Positions 1 to 64,000 of a DNA stretch of 64,000 bases are shown piece by piece (the first letter of the stretch is position 1; every line of letters begins with the position of its first letter). A program made the translations under genes and the position numbers. Below the pieces are notes generated by a model that saw only the letters and a list, made by a program, of their open reading frames with translations, ran no database searches and was not told where the DNA came from. This DNA is from Macrostomum lignano (lineage: Eukaryota). The stretch is from contig NIVC01001728.1 in assembly GCA_002269645.1 (NCBI GenBank), positions 49,161 to 113,160 on the forward strand, in the 5' to 3' direction.

Positions 1-328
1 AGTCGCCAAACAATTTGACATCGCTGTCTATTAACTCTACGCCGAGAAGACAGGCCTTCGGACTGAGCCTGGCCGGCAGACACAAGAACCAGGTGAGGTT
101 GCGCAGACGTGTCATGACAGACGGGTGCCACTGCTGCTGCATCTGCATGTACAGCCTCGCAGCTGCCGTTCTGTACCTGGCCCTGATGCAGTACAGCAGC
201 AGATCTGCGTGCACCAATTGGCACAGACTGCTGCCAGCACCCGCAGGAGGCTCGCCAGCTACACTATCTGCATTGGCATAGTTGCAGTCTTCTTCTTCTA
301 AAAGCAATTTGACGCCTGATTGCTTCGC
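1..328 (-). CDS. Putative internal coding exon of an unidentified gene, running off the left edge
   Basis: Minus-strand acceptor GACTTTTTTCAG at 331-329, followed by a stop-free frame to position 1 (AKQSGVKLLLEEEDCNY...LCQLVHADLLLYCIRARYRTAAARLY...LIDSDVKLFGD). GC-rich, exon-like composition. No family recognised. Confidence 0.45.
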
Positions 329-860
329 CTGAAAAAAGTCAATCACGTGATTCAATCAGCTGATTTATCCAAAATAAAAAGATAATTTAAGGCCAATCAA
401 ATATCAACACCGACGTTAGCAAGACAAGCCTACAGAGTTTGAATTCAATTAATCAACAGACTGCGTGACTGCAATTTATTTGTAATGATCAAAGTCAAAA
501 TAAACCAAATATTTTAATTCCTAAATATTGCTAACCACAAAAGGAACAACAATATCAAATATAAAAGTGCTTTCAATGCAAGTCTAAATAGCTGACTGAC
601 TGTTACAACTGAAAATAAATTGAATCTAATCACCAGGCTTTGCAAAACTTTGCTTTTAGTAGAAAAATGCAAGAGTAAAATAATCAACAGCAACGTTTTT
701 GCGATTTATATTAGCAAATTTGATGGTTGAGAATTGAACAAAGCTGAAAAAATGGAACGATTTCAAAGGTCAAAATATATCAGCTGGTTTAGCAGCGAGG
801 TCAAAACATCTGGTGCTTGTGCTTCTGGGACTTCGGAATCGGGATCAAGAGCTTGGAAAG

Positions 861-2580
861 ATCGGGATCAACAGTATTTGAGATCGGGATCAATAGTATT
901 TAAGATCGGGATCAATAGGATTTGAGATCGGGATCAACAGTATTTGAGATCGGGATTAACAGTATTTAAGATCGGGATCAATAGGATTTGAGATCGGGAT
1001 CAACAGTATTGGAGATCGGGATCAACAGTATTTGAGATCGAGATCAACAGTATTTGAGATCGGGATCAATAGGATTTGAGATCGGGATCAACAGTATTTG
1101 AGATCGGGATCAACAGTATTTGAGATCGAGATCAACAGTATTTAAGATCGGAATCAACAGTATTTGAGATCGAGATCAACAGTATTTGAGATCGGGATCA
1201 ACAGTATTGGAGATCGAGATCAACAGTATTTGAGATCGGGATCAACAGTATTGGAGATCGGGATCAACAGTATTTAAGATCGGGATCAACAGTATTTGAG
1301 ATCGGGATCAACAGTATTGGAGATCGGGATCAACAGTATTTAAGATCGGGATCAATAGGATTTGAGATCGGGATCAATAGTATTTGAGATCGGGATCAAC
1401 AGTATTTAAGATCGGGATCAATAGGATTTGAGATCGGGATCAATAGAATTTGAGATCGGGATCAACAGTATTTGAGATCGAGATCAACAGTATTTAAGAT
1501 CGGGATCAATAGTATTTGAGATCGGGATCAACAGTATTTAAGATCGGGATCAATAGGATTTGAGATCGAGATCAACAGTATTTGAGATCGGGATCAATAG
1601 GATTTGAGATCGGGATCAACAGTATTTGAGATCGGGATCAACAGTATTTGAGATCGAGATCAACAGTATTTAAGATCGGGATCAACAGTATTTGAGATCG
1701 AGATCAACAGTATTTGAGATCGGGATCAGCAGTATTGGAGATCGGGATCAACAGTATTTAAGATCGGGATCAATAGGATTTGAGATCGGGATCAATAGTA
1801 TTTGAGATCGGGATCAACAGTATTTAAGATCGGGATCAATAGGATTTGAGATCGGGATCAATAGAATTTGAGATCGGGATCAACAGTATTTGAGATCGAG
1901 ATCAACAGTATTTAAGATCGGGATCAATAGTATTTGAGATCGGGATCAACAGTATTGGAGATCGGGATCAACAGTATTTGAGATCGAGATCAACAGTTTT
2001 TGAGATCGGGATCAACAGTATTTGAGATCGGGATCAACAGTATTTGAGGTTGGGATCAACAGTATTTGAGATCGAGATCAACAGTATTTAAGATCGGGAT
2101 CAACAGTATTTGAGATCGGGATCAATAGTATTTGAGATCGGGATCAACAGTATTTGAGATCGGGATCAATAGGATTTGAGATCGGGATCAACAGTATTTG
2201 AGATCGGGATCAACAGTATTTGAGATCGGGATCAACAGTATTTGAGGTTGGGATCAACAGTATTTGAGATCGGGATCAACAGTATTAGAGATCGGGATCA
2301 ACAGTATTTGAGATCGGGATCAATAGTATTTGGGATCGGGATCAACAGTATGAGATCGGGATCAATAGGATTTGAGATCGGGATCAACAGTATTTGAGAT
2401 CGGGATCAACAGTATTGGAGATCGGGATCAACAGTATTGGAGATCGGGATCAACAGTATTGGAGATCGGGATCAACAGTATTTGAGATCGGGATCAACAG
2501 TATTTGAGATCGGGATCAATAGGATTTGAGATCGGGATCAACAGTATTTGAGGTTGGGATCAACAGCATTTGAGATTGTG
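861..2580. repeat. 22-bp minisatellite (GAGATCGGGATCAACAGTATTT), about 78 copies
   Basis: Unit read directly; period of 22 checked (e.g. GATCGGG at 904 and 926). Confidence 0.97.
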
Positions 2581-2627
2581 ATCGAGAATCAAGAGTCTCC
2601 TGTGCAGGGAAGAAACTCAAATTCGAC

Positions 2628-3236
2628 TCAAATCCAAGGATTCTTGAACAAAGACGCCAGCGAAGCCCTCAGCCGCATGCAGACAGCCGTTTTGACTCGC
2701 TGATGCTCGTCAATCACAGCGGCGGTCACTCCTTGGCCGCGCCGCCGATGCTGGCCATCATTGAAGCCAGCTTCATCACCGCGACGTTTGTAACCATGGT
2801 GACGCGTCAGGTCGGTCTCCATGCAGGCTGGGCAGTTGCGAGCTCTAACGCCCCTAGCAACAAGCATTCGAGACCGGCTTTTCTGCCTTGGTTTCTTTCT
2901 ACTATTGCCATTGGAATTTCTAGCCAACACTTTCCGTGACTTGCTACTGCTAGTAGCAGGTGAGACATTAGCACGAGAGCAGTCGCTGAGCCACTTCATA
3001 ACCTGGCTATACTTGACCTCACTCAGGTACATTTGAGGTGGCCTGCGCAGCACTGCTTCATTGGCAGCAGCAGCCTGAGTGGCAGCCACCAACTTCATCT
3101 GGTTTGTATGCTCAACAAGGCTAGGATGCCTCGGCCGAAGCAGGTAATTATAGCCACATTGCTTGGCGGCAGCCCGGCGACTGCGCAACATTTTTATCAG
3201 CTTTGGGTTGATAAATTTGGAAACATCGTCAGCCAT
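2628..3236 (-). CDS. Orphan ORF, 202 aa, basic and low-complexity; could be the first exon of a longer gene
   Basis: ATG-initiated ORF (MADDVSKFINPK...) in non-repetitive GC-rich sequence, bounded by AT-rich upstream DNA. No recognisable domain. Confidence 0.45.
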   Translation of the reverse strand: MADDVSKFINPKLIKMLRSRRAAAKQCGYNYLLRPRHPSLVEHTNQMKLVAATQAAAANEAVLRRPPQMYLSEVKYSQVMKWLSDCSRANVSPATSSSKSRKVLARNSNGNSRKKPRQKSRSRMLVARGVRARNCPACMETDLTRHHGYKRRGDEAGFNDGQHRRRGQGVTAAVIDEHQRVKTAVCMRLRASLASLFKNPWI

Positions 3237-3436
3237 TTTAAAAAAAACCGATTTTGTGTCTTCAGAAAGTCTGAAAATTTATTAAGGAGATTAGGCAGTG
3301 CGCAGAAAAACTTGAAAATTGTAATTGTAATAAGATACTTACTGATAGCTACTGAAAATATTTTTCTTATATTTATACTTACAGTAGAGCATCAAATATA
3401 AGTTCTAAGAACTTATAAAGAGTTCAAGAGTTTGTA

Positions 3437-3772
3437 AAGAAGCTAAGAGTAAAGATGCTAAGAGTGGAAAGAAGCTAAGAGTAAAGAAGCTAAGAGTAAA
3501 GATGCTAAGAGTGGAAAGAAGCTAAGAGTGGAAAGAAGCTAAGAGTAAAGAAGCTAAGAGTAAAGATGCTAAGAGTAAAGATGCTAAGAGTAAAGAAGCT
3601 AAGAGTAAAGAAGCTAAGAGTAAAGATGCTAAGAGTAAAGATGCTAAGAGTAAAGATGCTAAGAGTAAAGAAGCTAAGAGTAAAGATGCTAAGAGTAAAG
3701 ATGCTAAGAGTAAAGATGCTAAGAGTAAAGATGCTAAGAGTAAAGAAGCTAAGAGTAAAGTGGAAGCTGAGA
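3437..3772. repeat. 15-bp minisatellite (GCTAAGAGTAAAGAT/A)
   Basis: Unit read directly. It gives rise to the spurious LRVKM and LLLAS ORFs. Confidence 0.95.
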
Positions 3773-3879
3773 GTAGAAAAAGGTTGAGAGAAAGAGTTCT
3801 GCTATAGCTACAGATATAGCTATAGGAAGTTATAGATATGGAGGGTTTTAGGCAAAGCATACAATATACTTGTAGATAT

Positions 3880-4147
3880 CTTTGTGACTTAGTTGCTCCT
3901 TTTGCGACTTACCTAATCCTTTTTGATTTACCTAATCATTTGTGCAACTTAATTTGCTTCTGTTGCAACTTGTTTTTCTTTTGCTTTACCATGTTTACTT
4001 TCCTGTACCACTCTTCTCTTTCTTTTTTCTCTTGCCTTTCTTTCTTAGTTCTTGGCTTTTTTCGTTTTTGGTTGACTTAATTTTGTGACTTACCCTGGTC
4101 CACCACAGTTTACAGTGGCCAGATTGGCCAGCAGTTGTGCATGTATG
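3880..4147 (-). mobile_element. Degenerate copy of the MULE-like MITE family seen at 50766-51031
   Basis: 4081-4147 (TTTTGTGACTTACCCTGGTCCACCACAGTTTACAGTGGCCAGAT...GTTGTGCATGTATG) is the reverse complement of the left end of the 50766 element. The left boundary is approximate. Confidence 0.7.
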
Positions 4148-4451
4148 ATTGGCTATTTGGCCCAAGGTAGTGTAGCCAGTCTCTAGTAAAGAAAGGACAG
4201 TGACAAACAAAGTGCTGAGTATTTTTGTTGTTGTATTAGCAAAAAGCCAAGTTTGCTTTAGAGATTGCCTTGGAGGAAGCAGTGCTTGGCAAGGTAGCAG
4301 CCTATAAGGCTGCTTGGCTATTGGAGTGAATGACAATAATCTCCCCTCTATATTTTTGGCATTTAGCTTTGCCCTATTGGAATAAATGTTAAAAACCCGC
4401 GGACGCACGCTTTAGAAAAGAGTCAAACTATTTTACCGCGCTTTAGGATTA

Positions 4452-4765
4452 TTAGAGATGTTCCGAAAGATCTGCAGTTTCGTCGAAATCAAAATTTGCT
4501 AACTTTCCAAAATCAAAATTGAAATTTCCCGAAATCATAATTCAGAAAAACAAAGTTTAGTATGATCAACACTCACTTTTTTACTTTTAATTTACTGCTT
4601 AAGCAAAAAGTAATACATGTATATGTAGTAGAAAGTAGTTTATTTTTAGCGACTTTTTAGACACTACCAAAATTTTCACTTCTAAATTTTATTTCGAAAT
4701 TGAAAGTCGCTCTAAAAAATTTCAAATTTTGGAAAATTGAAATTGAATTTTCGGAACATCTCTAA
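4452..4765. mobile_element. MITE with perfect 17-bp terminal inverted repeats
   Basis: TTAGAGATGTTCCGAAA (4452-4468) and TTTCGGAACATCTCTAA (4749-4765), with an AT-rich non-coding interior. TSD ambiguous (possibly TA). Confidence 0.8.
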
Positions 4766-5596
4766 GCTTAATAAATTACGAGTGTATAAGCCCCTTCAAC
4801 AGAGGTATTATACCCATTTCCATGTATATGTATTTGCTAGAGCAGCAGCCAGTAAGAAAGGGCAGCGCGCGCAGGCGCTGCGCCTGTGCGCGCGCTGCGC
4901 TTTAGAAAAATTTCAAAAGTGCGCCGGACACCGTCCACGGTTTTACAACTTTTTCCTATAGGGTAGCTTTGCAGTGCAAGAGCTAATGGCAAGGATTAGA
5001 CTTAGGGATTAAGAACTCTATGAACTTGTCTTCTTAGGCTAGGGTCTAAGAACTCTAAGAACTCTTTTCTTTAAGAAAGACCTTCAAGAGAATTTAAGAT
5101 AGAGGAGAAAGTAGCAAGAAGAATTAAGAGAAAAAAGAAGAGATATAATTGAAAAAAGATAATATAATAAATAAGATAAGAGAGAAAACAGCAGAAGAGA
5201 GAGAGGATAGAGAAAGAAGACAAGATGATATAAATAGGGCCTAAGTTGAAAAAAAGAGAAAAAGAAAATAAGGAGTATAGATTACTAAGGTACTTTGATA
5301 TTTATCATATGTATATAGATATCATATGTAAGCCTACATGATCAATGACCTTTTTTCATGACCTATATAAAAAATTAAAAAATCAAACAATAAGCATAAT
5401 AGATATGCATATATCCTATATCCCAAATCCTGCTATTGAAGAAGAGGAAAGATGCAAGAAGAGAGAAAAAACAAGAGGACAAAAGTTTAAAATCTTTGAA
5501 TCTTATTTTAAGACAAATTTAGAGCCTAGGCTATTCAAATTTTTGTATAGGCCTAGACCTATTTCTATCATAATTATTAGGCCTAGCTTAAACGGG

Positions 5597-5732
5597 TGAT
5601 GGTCATTTCGTCAACTGGCGTTTCGTCAACTCGGTTGACGAAGTGACCAAAGTGTTGGGGCGACTTTACTGGTGGTTGACGAAGTGACCAATGCCTAGGT
5701 CCTTCCCATTTGCTTTTTGACGAAGTGACTAA
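5597..5732. mobile_element. MITE-like fragment with inverted and direct copies of TTGACGAAGTGACC
   Basis: GGTCATTTCGTCAAC near 5600 faces three copies of (G)TTGACGAAGTGAC, an arrangement typical of DNA-transposon subterminal repeats. Confidence 0.5.
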
Positions 5733-6619
5733 AAAAATTTCATTATATGAATGATAGGCCTAACGTATGTAGCTGATACAGCTGCATATCTTGTATAGCT
5801 TACAATTATTGTTATATCGATGACTTGTTTTATTAATTGCCTTATTTTTAAAAAATAAACAATTTTTGCAATTGAAAAATTGCAATGCCAGACTGCATGT
5901 CCATTTGGTTAAATGTTTCGATGCAAATATTCTATGCAAATGCGTCACCCCATGCGCACTCATACCCATATGCGTCCGGGCATTAATGAATATTGAGTAT
6001 TTGTGTGTTATGCGACCATACACGCGACTACATAACATGGGTATTTCTCCTATCAAACGCGTCGAGGACTGCTATAAAGTCCCCTATATATGGAGCCGTG
6101 AAAATTGGTGGACTGCGTGCGCCTCATTCCCACCCCTCCACCCCGCTGTGCACAGTCAACCGAAGCCCCCGCAGCGAATCTTGATATCCGGTAATGCTCT
6201 TGTTCGGGAGTGTATAATTACGCACGATTCACGCGCGCTCATTGATCGATCATGCTGTACATGTATTAAGGTATTGCACTCCCTGTCATGCTTAACACTA
6301 AAATGTACAATGCACTGTAAGAAGGCACAAGCAGACACGAGCAGACAGACGCAAAGGCACAGGCAGACGCGCAAACCGATCGGCGATATTGGGTGCAGTA
6401 CCACAGCGGCGTGCTCTTGATTCGTGCATTCCTGCTCATGTAGCTGCACAAGACTTGGCCATGTGCCTAAGCCTAGTGCTTTTATGTGTTGGGTCAGCAA
6501 ACTTTTTACCTCAAGGGCCAGATTGAGAACCTAGCGCAAATGACTGCCCTTCTGGGTCCGCTTCGCTGGGCCCCTAAGCAAAATGCGCCCAGGAGTCCCT
6601 GATGATTGCAAGCCAAAGG

Positions 6620-6975
6620 AGGGAGAGAGGATAGGGAATAGAGAGGAGAAATACGAGCTGGCGTACTCATAGAAGAAAGGATCGAGAGGTGAAGGAATAA
6701 GGATAAGAGAGTATACGATCGAGAGGAGAGATGAAATAGGAGAGGAATTATCGAGAGGAGAGGAGAGACGAATTAATAGAGGAGAGAGGAGAGGAGAGAC
6801 GAATTAATAGAGAAGAGAGGAGAGGAGAGGATTGAGAGAAGAGGGAAGGGAGAAGAGAATGGAGAAGAAAAGGAAGAGGAGAGGAGAGAGGTGAGAGATG
6901 AGAAGAAAGGAGAGAGGAGAGGAGAGGACAGGTGAGAGAGAAGAGAGAGGTGAGAGAAGAGAGCTGAAAAGAGAC
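6620..6975. repeat. GA-rich low-complexity tract
   Basis: Almost pure purine sequence; source of the L/S/P-rich antisense ORFs. Confidence 0.9.
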
Positions 6976-7004
6976 ACAAAAATTGAGCACTCCGGATTTC
7001 TATT

Positions 7005-7086
7005 ATGAAGATTCAAAGGATCCGAGGGCCGGATAGAGACTTTGCGGGCCACATGTGGCCCGCGAACTGGAGTTTGACGACCCCTG
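7005..7086 (-). mobile_element. hAT (Charlie/MER58-like) element terminus
   Basis: Reverse complement reads CAGGGGTCGTCAAACTCCAGTTCGCGGGCCACATGTGGCCCGC, similar to Charlie-type ends. A related copy lies at 42490-42573. Confidence 0.65.
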
Positions 7087-7667
7087 TTTTAGCTATTTAG
7101 CCCTTCTCCTTTGGGGCCTCTGATCGAAATTTCGAGTCTGCCGCAATCCCAAGACTTAATTAAACCGCTGCGGGCGCTGCAACCAAAATCACTAAAATGC
7201 CGTCAGCTAAAAGAATAGATAGCGCCAAGAGATCCAGAAAATTACTGGTCTTGCATGCCCTTGCAATTTTCATTTATTTGAGATATCTATGACTATATAT
7301 ACTAAATAAATTAGTCAAGGACCACTGAAGTCACTTAAGCGCAGTCCTTGAAATGAGTGCAGTATACAGTTGCGCAATGTTTGAATTAGTTGAACATTTG
7401 AGCATTTTCAGCTAGACTTTCGGCTACTCCAACACAGAATTGAATATTGGCCTGGTTATGCCATAATGCCACAAACTAGCAGCAAGAGTTTGGGTGCCCT
7501 TAGGTTAGAAGAAATTATGAGCAATATGCCCTCCCATCATTAGCCCCCCCCCACTCTGAAATATGTTCCGACACTATACTGGCTTGAGCTACAGTACATT
7601 TACATGTAGTCTGGGGAGTCCTGCAGTCCGAGGCCAGCTTATGTACAGCTGACCGCTAGAGGGCAGC

Positions 7668-7860
7668 GTTGTTCCAGGCGAGGCGGTGATCGAGACCGTC
7701 CTGCTGTACAACGTCAAGACCTGGACGCTGATGAAGTCGCTCGAGCAACGTTGACGCGGCGCACGCTGGCCTGCTGCGCGCCTTCAAGATCGCCTACGCG
7801 AGTGACCATAATACGGCTTTTGTATCACCGCGCCGACCTGTTCCGTCCAAGCGACCTGCA
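7668..7860 (+). mobile_element. Decayed fragment of an RTE-like non-LTR retrotransposon
   Basis: Clearly homologous at nucleotide level to 40170-40360 (GAGACCGTCCTGCTG...GACCTGGACGCTGA...CGCTCGAGCAAC); encodes ETVLLYN-TWTL remnants. Confidence 0.75.
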
Positions 7861-8218
7861 TTCATGTATGCAATGGCTTGATTTGGAATGCTTTCTATAT
7901 GTATGTTTTGCGAATAGAGGACCCGGCCACTTCAAGCATTATCTTTGGTCCGGGTTCTCCCCAACTACATGTACTACTTCTTAATTAACTTCTGCATTCA
8001 AAATTTAACATACAAATGTGCACACGGGATGTAACCCCGTCGTGCTGCACACGTTTCAAACACATGGGCGCATTATTTTTGTTAGTACATGTACAAGCGT
8101 ATAACAGAGACGCATCGATCGAAAGCCGGCAGATGTTGCAGGGGGTATGAATATTAATTAGCCTGTCGACTTAGTCATTTCAGGGTTCAGTTTTACTTTT
8201 TTGCGGCTGCGGGGGGTT

Positions 8219-8803
8219 GACTTGCCAACGCATCTCGCATGCGTCAAGAGAAAAATAAAGTTTCGTAGCTCTGCGTTGAGTAGAAGTGTCTGTCAGCGAA
8301 TGTCAAGCTGGACCCCCAAAATACACTACGGAGATAGGAACACAGTTTGCAGGTGAATAACTCGTACAGGCTTTAAGCTAGGGTGCTGATTTTTGACTTG
8401 CCAACGCATCTCGCGTGCGTCAAGAGAAAAATAAAGTTTCGTAGCTCTGCGTTGAGTAGAAGTGTCTGTCAGCGAATGTCAAGCTGGACCCCTAAAATAC
8501 ACTACGGAGATAGGAACACAGTTTGCAGGTGAATAACTCGTACAGGCTTTAAGCTAGGGTGCTGATTTTTGACTTGCCAACGCATCTCGCGTGCGTCAAG
8601 AGAAAAATAAAGTTTCGTAGCTCTGCGTTGAGTAGAAGTGTCTGTCAGCGAATGTCAAGCTGGACCCCCAAAATACACTACGGAGATAGGAACACAGTTT
8701 GCAGGTGAATAACTCGTACAGGCTTTAAGCTAGGGTGCTGATTTTTGACTTGCCAACGCATCTCGCATGCGTCAAGAGAAAAAAAAGTTTCGTAGCTCTG
8801 CGT
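8219..8803. repeat. 176-bp tandem repeat, about 3.3 near-identical copies, plus a decayed partial copy to about 8890
   Basis: GACTTGCCAACGCATC starts at 8219, 8395, 8571 and 8747 (period exactly 176). Confidence 0.97.
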
Positions 8804-9763
8804 GTATTTTAAGCCGTTTTGTTGAGTTGCATAATAATACACTAAGGAGATAGGAACAAACTTTATTTGTGAATAATTTGTACAGTCTATTTTTAAATGC
8901 TGAGATATTTTACGTAGTTTTTTTTCTTGATTGCGTCAAAGTTTTTGTAAAATTTTAAAGCGTTTCGTTCAAGTAAAGAAAAGTTACAGCGGCTTTGTTA
9001 AAATTTGAATGTGAATCTGAATGTCAATCGGGAGATGAATACGTAATTTTAATTCATTATTTAAGTTTATTAGTAAGTTGTTACATCTGTATGATCATGG
9101 TCATAAACAAAGAGATTAATTAGGCATTTAGGTAAATACGAATACATTCGTAATGTTATAACTTCTCGTCAGACTTGTATTTTTGTTTTTTTCTTTGCAA
9201 ATTCGTTAATCCGTTAGTTCAAAAAAATCTTAACGGCAGTCCGTTCCGTTAACGTTAATGAAAAATCTTAACGCTTATTAACGCTTATTAACAGACCGGT
9301 GCCCAACACTGATATCAATGCTCACAACAGCCGGCCAATTTTATTCAACTCAAGAACTGCAAATTCAGCCCTCAATTGTAGGCTGTTCAGTATGGTAGAT
9401 CTTGAAGTCTTATGAATTTGTTCAATGTTTAAATTATATAAATGTTTCTTTGAAATACTGCGATAAACAAAATTACACATAAAAAATACCACCTTATTAT
9501 ATCTCTTTGCATGACTCAAAATATCTAATTATGGAAAATAAGGCCTCTAGCCCTATGAGTTTTGTAGGCCCTAGTTAATTTTACTCTTTCTTTTAAAAAA
9601 AATTTTTTTCAGCCAGCAACAACGCGTAGGCCCTACCTGTGTATATTATGCATTGTGAGACTGTTAAGCTGCTTTTGTTCTGCACCCTACTAAAAAACGA
9701 AAACTATCTTTCTAGATTCTAAGCTCTAAGCTGTCTGAGAGATGCATGCTATTTGGGCCTGGC

Positions 9764-10282
9764 GGCTAGGCTATCCTGCAGAATCGTTCGTTAAATTCAC
9801 TGTACGCACATTTTTTTAGCTATTGACATGAAACTCCAAAAATGAATACTTCAATTATGGAATTATTTAATACGAATGGAATTTTAATGACAAAACACTT
9901 CTAAAATGATGGCATAGGCCTAATGAAATTATTCATTTTTGGCAAGTTTCACGTCAAAGCTAAAAAAAATGTGCGGCGATCCTCTTTCAGTTTCCCACTC
10001 TAAATTATTTAAACCCCGGCCGCCTACAACACATTGGCCAACCATCTGATGGTCATCTTTCGGTGATTGAGCTTTCCCCCATCAGCACTTTGACAATATC
10101 TCTACTTGATAACACACTACTACCCTATGTAGAACTCTGTGAACTCTTTGCGAAAAATCTGTGAGCTTGTCAGACTCTGAAAAGTTCAAAAAGGGGTTTA
10201 AAAAATTTAGAGTGGGAAACCAAAAGATTGCTAAATGTGCGTGCAGTGAATTTAACGAATGGAACGATTTTGCAGGATAGCC
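9764..10282. mobile_element. MULE-like foldback MITE
   Basis: Long imperfect TIRs (GGCTATCCTGCA(G/A)AATCGTT...AAATTCACTG.ACGCACATTT), a second internal inverted pair (about 9960-10015 and 10190-10230), and a 9-bp flanking direct repeat GGGCCTGGC (9755-9763 and 10283-10291). Confidence 0.75.
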
Positions 10283-10779
10283 GGGCCTGGCTTAGGGATA
10301 CTTGCTATCTAATGGATGCTTGCTTTGATTAGCAGACATAATTTAAGAACCGAAATGCTGGGCACTGAAAAGCCTAGATACCATTTCATTGTACATTGGT
10401 ACCATGTTATATATTACTAGTGTCATTTATATCGTAACTAAAATAACTAGGCCCTGGCTAGGCCTACCTTATAATAAGTTATCTTATTGGGCAGAGGGCC
10501 TAGGCCTACTCACTATTTGTCCTTGTTTCTTTTATTTTCATGAGTTTAAACTAACTAAACTAAAGCTATGATAGGCCTATGGATTTAGGCGTGATTTATA
10601 TGCTTGTAGCTTAGCCTTAGGCCTAGTTAGCATTTTTTATTTGCTTAATATGTAGCTTATTAGCAATGTGTATATTGTATGCATCCTAAAATTTGAAATT
10701 GCACTTTGATATTAATATTATAAAACACTATATCTTTAAGTTTGGCAATAAGCCGCAATATTCAAAAGTGGGTTTATAG

Positions 10780-11420
10780 TCTTATAACCTATTTTTTCCT
10801 TTTAGCCTCATTTGCACTGCCTTAAAATAATAAAGAAAAGAAATTGTACTCTAACTAAGCCTTTAAATTGCACCTCTAGATTGTATTGGACATAGCCATA
10901 GGCCTAGGCATAACTCATAAGGTACAATTTTGTACTTTGTCTCTAGCCAAAAATAGGCCTTAACCAAGCGCTAGGTTTTTTGCCTGATTGCAGCGCATGG
11001 GCATTTTGGCGGATGGCGTCCGGCGTGGATCTAATACGGCGCAGCGCGGCGGGTATGGCGTGCGGCAATTAGTACGGCGCGGCGCGGTACTAATTAGATG
11101 CCAAGGCATTTAGGCTTGATAAGACAGTCATAGTTACTCCTGCCATTTACCCAAAACTGTGTTAATTTTGCTTTAGGGTTTCTTTCACAGGTAAGTCATT
11201 TCACAGCGTGGCGCAGGTTGTGTAGGCGTCTGGTGTACTTAAGCCATGCGCTGCAATAGGGGTTTTTTGCCTAAGACAAAATGCAAAATCTCACTCTAGG
11301 CCCCTTTATGCCTAATTTCAAAGTGTAATTTTAGAGCTCAAAGTGCAATTTCTCTTTTTTCTTATATTAAGACAATGCAGCAAATGCGGCTTAAAAAGAA
11401 AAAATAGGTTAACACTATAC
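10780..11420. mobile_element. Nested foldback/MITE cluster
   Basis: About 10780-10880 is an imperfect inverted copy of about 11310-11420. An inner perfect 14-bp IR ATTGCAGCGCATGG (10987-11000) / CCATGCGCTGCAAT (11244-11257) encloses a segment (about 11085-11200) similar to 50870-50970. Confidence 0.6.
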
Positions 11421-12719
11421 TAGTGCTGCCAAAGCTGCGCAAATTTGAATTTTTTGTGCAAATGCACAAATAATGTGCAAGACCCTAAAGTTCTATGCAA
11501 ATTAGACTTTTTGGATTATTGACAGTCTGGTAGTAGCAAAAAGTTAAATTCTACTTCAAATGATAATATATTGATACTAGCTAGAGGTTGGATAGGATTG
11601 AAATCTTCAGGTAGGATTAGGATTGGGAATAATTTTTTTTTTTGATTGGGATTGGTGTTTGGGAATTGGGATCAGGTATTTTAATATATTGTAGTTTGTA
11701 GGTCCAAATAAAGTTAAACAAAATTGAGCAAAAAATGTCAAGATCAAAAGTCAAACATAACAAAATTGATGCACAAAGTTTTGTAGTTCAAACAAAGTAA
11801 TCTCTACCTATAAAAATCAAAACTGTCTGTCTGTGGACAAATTACTTTGCTATGGACTCCCAAACCGCTCAACCAAATAACACCAAACTTTAAACCCACC
11901 CTAAACTTACTACGAAGAATGTCTTAGGCTACCTTTAAATTTCCTACCTAAAAGTACAAAAAACTGCTCAAAATGCGCAATTTTTTCATTTAATTCTCCA
12001 TAGCGCCGCTCCACTTCTACCGATCCTCTTTAAATTTGACACAGATAATCTTAAACTATTTTAGCAAAATCATGTGAAATTTCGAGTCTCAAAATTATCC
12101 TGAGCGGTGCTGTGCACTTTTAAAGTTAGGCTGCTTTTTTCAGCGTAGCAACCACCCTAACCTCCGCCTGCCTGCCTGACAAAGGGTCAGGTGATAGGAC
12201 TGAATGTACATAGCAAATGTACAGTGTTTTGGAATAACTTTTTAATAGCCTTCTCTGCACCCCCTGCATGGAGAGGCTGCGTTTAGCCATGACAGTTTAG
12301 TGAGAGATTCAAACCACTGTCCTTTGTATGGACAAGTCTGCAGCAGCGGCAAATCAAGGCGATACGGGCAGCGGGATGGTTTGTATTTATAAAAATAGCA
12401 AAAAATTAATAAATAACTGATTACAATGCAATCCAACTAAATTAGTTATACCATGAAACTTTTAACATTAAGTTTCGCATAAGGTACTTTAAAATTTAAA
12501 TGGCTCCTAAGAAATGCGTACATGTCCTTGGTTGTTAGACTGCTGCAGACTGTGGTGGTGTTCGTGGAGCTAGAGATTCCTCTCAGGGCTACTAATTGGC
12601 CAGAAAAATGATGTGATTAAAGGATGAGAAATGATAACAACTACATTTCAAAAACTGGCTTTCAAAGCAGGATCGGCAGATTTTTACCTCAATGGCCAGA
12701 TAAAGAATCCAGCTCATGG

Positions 12720-14090
<1,371 letters not shown>

Positions 14091-16440
14091 TAGAGGCTAG
14101 AGTTTTCCTGACATTCTGTGCAGCACCCCAGCCAACAATATCAATGTTTGCCTCAAATCCTAATTTTACATGAATGTACTCTATTTTATGTTTAACTCTA
14201 TCCCAACTAATAAATGTTTTTGTTTGAGTTTAATCTCAATATATGCAAAAATAGTTCCGGGGATTGGAATTCCCCGGGTTCAAAATCTGCGGGTTTTAAC
14301 AGCTTGTAATATAACGATACAAGTTAAAACAAAATATATTTAAGTAATCACTAATTTTATAAACTTTTGATCAAAAGACCTGTTCTTGATTCTTGTGTTT
14401 TTTAGGGTTGGGATCCTGGTCCCATGAGAATACAATTTTTCTTAGGATCCCAGGATTTTGAGATTGGGATCAGGATCCTGTCCTACTTCTAATTGATAAC
14501 TTCACTTGTCAATTATTGCTGCTCTTTGTTTGCACTTAAAATTAAACACTATTTTCATACTATTTTTTTCTTCAGTTTCAAGTATTTAGCATTTGATTTA
14601 TTATCCAAAGTTGTGACTAAAAATTATGACAAGAGAAAAGGACACTATATTGAATTTTTTCATTTTTTATTCATTTTAATAATAGCAATTAGCCTAGGTT
14701 TCTACCTGCACAATTTTTTACCCTGCACAAAAATAATTTTGTTGTGAGTGGCAGCATTAGACTACACTTTAACTGCACCCACTTTTTAATTTTAGGGTGC
14801 AATTTCAAAATTTAGGGTAAATACATATACTATATCATTCAAAAAAAGCCAAGACATGTTTTATAGCATATTTTTATGCTAGTATTTTTAAGTCTCATAG
14901 TTTGGTCTTTGTTTTTGTATACAACTATATTTATTTAGTATTCAACAGCATTTGTAAATTGAGTTTACAATAGTTTTTATTCGGCCTTAGGCCTAGTAGA
15001 TGACAAACTGACCAAAATATAAAGCATGCCATTGGGCTAGATGACAAAGTTAAAAATTTCAAAGTGTAGGTCAAGACCATTAAAAATTTCTTATTACTTT
15101 TATTAGATAGTAAGCTTATTGTATTGTAGAGACCTAGGCTAGGCCTATAAAGTACATAGTATACTTGCCATTTTTCTATTATTTTATGTTGTATCATATT
15201 GCAAAAAAAATAAACAGGAAACCAAAATTCAAAAAAGGTCCCCGGGTTCAAAGGATGCAAGTAGCAAGTAATACAAGTAGAATGACATTTTTTTTGCACT
15301 GCTAGGCCTAATAATGTGTAGCCTATCTTTACTTTTCAGCAAAGGTTTCAGAATAGGGCCTAATTCATAATACATTTGAAAAGTGTTGCTTAAAAAATCA
15401 TATAAATATATATTGCAACCATTTTTATGCATGCTAAGACCTATTTCATGATTAAAATATAAAAAAAATACTAGGGCTAGGCTAAATCATAAAAAAACTT
15501 GTTATCTAAATCAATTTGATTAACAATTAATGTTATTGATAATATTGACATTATTATTATTAATATTACTGTTAGTAACTAGTATGCAAAAACAAATTAA
15601 TATATTCAAATATTATATTGGACAGCTCATAGAGCTGTTCAATCTGCTGCCTAAGAATTGGGAGGTAGTCGCCCTTAAGGGTAAGTATACCAAAGCCATG
15701 AAGGAGGATCATTGCAATAGTTGCAATGACCATTGATTATTTTTTGCTTTAAAATGCATCCCAGTTTGAAACCAACCCTGAAAATAAATCTTTGCAGTCA
15801 TAGACAAAGTTTTTTACTTGTAGTAGTTAGGTTGAAATTGCAATTTACTTTCTTGAACCTTGTCACTAAATGACCCATAACTTGGCAACAGAATTACCAA
15901 GAGAAACTTTTAACACTCAACTGAAGTATCTTTGCATGTTGCTGTTTAAGATGAATTTTAATTCAGGCAATTTCAATGTGCTAGTTTAAAAGTTATATGC
16001 AAGCAATCAACTATTCCTATGAACAGCCCTTATATATGGTAAATTACAGCTCTGTATATTGTAGAATTCCCTAGATGCATAGACCTAGTCTGTTATTTAT
16101 CATTTATTATTCACGTTGATAATATTTATTTTCACAATCATGAGAACAGCATAAGCAAGTAAAAGAACAAGGCGTATGCTATGCTTCTACCTGCCTAAGC
16201 TTGTTTAAATTGTTAATTTGTATAGTTATTGTCCTTTTTCTTATTGTTGGCATCATGAAACTAAGATCTTGACGCTGGATACACTAAAATAGCAATACCT
16301 TAGTGGTCTCCATATCATCTCCCTCTATTGAGTTCTCTGCATGTTTATAAAAATAGGCAAGTTAGACAAATATACAAAAGGCCCCATTCTGCATACATTA
16401 CCTATCAAAGCAGTTGTCAGTGCATCATATTGCTTAATGC

Positions 16441-16699
16441 ATGAGTGCCTCACGCTCAGCTTCACGCTCTCGAAGTGGCAGCCGCAGCCGCAGCCGCAGT
16501 CTCAGTGCCGGCAGAGGCGGAGGCGGCAGTCGCAGCGGCGGGGTTGGCCGTCCAATGGCGCCGCAGTCCAGGTCACCGTCAAGGTCAAGGTCAAAATCGA
16601 GATCTAACAAATCTGAATCGAGGTCGCCCTATCGTTCGCGACCAAGGTCAAGGTCGCCGCCTAGGTCCCATTCTAGATCGAAGTCTCGGGATAGCTATG
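16441..16699 (+). CDS. TRA2: Transformer-2 homolog, coding exon 1 (RS1 domain)
   Basis: MSASRSASRSRSGSRSRSRS... RS-rich. Donor G|GTATGT at 16699/16700 is phase 1 and joins exon 2 in frame (G+AT = Asp). Confidence 0.85.
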
Positions 16700-16720
16700 G
16701 TATGTAGGCTGAGACAACAC

Positions 16721-19700
16721 CCAGACATTGTGGGGAGTGAGGGTGCAGACACCCACAGACACTGGGGAATGAGGGTGCAGACACCCACAGACACTGGGAA
16801 ATGAGGGTACAGAGTACAGACACCCAGAGACACTGGGAAATGAGGGTGCAGACACCCACAGACACTGGGAAATGAGAGTACAGACACCCAGAGACACTGG
16901 GGAATAAGGGTGCAGACACCAACAGACACTGGAGAATGAGGGTGCAGACACCCACAGACACTGGGGAATGGGGGTGCAGACACCCAGAGATACTGGGGAA
17001 TGAGGGTGCAGACACCCACAGACACTGGGGAATGAGGGTGCAGACACCCACAGACACTGGGGAATGAGGGTGCAGACACCCACAGACACTGGGAAATGAG
17101 GGTACAGAGTACAGACACCCAGAGACACTGGGTAATTGGGGTGCAGACACCCAGAAATACTGGGAAATGAGGGTGCAGACACCTACAGACACTGGGAATG
17201 AGGGTGCAGACACATACAGACACTGGGAATGAGGGTGCAGACACCTACAGACACTGGGAATGAGGGTGCAGACACCTACAGACACTGGGAATGAGGGTGC
17301 AGACACCCAGAGACACTGGGGAATGAGGGTGCAGACACCAACAGACACTGGAGAATGAGGGTGCAGACACCCACAGACACTGGGGAATGAGGGTGCAGAC
17401 ACCCACAGACACTGGGAATGAGAGTGCAGACACCCAGAGACACTGGGAATAAGGGTGCAGACACCAACAGACACTGGAGAATGAGGGTGCAGACACCCAC
17501 AGACACTGGGGAATGAGGGTGCAGACACCCAGAGACACTGGGGAATGAGGGTGCAGACACCCAGAGACACTGGGGAATGAGGGTGCAGACACCCACAGAC
17601 ACTGGGGAATGAGGGTGCAGACACCCACAGACACTGGGGAATGAGGGTGCAGACACCCACAGACACTGGGAAATGAGGGTACAGAGTACAGACACCCAGA
17701 GACACTGGGGAATGGGGGTGCAGACACCCAGAGATACTGGGAAATGAGGGTGCAGACACCTACAGACACTGGGAATGAGGGTGCAGACACCTACAGACAC
17801 TGGGAATGAGGGTGCAGACACCTACAGACACTGGGAATGAGGGTGCAGACACCTACAGACACTGGCAATGAGGGTGCAGACACCCACAGACACTGGGGAA
17901 TGAGGGTGCAGACACCAACAGACACTGGAGAATGAGGGTGCAGACACCCACAGACACTGGGGAATGAGGGTGCAGACACCCACAGACACTGGGAAATGAG
18001 GGTACAGAGTACAGACACCCAGAGACACTGGGAAATGAGGGTGCAGACACCCACAGACACTGGGAAATGAGAGTACAGACACCCAGAGACACTGGGGAAT
18101 AAGGGTGCAGACACCAACAGACACTGGAGAATGAGGGTGCAGACACCCACAGACACTGGGGAATGGGGTGCAGACACCCAGAGACACTGGGGAATGAGGG
18201 TGCAGACACCCACAGACACTGGGGAATGAGGGTGCAGACACCCACAGACACTGGGGAATGAGGGTGCAGACACCCACAGACACTGGGAAATGAGGGTACA
18301 GAGTACAGACACCCAGAGACACTGGGAATTGGGGTGCAGACACCCAGAACTGGGAAATGAGGGTGCAGACACCTACAGACACTGGGAATGAGGGTGCAGA
18401 CACATACAGACACTGGGGAATGAGGGTGCAGACACCTACAGACACTGGGAATGAGGGTGCAGACACCTACAGACACTGGGAATGAGGGTGCAGACACCCA
18501 CAGACACTGGGGAATGAGGGTGCAGACACCAACAGACACTGGAGAATGAGGGTGCAGACACCCACAGACACTGGGAATGAGGGTGCAGACACCCACAGAC
18601 ACTGGGGAATGAGAGTGCAGACACCCAGACACTGGGAATAAGGGTGCAGACACCAACAGACACTGGGAATGAGGGTGCAGACACCCACAGACACTGGGAA
18701 TGAGGGTGCAGACACCCAGAGACACTGGGAATGAGGGTGCAGACACCCAGAGACACTGGGAATGAGGGTGCAGACACCCACAGACACTGGGGAATGAGGG
18801 TGCAGACACCCACAGACACTGGGGAATGAGGGTGCAGACACCCAGAGACACTGGGGAATGGGGTGCAGACACCCAGAGACACTGGGAAATGAGGGTGCAG
18901 ACACCTACAGACACTGGGAATGAGGGTGCAGACACACAGACACTGGGAATGAGGGTGCAGACACCTACAGACACTGGGAATGAGGGTGCAGACACCTACA
19001 GACACTGGGAATGAGGGTGCAGACACCCAGAGACACTGGGGAATGAGGGTGCAGACACCAACAGACACTGGAGAATGAGGGTGCAGACACCACAGACACT
19101 GGGAATGAGGGTGCAGACACCCACAGACACTGGGGAATGAGAGTGCAGACACCCAGAGACACTGGGGAATAAGGGTGCAGACACCCAGAGACACTGGGGA
19201 ATGAGGGTGCAGACACCCACAGACACTGGGGAATGAGGGTGCAGACACCCAGAGACACTGGGGAATGAGGGTGCAGACACCCAGAGACACTGGGGAATGA
19301 GGGTGCAGACACCCACAGACACTGGGGAATGAGGGTGCAGACACCCAGAGACACTGGGGAATGAGGGTGCAGACACCTACAGACACTGGGAATGAGGGTG
19401 CAGACACCCACAGACACTGGGGAATGAGGGTGCAGACACCCACAGACACTGGGAAATGAGAGTGCAGACACCCAGAGACACTGGGGAATAAGGGTGCAGA
19501 CACCAACAGACACTGGAGAATGAGGGTGCAGACACCCACAGACACTGGGGAATGAGGGTGCAGACACCCAGAGACACTGGGGAATGAGGGTGCAGACACC
19601 TACAGACACTGGGAATGAGGGTGCAGACACCCACAGACACTGGGGAATGAGGGTGCAGACACCCACAGACACTGGGAAATGAGAGTGCAGACACCCAGAG

Positions 19701-20400
19701 ACACTGGGGAATAAGGGTGCAGACACCAACAGACACTGGAGAATGAGGGTGCAGACACCCACAGACACTGGGAATGAGGGTGCAGACACCCAGAGACACT
19801 GGGAATGAGGGTGCAGACACCCACAGACACTGGGGAATGAGGGTGCAGACACCTACAGACACTGGGAATGAGGGTGCAGACACCTACAGACACTGGGAAT
19901 GAGGGTGCAGACACATACAGACACTGGGGAATGAGGGTGCAGACACCCACAGACACTGGGGAATGAGGGTGCAGACACCCACATACACTGGGGAATGAGG
20001 GTGCAGACACCCACAGACACTGGGGAATGAGGGTGCAGACACCCACGGACACTGGGGAATGAGGGTGCAGACACCCACAGACACTGGGCAATAAGGGTGC
20101 AGACACCCACAGACACTGGAGAATGAGGGTGCAGACACCCACAGACACTGGGCAATGAGGGTGCAGACACCCACAGACACTGGGGAATGAGGGTGCAGAC
20201 ACCCAGAGACACTGGGGAATGAGGGTGCAGACACCCAGAGACACTGGGAATGAGGGTGCAGACACCCACAGACACTGGGGAATGAGGGTGCAGACACCCA
20301 CAGACACTGGGAATGAGGGTGCAGACACCCACAGACACTGGGGAATGAGGGTGCAGACACCCAGAGACACTGGGGAATGAGGGTGCAGACACCTAGAGAC
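16721..20400. repeat. 31/32-bp minisatellite (GAGGGTGCAGACACCCACAGACACTGGG(G)AAT), about 115 copies, filling Tra2 intron 1
   Basis: Unit read directly. It explains all the VSAPSFP and CLHPHS antisense ORFs. Confidence 0.98.
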
Positions 20401-20450
20401 TTGTGTGGTGCATGCAGCATTGTGAATCAACTTGTCGCTTTGCCACCCAG

Positions 20451-21059
20451 ATCGTCGGGACCGCCGCGCAGCTCCCCGCAGCCGCAGTCGCAGCGGCCGC
20501 AGCCGGGACCGCAATCGCAGCCGGTCGCCGATGTCCAGCCGCAAGCGGCACGTTGGCGACCGGGACAACCCCAAGGCGAGCAAATGCCTCGGCGTGTTCG
20601 GCCTGAGCCTGCGCACCACAGAGGAGGATCTGCGCCATCTGTTTGGCCGCTACGGCCGGCTGGAGGATGTGCAGCTGGTGAAGGACAACCACACCAGGCG
20701 GTCGCGCGGATTTGCCTTCGTCTATTTTGAATCTCTAGATGACGCCACGTACGCCAAGGAGCGCTGCCACGGCAAAGAGCTGGACGGGCGCAATATGCGT
20801 TGCGATTTTTCCATAACTCGCCGGGCGCACACTCCCACGCCTGGCGTCTATCTTGGCGCACCCGGTGGCGCCCCTTCGCGCGGCTACGGCGGCGGCGGCG
20901 GCTCGCGAAATTATTCGGATCGCGGCGGCGGCTATGGCCGAGACAGGCGTTACGGCGGTGGCGGCGATGGTTACTATGACAACGGAGGCGGCGGCGGTAG
21001 CAGGCGGAGTCGCAGTCGCTCCTACGACAGATCGGATCATCGGAATCGATACGGTTATG
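20451..21059 (+). CDS. TRA2: Transformer-2 homolog, coding exon 2 (RRM plus Gly-rich/RS2 region)
   Basis: Acceptor CCACCCAG|AT. Tra2-diagnostic [24 protein letters not shown] (RNP2), SRGFAFVYF (RNP1) and [18 protein letters not shown]. Phase-1 donor at 21059/21060, with an alternative at 21053/21054. Confidence 0.95.
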
Positions 21060-21099
21060 GTTGGCTCATGAATAATTTGGTTTTAATTATTAGTAACTA

Positions 21100-21450
21100 G
21101 GCACTTCGGTCCTTTGATAGAGATCCACTTCCCTCACTTCCGTCCTTGATGCAGGTCCGCTTTCCTCACTTCTGGTGCTTCATTGGAGGTCCGCTACTTA
21201 CTTTCGGTCCCTTATTGAAGATTCGCTACTCACTTCCGGTCCCTTATTAAAGATCCGCTACTCACTACCGGTCCTTTATTGGAGGTCCGCTACTCACTTC
21301 CGGTCTTTTGATGAAAGTCCGCTACCCACATCCGGTCCTTTATTGGAGGTCCGCTACTCACCCGGTCGGTTATTGGAGTTCCCCTACTCGCTTCCAGTCT
21401 TTTGATGAAGGTCCGCTATTCACTTTCGGTCCTTTGATGGAGGTCCGCTA
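21100..21450. repeat. Degenerate 32-34-bp tandem repeat (GGTCCGCTACTCACTTCCGGTCCTTTATTGGA) in Tra2 intron 2
   Basis: About ten diverged copies read directly. Confidence 0.85.
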
Positions 21451-21609
21451 GAATATGTGGCCGGGGTAGCCTGCCAGCTTCAGCCTCAGCTTTCTTAGCA
21501 CAAGTTTTGGAAGAAAACCATTGAATGTCTGCCTATTAATATTGCAGATATCTTTAATGGTTTCACAATTCTTAGCGTTTAGTAAGGTTAGATTAATTTT
21601 CCTTTTCAG

Positions 21610-21620
21610 ATCGCTACTGA
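21610..21620 (+). CDS. TRA2: Transformer-2 homolog, terminal coding micro-segment (D-R-Y-stop); about 292 aa in total
   Basis: Strong acceptor TTAATTTTCCTTTTCAG|ATCGCTACTGA, phase-1 compatible. The C-terminal RY matches the Tra2 family ending (..RRY). Confidence 0.7.
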
Positions 21621-22175
21621 TGGTCCTGTGCATCCGCGGCCAGGCTTGCAGTTGTGCTGTTTTTAAACTTTGTAAGACTGCCATTGGCCCGGCCACTTCA
21701 ATGCCAGCTATTCTGGGGTGGAATGTACTTTTGTCTGTTGTCACTTTTATTGGTATTTGTTATCTAATCCAGTCCAGTTACAATATGTTATGAATACAAG
21801 TTGGTTTTGTCTCATCCTTCTTACCTGGCAGCAGAAGCGGGCTCGTGTATTCTGAGAGCTGACATCAAACAGATCTGAGCTGACTGTTGGCACTTTAACG
21901 TTCCTTAATACAATATAGTGTTTGTTTTTTGTTCAACTAATTTACTAAACTCAAATCAGCTAATTTAATTTTTTCCCTTCTAAGTTTTTTTTTCTCGTCT
22001 AAACTCTTACTTTGCTACTGTCGTGAGTAGACGTCTTGGGTAATCTGACATTTTGCTCCGACGATACGTTGAACGCAAGGGTTTTTAAAATTAGTTTTAA
22101 ATGATGTTTTACTCTGGTGTTCGTCCGGCCTTTCACTTACGCTTGAAATCCCCCCATTCCGCCTGTTCTATAAAG

Positions 22176-22321
22176 GTTTTCTGAGAAGATTAAGGACAAG
22201 AGTGGCTATTGACAAGTGATGAAGATTAACAAGACGGGTTGACAAGAGAAGTGTGAAGATGATGAGAAGAGAGAACGAAGTAAGACAGTCTGACAGGGCT
22301 AGAAGAAGTGAAGATTTCTAG
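22176..22321 (+). other. Candidate purine-rich (AGAA-rich) non-coding or poison exon downstream of the Tra2 stop
   Basis: Acceptor CCTGTTCTATAAAG|G at 22175/22176 and perfect donor TAG|GTAAGT at 22321/22322 (second donor CAG|GTAAGT at 22411/22412). Six AGAA and four other NGAA motifs in 146 nt. Confidence 0.5.
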
Positions 22322-23004
22322 GTAAGTTGCTCAAGCCTTTAATAAGATTTTGTGTGAGCTATCCTGCCCGGATCCGTCTGTCTTCTCCTGTGGGTAAAAG
22401 TTGAACTGCAGGTAAGTGCGACCTGGTGATTCATTAATAGTAGTGCTAATAATAACTTTATATATGTCAACTATGAACAAATACAAATAACAATAATAAT
22501 ACTAAACCCTGTGCTCAAGCAAGTCTTATTATAATTCAGCGTTTCATTTCTGTCGGTTTGTACGAAAGTCTCTTTGTTCTTGTTTTCTTTTTATTGCCTC
22601 TGAGCACTATAGCTAAGTAGCATAGATTAAATAAGAGTTTAGTAAGCGCTTTCTTATCAGTCAGCAATATAAGTATACGTAAGCGCCTACTTATAGATAG
22701 ATGACCTGCCATCTGGCAGTCTAGCACTGTGGCTTATCCCCTCACCTTGTGCAGTTCATCTGCTTATAGTACAATAGCAGCCACACGGGCTGCTCACTCA
22801 AGGCATGTTGATGTTGCTGTTTTCCAGAGTATAGGAATTCCTGCAAAAGTGAAACGCTTAGTCGCTTATAGTGTATTTTTTCTCAAGCAAGTTTGACCTT
22901 CCCTTTTTATTGCCATTTATTATACCACTGAAACTAAAACTTAAGAGCTTTCATGCAAAGCTAAAAATTTAAATAAAAGGTCTAAAATCCAGGATGAATA
23001 ATCT

Positions 23005-23950
23005 CCTTCCCAAAGCTAAAATCCCCAATCCCTTATCAATAATCCCCATCCCAAAGCTAAGATCCTCAATCCCTTATCAATAATCCCTATCCCAAAGCAG
23101 AGATCCCCAATCCCTTATCAATAATCTCAATCCCAAAGCTAAGATCCCCAATCACGCATCAATAATCCCAATCCCAAAGCTAAGATCCCCAATCACGCAT
23201 CAATAATCCCACTCCCAAAGCTAAGATCCCCAATCCCTTATCAATAATCCCCTTCCCAAGGCTAAGATCCCCAATCACGCATCAATAATCCCCTTCCCAA
23301 AGCTAAGATTCCCAATCCCTTATCAATAATCCCAATCCCAAAGCTAAGATCCCCAATCACGAATCAATAATCCCCTTCCCAAAGCTAAGATTCCCAATCC
23401 CTTATCAATAATCCCAATCCCAAAGCTAAGATCCCCAATCACGCATCAATAATCCCCATCCCAAAGCTAAGATCCCCTATCACGCATCAATAATCCCCAT
23501 CCAAAAGCTAAGATCCCCAATCACGAATCAATAATCCCCATCCCAAAGCTAAGATCCCCAATCCCTTATCAGTAATCCCCATCCCAAAGCTAAGATCCCC
23601 AACCCCTTATCAGTAATCCCCATCCCAAAGCTAAGATCCCCAACCCCGCATCAATCAATAATCCCCATCCCAAAGCAGAGATACCCAATCCTTTATCAAT
23701 AATCCTCATCCCAAAGCAGAGATCCCCAATCCCGCATCAGTCAATAATCCCCATCCCAAGGCAGAGATCCCCAATCCCGCATCAATCAATAATCCCCATC
23801 CCAAAGCAGAGATCCCCAATCCCGCATCAATCAATAATCCCCATCCCAAAGCAGAGATCCCCAATCCCGCATCAATCAATAATCCCCATCCCAAAGCTGA
23901 GATCCCCAATCCCGCATCAAGAATCCCCATCCCAAAGCTGATATCCCCAA
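23005..23950. repeat. 41-bp minisatellite grading into a 45-bp variant (ATCCCCAATCCCTTATCAATAATCCCCATCCCAAAGCTAAG)
   Basis: Read directly; lies between Tra2 and NELF-B. Confidence 0.95.
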
Positions 23951-24188
23951 CCGCGAGTATGCAAAAAATATCTAAGTGATACTTTCGATGTTTACACGTG
24001 CCAGTTGGTCAGGTAGTGATTACCGAGTGAAAATAGTAACATTAATTACAGATTTAGTATAGTTAGAAGTAAAATACACCTTGAGCGCACAAGTTGGTCT
24101 CATTTGTTCCAGCGCAAATCATTTGCCTCAAAGTCTAACAGAACTGGAAGGCCCATAGTAACAGATTGTTTCGACTAATTAACCAAGC

Positions 24189-24413
24189 ATGTCTTCATCC
24201 GCGCCGGCAAACTTCAAAGACGCCCTGCGCAGACACCTGGACTCGAGCAGTAACCGCTTGCCCAATGAGATCATTGAGTCCTGGCAGGCTGAGAACTCCA
24301 TCCGCCTGCCATCGCTGGACGCGGCTCTGCCTCTGCTGGACCGGGTGAAGGTTCGGCGGTACGACTTCTACCAGGCCACCGCTGAGCTGCTGCGGGACCG
24401 CCTGCTCACCCGG
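24189..24413 (+). CDS. NELFB: Negative elongation factor B (COBRA1), exon 1
   Basis: IIESWQAENSIRLPSLDAALPLLD...FYQATAELLRDRLLTR matches the NELF-B N-terminus (AIEQFQTENGVLLPSLQSALPFLD...LRDKLLER). Donor CGG|GTGAGT, phase 0. Confidence 0.92.
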
Positions 24414-24440
24414 GTGAGTACAGCTGCACCCACCCCACTC

Positions 24441-25040
24441 TCAGGATCTCAACTCTACCCACCCCAACTCCATCTCAACTCTACCCACCCCAACTCTCAT
24501 CATCTCAACTCTACCCACCCCCACTCTCAGCATCTCAACTCTACCCTCCCCAACTCTCAGCATCTCAACTCTACCCACCCCAACTCTCAGCATCTCAACT
24601 CTACCCTCCCCAACTCTCAGCATCTCAACTCTACCCACCCCAACTCTCAGCATCTCAACTCTACCCACCCCCACTCTCAGCATCTCAACTCTACCCACCC
24701 CAACTCTCAGCATCTCAACTCTACCCTCCCCAACTCTCAGCATCTCAACTCTACCCACCCCAACTCTCAGCATCTCAACTCTACCCACCCCCACTCTCAG
24801 CATCTCAACTCTACCCACCCCAACTCTCAGCATCTCAACTCTACCCTCCCCAACTCTCAGCATCTCAACTCTACCCACCCCAACTCTCAGCATCTCAACT
24901 CTACCCACCCCAACTCTCAGCATCTCAACTCTACCCACCCCCACTCTCAGCATCTCAACTCTACCCACCCCCACTCTCAGCATCTCAACTCTACCCTCCC
25001 CAACTCTCAGCATCTCAACTCTACCCACCCCAACTCTGCA
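24441..25040. repeat. 30-bp minisatellite (CATCTCAACTCTACCCACCCCAACTCTCAG), about 19-20 copies, in NELF-B intron 1
   Basis: Read directly; translates in frame as HLNSTHPNSQ. Confidence 0.97.
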
Positions 25041-25073
25041 TCTCAGCTCCACCAACTCAAAAAATCTGCCCAG

Positions 25074-25493
25074 ATCCGAGAGCTGGCCGCCACAGGTCGC
25101 CGTTCGAGTTACAAACGAATGGCCGAACTGCTCGAAGCGTCGTTTCCTTACCTGTCGGTGCCGACTCTCCGACCTGTGCCGATGACGCTGCTGGAGCACC
25201 TGACCACCCTGCTGGAGATGCACAAGCCAGCGGTGCGCCCCCGGCTCAAGGACAAGTACTTAAAAGCGATTGCCAGCTCCGCAGAGCTCTACTCTGCCGC
25301 TCCCGTGGCAGTTAAACGTTTAATCTGGGAAGGCGATCCCAAACTATTCGTGTCCGAGATATCGCCTCTGTTGGACGAATTTGTCCGATCCAGAGCCGTC
25401 ACTGGCCTGTGCCTGGCCGACATTGACCAGCCGATGTTGACTGTGCCGTCCAAGACTCGGCGCCAGCTGCCCGTGATTCAGCATCTTCTGCAG
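25074..25493 (+). CDS. NELFB: NELF-B exon 2
   Basis: Acceptor TCTGCCCAG|ATC. YKRMAELLEASF, VAVKRLIW, SPLL and PSKTRRQ match NELF-B. Donor CAG|GTTGGA, phase 0. Confidence 0.92.
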
Positions 25494-25497
25494 GTTG

Positions 25498-26625
25498 GAA
25501 TTGAGCAGACATTGAATAGACATTGAGCAGGCATTGAACAGACATTGAATGGACATTGAGCAGGCACTGAATGGACATTGAGCAGGCATTGAGCAGGCAT
25601 TGAACAGACATTGAATGGACATTGAGCAGGCACTGAATGGACATTGAGCAGGCATTGAGCAGGCATTGAACAGACATTGAATGGACATTGAGCAGGCACT
25701 GAATGGACATTGAGCAGGCATTGAGCAGGCATTGAACAGACATTGAATAGACATTGAGCAGGCATTGAATGGACATTGAGCAGGCATTGAATAGACATTG
25801 AGCAGGCATTGAGCAGGCATCGAGCAGGCATTGAATAGACATTGAGCAGGCATTGAGCAGGCATTGAATGGACATTGAGCAGGCATTGAATAGACATTGA
25901 GCAGGCATTGAATGGACATTGAGCAGGCATTGAATAGACATTGAGCAGGCATTGAGCAGGCATCGAGCAGGCATTGAATAGACATTGAGCAGGCATTGAG
26001 CAGGCATTGAATGGACATTGAGCAGGCATTGAATAGACATTGAGCAGGCATTGAGCAGGCATCGAGCAGGCATTGAATAGACATTGAGCAGGCATTGAGC
26101 AGGCATTGAATGGACATTGAGCAGGCATTGAACAGGCATCGAGCAGGCATTGAATAGACATTGAGCAGGCATTGAGCAGGCATTGAACAGACATTGAGCA
26201 GGCATTGAGCAGGCATTGAATGGACATTGAGCAGGCATTGAACAGGCATCGAGCAGGCATTGAATAGACATTGAGCAGGCATTGAGCAGGCATTGAATGG
26301 ACATTGAGCAGGCATTGAATAGACATTGAGCAGGCATTGAGCAGGCATTGAATGGACATTGAGCAGGCATTGAATAGACATTGAGCAGGCATTGAGCAGG
26401 CATTGAATGGACATTGAGCAGGCATTGAATAGACATTGAGCAGGCATTGAGCAGGCATTGAATGGACATTGAGCAGGCATTGAATAGACATTGAGCAGGC
26501 ATTGAATAGACATTGAGCAGGCATTGAGCAGGCATTGAATGGACATTGAGCAGGCATTGAATAGACATTGAGCAGGCATTGAGCAGGCATTGAACAGACA
26601 TTGAGCAGGTATTGAGCAGGCACTG
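25498..26625. repeat. 11-bp composite minisatellite (CATTGAGCAGG / CATTGAAT(A/G)GA), about 100 units, in NELF-B intron 2
   Basis: Read directly; source of the NACSM and QCLLN ORFs. Confidence 0.97.
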
Positions 26626-26741
26626 AGAGTTACTGAGTAGGCCGAACGAAGCATTCGATAAACGCTGACTAGGCACCGATTATTAACTCAGTAAACACTG
26701 AGTAGGCAGCAAGCAAGCCGCTCCCACTTTTCCCCTCGCAG

Positions 26742-27384
26742 CTGATCGGAACATCCTCTTTCCTGTACGAGCAAACCGTGGCCTGCCTCCGGGAAAAGTA
26801 CAAATGCACCGGAGCCCTGGAGGCCTGCACCCTCCGCATGGATTTGCTCATGTCGCTGCATGACGCTAAAATTGATGACGTCTGCGTTCGCGACCCGCTG
26901 CACAAATTTGCCTGGGTGCTGGACGCCTGCGGCCGGGACAGGGTGTCCGAAATCCGCCGCCTGACTGAACTGCGCAGTTTCTACAAGGCCGCCAAATCTG
27001 CCGTCAAATCTGCCGCGGCGGCTGCTGCTGCCGATGAAGGCGAGGACAACCGGGTGGGAGCTGCGCAGCTGGGCGAAGTGTCCCTGCTGTGCGCCTGTCC
27101 GCACATTCAAGCCACCCTGGCGCTGTGCCTGCTGTCCAGACTGGACCAGCTGGTGCTGGCCGCCCAGCTGCCCAGGACCGACTCCATCTGCAGATTCCTT
27201 GTCCGGCTGCTGCAGCTGGGACTGTCGGCCTGGGAGCTGGTGAGGCAGGACGATCAGCACCAGCAGCAGCTCGGCTGGCTCAGCGAGTCCGTGGCAGCCT
27301 GCGAACTGCTGCCCAGCGTGGCCAGGCTCAGGCTCGAGACCCAGCTCAGGCTGGTTGGCAGGCAGACTAGGAGGCTGTTACCAG
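26742..27384 (+). CDS. NELFB: NELF-B exon 3
   Basis: Acceptor TTTTCCCCTCGCAG|CTG. CTLRMDLLMSLHD..DP.HKF.W.LDAC matches NELF-B. Donor CCAG|GTGAGA, phase 1. Confidence 0.93.
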
Positions 27385-27790
27385 GTGAGATGGGTGGGTG
27401 AGGCTGTTACCAGGTGAGATGGGTGGGTGAGGCTGTTGCCAGGTGAGATGGGTGGGTGAGGCTGTTGCCAGGTGAGATTAGTGGGTGAGGCTGTTACCAG
27501 CTGAGATGGGTGGGTGAGGCTGTTGCCAGGTGAGATGAGTGGGTGAGGCTGTTACCAGGTGAGATGAGTGGGTGAGGCTGTTGCCAGGTGAGATTAGTGG
27601 GTGAGGCTGTTGCCAGGTGAGATGGGTGAGGCTGTTGCCAGGTGAGATGGGTGAGGCTGTTGCCAGGTGAGCTGGGTGGGTGAGGCTGTTGCCAGGTGAG
27701 CTGGGTGGGTGAGGCTGATGCCAGGTGAGCTGGGTGGGTGAGGCTGTTGCCAGGTGAGCTGGGTGGGTGAGGCTGATACCAGATGAGCGG
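27371..27790. repeat. 29-bp minisatellite containing the exon-3 donor (GAGGCTGTTGCCAG|GTGAGATGGGTGGGT), about 15 copies
   Basis: The unit begins inside the exon and spans the splice junction. Confidence 0.96.
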
Positions 27791-28329
27791 GGTGGATGAC
27801 TGCTTGAGCTTCTGTTGTGTTTAGACAAAGACTTGAACATTTTAAACGCATCTTCGATGTATATCGGTTGTCTGCTTTCTTAATCTTAGTTTGTCTGCGC
27901 TGTCACTGTCAGGAATTGGTTGCCATTAAGTAATCGCCTTAAGCTGACAGAATATTTTGCATTGCCTTTTTCCAAAGCGATAAGAAAAATTAGTTTCTTA
28001 GACAATTTGCCGATTATTCAGAATCTGTCTTGTTCGCCCCTTTGCTTGAGGCGAATTTAATTGAGCTAATTGATTTCCCGGGCGGTTGTGCAAGGCGCAT
28101 CGGAGGACAGTGGCGAAAATGGGATCTTATCCTTTTAAATCCGCTGTTAAGACGAACGGGGGCGAATGGCGCTGGATGCGAGTCGCTCTGTACCAGAGGC
28201 GATTTTCTGCCATGTCTTATATGGCGGCAGAAATTTGTCTCTATCCACTTTCCATATTTGTCCAGAACTGAGCTTTGCGACAGAATTTGAGTTCGGTTTC
28301 ATTGCAACATAATGCTGTCGTGTCAGACT

Positions 28330-28970
28330 AAATGTCAGTGAAGTGTCAGGCGAATGTCAGTGTAGTATCAGGCCAATGTCAGTGTAGTGTCAGGCCAATG
28401 TCAGTTTAGTGTCAGGCCAATGTCAGTGTACTGTCAGTCCAATGTCAGTGTACTGTCAGTCCAATGTCAGTGTAGTGTCAGGCCAATGTCAGTGTAGTGT
28501 CAGGCCAATGTCAGTATAGTGTCAGTACAATGTCAGTGTACTGTCAGGCCAATGTCAGTATAGTGTCAGTCCAATGTCAGTGTACTGTCAGGCCAATGTC
28601 AGTGTAGTGTCAGTACAATGTCAGTGTACTGTCAGGCCAATGTCAGTGTAGTGTCAGGCCAATGTCAGTGTAGTGTCAGGCCAATGTCAGTGTAGTGTCA
28701 GGCCAATGTCAGTGTAGTGTCAGGCCAATGTCAGTATAGTGTCAGTACAATGTCAATGTACTGTCAGGCCAATGTCAGTGCATTGTCAGGCCAATGTCAA
28801 TATAGTGTCAGGCCAATGTCAGTATAGTGTCAGTACAATGTCAGTGTACTGTCAGGCCAATGTCAGTGTAGTGGCAGGCCAATGTCAGTGTAGTGGCAGG
28901 CCAATGTCAGTGTAGTGGCAGGCCAATGTCAGTGTACTGTCAGGCCAATGTCAGTATAATGTCAGGCAAG
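28330..28970. repeat. 22-bp minisatellite (GTGTCAGGCCAATGTCAGTGTA) in NELF-B intron 3
   Basis: Period of 22 checked (28387, 28409). Confidence 0.95.
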
Positions 28971-29520
28971 TAATTCTGCAGTGCCAGTCCAACCAAATCT
29001 CGCCTAGAGTTCCAATGCCTGTCAGAGTTTACATTGCATTGGATTAACTTGTGCACCTGATGAAGCTCAGGTGCATGCGATAGGATTAATTAAGAGTCCC
29101 CCAGCAAGCGTGTCGCCTTGGCTTAGCCAAGATTTCCGCGTTGACTGGCCGGTGCCAACCTCCACCTGTAAAATTATCTGTAGAGCACTCAGCGTCCTTG
29201 ACTAGGTGTGACATGAGCCTATGAATTAATCTGTGATTACTCCATCACCATCCATAATTCCTATAAAGCGATGAGGATTTCGTGCAAGTAGATAAAATGG
29301 GACATTTAATTTTTATTCTTGTTAAGAAGCTTTGATAATGCTAAATTATTTGGCTTAATATTGTAGGCAAATTTTAAGTTAGGGTGCCAATCATTTTTGC
29401 ACAGATTTTTGTGCTAACATTCAAATTTCAGGGAGAATCAGTAGCGAATAGGCGGCTGCTTTAAAACTGACCTGAGTTGGGCTGACTGCCGATATGTATC
29501 GAAGCTTTTGCATCTTGCGA

Positions 29521-30358
<838 letters not shown>

Positions 30359-30403
30359 GCTACTGAGCTATTGCTGACCAGAGCTTTGCCTCCCCACCAC
30401 CAG

Positions 30404-30693
30404 CTGCCCTGGCTCAGACTCAGTCAGCCGCCCAGCAGCAACCGAAGCCCACTGAGCCGGAGAAGAAAACCAGCGGTCGTAAGCAGCAAAAGTCGAACAG
30501 CAAGTCAAAAAAGCAGCAGACTCAGAAAGAGCAGCAGCAGCCGTCGATTCTTTCGCCACCTCCTGACGAGGCGCTGCGGCCGCCGGCCCTGCCGCTGGTG
30601 TGCGCTGGGTCCCGAGTCGGCCGGCTGCTGGCCCGCTACCACTGCGTGCACGTGGTCAGGGAGCTGCGAAGGACCGCGCCAGACATGCTGCAG
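30404..30693 (+). CDS. NELFB: NELF-B exon 4
   Basis: Acceptor CTCCCCACCACCAG|CT (phase 1) opens a stop-free 290-nt frame (AALAQTQ...SRVGRLLARYHCVHVVRE...DMLQ) ending at donor CAG|GTGGGT, phase 0. Similarity to NELF-B is weak, but the phases fit exons 3 and 5. Confidence 0.75.
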
Positions 30694-30744
30694 GTGGGTC
30701 TCGAGATCTTGACTGAAGATTCCTACAGACTTTGCCGCTTCTAG

Positions 30745-31085
30745 ACACAGAGACCCCTGACACTCGCTATAGTGACCACAGAGACCCCTGACGCTCAGTA
30801 GTGACCATAGAGACACCTGACACTCACTATAGTGATCTTAGAGACCCCTGACACTCACTATAGTGATCATAGAGACCCCTGACACTCGCTAAAGTGATCA
30901 TAGAGACCCCTGACACTCGCTAAAGTGATCATAGAGACCCCTGACACTCGCTAAAGTGATCATAGAGACCCCTGACACTCGCTAAAGTGATCATAGAGAC
31001 CCCTGACACTCGCTAAAGTGATCATAGAGACCCCTGACACTCGCTAAAGTGACCATGGAGACACCTGACACTCACTAGAGACCGA
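30745..31085. repeat. 31-bp minisatellite (GAGACCCCTGACACTCGCTAAAGTGATCATA) in NELF-B intron 4
   Basis: Period of 31 checked (30903, 30934). Confidence 0.95.
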
Positions 31086-31242
31086 TTGATAAGACCCCTA
31101 ACAGCCTGTGCAGAACCTTCTGACAAATCTGAAAGCTGGCGCTCCCTACCGGCCATAGAACCCATTTGTGCGGCAAGGGGCTTAGTCCCCAATTGCATTA
31201 ATATGCGTTACAATATCCTCATCCGCAATGCCCGTCTCCCAG

Positions 31243-31794
31243 GTGTCCTGCGACCTGCTGCTGGATCTAATCGACGCTCTGGCCCCGCTAGACGAAGAAT
31301 TCGAGCCCATGGCCTTGCAGTACGTGGCCGTGCAGCTCTGCCAGCTGCGAGAGTCCGCACGGCCCCTCGACACCAAGTCCGCCGTCGCCGCCTCGCCTGC
31401 TGTTGCAGCGGCGGCCGCTGCCTCTGCCGCCGCCGCGTCGGTCAGCGGCGACGACAAGCTGACGCCATCGGTTGCCGACGCGTCGGTCCCCGGCTCCAGC
31501 GTCAACGATGAAGACGATATTAGCGTCGGCGGCGTCAGCAAAGACGCCGAGAGCTGCCGTCAGCTTGACCGGGTGCTTCAACGGCTCTGCTCTCGGCTGC
31601 TGGCCCCGCGCGCGGCCAAGCAGCCTCTGCCTGCGGCGCTGCTCGCCCGCTGCGCTCGGCACCTGCCGGCAGAGGAGCACCCGGCTGCTGCCGCGGCACC
31701 GGCGGGTTTGACCTCGCCGACAACTCCCAGCGTTGGAAGCGGTGGCGGGTCCACGCCGTTCTTTAATCGGGCCCGCGGCGGAGGCGGGCTGTGA
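31243..31794 (+). CDS. NELFB: NELF-B exon 5 (terminal); joined model about 709 aa
   Basis: Acceptor CCCGTCTCCCAG|GTG, phase 0. DLLLDLIDALAPLDEEF aligns with DIFLHLLTGNLALLADEF. Stop TGA at 31792-31794. Confidence 0.8.
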   Translation: MSCDLLLDLIDALAPLDEEFEPMALQYVAVQLCQLRESARPLDTKSAVAASPAVAAAAAASAAAASVSGDDKLTPSVADASVPGSSVNDEDDISVGGVSKDAESCRQLDRVLQRLCSRLLAPRAAKQPLPAALLARCARHLPAEEHPAAAAAPAGLTSPTTPSVGSGGGSTPFFNRARGGGGL

Positions 31795-31829
31795 TCGCCC
31801 CGAAATCTAATGGACATTTGTCTGTATCA

Positions 31830-32900
31830 CCCTCCCAGATCCCCAGTTGCTGGGCCAGGTTCCCAGATCCTCAGTTGCTGGGCAGCCAGCCTCCCAGATC
31901 CCCAGTTGCTGGGCCAGGTTCCCAGATCCTCAGTTGCTGGGCAGCCAGCCTCCCAGATCCCCAGTTGCTGGGCCAGGTTCCCAGATCCCCAGTTGCTGGG
32001 CAGCCAGCCTCCCAGATCCCCAGTTGCTGTGCCAGGTTCCCAGATCCCCAGTTGCTGGGCAGCCAGCCTCCCAGATCCTCAGTTGCTGAGCCAGCCTCCC
32101 AGATCCTCAGTTGCTGAGCCAGCCTCCCAGATCCTCAGTTGCTGAGCCAGCCTCCCAGATCCTCAGTTGCTGGGCCAGCCTCCCAGATCCTCAGTTGCTG
32201 GGCCAGCCTCCCAGATTCTCAGTTGCTGGGCCAGCCTCCCAGATCCTCAGTTGCTGGGCCAGCCTCCCAGATCCTCAGTTGCTGGGCCAGCCTCCCAGAT
32301 CCTCAGTTGCTGGGCCAGCCTCCCAGATCCTCAGTTGCTGGGTCAGGTTCCCAGATCCTCAGTTGCTGGGCCAGCCTCCCAGATCCTCAGTTGCTGGGCC
32401 AGCCTCGCAAATCCTCAGTTGCTGGGCCAGTATCCCAGATCCTCAGTTGCTGGGCCAGTATCCCAGATCCTCAGTTGCTGGGCCAGTATCCCAAATCCTC
32501 AGTTGCTGGGCCAGCCTCCCAGATCCTCAGTTGCTGGGCCAGCCTCCCAGATCCTCAGTTGCTGGGCCAGTATCCCAGATCCTCAGTTGCTGGGCCAGCC
32601 TCCCAGATCCTCAGTTGCTGGGCCAGCCTCCCAGATCCTCAGTTGCTGGGCCAGCCTCCCAGATCCTCAGTTGCTGGGTCAGGTTCCCAGATCCTCAGTT
32701 GCTGGGCCAGCCTCCCAGATCCTCAGTTGCTGGGCCAGCCTCCCAGATCCTCAGTTGCTGGGCCAGCCTCCCAGATCCTCAGTTGCTGGGTCAGGTTCCC
32801 AGATCCTCAGTTGCTGAGCCAGCCTCCCAGATCCTCAGTTGCTGGGCAGCCAGCCTCCCAGCTCCTCAGTTGCTGGGCAGCCAGCCTTCCAGCTCCTCAG
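31830..32900. repeat. 28-bp minisatellite (CCTCCCAGATCCTCAGTTGCTGGGCCAG), block 1, starting about 35 nt after the NELF-B stop
   Basis: Read directly; source of the SQILSC and DPQLLG ORFs. Confidence 0.97.
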
Positions 32901-33529
32901 TTTCAGTCAATTTCGAGCAACTATCCTGCAACATTCTGCACATCCGAGTCGCATTATTGTACAGTACAAACGCCTGATTCGTCCCACATTTTTGCCTTTT
33001 AAAATAAACTCGCATACTCTGCTTGGCCATCTGCAATACTCTCGCGGGCTGCTAGTTAAGTGTAACTCGATAATCGCCACAATGCTCTGTTTGACCGCCT
33101 ACTTTAATAAGCACTCTTAAATCTCATGACGGCTAATCTGCCGCCTGTTGCTAAGCCGCTGCTGGGGCATTTTTAAGCCCCCCATCCTTAGGAGAGTTGA
33201 GGCAGATTAGTCGATGAAGCTTTGACTTTGCCAGCTTCGCTTGAGCAAATCCCGCGTCTTAAGGACGAGTCTCTTTCCAATGGGCTTACCCAAGAACTAA
33301 TTCCGTACCTGTCTGATTTGCCTGAGAAGATCGGCTTTCTATGAGCATATTACTGTAAATCGGTTTTTAAGCAAAAAAAAGTTGCTTTGAAAAGCAGCTT
33401 TGATGCCTGAACCACATTGAACACGACTTGAAGAGAACTTGTCGGATTTGTCGCTGCCACAGCTGCACTTGTAATGGAGCCGATGTACTTTGCGAGTTGG
33501 GCTCCCAGATCTAGATCTGAAGGCTTCAC

Positions 33530-34175
33530 TAGCTGGGTCAGCCTTCCAGATCCTCAGTTGCTGGGCCAGCCTCCCAGATCCTCAGTTGCTGAGCCAGCCT
33601 TCCAGATCCTCAGTTGCTGGGCAAGCCTCCCAGATCCTCAGTTGCTGAGCCAGCCTCCCAGATCCTCAGTTGCTGGGCCAGCCTCCCAGATCCTCAGTTG
33701 CTGGGCCAGCCTCCCAGATTCTCAGTTGCTGGGCCAGCCTCCCAGATCCTCAGTTGCTGGGCCAGCCTCCCAGATCCTCAGTTGCTGGGCCAGCCTCCCA
33801 GATCCTCAGTTGCTGGGCCAGCCTCCCAGATCCTCAGTTGCTGGGTCAGGTTCCCAGATCCTCAGTTGCTGGGCCAGCCTCCCAGATCCTCAGTTGCTGG
33901 GCCAGCCTCGCAAATCCTCAGTTGCTGGGCCAGTATCCCAGATCCTCAGTTGCTGGACCAGCCTCCCAGATCCTCAGTTGCTGGGCCAGCCTCCCAGATC
34001 CTCAGTTGCTGGGCCAGCCTCCCAGATCCTCAGTTGCTGGGCCAGGTTCCCAGATCCTCAGTTGCTAGGCCAGCCTCTCAGATCCTCAGTTGCTGGACCA
34101 GATCCTCAGTTGCTGGGCAGCCAGCCTCCCAGATACTCAGTTGCTGGACCAGCCTCCCAGATCCTGAGTTGCCGG
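33530..34175. repeat. 28-bp minisatellite, block 2
   Basis: Same unit and same order of variants as block 1, at an offset of 1503 bp. Confidence 0.97.
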
Positions 34176-34529
34176 ACATGTTCTATCTAAGGACTTCAGA
34201 AGACTCTCGTCCGAGGTCATGAAGACGGAGTTTTATTCATCGCACTCGTACATTCCAGCTTGGGTACTGAATCTGTGACTTTCCCGAAATGATAAAGTAT
34301 CTGCCCAGCCCCTGTGAGTGTGGCGGGGAGCCGCATCCTGAGCAGCGGTGCTCTGCTCCAACCCCGGCCCGGCGAATAGCTATCTAGCTCGGCTCCCTCA
34401 CCTGTTTCTCCTCTCACAGGTACAGTGACGGCAGGTTATAAATTTAATCAAGCTGCACAGCCTTACCAGCCCACTGAAGCCAGAAACTGAGAATTGGGCA
34501 ACACCTGAGCTCTTGAATTCCCCGATCCA

Positions 34530-35939
34530 ATGCCTCTCGCCGGGCCCGTCCAGTGGTTCATCGTTGTCGACAACGATTCCGATGCAGAGTCCATCGACTT
34601 GTACGGCTCCGGCTGCTCAAATTTGAGCAATCCGCGCGCGCTGAGTAGCCGGGACATCGCCCGCCACCTGGCTCTGCCCGCTATCGCCGCGGTCAACGTC
34701 GCCATCAACCTGTGGGGCCTGGCGCTCTGCCACCAGCAGCTGACTGCCCGGCAGCGGTCCGGCGCTGGCCTGACCCGCTGGCGAAGCAGCGGCCGCAGTC
34801 TCCAAGAAGGCGTCCGGATCAACCTACGACTGCTGCTCCGCCTTGCTCTCGCCGAAGTCGGCTTCAACACCGCCGTGCTGGTGCACTTCCTTGTGTTCTT
34901 CGTGTGCGGCACCTGCGGAGTCCGCATCGGCACGGTGGGCCTCGCCCGCCTGCTGGCCTTCCTGATGAGCTTCAGCGCGCCGCTCATGGTCGGCTTCCAG
35001 TGCGTCCGCAACTGGTCGGTGGTGTGCATCGCCCTGCTGCGCGTCACTGCCGTTGTCTCGCCGCACCGTTACTACCCGCTGTGGAGCCGGCGGATCGACT
35101 GGCCCGTCTACCCGCTAGCCGCGCTGCTGCTGTTCGTCATCGGCCTGCCCAGGGGCTTCGAGTTCATCTACCTGTTCTGCAGCGACACGGGCCAGTTCGT
35201 GGAGCAGGTGCCGTCCGAGCTTATTCGGAACACCGCCTACTCCATCGGCTACCTGCTGGTGCTGCTGTTCGCCCTGCAGTCAGGCGGCCCCATCATCCTG
35301 GTCTCCGTCTCCTCCCTGCTCATCTCCGTCGCCGTCGTCCGGCCGCCCAACGGGCGTCGCCGACTTTGCCGCTCGGTGCTGTCGAACGCGCAGATCAACC
35401 GGACGGTGATTGCCCTGTCGCTGGTGTTCTTCCTGTTCGAGTTCCCCACCTTCCTGTCCAAGCTGGACGCTGTGCTGAACTTCCTGGATCCGGAGGGCCA
35501 GCTCAGCAACCTGCTGCTGGTGTCGGCCAACCTGATGACCGCCCTGGACTCTTCGATGAACTTCCTAGTGTACATCATGGCCAACCGGAGTCTGCAGGCC
35601 AAGCTGAGGCAGAGATTCGCCTGCTGCCGCCGCGGCCAGAGGTCGGAGACTACAGACGAAGGCGGCGGCCTGCCGATGCGCCAGCTCCGACATCTTGACA
35701 ACCGCGGCGACTGCGATCGCGGCGTTGGAGGCGGCGGCAGCGCCAGCGACAGCGAAGAAGAGTGCTGCGACAAAAAAACCACTGGATCTTCAGAGACGGC
35801 GACGGCGACGACTACGACTGCCACGGTGATGACTGCGAGCTGCAGCGGCCGAGGTGCGACCTCGCTGGGGCAGAGCGACAGCCCGGAGGTGGACAACGGC
35901 CAGCGACTGGGCGAACTGACTGAGCAGACCAGCTGTTGA
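34530..35939 (+). CDS. Intronless rhodopsin-class 7TM GPCR, FMRFamide-receptor-like/orphan peptide-receptor type, 469 aa
   Basis: Seven hydrophobic segments: NWSVVCIALLRVTAVVSP (TM3; DRY position altered), LPRGFE (TM4), FFLFEFP (TM6), DSSMNFLVY (TM7). An in-frame upstream stop at 34506 supports the ATG at 34530. Confidence 0.9.
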   Translation: MPLAGPVQWFIVVDNDSDAESIDLYGSGCSNLSNPRALSSRDIARHLALPAIAAVNVAINLWGLALCHQQLTARQRSGAGLTRWRSSGRSLQEGVRINLRLLLRLALAEVGFNTAVLVHFLVFFVCGTCGVRIGTVGLARLLAFLMSFSAPLMVGFQCVRNWSVVCIALLRVTAVVSPHRYYPLWSRRIDWPVYPLAALLLFVIGLPRGFEFIYLFCSDTGQFVEQVPSELIRNTAYSIGYLLVLLFALQSGGPIILVSVSSLLISVAVVRPPNGRRRLCRSVLSNAQINRTVIALSLVFFLFEFPTFLSKLDAVLNFLDPEGQLSNLLLVSANLMTALDSSMNFLVYIMANRSLQAKLRQRFACCRRGQRSETTDEGGGLPMRQLRHLDNRGDCDRGVGGGGSASDSEEECCDKKTTGSSETATATTTTATVMTASCSGRGATSLGQSDSPEVDNGQRLGELTEQTSC

Positions 35940-38609
35940 CTTTAGAGCACGGATGAGAAACTTTGGCTGTTGTCTGTGTGTACAATGTACATGTTGCATG
36001 GAATTTTGTCGACGGGGCTGGCAAATGGGTATTTTTGTTACACCGACGTGCAACTTTATCACCCGTCGACGTAATGCAACCATTTCAGCCATTCCATTCC
36101 CGAGTTTATCGTCGTCGGGCCACTTCGGCGAACTCCGGGAAGATGCACGGGTACAATACGTTCAATTTTATCCCCCTTGTTTCCCAGAGTTTCCCACCTG
36201 TTAAATAAAAAACCTAAGTGGTTTATGTGTTCTTTGCCTTGATGAGGTACCAAGATGTCAATTGGACTCTGGTGAGTTTGTTTTTAGTAGTTTCACAATT
36301 GAGTCGAAGTCAGTTATGAAATGAAAGACAGCGAAAGAGAGAGATTGTTAAGTGGCCGTGCGATATTTGTTTTATTCTTTCTGCGTCAAATTTCCGGGCT
36401 TTCGTTCTCCGGATTTTTCACTTTTTAACCAGTATTGATATTTCATTTCATGTTTTTGTTAGCAATTTATCGGTTATTTTACTATCAGCAGTTAATTTAA
36501 TACTGAAGCTGTGAATTTGTTTTGTCTAAATGAAATCGTTTAATAACCCAAAACGTACTTTCTTTTTGTTTTAATTCTCGAAAAAATCGTTAAATTATTA
36601 ATAGCTTTTAGCTTACTGTAAGATGGCTACAATTGTTCCTCATGTATGACGCAAACACAGCTTCAAAGGCTCACTTTGCAGGAGGGAGGGCTGTTAAACG
36701 GAGGCTCTCTGCGTTCTAGACGGTCTATTAAATGACGTTCTCTACGGGTTAGAAAACGGCCTGTTTACTGGGGCCCTCTACGTGTTGAATTGATTCGTAT
36801 AAAAACTTGTTAAATGAGGTTTTCTACGTTTTAGACAACCTGTTTAGAAAGAGCTCTTATACGTGTTGAATCGAGTGGTAGAACCCCTGTTAAATGGGGT
36901 TCTCTACGTGTTAGTCAAAGAAAATCATTAGTCAAATACAGTGCGTACTGAAAAAATGCGTTGTGCTCGCTCACGTGTGCCGAGATGCTGTTGCAGTAGC
37001 CACATTGCAATATTGGTCACAGAAATTGTCTGTCTCGCGCTGAAATTTTACTCTGGGGAAGGCAATTAATTAGCCTTTAAGAGAATTCAAAGAAGTAAAT
37101 TTTTAAATGTCAATGCCTCCTGCAATGGTCAGCTCCAGTTACCTCAGAGGTAAGCTGTTTGTGTGTCCGCGCGTATTTGTCTGCCTTTCCACAGATCTGT
37201 CTCTTGCCCTGTTTGCTCACTCATTTTCCATGCTTCCAATTCATTCAATTAAGACTGCAATCCGATCCGCAAGCATGGCGGCCCCGGCTGTCAAACGCAC
37301 TGTCAAATTTCTGTCCAGTTTGAAAAACAACATTCGCTCGATTCGGATCTCAAAGGAAATTTTGATGGCGTTTCGCTCCTAGCTCGTACCATATTAGGTA
37401 ATTAGCTAAATCCCAAGAGACGGCGGACTCGGAGTCAATTAATCCCCTCCCTTCGTAACGCCTGCATAACTGCTGGCATTTCCGCTCCTCAAGCGTCGCC
37501 ATGGGAAGGCAACCATTGCATGCTGATGCGCTGTCACGCGACACCAAAATTGGCAAGAGGAATAAATTTCTGATTGAATGATGAAATAATAAAGAGCGCT
37601 TGTCTTCCGAGCGGGTTCTCGACTTCCAGTGGGGCCGATTGGGTGTAAGTGAGGTAGGTTTAATTAGCGGGAGTGAAGTAGGTCTGTCAGGAGTGAATTA
37701 GGTTAAGCGGGAGTGCAGTAAGTTTAGTGGTAATGACATAGGTTTGGCAGGAGTGAAGTATAAGATAGGATATGAGAGCTAATGAAATCGTAAGAGTGAA
37801 TTGTAGACTTGGCGAGAGTGAATTAGGGACCCGATGAAACCGGTGCCTAGGCCAAGAAGCGCCCCAGAGTCGCTGGAAGTAACGGAGGTAAGAAGGAAAG
37901 TAGAAGGCGAATCTACGATGAGATGTCACGGTACACGTCGTCAAAGAATCGCCCAAGAGAGTCAAGCGAGTCTGGGGCCGTAGATTTATATCCGAGGCGT
38001 GCTAGAGTAACTGTATAATGACAGTTCTCTCTAGTGACTCATCTCTAATGAGTTGCGTCTAAAGAGCATCTGCGTCAGCGTCACTATGAATCAGAATTGC
38101 ATTTCGCATTTATAAAAGCTCTTTTTAGTCTACTTCAGTTATAGTAGAAAGTCCAGCGCTAACACGACTCTTAGCTAGAATCGACTTTAAACGACAGTAC
38201 TGCGACGGAGAAGCGACTGTTTAGTCACGTGCTCATCACGAGCATTGCGTAATCGTAAGGGTCGCGAAAAAAGTTACGACAGTCGCCCCAGAGAGTCGCT
38301 AGAGTCACTAGTGATTTGTTTGCAATGACTAGCGACTCTTGTCGCGTACGCTTAATGTAATTCTCGATGGTGGAGCTGATGTTGAGTTAGTACTCTCAGT
38401 TGACAAGCCTGCAGTTCTGTGGAAACTGTTAATCACATTGTAATGCACTACTAAGTAACATTCTAAAAAACCAATTTAAAACACGCAATCTACTTTTGAA
38501 TGAGTCATAATGAGTCATATCTATTTTTAGAATATCCATTTTAGAATGAGTCATGTGCAAATAGAAGTGACTCAGAACCCTACGTAGGACCAACGTTTAT
38601 TTGATCAAG

Positions 38610-39563
38610 AACCTGTTCTCAGAAGTTGAATTTGCTTAATTCCATATATGGTTATGATCAAACATTCATGACCCCTTAATCAAACACGCACGACCTAAGT
38701 AAATAACCGATTTTAAACCAGTTTTTCACCAAAATTTTACGATAAATATAAGCGAAAATCCAAGTCAAAAATTCAGACTCGGTGCGGTCTCAAAGAAGAC
38801 TTTGGAAGACGTTAACAAAGAAGACCCATCTCTGAGAGATGAAATCCTGACCAATTGATAAGCGTTCACCCAAAGATCATATATAAGATCTATGCGTTTA
38901 CCTGATTTAGTTCCTTGCTACTAGCGCTAATAAGTTGATTAATTAAGTTTACGAGAGCTGTTCGTTGTCGACACATTTAAGAAAGGCCTTGTTTCCTAGG
39001 ATATATTCCTAGAGGATTTATTGATTGATTTGAGTTATCTGTTACGTTTTGGACGTAACGAAGAAGACGCCCTTCAGGAGGACCTATTGCAGAACTCAGA
39101 GAATTCAATTGTTCATTAGGGCGCACGTTCTATTGTTAATTCCGAGCTCAAGGACACTCACGAATTCTGACTCGCTCTCGTTCTGGTCGACCCACAAATA
39201 AAATTAAGGACTCACGGAAGCAACCGTTCACCGAAACCGGCCGCTACCACAGCTCAGTCAAGCCAGATAGCGCTACGTACACCTTACACGACCCAGACGT
39301 CTGCAAACTCTGCAAGAGGAGCCGCTCCAGTAAGAGTTATTGGATTTTGCATATATCTAGGCACTAGTTCCCCAGTGTCTAGAAGTGGGAGTTTTCGAGT
39401 GACTGATTTCGCGGATTCTGCCCTACTCGTAGATTCCATCCGAACAGGTATAGCTGCCGTGATGGACCCGTACTGCGCGATTGCCAGAGCGTTTCTCCAC
39501 TCAGGAAACGGCCTAACTGAAGAATTCAGCACAACTTCAGATGTCGTTCAAGCGACACTCTAG
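38610..39563 (+). pseudogene. Heavily decayed ORF, possibly a retroelement gag-like remnant
   Basis: One frame reads as protein-like sequence across roughly 300 codons but with many stops (..LRELFVVDTFKKGL..). A neighbouring frame gives a degenerate knuckle-like CKLCKR. The family assignment is speculative. Confidence 0.3.
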
Positions 39564-39589
39564 CCCCTACTGCTTTTTATAGTGGTTGT

Positions 39590-40640
39590 GTACTACATCT
39601 ACGTGCATGGTGTTCTGTGCATACAACGTCCCAGAGCAGATTGTCTCGGCCATCATGGCAACGTACCGTGATCCGAAAGTTGCCATTATCAAGGTCAGGC
39701 GGCGTATCGGACTTTTTCGAGACCTGGGGGACTCCCATTCGCTCCCGACGTTTTTTCTCGTTCTGAAGCTTGACTGGGTGCTGCCGGACTGCTCTTTCTA
39801 CCGACTACGACGACTTTCTGCTGCGGCGACGCCTGGGTCGATGACAACCGGAGAGGCGGCTCGGTGTGCTTGGCTACGCCGACGATCTCGCCCTGCTTTT
39901 CTCAATTTTGGAGGGCGTCCAGCGACTACTGGACAAGCTGTTTGCTGTTGTGGTGGTGAGTGTCGGTATTGTGGTCAACACAAAGAAGACGGTTGTGCTC
40001 TGGGTGCTGGACGACATCGAAACCTGCAAATGGACAGGCGACGGAGCTTCCGCGTTTTCAGCAGGTCTATCTACCTCGGCGGTCTGGTTCCCGGCGTACG
40101 CAAGGATCTGCGGCGTCGTCCTCGACTTTCGTTCTGTAAAGACAGTTCTGCAGACCGAGGTCCTACCTACGTTGTTCCGGGCGGTGGTCGAGACCGTCCT
40201 GCTGTGCAACACTGAGACCTGGACGCTGACGGACTCGCTCGAGCAACAAGTAGACGCGCGGTGCACGCTGGTCTGCTGCGTGCCGTCTTCAAGATTGGCG
40301 ACAAGCGATCGTCACCAACGCGGCTCTGTATCGTTGCGCCGGCCTTCCCCCTTCAAGCGACCTGTTGCGCCGTCGGTGACGCCAGCTAGCAGATCACATC
40401 ATCCGCGCTGAGTCGTATTGCCCTCAGCCGATGCTGTTTCTGGTGCTGCAGACACCCTACCGACGGGGACATGCGCGCACTCTGCATTTCGTAGACTGCC
40501 TGTTGGCTGACGCCGGCGCCCCGGATTCGGTCGGCGGCTTTGCGACCTGGCCAGAGGCGCGCCCTGTGACGCTGCCTTTTAAAGACCCGGTCATGCACTG
40601 TATTTTGTTTTTGCTGTTGTACGCCTAGGGTGTACACTAT
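39590..40640 (+). mobile_element. 5'-truncated, frameshifted RTE-like non-LTR retrotransposon (reverse transcriptase C-terminal half)
   Basis: GYADDLALL (TACGCCGACGAT at 39875-39886), VVNTKKT, YLG, LFRAVVETVLL..ETWTLT, and downstream R(L)AGH-like and RRG..T..FVD motifs, spread over several frames. Confidence 0.85.
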
Positions 40641-41100
40641 CTGGAAAGCTGTCAACCAGAGACCTGTCTGTCACTGGCGTCCCAGCACCGAGCTTCATCT
40701 AAAAACATCGTCAGATTGCTTGGGTGCTGTCTTGCGCCGGGCCTCCTGCATCAGCTAACTGAGCGATTGCACTGCAGCCAAGGTTGTCCCGTAACTTTGA
40801 GTAAGTTCTTCTGACTAACTTGCCGACAGCCCAGCCCCCAGTCCGCTATGACTTGCGCCCCTCTGATCGTTTCTGTGGAACGCGTGAATTGCTTAAAACA
40901 ATACTTTGCTTTTAGCCACAGAAGATTCAAGCCAGCTCGGAGCAGCAGCCAATTTAACATATCTATGTTTAAAAGCTCCGTCCAAAACTGGATGATGGAA
41001 TCAGATGCACTTTCCAGTGGTCTACAAAGCAAAATCAAGAGAAGCCTGGCTGCATAAACAGCTGCAATTAGTTATAAAACTCGCCTAACAATTTTACAAC

Positions 41101-41811
41101 ATGGCCGCCACTGTTGCCGCCGAATTCTCCAATGACGACGACAACTTGATGACGGCAACGAATCGGTCAGCGACGAGTCCAGAGTTCCTGGAGCCCGCAG
41201 CTGTGGGGGTCGCCCAGCAGCAGCAGCGTTTTCTCAGCATAGTCAGCAAGGTGTCCCGATGGATCGCCGCTTCAGACAGGCACGTGCGCTGCCTGTTCGC
41301 TGAGGACAGGTCAACGTCAACGACGGCTACTCAGCTATCGCCGTCGGTTCTTAGCGAGGCTGGCGAGCTGGAGCGGACGGCCTTGGCCGAGCGGCTTTGC
41401 AAGGACGCCGTGGATCGCGCGGCCGCCGCCCGTCTGGCTCGCAGTGCCGCTGCTGGCACACAGCAGGCAAATAACCACGGTCGGCATAGCAACTGCAGCT
41501 ACCATCAGCGCCCTAGCAACAACTCCGGTCGCTATGGAAACCAAAAGTTTGAAAAAAAGCGGCGCAGCAACGAAATTTTTCCTACTGGTTACCATGGGAA
41601 CCGTCGTCAAAGCAAGTTTCACCTGGACAATCGGAATACTGCAACTTCCGATGCTAGTATCGGTTACCATGGCAACAAAAATGTTGCTAAGCATCGATCT
41701 TGCCGTCTCAGCGTGAAGCTCCTGCTCGAACTGCCATCGGAATCGAAAGTTAAAGTGCAGCCGATGAAGAAAAGTCGGCACAGTTTCTCGCTATCTAACT
41801 TCCACCTCTGA
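41101..41811 (+). CDS. Orphan single-exon ORF, 236 aa
   Basis: Good initiation context (ACAAC ATG G), GC-rich non-repetitive sequence and Ala-rich composition like the neighbouring real exons. No recognisable domain. Confidence 0.5.
   Translation: MAATVAAEFSNDDDNLMTATNRSATSPEFLEPAAVGVAQQQQRFLSIVSKVSRWIAASDRHVRCLFAEDRSTSTTATQLSPSVLSEAGELERTALAERLCKDAVDRAAAARLARSAAAGTQQANNHGRHSNCSYHQRPSNNSGRYGNQKFEKKRRSNEIFPTGYHGNRRQSKFHLDNRNTATSDASIGYHGNKNVAKHRSCRLSVKLLLELPSESKVKVQPMKKSRHSFSLSNFHL
41508..41676. promoter_or_regulatory. Cluster of RFX X-box-like motifs
   Basis: GTCGCTATGGAAAC (41528-41541), GTTACCATGGGAAC (41588-41601), GTTACCATGGCAAC (41663-41676) and the half-site CCTAGCAAC (41512-41520). 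The X-box consensus is GTNRCCATGGYAAC-like. Confidence 0.5.
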
Positions 41812-42489
41812 TCGTAATTACCTTCTGCCTCGGCGATAACCGATAAATTACCTATTATTTATGACATTGTTTCCCCGGAGAAACCACTTGCTCCAAAGGT
41901 GCAGACTGATAACTCACTTCAAACGGTTTTCCTTGACGCACTGATGTACAACTACACTGTCTCATGCAATACCTGTGTATTCACAAGTCGCGAGTTGCCC
42001 CGTGAGTAATAATTATTAATACTTTTCGTTTAATTTCCGATACGCAACGAACTTCCTACTTGTTTGCTGTTTGTTATTTTAGCAGATTTAAATGAGTATT
42101 AGATTACTTATAGTAAATAGGAATTTTTAGTATAGTGGACTAGCAAACTTTGCCCCCCCTTGGCCTTAGGGAGGATAATTTTGTCAAAATATTTTTGCCT
42201 GGCGGAATTTTACGAATATTTGATGAGTGCTCAAGCCTCAAAGTACATAAACTTATCCATTTATTTCCAATATTATAGCCGTCAAAAATACTCTCCTATT
42301 ACTCAAGAATCTCAAACCCTTAGGCGAGAAGAAATCAGCCGAAACGAAGGCAGTTGGCTGCCTCCTCACTGACCTAAAACCGAACCCAGGCCAAGATAAC
42401 CTAAATACCAAAAATAACCATCACAAACTGCTGGAGACTTAAAAAATCAAACACGCACATATAAACATTAAGCGGGCCGGATTGCTATT

Positions 42490-42573
42490 GTGAAGTTTCA
42501 AAGGACCCGAGGGCCGGATAGAGAGGCTTCCCGAGCCGCATGTGGCCCGCGGGCCGAAGTTGGCCGACCCCTG
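42490..42573 (-). mobile_element. hAT (Charlie/MER58-like) element terminus
   Basis: Reverse complement CAGGGGTCGGCCAACTTCGGCCCGCGGGCCACATGCGGCTC; homologous to 7005-7086. Confidence 0.7.
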
Positions 42574-42579
42574 ATTACT

Positions 42580-42847
42580 CAGGGGCGTCGCCATGGATTT
42601 TATGGTGGGGGGACAAAGCCAGGAATTCAAAATGTACGTGACTAAATTCCTACATTTCCAATATTTTGTTGTCAGCGCCCATTTTGGCGACGCAGGCACT
42701 CATTTTGGCGCCCTGAAAAAAAATTATTGATCACCACAACCAGTCTCAAGGTGGGGTGGGGGAGACAAAGCATTGGAATGCTCCCCCCCCCCAAAATTAT
42801 TACTGGGGGTGCACATGTCCCCTGTCCCCCTGGTGGCCACGCGCCTG
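42580..42847. mobile_element. hAT-like MITE with imperfect TIRs
   Basis: CAGGGGCGTCGCCA at the left end and TGGCCACGCGCCTG at the right end; similar in style to 52037-52306. No clear TSD. Confidence 0.55.
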
Positions 42848-43689
42848 CCTGAACTAGACAAAATGACTCATCGCTAGAGAGACTTGGCGAAATGCTACTA
42901 AGACATCAGCATACCCTGTGAGCTTTGGCTCTTAGTGTCTGTCTGGCTGTCTGTCTGTCTCAGCCGTTCCCCTGTGTGCCTGACATGTGCGGAATCTTTG
43001 CGGAACATGTGCGGAAGCAAACTGTTAGATAGGATGCCCAACTGTTAGATAGAATATGACAAAATAGACTTATAACTGTTTCTATAAATGTTTTTTTAAA
43101 TTGAAAGAAATATATGTAAATAATCAATTTTATGCTACTAAAAGTAGGATCTTTTAAAAAAAAAAGTAATTTCTTGCCTGTAATTTTGGTCAACCCCAAG
43201 GTTTCATAGTGCTAATGGAAGGGAACCTGTGTTTCTTAACGATCGATGTGATAAACTCTCAATCGTTGACAAATAAGAAGTTTAAAATACTTAAAAAACT
43301 GGCATTTTACACACGCGAATGAAGTTGTGGATTAAAATTAGTACAAATGCATTTAGTTTATTGACGAAAGTATATAAAACAATAATTCAGACTAATTAAA
43401 ACTTTTATTTAAGTAAAAAGCAGTACATGGATAACTTTAATAAAAAATACTTGGGACCAGCGTTTCGGTACAAAAAGTTCACTAGAAGCACCAACCTGCC
43501 AAGCCACTACCAGCTGCTTAAAAAATAATCGCTATTGATGCTATACTTAAACGCGACAGAAAAAGGTTTTTAAATACTTAGTCGTTAAAAATTTTAATGT
43601 GCTGCAATTGCGAATAATTTCCACTGACATCGAACACTGACGCTACCTCTGGAAACTTGACAATGTATTTCTGTAAATTCAGTGAGCCT

Positions 43690-46600
43690 ACAATCGAGTT
43701 CACCAATCCTAAAAAGTTTCCCAATCCTACAATCGAGTTCACCAATCCTACAATCGAGTTCACCAATCCTACAATCGAGCTCACCAATCCTACAATCGAG
43801 TTCACCAATCCTACAATCGAGTTCACCAATCCTACAATCGAGTTCACCAACCCTACAATCGAGTTCACCAATCCTACAATCGAGTTCACCAATCCTACAA
43901 TTGAGTTCACCAATCCTACAATCGAGTTCACTAATCCTACAATCGAGTTCACCAATCCTACAATCGAGTTCACCAATCCTACAATCGAGTTCACTAATCC
44001 TACAATCGAGTTCACCAATCCTACAATCGAGTTCACCAATCCTACAATCGAGTTCACCAATCCTATAATTAAGTTCACCAATCCTATAATTAATTTCACC
44101 AATCCTACAATCGAGTTCACCAATTCTACAATCGAGTTCACCAACCCTACAATCGAGTTCACCAATCCTATAATTAAGTTCACCAATCCTATAATTAAGT
44201 TCACCAATCCTATAATTAAGTTCACCAATCCCACAATCGAGTTCACCAATCCTACAATCGAGTTCACCAATCCTACAATCGAGCTCACTAATCCTACAAT
44301 CGAGTTCACCAATTCTACAATCGAGCTCACCAATCCTACAATCGAGTTCACCAATCCTACAATCGAGTTCACCAATTCTACAATCGAGTTCACCAATTCT
44401 ACAATCGAGTTCACCAACCCTACAATCGAGTTCACCAATCCTATAATTAAGTTCACCAATCCTATAATTAAGTTCACCAATCCTACAATCGAGTTCACCA
44501 ATTCTACAATCGAGCTCACCAATCCTACAATCGAGTTCACCAATCCTATAATTAAGTTCACCAATCCTATAATTAAGTTCACCAATCCTACAATCGAGTT
44601 CACCAATTCTACAATCGAGTTCACCAACCCTACAATCGAGTTCACCAATCCTATAATTAAGTTCACCAATCCTATAATTAAGTTCACCAATCCTATAATT
44701 AAGTTCACCAATCCCACAATCGAGTTCACCAATCCTACAATCGAGTTCACCAATCCTACAATCGAGCTCACTAATCCTACAATCGAGTTCACCAATTCTA
44801 CAATCGAGCTCACCAATCCTACAATCGAGTTCACCAATCCTACAATCGAGTTCACCAATCCTACAATCGAGTTCACCAATCCTACAATCGAGTTCACCAA
44901 TCCTACAATCGAGTTCACCAATTCTACAATCGAGTTCACCAATTCTACAATCGAGTTCACCAACCCTACAATCGAGTTCACCAATCCTATAATTAAGTTC
45001 ACCAATCCTATAATTAAGTTCACCAATCCTACAATCGAGTTCACCAATTCTACAATCGAGCTCACCAATCCTACAATCGAGTTCACCAACCCTACAATCG
45101 AGTTCACCAATCCTATAATTAAGTTCACCAATCCTATAATTAAGTTCACCAATCCTACAATCGAGTTCACCAATCCTACAATCGAGCTCACCAATCCTAC
45201 AATCGAGTTCACCAATTCTACAATCGAGCTCACCAATCCTACAATCGAGTTCACCAATCCTACAATCGAGTTCACCAATCCTAAAAAGTTCCCCAATCCT
45301 ACAATCGAGTTCACCAATCCTACAATCGAGTTCCCCAATCCTAAAAAGTTCCCCAATCCTACAATCAAGTTCACCAATCCTACAAAAGAGTTCACCAATC
45401 CTACAATCGAGTTCACCAATCCTAAAATCGAGTTCACCAATCCTACAATCGAGTTCACAAATCTTACAATAAGGTCACCAATCCTACAATAAGATCACCA
45501 ATCCTACAAAAAAGTTCAACAAATCTACAATCGAGCTCACCAATCCTACAATCGAGTTCACCAATCCTACAATCGAGTTCACCAATCCTACAATCGAGTT
45601 CACCAATCCTAAAAAGTTCCCCAATCCTACAATCGAGTTCACCAATCCTACAATCGAGTTCCCCAATCCTAAAAAGTTCCCCAATCCTACAATCAAGTTC
45701 ACCAATCCTACAAAAGAGTTCACCAATTCTACAATCGAGCTCACCAATCCTACAATCGAGTTCACCAATCCTACAATCGAGTTCACCAATCCTACAATCG
45801 AGTTCACCAATCCTACAATCGAGTTCACCAATCCTACAATCGAGTTCACCAATTCTACAATCGAGTTCACCAATTCTACAATCGAGTTCACCAACCCTAC
45901 AATCGAGTTCACCAATCCTATAATTAAGTTCACCAATCCTATAATTAAGTTCACCAATCCTACAATCGAGTTCACCAATTCTACAATCGAGCTCACCAAT
46001 CCTACAATCAAGTTCACCAACCCTACAATCGAGTTCACCAATCCTATAATTAAGTTCACCAATCCTATAATTAAGTTCACCAATCCTACAATCGAGTTCA
46101 CCAATCCTACAATCGAGTTCACCAATCCTACAATCGAGCTCACCAATCCTACAATCGAGCTCACCAATCCTACAATCGAGTTCACCAATCCTACAATCGA
46201 GTTCACCAATCCTACAATCGAGTTCACCAATCCTAAAAAGTTCCCCAATCCTACAATCGAGTTCACCAATCCTACAATCGAGTTCCCCAATCCTAAAAAG
46301 TTCCCCAATCCTACAATCAAGTTCACCAATCCTACAAAAGAGTTCACCAATCCTACAATCGAGTTCACCAATCCTAAAATCGAGTTCACCAATTCTACAA
46401 TCGAGTTCACAAATCTTACAATAAGGTCACCAATCCTACAATAAGATCACCAATCCTACAAAAAAGTTCAACAAATCTACAATCGAGCTCACCAATCCTA
46501 CAATCGAGTTCACCAATCCTACAATCGAGTTCACCAATCCTACAATCGAGTTCACCAATCCTAAAAAGTTCCCCAATCCTACAATCGAGTTCACCAATCC

Positions 46601-46820
46601 TACAATCGAGTTCACCAATCCTACAATCGAGTTCACCAATCCTACAATCGAGTTCACCAATCCTAAAAAGTTCCCCAATCCTACAATCGAGTTCACCAAT
46701 CCTAAAATCGAGTTCACCAATCCTACAATCGAGTTCACAAATCCTACAATAAGGTCACCAATCCTACAATAAGATCACCAATCCTACAAAAAAGTTCAAC
46801 AAATCTACAACCGAGTTTAC
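43690..46820. repeat. 21-bp minisatellite (CAATCGAGTTCACCAATCCTA), about 150 copies with higher-order structure, directly 3' of PBK
   Basis: Read directly. An 18-bp variant AAAAAGTTCCCCAATCCT is present, and the terminal block recurs at 45461, 46413 and 46741. Confidence 0.98.
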
Positions 46821-46848
46821 CTATCTCTAATCGAGTTCACTATTAGAG

Positions 46849-47208
46849 TCACTCAGCCAGCAGCTGCAGCAGCTGCACAGCCGACAGTCTCACCGCCGGG
46901 TCAATCTCCGTGAGCCGTTCGAATGCGGTTAACCCCCGACATCTCGCAGAAGATGGCAGCAGCCATGCGGGTAGCGGGGGCCGCGTGCCCAGCCGGGAGG
47001 ACAGCAGGTCGTCAAGAGACTCGTCAATCGAACGCTCTTCGTCAGTCAGCCGGTCGGAAGCGCGGCTCACTGACAGGCTGCATGCGGTTTCGTCGGCTCT
47101 GCGCAGGAACAGGTCGCCGTGCGGCAGGTCCAGGGTGAGCAGCTCGTAGAGCACCATGCCGAGGCTCCACATGTCCGCCTTGTGACCGAAGCGATCGGTG
47201 CGAAGAGC
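46849..47208 (-). CDS. PBK: PBK/TOPK (lymphokine-activated killer T-cell-originated protein kinase) exon 3
   Basis: Acceptor AATCTCCAG|GCT. KADMWSLGMVLYELLTLDLPH, LGTRPP and R.SA match PBK subdomains IX-XI. Stop at 46851-46849. Confidence 0.92.
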   Translation of the reverse strand, partial: ALRTDRFGHKADMWSLGMVLYELLTLDLPHGDLFLRRADETACSLSVSRASDRLTDEERSIDESLDDLLSSRLGTRPPLPAWLLPSSARCRGLTAFERLTEIDPAVRLSAVQLLQLLAE

Positions 47209-47249
47209 CTGGAGATTTGAGATGGAATGGCTTGTGGGGGATTGGTTGC

Positions 47250-47850
47250 TACTGCTAGTGGCTTTGATGGCTACTGCTAGTGGCTTTGATGGCTACTGCT
47301 AGTGGCTTTGATGGCTACTACTAGTGGCTTTGATGGCTACTGCTAGTGGCTTTGATGGCTACTGCTAGTGGCTTTGATGGCTACTACTAGTGGCTTTGAT
47401 GGCTACTGCTAGTGGCTTTGATGGCTACTACTAGTGGCTTTGATGGCTACTGCTAGTGGCTTTGATGGCTACTACTAGTGGCTTTGATGGCTACTGCTAG
47501 TGGCTTTGATGGCTACTACTAGTGGCTTTGATGGCTACTGCTAGTGGCTTTGATGGCTACTAGTAGTGGCTTAGATGGCTACTAGTAGTGGATTAAAGTG
47601 GCTACTGGTAGTGGATTGAGGTGGCTACTAGTAGTGGCTTGGATGGCTACTAAATGTAGCAGTGGCTTGAGGTGGCTACTAGTAGTGGCTTGGAGTGGCT
47701 ACTAGCAGTGGATTGAGGTGGCTACTAGCAGTGGCTTGAGGTGGCTACTAGTAGTGGCTTGGAGTGGCTACTAGTAGTGGCTTGGAGTGGCTACTAGTAG
47801 TGGCTTGGAGTGGCTACTAGTAGTGGCTTGGAGTGGCTACTAGTAGTGAG
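47250..47850. repeat. 22/23-bp minisatellite (CTAGTGGCTTTGATGGCTACTG) in PBK intron 2
   Basis: Period of 22 checked (47281, 47303). Confidence 0.95.
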
Positions 47851-47949
47851 TTGAAGTATATCCAGTCCACGACTCTACTAGTTATGGCTAGCAATCACTA
47901 CTAGTAGCAGCCCAGGCCAGCAATAGCAGTGCTGCAGAGTTGGACAAAC

Positions 47950-48468
47950 CTCAGGAGCGGCCCAGAGCTCGGTGCCGCGGAACTCCGCGCCCGGAGGAGC
48001 TTCAAGCGCATCGCCAGACAGCGGCAGCGCGGAGCCAAAGTCGCACATCCTCAACCGGCCGTCGTCAGTTAGCAGCAGGTTGGCGCTCTTCAGGTCGCCG
48101 TGCATCAGCTTCTGCTCGTAGTGCAAATAGCGCAGCGCCTCGGCCGCCTGCGTTGCCATGGAAACGATAAATTCCGAGTCGAAGGGTTGCGTAGGCGGTT
48201 GATCGAACCCGCGACCTTCTTCCTGACGTTCCTCGATGGCTTCCATTAAAGAACGGCCGCCGAATTGCATCAGCAAAGAGGTGGCAACGCCGAGGGAGCT
48301 GTCGATCAGCAGGCCGCGGTAGCCGATGATGCCCGGATGCTTCAGCCGGGCCAGCACGTCCGCCTCGGAGACCAGGCGGTGCGCCAGGGCCGTGTCCGAC
48401 GAGGGCGCTTTGGCTAGGCGGGGATTGGCCTGCGGGGGCGGGTTGGAGCGGGACAGGGAGTGAGACAC
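47950..48468 (-). CDS. PBK: PBK/TOPK exon 2
   Basis: Acceptor GAGCCAG|GTG. RL..EA.VL..L.HP.I.GYR, YLH.EQKLMHGDLKSAN, CDFG and GTELWAAPE. Donor GAG|GTTTGT, phase 0. Confidence 0.95.
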
Positions 48469-48870
48469 CTGGCTCAACAGGTGAGAAACCCGAGTTTACT
48501 GGAATGAGACACCTGGCTCAACAGGTGGGAAACCCGAGTTTATCGGGTGAGACACCTGGCTTAACAGGTGGGATACCGGAGTTTACTGGGTTGGACACCT
48601 GGCTTAACAGGTGGGATACCGGACTTTACTGGGTGAGACACCTGGCTTAACAGGTGGGAAACCAGAGTTTACTGGGTGGGACACCTGGCTTAACAGGTGA
48701 GAAACCCGAGTTTACTGGGTGAGACACCTGGCTTAACAGGTGAGAAACCCGAGTTTACTGGGTGAGACACCTGGCTTAACAGGTGGGAAACCGGAGTTTA
48801 CTGGGTGACACACCTGAATTAACAGGTGAGAAACCCGAGTTTACTGGGTGAGACACCTGGCTGACCGGGT
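48462..48870. repeat. 43/44-bp minisatellite spanning the PBK intron-1 acceptor, about 10 copies
   Basis: Unit GAGACACCTGGCTTAACAGGTGAGAAACCCGAGTTTACTGGGT; on the minus strand each copy contains AGCCAG|GTGTC. Confidence 0.95.
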
Positions 48871-49063
48871 GCAACAGTCTGTTCGTACTCCAGGTGAGAA
48901 ACCAGCTGTTTAGGATTGAGAGATCCGGAGTTTAATGAATGCGAGGTCTAAATTAACCTCTGGTTTACCGGGACAAACACACTGTCTACCAGAGAAACAT
49001 TAATTTATAAGAGTTAAGCTTGCCATGTATAAGGTAGCATAAATTCTGGCATAACATACTCAC

Positions 49064-49222
49064 CCGCTTAGCAGCCCAAGGTGAGCGATACGGGCTATCG
49101 GTGTGAGCTCCTGGTCGCTCTAAGCGGATTACTTCCACCCCAGTGCCAAGACCCAGCGGTTTTGCTGGCTGCTGTGGCAGCGATGCAGGAAGCTGAGCTA
49201 CTTGGCTGCTATTATCAGACAT
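49064..49222 (-). CDS. PBK: PBK/TOPK exon 1; joined model 345 aa
   Basis: LGLGTGVEV...SPWAAKR matches PBK LGFGTGVNV...SPWAVKK. Donor CGG|GTGAGT, phase 0. Confidence 0.92.
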
Positions 49223-50765
49223 GATTTACTGCCTGAACTTATGCTGGCAACTGCAATGATCAAACAGAAACTTTCAAGGCTCAAATTGAACAGTAAACTC
49301 ATAATTATTAACTTCGTTGTAAATGTATGACACAGGTATACATAGCTATATGCCTATCTTTGATTTTTCGAGAACTGTCTGGCTGATTTTTTCAAATTAG
49401 CTTTAAAAAATTGTAATTTTTTGGCAATCATGCATAATTTTTTTCTTATGAGAACTTCAAATTGGAAGTGGGTCAAATACTCGCATTTGAAAAATGATGA
49501 TTTTTATTGCTTTCAATGGGTGCTCCATTTATAATTTAATTAATCAATTCAACCATTTTAGGCCTCTCCTTGGCCAATGTACAATGTAGGATGTACTATT
49601 CACAATAAAGCTAAGGAGTTTTATGACCCTCTGTGAGATGGGCTTGCAATTTGTTGTGTTGATGGAATTTAATTGTCTATCCAATCAGTCTGATAGATGA
49701 TCAATGAAAAGAGGGAGGGCTTATATTGAAGCCGGCCTGAAATGTGGTGCCTTGTTTGTCTTTTTTGCTTTTTGCCTTTTTTGTGGTGCCATTGGAAATC
49801 CTATAAGCAAAATAAGCCTAATACCATCATCTTTCTCTATGGTAGAAGCAATACCATGTTGTATTTTTTCTAGCTTATCTTGCAATAGCTATCTTATTTG
49901 CTACATTGATTTGTCTGGTCTGCTTTGACCCTATCCAACATTTATAAAAATAAAAAAATGCTTTCCAAAAGAAGTTATAATAAGTAAGAGTTAAAAGTTT
50001 TAATTTTTGTATTAGGATATTCCTAGTTATCCTAGACTATTGGTATTAATTATTATAAGTAATAGAAAAGAGACAGACTTAAACAATATATCCATATTAG
50101 AATAAGTTTCAAAAAACCCATAGACATATAACACTAATGCATAAAGTAGCTCAAATGCATGATATACAAAAACTAAATCATAAAAAAGTGCAATGAAATG
50201 CAACACTTTTAATAAGATAGTATACTATACTTAAGATAGTATACATTATTGTATAAGATAATACCCATTGAATTTATACATGACATTACAAAATATTTAA
50301 AACATGATAGATAACCATCTGCATTTTTGTTTCAATTTCTTGAAAAGTCAAAACATAAGCATATAACTTAGAAATCAATAACTAAAATATATTTGTCACA
50401 TTTTACAATTTCAATAAAAACTAAATGTAGCATTGTTAGTAGATTTCTTTTTATTTAAGTCTGCTTAGCATGCATGCTAAATGTAGCCTTATATACCATA
50501 GTCTAGAAGGTTTGAAAAAGATTTGAAAAATTATGGCATATTTTTGCCCTTGCTAACAATCCTGGTAGGTGCTAATAAACTTATAACTTTTTTGTCAGCT
50601 AGCCTAGCTTTATATTAAATTCATAAACTGGTAAATTCCTTAGCACAGTACAGTATATGCAGCTTTTTTAGTCCATAGATAAAATAAATAGATTATTTAG
50701 TCCATAGATAATTCTTAATTATACCTGTTTAAGCTTTTGGCATAGTGTACAAAAGCATTGAAGTA

Positions 50766-51031
50766 CATACATGCACAACTGCTGGCCGACCTGGCCGATC
50801 TGGCCACCGTAAATTGTGGTAGACCAGGGGTAAGTCGCAAAAATGCCCAACCTAAAGAATACAGACGGAGTACTAATTAGATGACGAGGCATTTAGCCCT
50901 AATAAGACAGTCATAGTTACTCCTGCCGTTTACCCAGAATTGCGTTAATGTTTCCTTTACAGGTAAGTCGCATTTTTGGTCGAAAAGTAAGTTGCATGGC
51001 CAGTGTAAATCAGGGGGGTTGCGCATGTATG
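50766..51031. mobile_element. MULE-like MITE, 266 bp
   Basis: TIRs CATACATGCACAAC / GTTGCGCATGTATG, and a perfect 9-bp TSD ATTGAAGTA (50757-50765 and 51032-51040). Confidence 0.9.
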
Positions 51032-52036
51032 ATTGAAGTATATGACATCATTGCATAAATTACGCTGAACAATCTGCTTTTAATTTTGAGTTAATTTGCA
51101 GTCATGAAAATAATTTTGATTTTCAAACAATATACTAAAACTTTTTAGTATACTTAATCAATAATAAATGTAACTATTTTGTTTTACTAATTCTTTTCAT
51201 TTTTTTCAAATAATATAGGTTTTTAAATTTTTTTATGGTATGGTGTAAATTATTTGCTATGCCTAAGATTGATTATTGCATTGTTTTTGTGCTTGTTAAT
51301 CACAAAGTTTTAATTGTCATACAATTTACTAGAATGTTAATTGGTATATTTTATTGGCATACACTTTACTATGCAATAGATAGTCTGATACTTTCCAGCA
51401 TATATATAACACAATCCACAATATGGCCATCTTGTGTGTCATAAAATCTACATTTTAAAATACATTTATATATATGATTTGCCACCTACTGATTGGAATG
51501 ATTGTGCATTTGTGCTCTTTTTCTTCAAACCAAATGAAGGCCTGCAATTTTCTCTAATAGGGTACAAATATGATAAAAATATAAGATATAATAAAACTAT
51601 AAAACAATGATCCAAAGAATCAATGATCCCAATATTAATCAATTTCAATTTCAATTAGTTTTAATAAATTTAATTTAATTACAAATATTTATCAATCACT
51701 TGTTTATATACATACAAATTGAGAATGCACACAAATTTGGCAACAGAAATTTAACATGGACAAATTTGGCAAAAATCTAAGCAAATTTGGCAACATATTT
51801 TTGTAGCTAAAGACAATTAAGTTAAAGTAAACTACATATAATGAGGACTTTTTTAAAATGCTTGTAAAAGTTTATAAATGTAAAATAATGGCCGCATAAG
51901 CATGTTAAAATAACCCAAAAGTATGTCGTTAAATTGGATTACCTATATATTTGAGAATATGGTATGTGGTATATAGGGGGCCATTTGACACTTCTCAAAG
52001 GTTTTTGCTTATTATGAGGCTGCCCAACCTTAAATC

Positions 52037-52306
52037 CAGGGGCGTAGCGAGGGAGGGGGGTATCAGTATATCGGCCAATACCCCCAAATTTCCAAAGCAA
52101 CATTTTTTTTCCTTTTTTCAGTTGCAATTGTGACTGTTAAGGAAGAGAAAGGTATCCAAATTGAAAGAATAACAATTAACAAACAAATAGAGTAATTATA
52201 TGTATTATGCACTAGAAATACATTAAGGGGATATGTGGATCTCAAGCTTTTGCTTTTTGATAACAGCTAACCGATACCCCAAAAAAAAATCCTGGCTACG
52301 CCCCTG
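52037..52306. mobile_element. hAT-type MITE, 270 bp
   Basis: Perfect TIR CAGGGGCGTAGC / GCTACGCCCCTG, and a perfect 8-bp TSD CTTAAATC (52029-52036 and 52307-52314). Confidence 0.92.
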
Positions 52307-55300
52307 CTTAAATCCACATTGCTTAGAAAGGACTTTCAATACTCACAAGGATAAATAATAGATAAAACAAACTCAATTAAATGGGAAAGCTAATATATAT
52401 TGAAGAATACCATTATACTAAAGGAATTATCCAAATTTATAAATTATATACAATTTTTTCATTTATTAATTGTTGCCAAATTTGCTTTTGCCAAATTGGT
52501 CTATGACTATTGTAAATCTCTGTCGCCAAATTTGTTTGTCGCTAAATTGGTTAGCACTGTAAATTGAAACTTTACTGATTTTGCTTTTGAGTGCATCTCT
52601 TATTGCTATATTCATTATACTATAGCAATAGTATAGCATTACACTATACTTCATTATACTATATATTAGAAATTATAGTAAATTGGTCAACACAGTTGAC
52701 AAATAAAAGTTGCTTCTTTGGCAACACTATTTTCTAATTTCTATTTTCTATTTTCCAAAATTGATACATGCAAAGAATTGTTTAAATGCCTTATTACAAG
52801 CTTCAAAACTCAGAAAGGAAATTTTACTTTAAAAATGAACTTTTTTCACATGCCAAGTGTATTTTATTAAGAGTGATACATGCCAAATATGCACACCCAA
52901 TTTGGCATGCAACCATAGTCTGTTTCGTTATAGTTATGTCAGAAATCTCTGGCATAATTTTAGACAAAAATTCTAGTCTTGGTATAAATGCTTGGAGTAA
53001 GAATTAATAGAAAAATGGACTGGCATGAAGGATAGGTATAAAAACAACTACAGATGATCTTTTGGCACATTTCCCTGACCAAAATAAATGCAACTGACCA
53101 TGTTTTAATTACTGTAACTTATTTCAAGTATTTGAATAAAACAGAGAATTTAAATAATAACACATTTTATAATTTGCAAAAAGTAAAACAAAGTTTAAAA
53201 TCTAGAAATTAAGCTGTAATGAAAAAACTTTTAGGTTGTTATCTTTTTGATACTTATATATGTTTCTAAAGTTTTAATTTTAATATATAAAAAAACATAA
53301 ATAAACTTTTTTGAAATAAAAAAAGTTTGTACAAACTGCCCCACGCCCCCCTTTTAGTCTAGGTATTATGCCTAGCGTGCAGTGCATAAGCCTGGTGTAA
53401 CTCTGGCATAAATGATGAAATTTTATCAGTTTTCCTCTGGCATAACTCCAGTCCAAGCATGAAACGGACTATTGGCATGCAAGGTCAATGCACATCTAAT
53501 TTTTGGGCATATTGATATAAGCTACTATATTTTCCAGAGTGTAGGAGAAGGGAGAGGTGACTATTTAACTACTGCCCCCCTTAACAGATAAACAGACAAA
53601 TAGTGCAAAATTAATATAAATGTAATTTGCAATTAGGCCTAATTAAAAAAATAATAATAAATAATAGTTTTTAGCAAAAAATTAGCCATTTATAACTTAT
53701 AAAAAACTCTTATATTCCTAAATATATATACAATATAAGCAACTTTACTCTCAGCATAATTTTTTACATTGTTGCAAAATTAAAAAAACTAGAATTTTCA
53801 TTCTAGCATATATCTACCATGATCATGATTTGGACTATGGCTTATATATTAAAAATCATAGTTTGGATCATGTATTAGTATACGCCGGGTCCAGTGGGGG
53901 AACAAGTATAGGACAAAGTATAGGTCAGTTGTGCTTTTGATGTAGGCCTAGTGAGTTAGCTAAAAAAAATTGAATCATGAATGTTTGTATTGGCATTTCT
54001 ACTCAATTCAATGAATACATACAAATAATAAATATAGTAGCCTTACTAATGACTAGGCCTATGTTATCAATCAACTAGTAAGTTAACTACGGCCTGGCCC
54101 TACTCGTCGTAGGTAACAACACCAGATTTCTAATATAATTTATTATCCAATAACCTACAAAAGCCATTCTTCACTTAAATAAAACTCAAGTGTAGCTACA
54201 AAATTAAGTGACATTTTTGTCTTACATTCAGGCAACACTTTACTCACAAACTTTAAGTGACATTCAGACTTTACCCACACTGGCCACGCGTCGCATGCAC
54301 AATCACGTCGTGCGATCCCGAGCACCGATTGATCACGTGGAAAAAAACTAATTAAATCCGCGGGTATTGTACTAAGTTAAAAATAACAAAGCAGTTTTTA
54401 CTCTGTCATTTAAATACGACAGGTACCCTAACACTTTAACAGCACTTATATATTTTTTTAGTTTTGAATTTAGAGTTGAGCCTTGTAGCCTAAACAAGGC
54501 GTTATGCCGTCAGTGTAAGTGAGTAGACATACAAGAAACAATCATTTCCTTTGCGTCCATTTATTATTTAAAACTGATTCGATGCAGCTATCACCTCATT
54601 TAGCTGAACTTGCTCTCATGAATATTTTACTGATTGTTTTAAGAATTGATTTGCAGGATCTGAGGACGACCATGCAAAACGACTGATAGCTAATTTATAC
54701 ATATTGTATAATGTATTGTAGTAGCAGGACGTACATGTAAAACTCAAAGATCGTGTATTTTTAGGAGGCCAATTTCCAGGAAACATACACTGAGAGATAG
54801 ATAAGAAAAATCCTTTTTGAACCACAAAATCCATGATTTAATTTGATCTTAGGGCGGTGATATCGATCCGGTAAAAATCAACATGGCCATTTACTTGAAT
54901 TTAACATATGTTACGTACTCTGTTACATTTTACACAGCTAAGGTGTAAAATATACCAATATGGTTGTGAAGTGAAAGTTTTAATTTTCATAGTGTTTACT
55001 TTTTTATTTCATAAACCTAAGCCCAAAGTTACGTACATGTAATGTAGATCATGTACATGTACGATCTCCAGTGAGATTTTGCTTCGTTCCTTCTTATCCA
55101 AGGGCCTACTAACTTACACGATTTCCATTGTTTAGTTGTACATACAACTTAGTTGCGCGTAGAGAAGTGCTGCTATTTTCTTGCATAAGCTGCATTTGAA
55201 TTCGTAGCTAAAATTATACACTTTTAATTCGAGCTGTTGCTTAATTTATGGGGTTGCTACCGCGCATCCGCTTTCCTGCCAATTCTGCTCCTGTATCGAT

Positions 55301-56731
55301 CAATTCTACGTTTAACAAACGAATAGCCCGTATGAATAAAAAGAGTAATTTCTCAGTTTAATACAGGCCCGAGTAAATGCTTGAGTTGGAGCAGTTGCTC
55401 GTTTTATTTATATGGCCTAATAAATATGAGCCCAAAACGGCCACCCTCAAAAAGACATATGACGTAAGCTGTCATGCTTCTGTGTAGTTACATGATTACA
55501 GCAATACGCTGTACATTAAATCGCGTATACTCGTATATTTTGTTTTTGAAATAAAAAAATAAAGCTGCCTCATCCTGCGCAAATAGCCAACGTAAAATCA
55601 AGTTCTAGTGCCGGATCGCTAGCTTCTGTCCCGACACACGCCGTGAGTCAAGTCGACAACAGGGCAGTAGCCGGAACAGCAGCCAACGTGGTGGGTGCAC
55701 GCTTTACCATTGACAAGGCACGTCCGGCTGCTGCACGAGTTTACTGTCCAGACTGTGCATGGAGTTAAAAACAGTTGTTAATCGGATTTTACACTTGGTT
55801 TCGATACATGTATCCAGGACCGCATACATGTAAGCAGATTATTAGTACAGCTGATCGCAAATGATCGCAGACCACACACTCTATAGCTTTCGGATCTTTG
55901 AATCTAAGGCGACAGTACAACCGCAGCAAAAGAAACAAGCACGTCCGCAGTTGTATCATCAGTACCTGACAGAACCCTGAATCTGTATCATCAGTATCTA
56001 CTCTGTGTTTTTGATGCTGAACACCAAATACGAATATGAATTGCGGACAACAAGACCCAAACCAAGTTTTCGCACAGTTGGTTTAATAATGGAGTACACA
56101 TTTTTCACAGAACTCTACATTTTTCGGGTATATTATGAACATGTTTTTAGCAACAGGAACTTTTAACTAACAAATTAATGTTTTAGTTGAAGAAACTCGT
56201 TTTAAGGGGACAAAGACATGCAGGACAGGGCCCCTCTGTCATACTTCACATGCTTTTCCAAGATTAAACCAACATTTTGATATTGGCATAAAGAATAACT
56301 GACCGCTACTTTGCTTGTAATGAACACTGATGCAGATCACTATACGCGCTACTTACCAGTAAGAAGTAGACTGAGTAGTACCAGCTGCAGTAGGAAGGTG
56401 CAAAGCTTCAGCGGCATAATATCGATTTATTTAGTTTATTCACAGCGGGTCGTCGATGTAACTTTCAGATGCAGACGCTATTAAGCTATTCTTCCTTTTT
56501 AGAGTAAGACGAGGATTTCCCATTTTATCCAACTTTGCCTGTAGCTACGCCTTGTCTCTGTCGCTATAGTGCCTTGCTAGCGGAGATTCTCACTAAATAA
56601 ACTACGATTGCTTATTTAATCAATAAAAAATTGTGCTATTCTAAGCCGGGAATGTGTTGTCTATGGTAATTTTTGGTGAGATTATTTGACAAAAACTAGG
56701 ATATTATCACAGAACTTACGGATATTAAATC

Positions 56732-57507
56732 ATTACACACCATTTTACCCTCGATTTTGAACAAGGAGAACTTCGAAACCGACAAACTCCTCTCCAATAT
56801 TGACACTCTATGGTCGGGCACTCAAAATCTACAATCAATATTGACAGATCAAGCTTCAATTTTGACTAACTCTGGTTCAATTTTGACAATACACGTTTAG
56901 TCAACTTCTCCTGGGAGAATTCGGTAACAAAGTAATCAAATGAAAGCCTGAACGGGGCGAAAGTTATCTGTGCAAAATCAGCTGATTCTGATCTGACTTT
57001 GCTTTTGGGATCTACAAGTATTGATAAAAAAATTTTCTCCATCCTTTTACACACAGAGACTAAAATAGCCTGACTGTTCAATATTGATTAGGAGTTGTCA
57101 AAAATGGATGGGACTTTTCGGGTACACAAACTATAGAGTGTCAGTTTTGAAGCAACTCTGTCAAAATAGAATCGGACTTTGCGGCCCAACCAGTCAGGCT
57201 ATTTTAGTCTCTGTGTGTAAAAGGATGGAGAAAATTTCAAAGTCAGATCAGAATCAGCTGATTTTGCACAGATAACTTTCGCCCCGTTCAGGCTTTCATT
57301 TGATTACTTTGTTACCGAATTCTCCCAGGAGAAGTTGACTAAACGTGTATTGTCAAAATTGAACCAGAGTTAGTCAAAATTGAAGCTTGATCTGTCAATA
57401 TTGATTGTAGATTTTGAGTGCCCGACCATAGAGTGTCAATATTGGAGAGGAGTTTGTCGGTTTCGAAGTTCTCCTTGTTCAAAATCGAGGGTAAAATGGT
57501 GTATAAT
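56732..57507. mobile_element. Foldback element / large palindrome: arms of about 345 and 317 bp with a 114-bp spacer
   Basis: 56732-57076 is the reverse complement of 57191-57507, apart from an indel of about 28 bp near 57001-57030 and mismatches at the very end. Confidence 0.92.
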
Positions 57508-57559
57508 CTCCTCGAAATCAGGAGCATTACACCTTTTTGTGTTCTATTTCGATGAACTG

Positions 57560-57850
57560 CATTCAATTTCGGCAAACTGGCTTTCATTTTCGGTATCAGC
57601 TACGGCCGCACATCCAAACTGCATTCGAATTCGACAAACCGAGAACCAATTTCGGCAAACTGCATTCAATTTCGGCTACTCAAGTTTCTAATTAGACAAA
57701 CTGATATTTAAATTCGGCAAACTGCGTTCAATTTCGGCATCGTATATTCAATTTCGGCAGCCAACGCCTCGTGCCACAGACTGTCTATGGAAATAAGCCC
57801 AAAACTGATTTTCAATTTCGGCAAACTGCACTCAATTTCGACAGCACGAA
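57560..57850. repeat. Degenerate direct repeats of TTCAATTTCGGCAAACTG (probable MITE interior)
   Basis: About eight imperfect copies read directly. Confidence 0.7.
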
Positions 57851-58099
57851 TCTATAAAAGAGAAAAAATAAAGACAGAAAAGAGGACTTATGAATTAGGA
57901 CTTAGAGTTTGCACAAGTACTGCATTTGGAGTACAGTTAAAATGTAATCGTCAGCACTCATCAGCAAGCAATTGCGCGCGAAGGAACAAAGCGCATAGCC
58001 AGAAACAATTGCACAATGCACAGTATGTACATAGTATTTCGTGCACAAGTGATACGCATCGAATTACACCTTAACTTACTCCAAATGCAGTACTTGTTT

Positions 58100-59058
58100 C
58101 GCTAAGATTCCTTGCTTATGAGCTTGGTGTCAGCTATGGAAGTGCTCATAACATCATGCATGAGCAACTGGGCTGCACAAAGACCTGCGCTCGGTGGGTA
58201 CCCCATCTTCTCACTCCAGAGCAGCAAGCATCTCCAGAGGTGCTCCAGAGGTGCGAATCTGCCGCTTGTGGCTGCAAATTTTTGAGCCCCACGGCCCACG
58301 ACGACTGTCGGATGTCATCACAGGAGACGAATGTTGGATTTCCTTCTTTACCATGAAGGATAAGCAGTCCAACATGGTCTGGCTGGCAGAAGATGAGCCA
58401 AGGCCTGAGGTGCTGAAGACTGGATTCCGCAGTCGGAAGCGGATGTTCACCATTTTTTCAACTCTCAGGGTGTTGCATCGGTGAACATCCTTCCAGTGGG
58501 TGCCACAGTGACTGCCAGGTACTACACAGACGCTGTTCTGCCAGGCGTGCTGCAGGAGCGGCAAGAACGTGCGCGAACCAGGCATGGACCTCGACTTCTG
58601 CTGCACCATGACAATGTGGCACCGCACAGATCGGCCTCAACCATGGCGTACCCAAGGACAACTGAAGTTACGTTAAATACTACTACTTCCTACTTCAGTT
58701 ACTACTTCAGTTGTCCTTGGGCGTACCTGGAGCAGCAAGGGGTCCAGCTGCTGCCCCATCCACCCTACTCTCCAGACCTAGCACCCTGTGACTTTTGGCT
58801 GTTCCCGAGGATCAAATCCGTAATTTCTGGGGGCCGTTTTTACGCATACAAGACCTTGCCCAAGCAGTAAATTCAGCTCTATAGGGTATACCAACTTTGG
58901 AGTACCATGACTGCTTTCAGACATGGTGCACACGCATGCGACGGTGCATACATGGTGGTGGAAAGTACTTTGAGGGAATGTGACACTGATTAGACGCCTC
59001 GGCTGCTATAACACTGAGTTGTGAGGTCACTTGCAGAACTTTTTGATCACCCCTCGTA
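58100..59058 (+). mobile_element. 5'-truncated, frameshifted mariner (D,D34D) transposon
   Basis: ARWVPHLLT, ITGDECW, LLHHDNVAPH and HPPYSPDLAPCDFWLFP. The spacing is exactly D34D once the 75-nt insertion is removed. Right TIR ...AACTTTTTGATCACCCCTCG followed by TA at 59057-59058. No left TIR seen. Confidence 0.95.
58653..58719. mobile_element. 67-bp micro-MITE inserted in the mariner transposase
   Basis: Perfect 16-bp TIR CAAGGACAACTGAAGT / ACTTCAGTTGTCCTTG, and a perfect 8-bp TSD GGCGTACC (58645-58652 and 58720-58727). Confidence 0.92.
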
Positions 59059-59394
59059 AGTCATCACGAGCTGGCGCAGGAATTACAGGAAAAGAAGCTA
59101 GGGAGGGGTGCACGAAAATTGGTGGAGGGCCCAAGAAGTGCCTAAATCATGAACTTAGTGAGAATTGATCGATATATTCTATATCGTAAATATTCTGCCA
59201 AAGATTAGTAGCTAGTTAGTAGGTCATAGCTTTACTCGTAAGATTGAAAATTAAAGTGATTAACTTACGCGCTCCAGATATAGTAAAAGTCTAAGAAAGC
59301 TGGTTTTATGTTTTTAATTTTCCATTTTGCTGAATTTAAATGTGCCGATTAAAATAAATTATAACTATCAAAATGAAGCCCAACATTTCAGCCT

Positions 59395-59705
59395 CTCCGG
59401 TGTCGAGAATGCGGAGCATTTCATCCGCGAATGCCCCGGCCTTTACTCAGGACAGACTCACCTTCACTCAGTACCTCGGCCCAAACCCGGACCTCTCCGA
59501 CGTTTTTAGGCCTGAGACCCTCTGTCAGCTTGTCCGATACCCAAGGGCTACCGGGCGAGCGACCATCCACCTCCTGGACCGCGCTGCGGACACCGGCCTC
59601 ACCGGATCTCCCTGCGCGACACCGCAGCACCAGCCAGCGAAATGGGCGGCAACGCCTCCTTGCTGCATCCGCATCCCTGCAACTAAGTCAAGTACATTTA
59701 AGTCA
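59395..59705 (+). mobile_element. 3' end of a 5'-truncated non-LTR retrotransposon (I/R1/Ingi-like C-terminal knuckle plus 3' UTR)
   Basis: ENAEHFIRECP followed, after a frameshift, by AF..DRL...LG..DL.D...LVRY.RATGR, and a short-repeat tail (CTAAGTCAAGT...TAAGTCAAG). Confidence 0.6.
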
Positions 59706-61263
59706 AGAAGCCTAACATTTCAACGAATATCAAAAATAAAAGACAGAAAATTACTTAACAGTCAAAAGACCTTGAAACCACTAAAAAACCATATTGTATC
59801 TTAAAAATTGCCTGCTTCCATCCCCACAGGGAAAACCGCTAGTGGCCCCAATTTGCAAATTGGACGGAAAACTTTCCGATCAAATATAATTTCTAGCTAC
59901 TAGCTACAGTTGACGTCACGATCTTATGTTTAGGCAGACAATAGTACGTCTTTTTACGCAAGCTTTCGACTGTTAAATAATGATGGGTTTAATCTTGGAT
60001 AGCTGTATTATTTGTTGAACTTCAATATTTCAACAGTATTGTAAAACAATTACGAGTATATAGAGCAGAAAAATATAATCAGAGATACGAAATTACTTAA
60101 ATCACAGTTTTTTTAAAAAATATAACAACCATGTAGGCATTAAAACGTCAGAGTTAAAATTAAAAATGTTGGAAATAAAAAAACTGGTGTTATAGCTATT
60201 TCAAAATGATGTTTGGGCAAGGCTAGAGATATGAATGTACGCTCGTATACTTAGCAACATCTAAAAGTCGGCATCACAGAAGATTCCGTCTGTAGTCGTG
60301 ACTTTTGAGAGTGCAGGTAAAGTCTCTCAATCTTGCGAGTGATGCAACTCAGCTACGCCGAGGCAGACTTGAGTTGAGGAATGAAGTAGGCGGGGAGCGG
60401 TGTGCGAGGGTTGGACGGATTAAAGCTACTCCAATCAGTTTTCTCGTATCTTTTATTTCAGAATAGTCCAAGAGAAATTGCTCACTGGCGCATAGAGTGG
60501 CGACTTTTCAATTTTGCTGAGTGTATGTGCATTAATAAAACAAAAATAGAAAAATTCGCTGCACGGTAAAGCTGCACGGATTAAACAATTGAAAATCTAT
60601 AAAAATACCTAAGTATACTTTCAGGATCAGTAAATCTCAATTTGACACAAAACAAAACGCAGTGTTTCAGTTAAATCGTTGAGAGAAAATCTATTTTAAC
60701 AAGTCTCCCGGCTGAATAAAAAGAAAATGTTACGGAAAAGTTAGGAAAAATCTAGGCAAAACAATCCATCTCGTGATAAAAAAGTAAGTTGCTGTGGCAA
60801 TAGTAATAGAAGCCTAAAATTACCTTTTTAAATTTAAACTACGTTTTAGTTTAAAAAACCGCTAAATTTTATTGCTGGCACGAACTACTCCATAACTAGT
60901 GACAGCAGGGTAGAAACATTTCATAAGCTTTTGGGACTCAACTTCTTTATTATACGAGCGTAGCTACATTTTGCGTACCTAATTTTCTTTTATTAGTTTT
61001 AAACAACAATTATCTTGAGTAAATCCATATGTAAGCTCGTATGTGAAAGTGATGCTTTACAAATTAATCGCGTAAAAAGTTCATTCAAGCTCGATCACAT
61101 GCTGATATGCAGAAATGGGTGAGATGATTTCCCATTCGAAAAAAATCCTTAGTAATCACTGCTATACTATATAAGCCTATCAATTAAGTGTCTAAAATAG
61201 ACTTTTCAGTTGAAAAATTACCGAATTAAAAAGAGTCATTAGCCTAAAGGGCTTCAAAAGTTA

Positions 61264-61466
61264 TTATTTCTGCTTCGAGTCGAACTCTTCTCCTTCGCCG
61301 GAGGTGACATCTTCTGGCGCAGACTTTTGCACTAAGCGGTACATTATCGACTCGAAGGTGTCAATGGAATCTACGTGAGTCCGGTTGCGAATGCTGGTTA
61401 GTTTCAGCTCCACATCGTTGAGGCTTGTGAGCCAGTCTGAAGTGTCAGCGTTGGATTTGCGAATTA
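61264..61466 (-). CDS. PKD1-like polycystin, putative terminal exon
   Basis: Acceptor GAAACAG|TA (phase 1) opens VIRKSNADTSDWLTSLNDVELKL...DSKQK-stop. An alternative acceptor 14 nt upstream would give a short G-K-L-K-Q-stop end. Confidence 0.6.
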
Positions 61467-61635
61467 CTGTTTCAGTTTACCTATTAATAATTTAATAAGG
61501 CTTTAAGGTGGCGGGGAGTGTTGGCAGGGGAGACAGTGGCGAGGCAGTGATATTCCAGCACCAAAATTTCCCACCCGAGCGCAGGAGCCGCCCAAAAATG
61601 GATGTGGATCATGGTAAAAGCAACGTCCTGCTTAC

Positions 61636-62432
61636 CTTCTTCCGGGCTTTCAATGTACACTGGATCGGGGCGGCCACGAGCAATTTTCTTTAAGCTATTC
61701 AGTATGTAATCGATTATCTTGAAGTTCTCCTCTTCTGGCGCATCCTCCATTTCCTGACGAACCTCTTCGTAGCTGTCATTGAGAATAGCCACAAACATGT
61801 TGAGCACAATGTACATGATAAAGCTGATGTAGGCCAGGAATATTAGTTTAGCTTTCAGGCCGTTTCGACTGATCACAGCCACATCGAATTTTCCAAGCAT
61901 GACTGAGAACTGGGTGGACATGGCCTGCAGTACTGAGTAGTACTGCGCCTCGTGCCTTCCCAGGTACAGATAGTGCAGCAGGGTGAAGGCTATGAATGCA
62001 ATGCTGAACACCCAGAAGAAGGACTTCAGCTGATCCAGCGAACGCGTCAAAGTGCCCAATAAGTGACTCAGATTTCGGCTAAAACGAATCATGCTCAAAA
62101 ATGACAACTGAACAAGGAATGTTGCGATACCCAGAAGGTAACAAAATGTCTCGTTCAGATACATGACGTAGCGAAGATTTGTGCTCAAGCCGCTCTTCGA
62201 GTTCTGCATAGCCTCCAGGGCGGTGACAGTCGCCATGGAGCGCATGACGTAAAAGGCGGCGGCGCAGATGAGGCACACAAACGCGGTCAGGTTGAATATG
62301 TTCCAAACGCTTTTGAAGTAGGCGCAACGCTCACGGGACAAGTCATAGTAGGCCTTTACTAGGAGGCATAGGGTCAGCAGTCCAGTCAGGATTTCTGATA
62401 TCAGCGCGAAAAGTCCCATTACACCGACGTAT
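61636..62432 (-). CDS. PKD1-like (PKD1L2/REJ-type) polycystin, ion-channel-like domain exon
   Basis: Acceptor CATTTCAG|A. YFKSVWNIFN, IRFSRNL, MLGKFD and VLNMFVAILNDSYEEVR. Donor GAAG|GTAAGC. Confidence 0.92.
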
Positions 62433-62620
62433 CTGAAATGGATCGAATTAAGTTGTCTTGTTAGCTCCTACTACATTTTTTTATGTTGAAGATGTTTAAG
62501 TTAAAGATACAATACAACTACTATTCCTTAAATAAAATTCTAATTTGAAAGTATGATGCGCAAAATGACTTTCTTATTTACTATTCATTTCAAGAATAAG
62601 AGTATCAGCCCAACCCTTAC

Positions 62621-63451
62621 CTGTACAACCGAGTAGTGTAAACCTGGGTTGCAGTCACCGCCCCACCAAACGGATAAAATTCAGTAGCAAACAAAACTGA
62701 ACTGAACAGGTTGACATTGGGATAGAACAGATCCACCTCGACGAACACGGCTCTGGTGTAGTTGTCAAGCCAGTTAGCCTCCTTGAGCTGATGCAGCAAG
62801 CTCTGAGCCGCAGCTGCATCATTAGGCAGTACAACAGTGTAGCCTCCACCAGCATAGATGCCCTGCTGTCCCCAGTAAGGCAGGCTGTTCGTCACCCGGG
62901 CTTCCAGACCGGAGAAGGCGAGATCAAATGCCGAGATCCCGTCGCTGAAGTTGCAAGATCGCTGAGCCCTCCAGCCAGGTTCGAAGCAGCTACGCTGGTC
63001 CCGTCCGAAACTGTACGCTGCTGATCCGCCAAGGTTGTCTCTGCTCACTGGCGCTATGCGTAGCTGCCTAAGCGTGGCGTGACCCAAGCGAAAGCCTGTA
63101 AAGTCCGCTATATACTTGCGCTCCCATGCGCTCATGCTTAAACCGTTGAGTCGATCAGTGGGTAAAGCCCAGGTAGAAGAGTTTTCTCTGCGTACACAAA
63201 GTAGTCGCCTCGAGTCTGTACGTTTGCTAGCCCTGTTGCCGATACGTCCGGGTCACTCTGATCGAATAGATGAGCCTTTATGCTGGCGTGCAGGCCGTAG
63301 GTGAAGGGCTCAAGATTGCCATAGCAGATGCAATAGAGCAGTGCCAGCAGGAGACAGCTACCGATTATTTCTACTGCTGTTTTCTTTGCCTTGCGTCTCA
63401 GCTCGCTGCTCTTCTCAATCTCCTCTACTTCGTGCAGATATCGAAAGCCCT
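62621..63451 (-). CDS. PKD1-like polycystin, TM6/TOP-domain exon containing an apparent 1-nt frameshift near 63160
   Basis: EII..LLL..L...YGN..P..Y.L, LLPGLYP, RLG.ATLRQLR, G....Y.GGGY, WLD.YTRAVFVE..L.YPN.NLF. Donor AG|GTAAGG joins the next exon as RLYRYVG. Confidence 0.85.
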
Positions 63452-63581
63452 CTGCGATAATCAATTTTTATGTTGAGTTAAAATAAATTGTTGATCACAG
63501 CTAAGGATGTCTTTTTAATGGACAATAGTAGAAAAGGTATGTTTAAATTATGAATTAAAAAATTAAAGTGCAGAAGCTCAC

Positions 63582-63692
63582 CCGACCCGCATGCGTTGCA
63601 GGATCTCTGAATCGAACTCGAACAAAGTCCATGTCTTTAGCGTCGTAATCTTTTCTTAGCAACACAGAGACGAATAATCCAATGGCCAAAAC
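63582..63692 (-). CDS. PKD1-like polycystin, putative upstream exon
   Basis: (K)VLAIGLFVSVLLRKDYD resembles the PKD1L motif PLKVL.IA.F.ALV.K. Donor CGG|GTGAGC. Phase linkage to the next exon and the structure further upstream could not be resolved. Confidence 0.5.
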
Positions 63693-64000
63693 CTTTAATT
63701 AGGTTTGCATTCATGACAAGATTTATCCGTGCAATAATCAATGTGGGAGACGTCAGCAAGCGTCTTCGACGTCTTGTGGCGTCGATAGAAATACATTACG
63801 CTGTTTTTTATTGTCTCTTTATTAAATATCGGACTCACATGCCTGTATCAATCTACAAAGCAATTTATCGAAATAGAGGGGAAGGCCATCTGCTTTTTGA
63901 CAGCTGTCTGTTCTTTTTTCGATGTGGCAGTGGGGAGGCTAAAACAAATAATGTGCGTAATCGGTAAAACCCTTCTATATGTTTGCATCCGTCAGCGTAT

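What the first reader, a model, noticed from the sequence alone, without database searches (positions are those of the whole stretch)
21610..22420. Candidate Tra2 autoregulatory AGAA-rich poison exon located 3' of the stop codon
Seen in sequence: 22176-22321 is bounded by an acceptor (TTCTATAAAG|G) and a perfect donor (TAG|GTAAGT), with a second perfect donor at 22411/22412. It holds six AGAA and four other NGAA motifs in 146 nt, within otherwise T-rich sequence. A possible donor TT|GTAAGA at 21671/21672 lies 51 nt after the Tra2 stop. Established: Tra2 proteins bind (A)GAA repeats, and vertebrate TRA2A/B limit their own levels through AGAA-rich poison exons near the 5' end. Junctions more than 50-55 nt downstream of a stop can trigger NMD. 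Inference: inclusion of this exon would add a distal junction (about 200 nt after the stop in the 3'-UTR route). Splicing exon 2 directly to it gives GFLRRLRTRVAIDK-stop, 102 nt before its donor. Either route would be an NMD switch, and a differently placed, possibly convergent version of Tra2 autoregulation.
Basis: partly seen in the sequence, partly recalled or inferred. Interest (0 to 1): 0.8.

Follow-up and report, generated by a model that had tools for sequence, protein, structure and literature searches.

The report
Ancient GAA-rich exon downstream of tra2
Just after the normal end of the flatworm's tra2 splicing-factor gene lies a short non-coding exon packed with Tra2's own binding motif, and similarly placed exons in a mollusc, a bryozoan, an insect and a tick suggest an old, previously unremarked self-limiting switch.

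Summary
The window is Macrostomum lignano. Its tra2 gene has three coding exons and ends with a tiny D-R-Y-stop segment at 21610-21620.

The segment 22176-22321 holds 10 GAA and 6 [A/T]GAAGA, the Tra2 CLIP consensus. These are all six such sites between the stop and the next repeat array (P<0.0005). All three frames are closed. The two best 5' splice sites in the neighbourhood follow it.

Tra2 loci of an abalone, a bryozoan, a damselfly and a tick each carry their main GAAG cluster 220-1770 nt after the canonical stop. In three of them an annotated CDS or real transcripts join the penultimate exon directly to that cluster and hit an early stop. In the tick, RNA-seq contigs show the exon's donor used 206 nt past that stop. 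The same scan on a shark TRA2B locus finds only the known 5' poison exon.

So the exon call is well supported. The 'TATAAAG' is most likely a weak AAG|G acceptor rather than a TATA box. The element looks shared among protostomes, not a local convergence.

No M. lignano RNA was reachable. Inclusion, NMD sensitivity and Tra2 dependence remain inferred.

The parts
16441..16699 (+). tra2 coding exon 1 (RS1 domain). ATG at 16441, donor TATG|GTATGT. TATAAA at 16346.
   Evidence: Read from the sequence. Phase 1 joins in frame to exon 2. The related cDNA L001 is collinear with it.
20451..21059 (+). tra2 coding exon 2 (RS1 end, RRM, Gly-rich linker, short RS2). Ends in the weak donor TATG|GTTGGC.
   Evidence: ORF and frame. 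The RRM matches human Tra2-beta RRM-RNA complexes 2KXN and 2RRA at E=4e-37, with RNP1 and RNP2 identical. Donor matrix score is -1.2.
21610..21620 (+). Start of the canonical last exon. It completes D-R-Y-stop (TGA 21618-21620) behind a strong acceptor, TTTTCCTTTTCAG|A.
   Evidence: The same phase-1 R-Y-stop micro-segment occurs in Haliotis (GTCGCTATTAA), Hetaerina (GTCGATATTAA) and Bugula (GGCGTTATTAG).
21621..22175 (+). Canonical 3' UTR. In the alternative isoform it is part of the removed intron. It contains the weak candidate donor TT|GTAAGA (21671/2). It also holds variant poly(A) hexamers AATACA and AATATA (21907, 21912) followed by the GU-rich run TGTTTGTTTTTTGTT.
   Evidence: There is no AATAAA or ATTAAA in this interval. 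L001 reads through the GTAAG equivalent.
22150..22175 (+). 3' splice-site region of the alternative exon: pyrimidine tract CCCCCCATTCCGCCTGTTCT, then ATAAAG|G. A branch-point-like CTTAC lies about 38 nt upstream. It overlaps TATAAA at 22169.
   Evidence: Matrix score 2.1, against 3.0-3.6 for verified local acceptors, and in the top 2.8% of AGs. Matching acceptors are ttttataag|GTAATGAAG (Hetaerina), tattactgaag|GTTTTGAAG (Haliotis) and caccaag|GGCTTGGAAG (tick, transcript-verified).
22176..22321 (+). GAA-rich alternative ('poison-type') exon: 10 GAA, 9 GAAG, 6 [AT]GAAGA, 4 ACAAG. Stops in all frames.
22217..22222 (+). Tandem in-frame stops, TGA TGA, reached after GFLRRLRTRVAIDK when exon 2 is joined to 22176.
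   Evidence: They lie 102 nt before donor 1 and 192 nt before donor 2.
22322..22327 (+). Consensus 5' splice site 1 (TAG|GTAAGT).
22412..22417 (+). Consensus 5' splice site 2 (CAG|GTAAGT). Using it would make a 236-nt version of the exon.
   Evidence: score 8.5, the best in the region.
22810..22995 (+). Candidate downstream partner: acceptor TGTTTTCCAG|AG (22827/8) and a roughly 165-nt terminal exon. It carries the only AATAAA (22972) on the + strand between 15783 and 33003, immediately before the 41-bp tandem array.
   Evidence: The AATAAA context TTTAAATAAAAG resembles the poly(A) signals of the two neighbouring genes. Use of this acceptor is inferred, not shown.
24100..24112 (+). Alternative downstream acceptor TTGTTCCAG|CG, 76 nt before the NELF-B ATG (24189). 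It fits both the cis and the spliced-leader acceptor motifs of M. lignano.
   Evidence: Motif [T/C]TNCAG is from PMC8629364.

Best explanation
22176-22321 (or -22411 with the second donor) is the Macrostomum lignano copy of an old protostome tra2 exon. It sits just downstream of the canonical last exon and is built from Tra2 binding motifs.

Proposed mechanism:
- In the productive mRNA, the weak exon-2 donor (21059/60) pairs with the strong nearby acceptor at 21609/10. The protein ends ...YGYDRY, and the message is polyadenylated before or around the GAA-rich segment.
- When Tra2 is abundant, it binds the six [A/T]GAAGA sites. This defines the otherwise weak AAG|G acceptor at 22175/6 and the two consensus donors.
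- Exon 2 is then joined to 22176. This skips the D-R-Y-stop segment together with its 3' UTR.
- Translation stops 14 codons in, at TGA TGA. The exon's donors splice on to a downstream acceptor. 22827/8 with AATAAA at 22972 is the simplest candidate. The NELF-B acceptor at 24112/3 is the alternative.
- That leaves an exon junction 102 or 192 nt after the stop, which should send the mRNA to nonsense-mediated decay.
- The net effect is negative feedback on Tra2 level.

Shown: the sequence anatomy, the statistical excess of motifs, the positional match in four other protostome loci, and transcript-level use of the matching exon and its donor in a tick.

Inferred: inclusion in M. lignano, the downstream partner, Tra2 binding, and NMD.
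For: - Motif cluster and splice signals are far beyond chance.
- Species identity: the ML2-derived UniProt models are frameshifted copies identical to the window wherever they are in frame.
- The Tra2 RRM is about 66% identical to human Tra2-beta solved with GAA-containing RNA. RNP1, RNP2 and the flanking segments are conserved.
- Both tra2 introns are filled by tandem arrays, so there is no room for a poison exon at the vertebrate position.
- A GAAG scan (6 or more in 150 nt, gene strand) gives the following. Haliotis has one cluster, at 15565-15813. Bugula has one, at 9499-9603. Hetaerina has two adjacent, at 24583-24955. The tick has one at 35051-35227, plus one about 1 kb further on. All start 220-1770 nt after the canonical stop. 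None lies on the opposite strand.
- The annotated CDS ends at Haliotis 15612, Hetaerina 24603 and tick 35093. These are exactly the early stops inside those exons.
- Nine tick RNA-seq contigs join the penultimate exon to the GAA-rich exon. Three of them, from three different runs, also splice out at GCG|GTAAGC, 206 nt after the stop.
- Many other arthropod Tra2 isoforms switch after ...SYSPR to short alternative ends, such as LEERNKG, FEARGIG, NEARGIG and FESRGIG.
- Positive control: the same scan on a shark TRA2B locus finds only the known exon-2 poison exon and nothing 3'.
Against: - There is no M. lignano RNA evidence. Nine predicted protein variants, including the exon2-to-alt-exon isoform, are absent from the 15-billion-protein collection. 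This is uninformative, because no variant of this allele is present at all.
- Primary sequence does not align between species beyond what composition explains (z from -0.4 to 3.0). The homology argument is positional and architectural only.
- The acceptor has A at -3, whereas the M. lignano cis-acceptor motif is CAG.
- TATAAA at 22169 sits in the same GTT(N)TATAAA context, with CA 28-31 nt downstream, as three real gene starts in the window. A promoter reading is therefore not excluded.
- In insects the alternative peptide (xEARGIG) looks conserved. That hints at a protein-coding role rather than pure decay.
- Six of nine tick contigs read through the donor.
- Purine-rich enhancers also bind other SR proteins.
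- The Haliotis and Hetaerina isoforms are computational gene models that I could not check against reads.
Confidence: 0.55

Rival explanations
1. It is a genuine alternative last-exon choice of tra2, but its purpose is a second protein or UTR isoform rather than decay. That isoform would be Tra2 with a different C-terminal tail and a long alternative 3' UTR. The GAA motifs would simply be the enhancer that makes the distal exon usable.
For: - Database annotations treat the matching exons as coding.
- The short alternative tail is similar across insect orders: FEARGIG, NEARGIG, YDEARGIG, FESRGIG, RKEKGIG.
- Six of nine tick contigs read through the exon's donor into a 3' UTR of more than 2 kb, with no junction after the stop.
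Against: - The M. lignano tail (GFLRRLRTRVAIDK) bears no resemblance to the arthropod or mollusc tails. Peptide conservation therefore does not extend to this species.
- Two perfect donors directly after the exon are hard to explain for a terminal exon.
- Three tick contigs do use the donor.
Confidence: 0.2
2. TATAAAG at 22169 is a TATA box. Transcription would start near the CA at 22197/8. The purine-rich segment would then be the non-coding first exon of NELF-B, spliced from 22321 or 22411 to 24113. Alternatively it is the first exon of a small two-exon non-coding RNA ending at the AATAAA at 22972.
For: - Three of the other + strand genes have TATAAA 28-95 nt before their ATG, in the same GTT(N)TATAAA context with CA at +28 to +31.
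- NELF-B has no TATAAA nearer than this one.
- The acceptor at 24112 and the unit formed by acceptor 22827 plus AATAAA 22972 would both fit.
Against: - It does not explain why the Tra2 motif is piled up here, next to tra2 itself.
- The same '...TATAAG|GT' and 'AAG|G' sequences are acceptors of the matching exon in Hetaerina, Haliotis and tick, where no NELF-B gene was called within the fetched flanks.
- About one TATAAA is expected by chance in this AT-rich 1.4 kb (own arithmetic).
- The purine-rich block starts 14 nt after the TATA, upstream of the predicted start site.
Confidence: 0.1
3. The segment is never spliced as an exon. It would be an element of a long tra2 3' UTR in which Tra2 bound to GAA sites recruits U1 snRNP to the two 5'-splice-site sequences. 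That would inhibit or redirect polyadenylation at ATTAAA 22626 or AATAAA 22972. Alternatively it would drive removal of a 3'-UTR intron from 22322/22412 to 22827.
For: - There is no canonical poly(A) hexamer between the stop and 22626/22972.
- Donors and an acceptor are available.
- From my own knowledge, not checked here: unused 5' splice sites in 3' UTRs inhibit polyadenylation in papillomavirus late mRNAs, and SRSF1 and SRSF2 autoregulate through 3'-UTR splicing.
Against: - The matching exons in three other species are entered through their acceptor from the penultimate exon.
- A plausible proximal poly(A) site exists near 21907-21935, made of variant hexamers plus a GU-rich run.
Confidence: 0.07
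4. It is a chance purine-rich patch with chance splice-site look-alikes and no function.
For: The window was scanned post hoc. Purine-rich low-complexity tracts exist elsewhere in it.
Against: - Local and window-wide simulations never reach the observed motif density.
- Two of the four AGGTAAGT sites in 64 kb lie here.
- The same placement recurs in four independent loci. A rough product of chance placements is about 2e-6 (own arithmetic).
Confidence: 0.03

Closest known systems
Vertebrate TRA2B (exon 2) and TRA2A poison exons
   Same: - A non-coding cassette exon inside the Tra2 gene, dense in GAA/AGAAGA sites bound by Tra2 itself.
- Stops in all frames.
- Inclusion gives an unproductive mRNA and buffers Tra2 level (PMC3240583, PMC11791180).
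- My GAAG scan recovers this exon in a shark locus.
- Both exons begin AAG|GTT... and share short words (TTGACAAGT, GTGTGAAG).
   Different: - Position. The vertebrate exon lies near the 5' end, before the RS1/RRM exons. This one lies after the canonical stop and last exon.
- There is no significant sequence alignment (z 1.4).
- The vertebrate exon is ultraconserved, whereas this class keeps position and motif content but not sequence.
- Function here is untested.
Annotated alternative C-terminal Tra2 isoforms of arthropods and molluscs (NCBI isoforms ending ...SYSPR + FEERNMK.., NEARGIG, LEERNKG, RAWKKE..)
   Same: - Same gene and same place: 0.2-1.8 kb after the R-Y-stop segment.
- Same weak (A)AG|G acceptor, the same early stop, the same GAAG cluster, and a GTAAG donor at the end.
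   Different: - Those entries are treated as protein isoforms. I found no paper describing them as Tra2-site-rich autoregulatory exons (a limited search).
- The M. lignano exon is shorter (146 or 236 nt against 255-325 nt).
- Its tail peptide is unrelated, and it has two consensus donors.
Drosophila tra2 autoregulation by M1 intron retention (own knowledge; mentioned in PMC3240583)
   Same: Tra2 limits its own productive mRNA through splicing of its own transcript. From memory, the fly silencer uses CAAGR repeats, and the M. lignano exon has three CAAGR and four ACAAG.
   Different: The fly mechanism is repression of intron removal near the 5' end in the male germline. It is not activation of a downstream exon.
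SRSF1 and SRSF2 (SC35) autoregulation by splicing in the 3' UTR (own knowledge, not checked here). More generally, unproductive splicing of SR genes arises repeatedly at non-homologous positions (PMC4379411).
   Same: Negative feedback by splicing events located after the normal stop codon, which make the mRNA an NMD target.
   Different: In those cases the normal stop is kept and 3'-UTR introns or exons are spliced. Here, as in the homologues, the favoured route skips the normal stop and creates a new early one.

Membership tests
Vertebrate-type Tra2 autoregulatory poison exon | High density of Tra2 binding motifs (GAA / AGAAGA) within the exon | tested here: met
   10 GAA and 6 [AT]GAAGA in 146 nt. 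P<0.0005 locally, and never reached in 64-kb simulations. Consensus from PMC3240583.
Vertebrate-type Tra2 autoregulatory poison exon | Inclusion introduces a premature stop, with a junction more than 50-55 nt downstream | tested here: met
   Sequence geometry only. The stop at 22217-22219 lies 102 nt before donor 1 and 192 nt before donor 2, and all three frames are closed.
Vertebrate-type Tra2 autoregulatory poison exon | Exon is actually spliced into tra2 transcripts | tested here: inconclusive
   No M. lignano transcript was reachable. The positionally matching exon is spliced into tick RNA-seq contigs and into annotated Haliotis and Hetaerina CDSs.
Vertebrate-type Tra2 autoregulatory poison exon | Location between the first coding exon and the RS1/RRM exons | tested here: not met
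   It lies 555 nt after the canonical stop. Introns 1 and 2 are filled by tandem arrays. The shark control shows the 5' position.
Vertebrate-type Tra2 autoregulatory poison exon | Sequence homology to the vertebrate exon | tested here: not met
   Smith-Waterman score against dinucleotide shuffles gives z 1.4, P 0.09.
Vertebrate-type Tra2 autoregulatory poison exon | Inclusion rises with Tra2 level, and the isoform is degraded by NMD | not testable with these tools
   This needs RNAi or overexpression and NMD inhibition in worms. The RRM is conserved with Tra2-beta RNA complexes, which makes binding plausible only.
Protostome tra2 downstream GAA-rich alternative exon (class defined here from four loci) | Same strand, 0.2-1.8 kb after a canonical terminal R-Y-stop segment that follows a phase-1 intron | tested here: met
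   M. lignano 555 nt, Hetaerina 550 nt, Bugula 365 nt, Haliotis 1773 nt, tick about 220 nt (the tick has lost the intron).
Protostome tra2 downstream GAA-rich alternative exon (class defined here from four loci) | It is the main GAAG cluster of the locus on the gene strand | tested here: met
   In the window, the only other clusters lie in low-complexity purine tracts or tandem arrays.
Protostome tra2 downstream GAA-rich alternative exon (class defined here from four loci) | Weak (A)AG|G acceptor, an early in-frame stop when joined to the penultimate exon, and a GTAAG donor at the 3' end | tested here: met
   ATAAAG|GTTTT, a stop after 14 codons, and two AG|GTAAGT donors. Compare tick GCG|GTAAGC (verified) and Hetaerina ACA|GTAAGT.
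Protostome tra2 downstream GAA-rich alternative exon (class defined here from four loci) | Alignable primary sequence between members | tested here: not met
   z from -0.4 to 3.0 for all pairs. Shared words such as GAAGTGTG are compatible with composition.
TATA-box promoter plus non-coding first exon of NELF-B | TATAAA about 30 nt upstream of a CA initiator, a donor downstream, and an acceptor before the ATG | tested here: inconclusive
   All the sequence elements are present. However, the same motif is an acceptor in homologues. There are no 5'-end data.
SR-protein 3'-UTR unproductive splicing (SRSF1/SRSF2 type) | Normal stop retained, with regulated splicing within the 3' UTR | tested here: inconclusive
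   The 21671/2 donor is weak (score below 1.5). The related cDNA L001 reads through its equivalent. An intron from 22322/22412 to 22827 is possible but unsupported.

The most novel reading that the evidence does not exclude
Feedback control of Tra2 through an exon made of its own GAA binding sites would date back at least to the protostome ancestor, and possibly to the bilaterian ancestor. The original location would be just beyond the canonical last exon. The famous vertebrate exon-2 poison exon would then be a later relocation or replacement of the same device. Both begin AAG|GTT and share words such as TTGACAAGT and GTGTGAAG. This would make it one of the oldest known autoregulatory alternative-splicing circuits in animals, hidden in databases as 'isoform X1' C-terminal variants.
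Probability: 0.25. Interest if true: 0.85.

Novelty: new variant of a known kind. Interest (0 to 1): 0.68.

Why it matters
Tra2 and SR proteins are the textbook case of splicing factors that hold their own level steady through poison exons. For Tra2, that story rests on vertebrates (a 5' ultraconserved exon) and on Drosophila (intron retention).

A GAA-rich exon placed after the normal stop appears in a flatworm, a mollusc, a bryozoan, an insect and a tick. This suggests that most animals may use a third, so far undescribed layout.

It yields a simple, testable prediction in several tractable species: RNAi of tra2 or of NMD factors should shift the isoform ratio.

It would also change how the 'alternative C-terminal isoforms' of Tra2 reported in insect and crustacean sex-determination studies are read. 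Many may be decay substrates rather than proteins.

Finally, it is a clean example of a regulatory exon conserved in position and motif content but not in sequence. Alignment-based conservation scans would miss such elements.

Tried and rejected
- Rfam scan of 21000-24300 at a permissive threshold gave only a chance hit below threshold. The segment is not a known RNA gene.
- Self-BLAST of 21620-22996 against the window found no other copies. It is not a repeat or transposon.
- Coding reading rejected: all three frames are closed, and the longest upstream ORF is 19 codons.
- TATA-box promoter. I favoured this for a while. I downgraded it once homologous acceptors with the same sequence were found.
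- tra2-NELF-B operon or spliced-leader reading. It is compatible with PMC8629364 criteria, but it does not explain the exon and cannot be tested here.
- Direct RNA evidence:
  - Nine exact-sequence variants are absent.
  - M. lignano UniProt models have no contig on record.
  - Supplements of two M. lignano papers lack NELFB and TRA2 entries.
  - A metagenome scan found nothing.
- Several homologue look-ups failed because only the longest isoform of a gene is indexed.
- MAFFT misaligned the 3' UTRs of the window and L001. A local alignment shows only a short TGTAAG.A.TGCCA block.
- Sequence homology among the exons and with the shark poison exon was tested and is not significant.
- The splice-site matrices used are human-like frequencies written from memory. 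They are a rough ranking only.
Full report
**What the window is.**
The sequence is eukaryotic, with GC-rich exons separated by minisatellite arrays. The N-terminal 215 residues of the downstream gene hit a single protein, a Macrostomum lignano entry. The M. lignano UniProt models for Tra2 and NELF-B are identical to the window wherever they are in frame and otherwise run in a shifted frame. So the window is M. lignano itself, and those models carry assembly indels.

On the + strand, tra2 reads as follows:
- Exon 1: 16441-16699.
- Exon 2: 20451-21059.
- A last exon starting at 21610, which contributes only D-R-Y-stop (TGA at 21618-21620).

All junctions are phase 1. NELF-B starts at ATG 24189.

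A 996-nt RNA-seq contig from a relative (L001, 95% identical in the RRM) is collinear with the three exons and lacks both introns. This confirms the canonical splicing pattern.

**Checking the observation.**
That includes the 51 nt, the 102 nt and the peptide GFLRRLRTRVAIDK.

The enrichment is real:
- The Tra2-beta CLIP consensus is AGAAGA, with T as second choice at the first position (PMC3240583).
- [AT]GAAGA occurs six times in 22184-22314 and nowhere else in the 1376 nt between the tra2 stop and the next tandem array.
- Markov simulations of that interval (2000 trials) and of the whole window (200 trials) never reach six.
- GAAGA is over-represented even given the exon's own composition.
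- The other clusters in the window are low-complexity purine tracts.

The two AG|GTAAGT sites are two of only four on this strand in 64 kb. They far outscore the verified donors of tra2 and NELF-B (GTATGT, GTTGGC, GTGAGT, GTTGGA). The segment is unique in the window and matches no Rfam family.

**A rival that looked good at first.**
The 'acceptor' TTCTATAAAG|G contains TATAAA. Three other + strand genes in the window (tra2, and the genes with ATG at 34530 and 41101) have TATAAA 28-95 nt before their ATG. All three sit in the same GTT(N)TATAAA context with a CA 28-31 nt downstream. The candidate has CA at 22197/8.

NELF-B has no nearer TATAAA. It does have a good acceptor, TTCCAG|CG, 76 nt before its ATG. 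So the segment could have been a non-coding first exon of NELF-B. It could also have been the first exon of a small RNA ending at the AATAAA at 22972, the only AATAAA on this strand between 15783 and 33003.

M. lignano also trans-splices about 30% of its genes and has operons. The NELF-B acceptor fits the spliced-leader acceptor motif (PMC8629364). None of these readings explains why Tra2 motifs are concentrated next to tra2.

**The comparative result that decides the exon question.**
I fetched tra2 loci of other animals through proteins returned by the homology search.

*Abalone, Haliotis asinina (L002):*
- The penultimate exon ends ...SYSPPR at CCAC|GTAAGT.
- A micro terminal segment follows, ttctag|GTCGCTATTAA (R-Y-stop).
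- 1773 nt later comes tattactgaag|GTTTTGAAGAAAGAAACATGAAGTGTGTGAAGAATGAAACATGA.
- This segment encodes exactly the C-terminus FEERNMKCVKNET of annotated isoform X1. It is also the only [AT]GAAGA or GAAG cluster in the 21.6-kb locus.

*Damselfly, Hetaerina americana (L004):*
- The R-Y-stop segment is ttttcag|GTCGATATTAA.
- 550 nt later comes ttttataag|GTAATGAAGCGAGGGGTATTGGATGA, giving the tail NEARGIG-stop of isoform X1.
- This opens a 325-nt TGAAG-rich stretch that ends at ACA|GTAAGT.

*Bryozoan, Bugula neritina (L003):*
- The R-Y-stop segment is followed 365 nt later by the locus's only GAAG cluster.

*Tick, Haemaphysalis longicornis:*
- Nine RNA-seq contigs from different runs join the penultimate exon to caccaag|GGCTTGGAAGAAGGAACGAAG...
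- They reach a stop 49 nt into that exon.
- Three of them (L011, L012, L015) leave the genome sequence exactly at GCG|GTAAGC, 206 nt after the stop. They continue in an exon more than 8 kb away.
- Six read through the donor.

The annotated CDS ends (15612, 24603, 35093) coincide with the stops I derive.

Many other hits switch after ...SYSPR to short tails such as LEERNKG, FEARGIG, FESRGIG or RKEKGIG.

M. lignano has the same layout: ttttcag|ATCGCTACTGA, then 555 nt, then ctataaag|GTTTTCTGAGAAGATT. The 'TATAAAG' is therefore best read as the weak AAG|G acceptor typical of this exon.

As a control, the same scan on a shark TRA2B locus (L016) finds one cluster. It is the known vertebrate poison exon between the first exons (it starts ttaag|GTTAAT, matching the junction primer in PMC3240583). 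Nothing is found after the stop.

The chance that the main cluster falls within 2 kb after the stop in all four non-flatworm loci is about 2e-6. This is my own arithmetic from locus lengths, done post hoc.

**Limits of the homology claim.**
Pairwise local alignments of the six exons do not beat dinucleotide shuffles convincingly (z from -0.4 to 3.0). Shared words such as GAAGTGTG or TTGACAAGT are compatible with composition. What is conserved is place, strand, splice-site style, early stop and motif content, not sequence. The Haliotis and Hetaerina isoforms are gene models that I could not check against reads. Only the tick has transcript evidence here.

**Mechanism.**
The M. lignano RRM is about 66% identical to human Tra2-beta solved with GAA-containing RNA, with RNP1, RNP2 and the flanking segments conserved. 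Binding to GAAGA is therefore plausible.

The exon-2 donor is weak, the canonical acceptor is strong, the distal acceptor is weak, and the distal exon is full of enhancer sites followed by perfect donors. This is the classic set-up for a concentration-dependent choice:
- At high Tra2, the distal exon is defined and exon 2 is joined to 22176.
- The D-R-Y-stop segment and its UTR are skipped.
- Translation ends at TGA TGA (22217-22222).
- Use of either donor leaves a junction 102 or 192 nt downstream, which is NMD-competent by the 50-55-nt rule.

The downstream partner is not known. TTCCAG|AG at 22827/8, followed by AATAAA at 22972, is the simplest. The NELF-B acceptor at 24112/3 is possible. 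In the tick, the partner also lies far downstream.

Both tra2 introns are packed with tandem arrays, so there is no space for a vertebrate-position poison exon. This leaves the segment as the only candidate feedback element in the locus.

**What remains open.**
No M. lignano transcript could be reached. Inclusion, Tra2 dependence and NMD are therefore inferences.

The main rival is that the exon makes a functional alternative tail or UTR rather than a decay substrate. The conserved insect tail and the tick read-through contigs point that way. The promoter reading is not excluded.

**Comparison with what is known, and novelty.**
The logic is that of the vertebrate TRA2A/TRA2B poison exons (PMC3240583, PMC11791180). 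The position, and the route by which the normal stop is skipped, differ. It also differs from Drosophila M1 intron retention, and from SRSF1/SRSF2 3'-UTR splicing (own knowledge). Repeated re-invention of unproductive splicing at new positions is known for SR genes (PMC4379411), but that paper does not treat Tra2.

In a limited literature search I found no description of a GAA-rich exon beyond the last exon of invertebrate tra2. I therefore rate it a new variant of a known kind. The added point is that it appears to be shared across protostomes rather than peculiar to this flatworm.

Noticed in passing
window 16717-20400, 21133-21450, 22997-23950, 24428-25053, 25500-26627, 27371-27799, 28316-28967, 31831-32902, 33532-34177: Almost every intron, UTR and spacer around tra2 and NELF-B is filled by its own 21-43-bp minisatellite array. 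Each array starts within 6-70 nt of the donor. Unique sequence is left only at exons, splice sites and short flanks.
   Followed up: partly
window 16421-16451; L001 40-75: The genomic sequence just before the tra2 ATG (CATCATATTGCTTAATGCATG|AGTGCC) resembles the 3' end of the M. lignano spliced leader (...CAATTTATTGCATG, PMC5173321). In the related cDNA L001 the same point is a 3' splice site (ctgctccag|AGTGCC), with no in-frame ATG upstream. In that species the leader probably donates the start codon.
   Followed up: partly
window 24100-24189: NELF-B has a TTCCAG|CG acceptor 76 nt before its ATG that fits the spliced-leader acceptor motif. With the 954-nt array discounted, the gap from the AATAAA at 22972 is about 170 nt. 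That would meet the published operon criterion for a tra2-NELF-B pair.
   Followed up: no
window 20451-21059 and 24189-25494 versus P0004, P0006, P0121: The UniProt M. lignano entries for Tra2 and NELF-B (one of them named 'Transposase') are frameshifted versions of the proteins encoded here. They presumably derive from indel errors in the older assembly.
   Followed up: yes
L016 19346-19640 versus window 22176-22321: The shark TRA2B poison exon and the flatworm exon both start AAG|GTT. They share CxATTGACAAGT and GAAGTG(G/T)GAAGATGA, but the alignment is not significant against shuffles (z 1.4).
   Followed up: yes
L006 34808-35299; L011, L012, L015: In the tick the ancestral last intron is gone. 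R-R-Y-G-Y-Y-stop is read straight through a GGAG|GTACGG donor that is used only in the alternative isoform. The GAA-rich exon then splices to an unidentified exon more than 8 kb downstream.
   Followed up: partly
window 21060 and 25494: Two verified donors in this window are GTTGG (tra2 intron 2 and NELF-B intron 2). This is far from the GT[G/A]AG motif reported for the species.
   Followed up: no
window 39583-40408 and 58075-58867: There is a LINE-type reverse-transcriptase fragment (…YADDLALL…) and mariner-like transposase ORFs on the + strand. AT-rich gene-poor sequence spans 50-57 kb.
   Followed up: no
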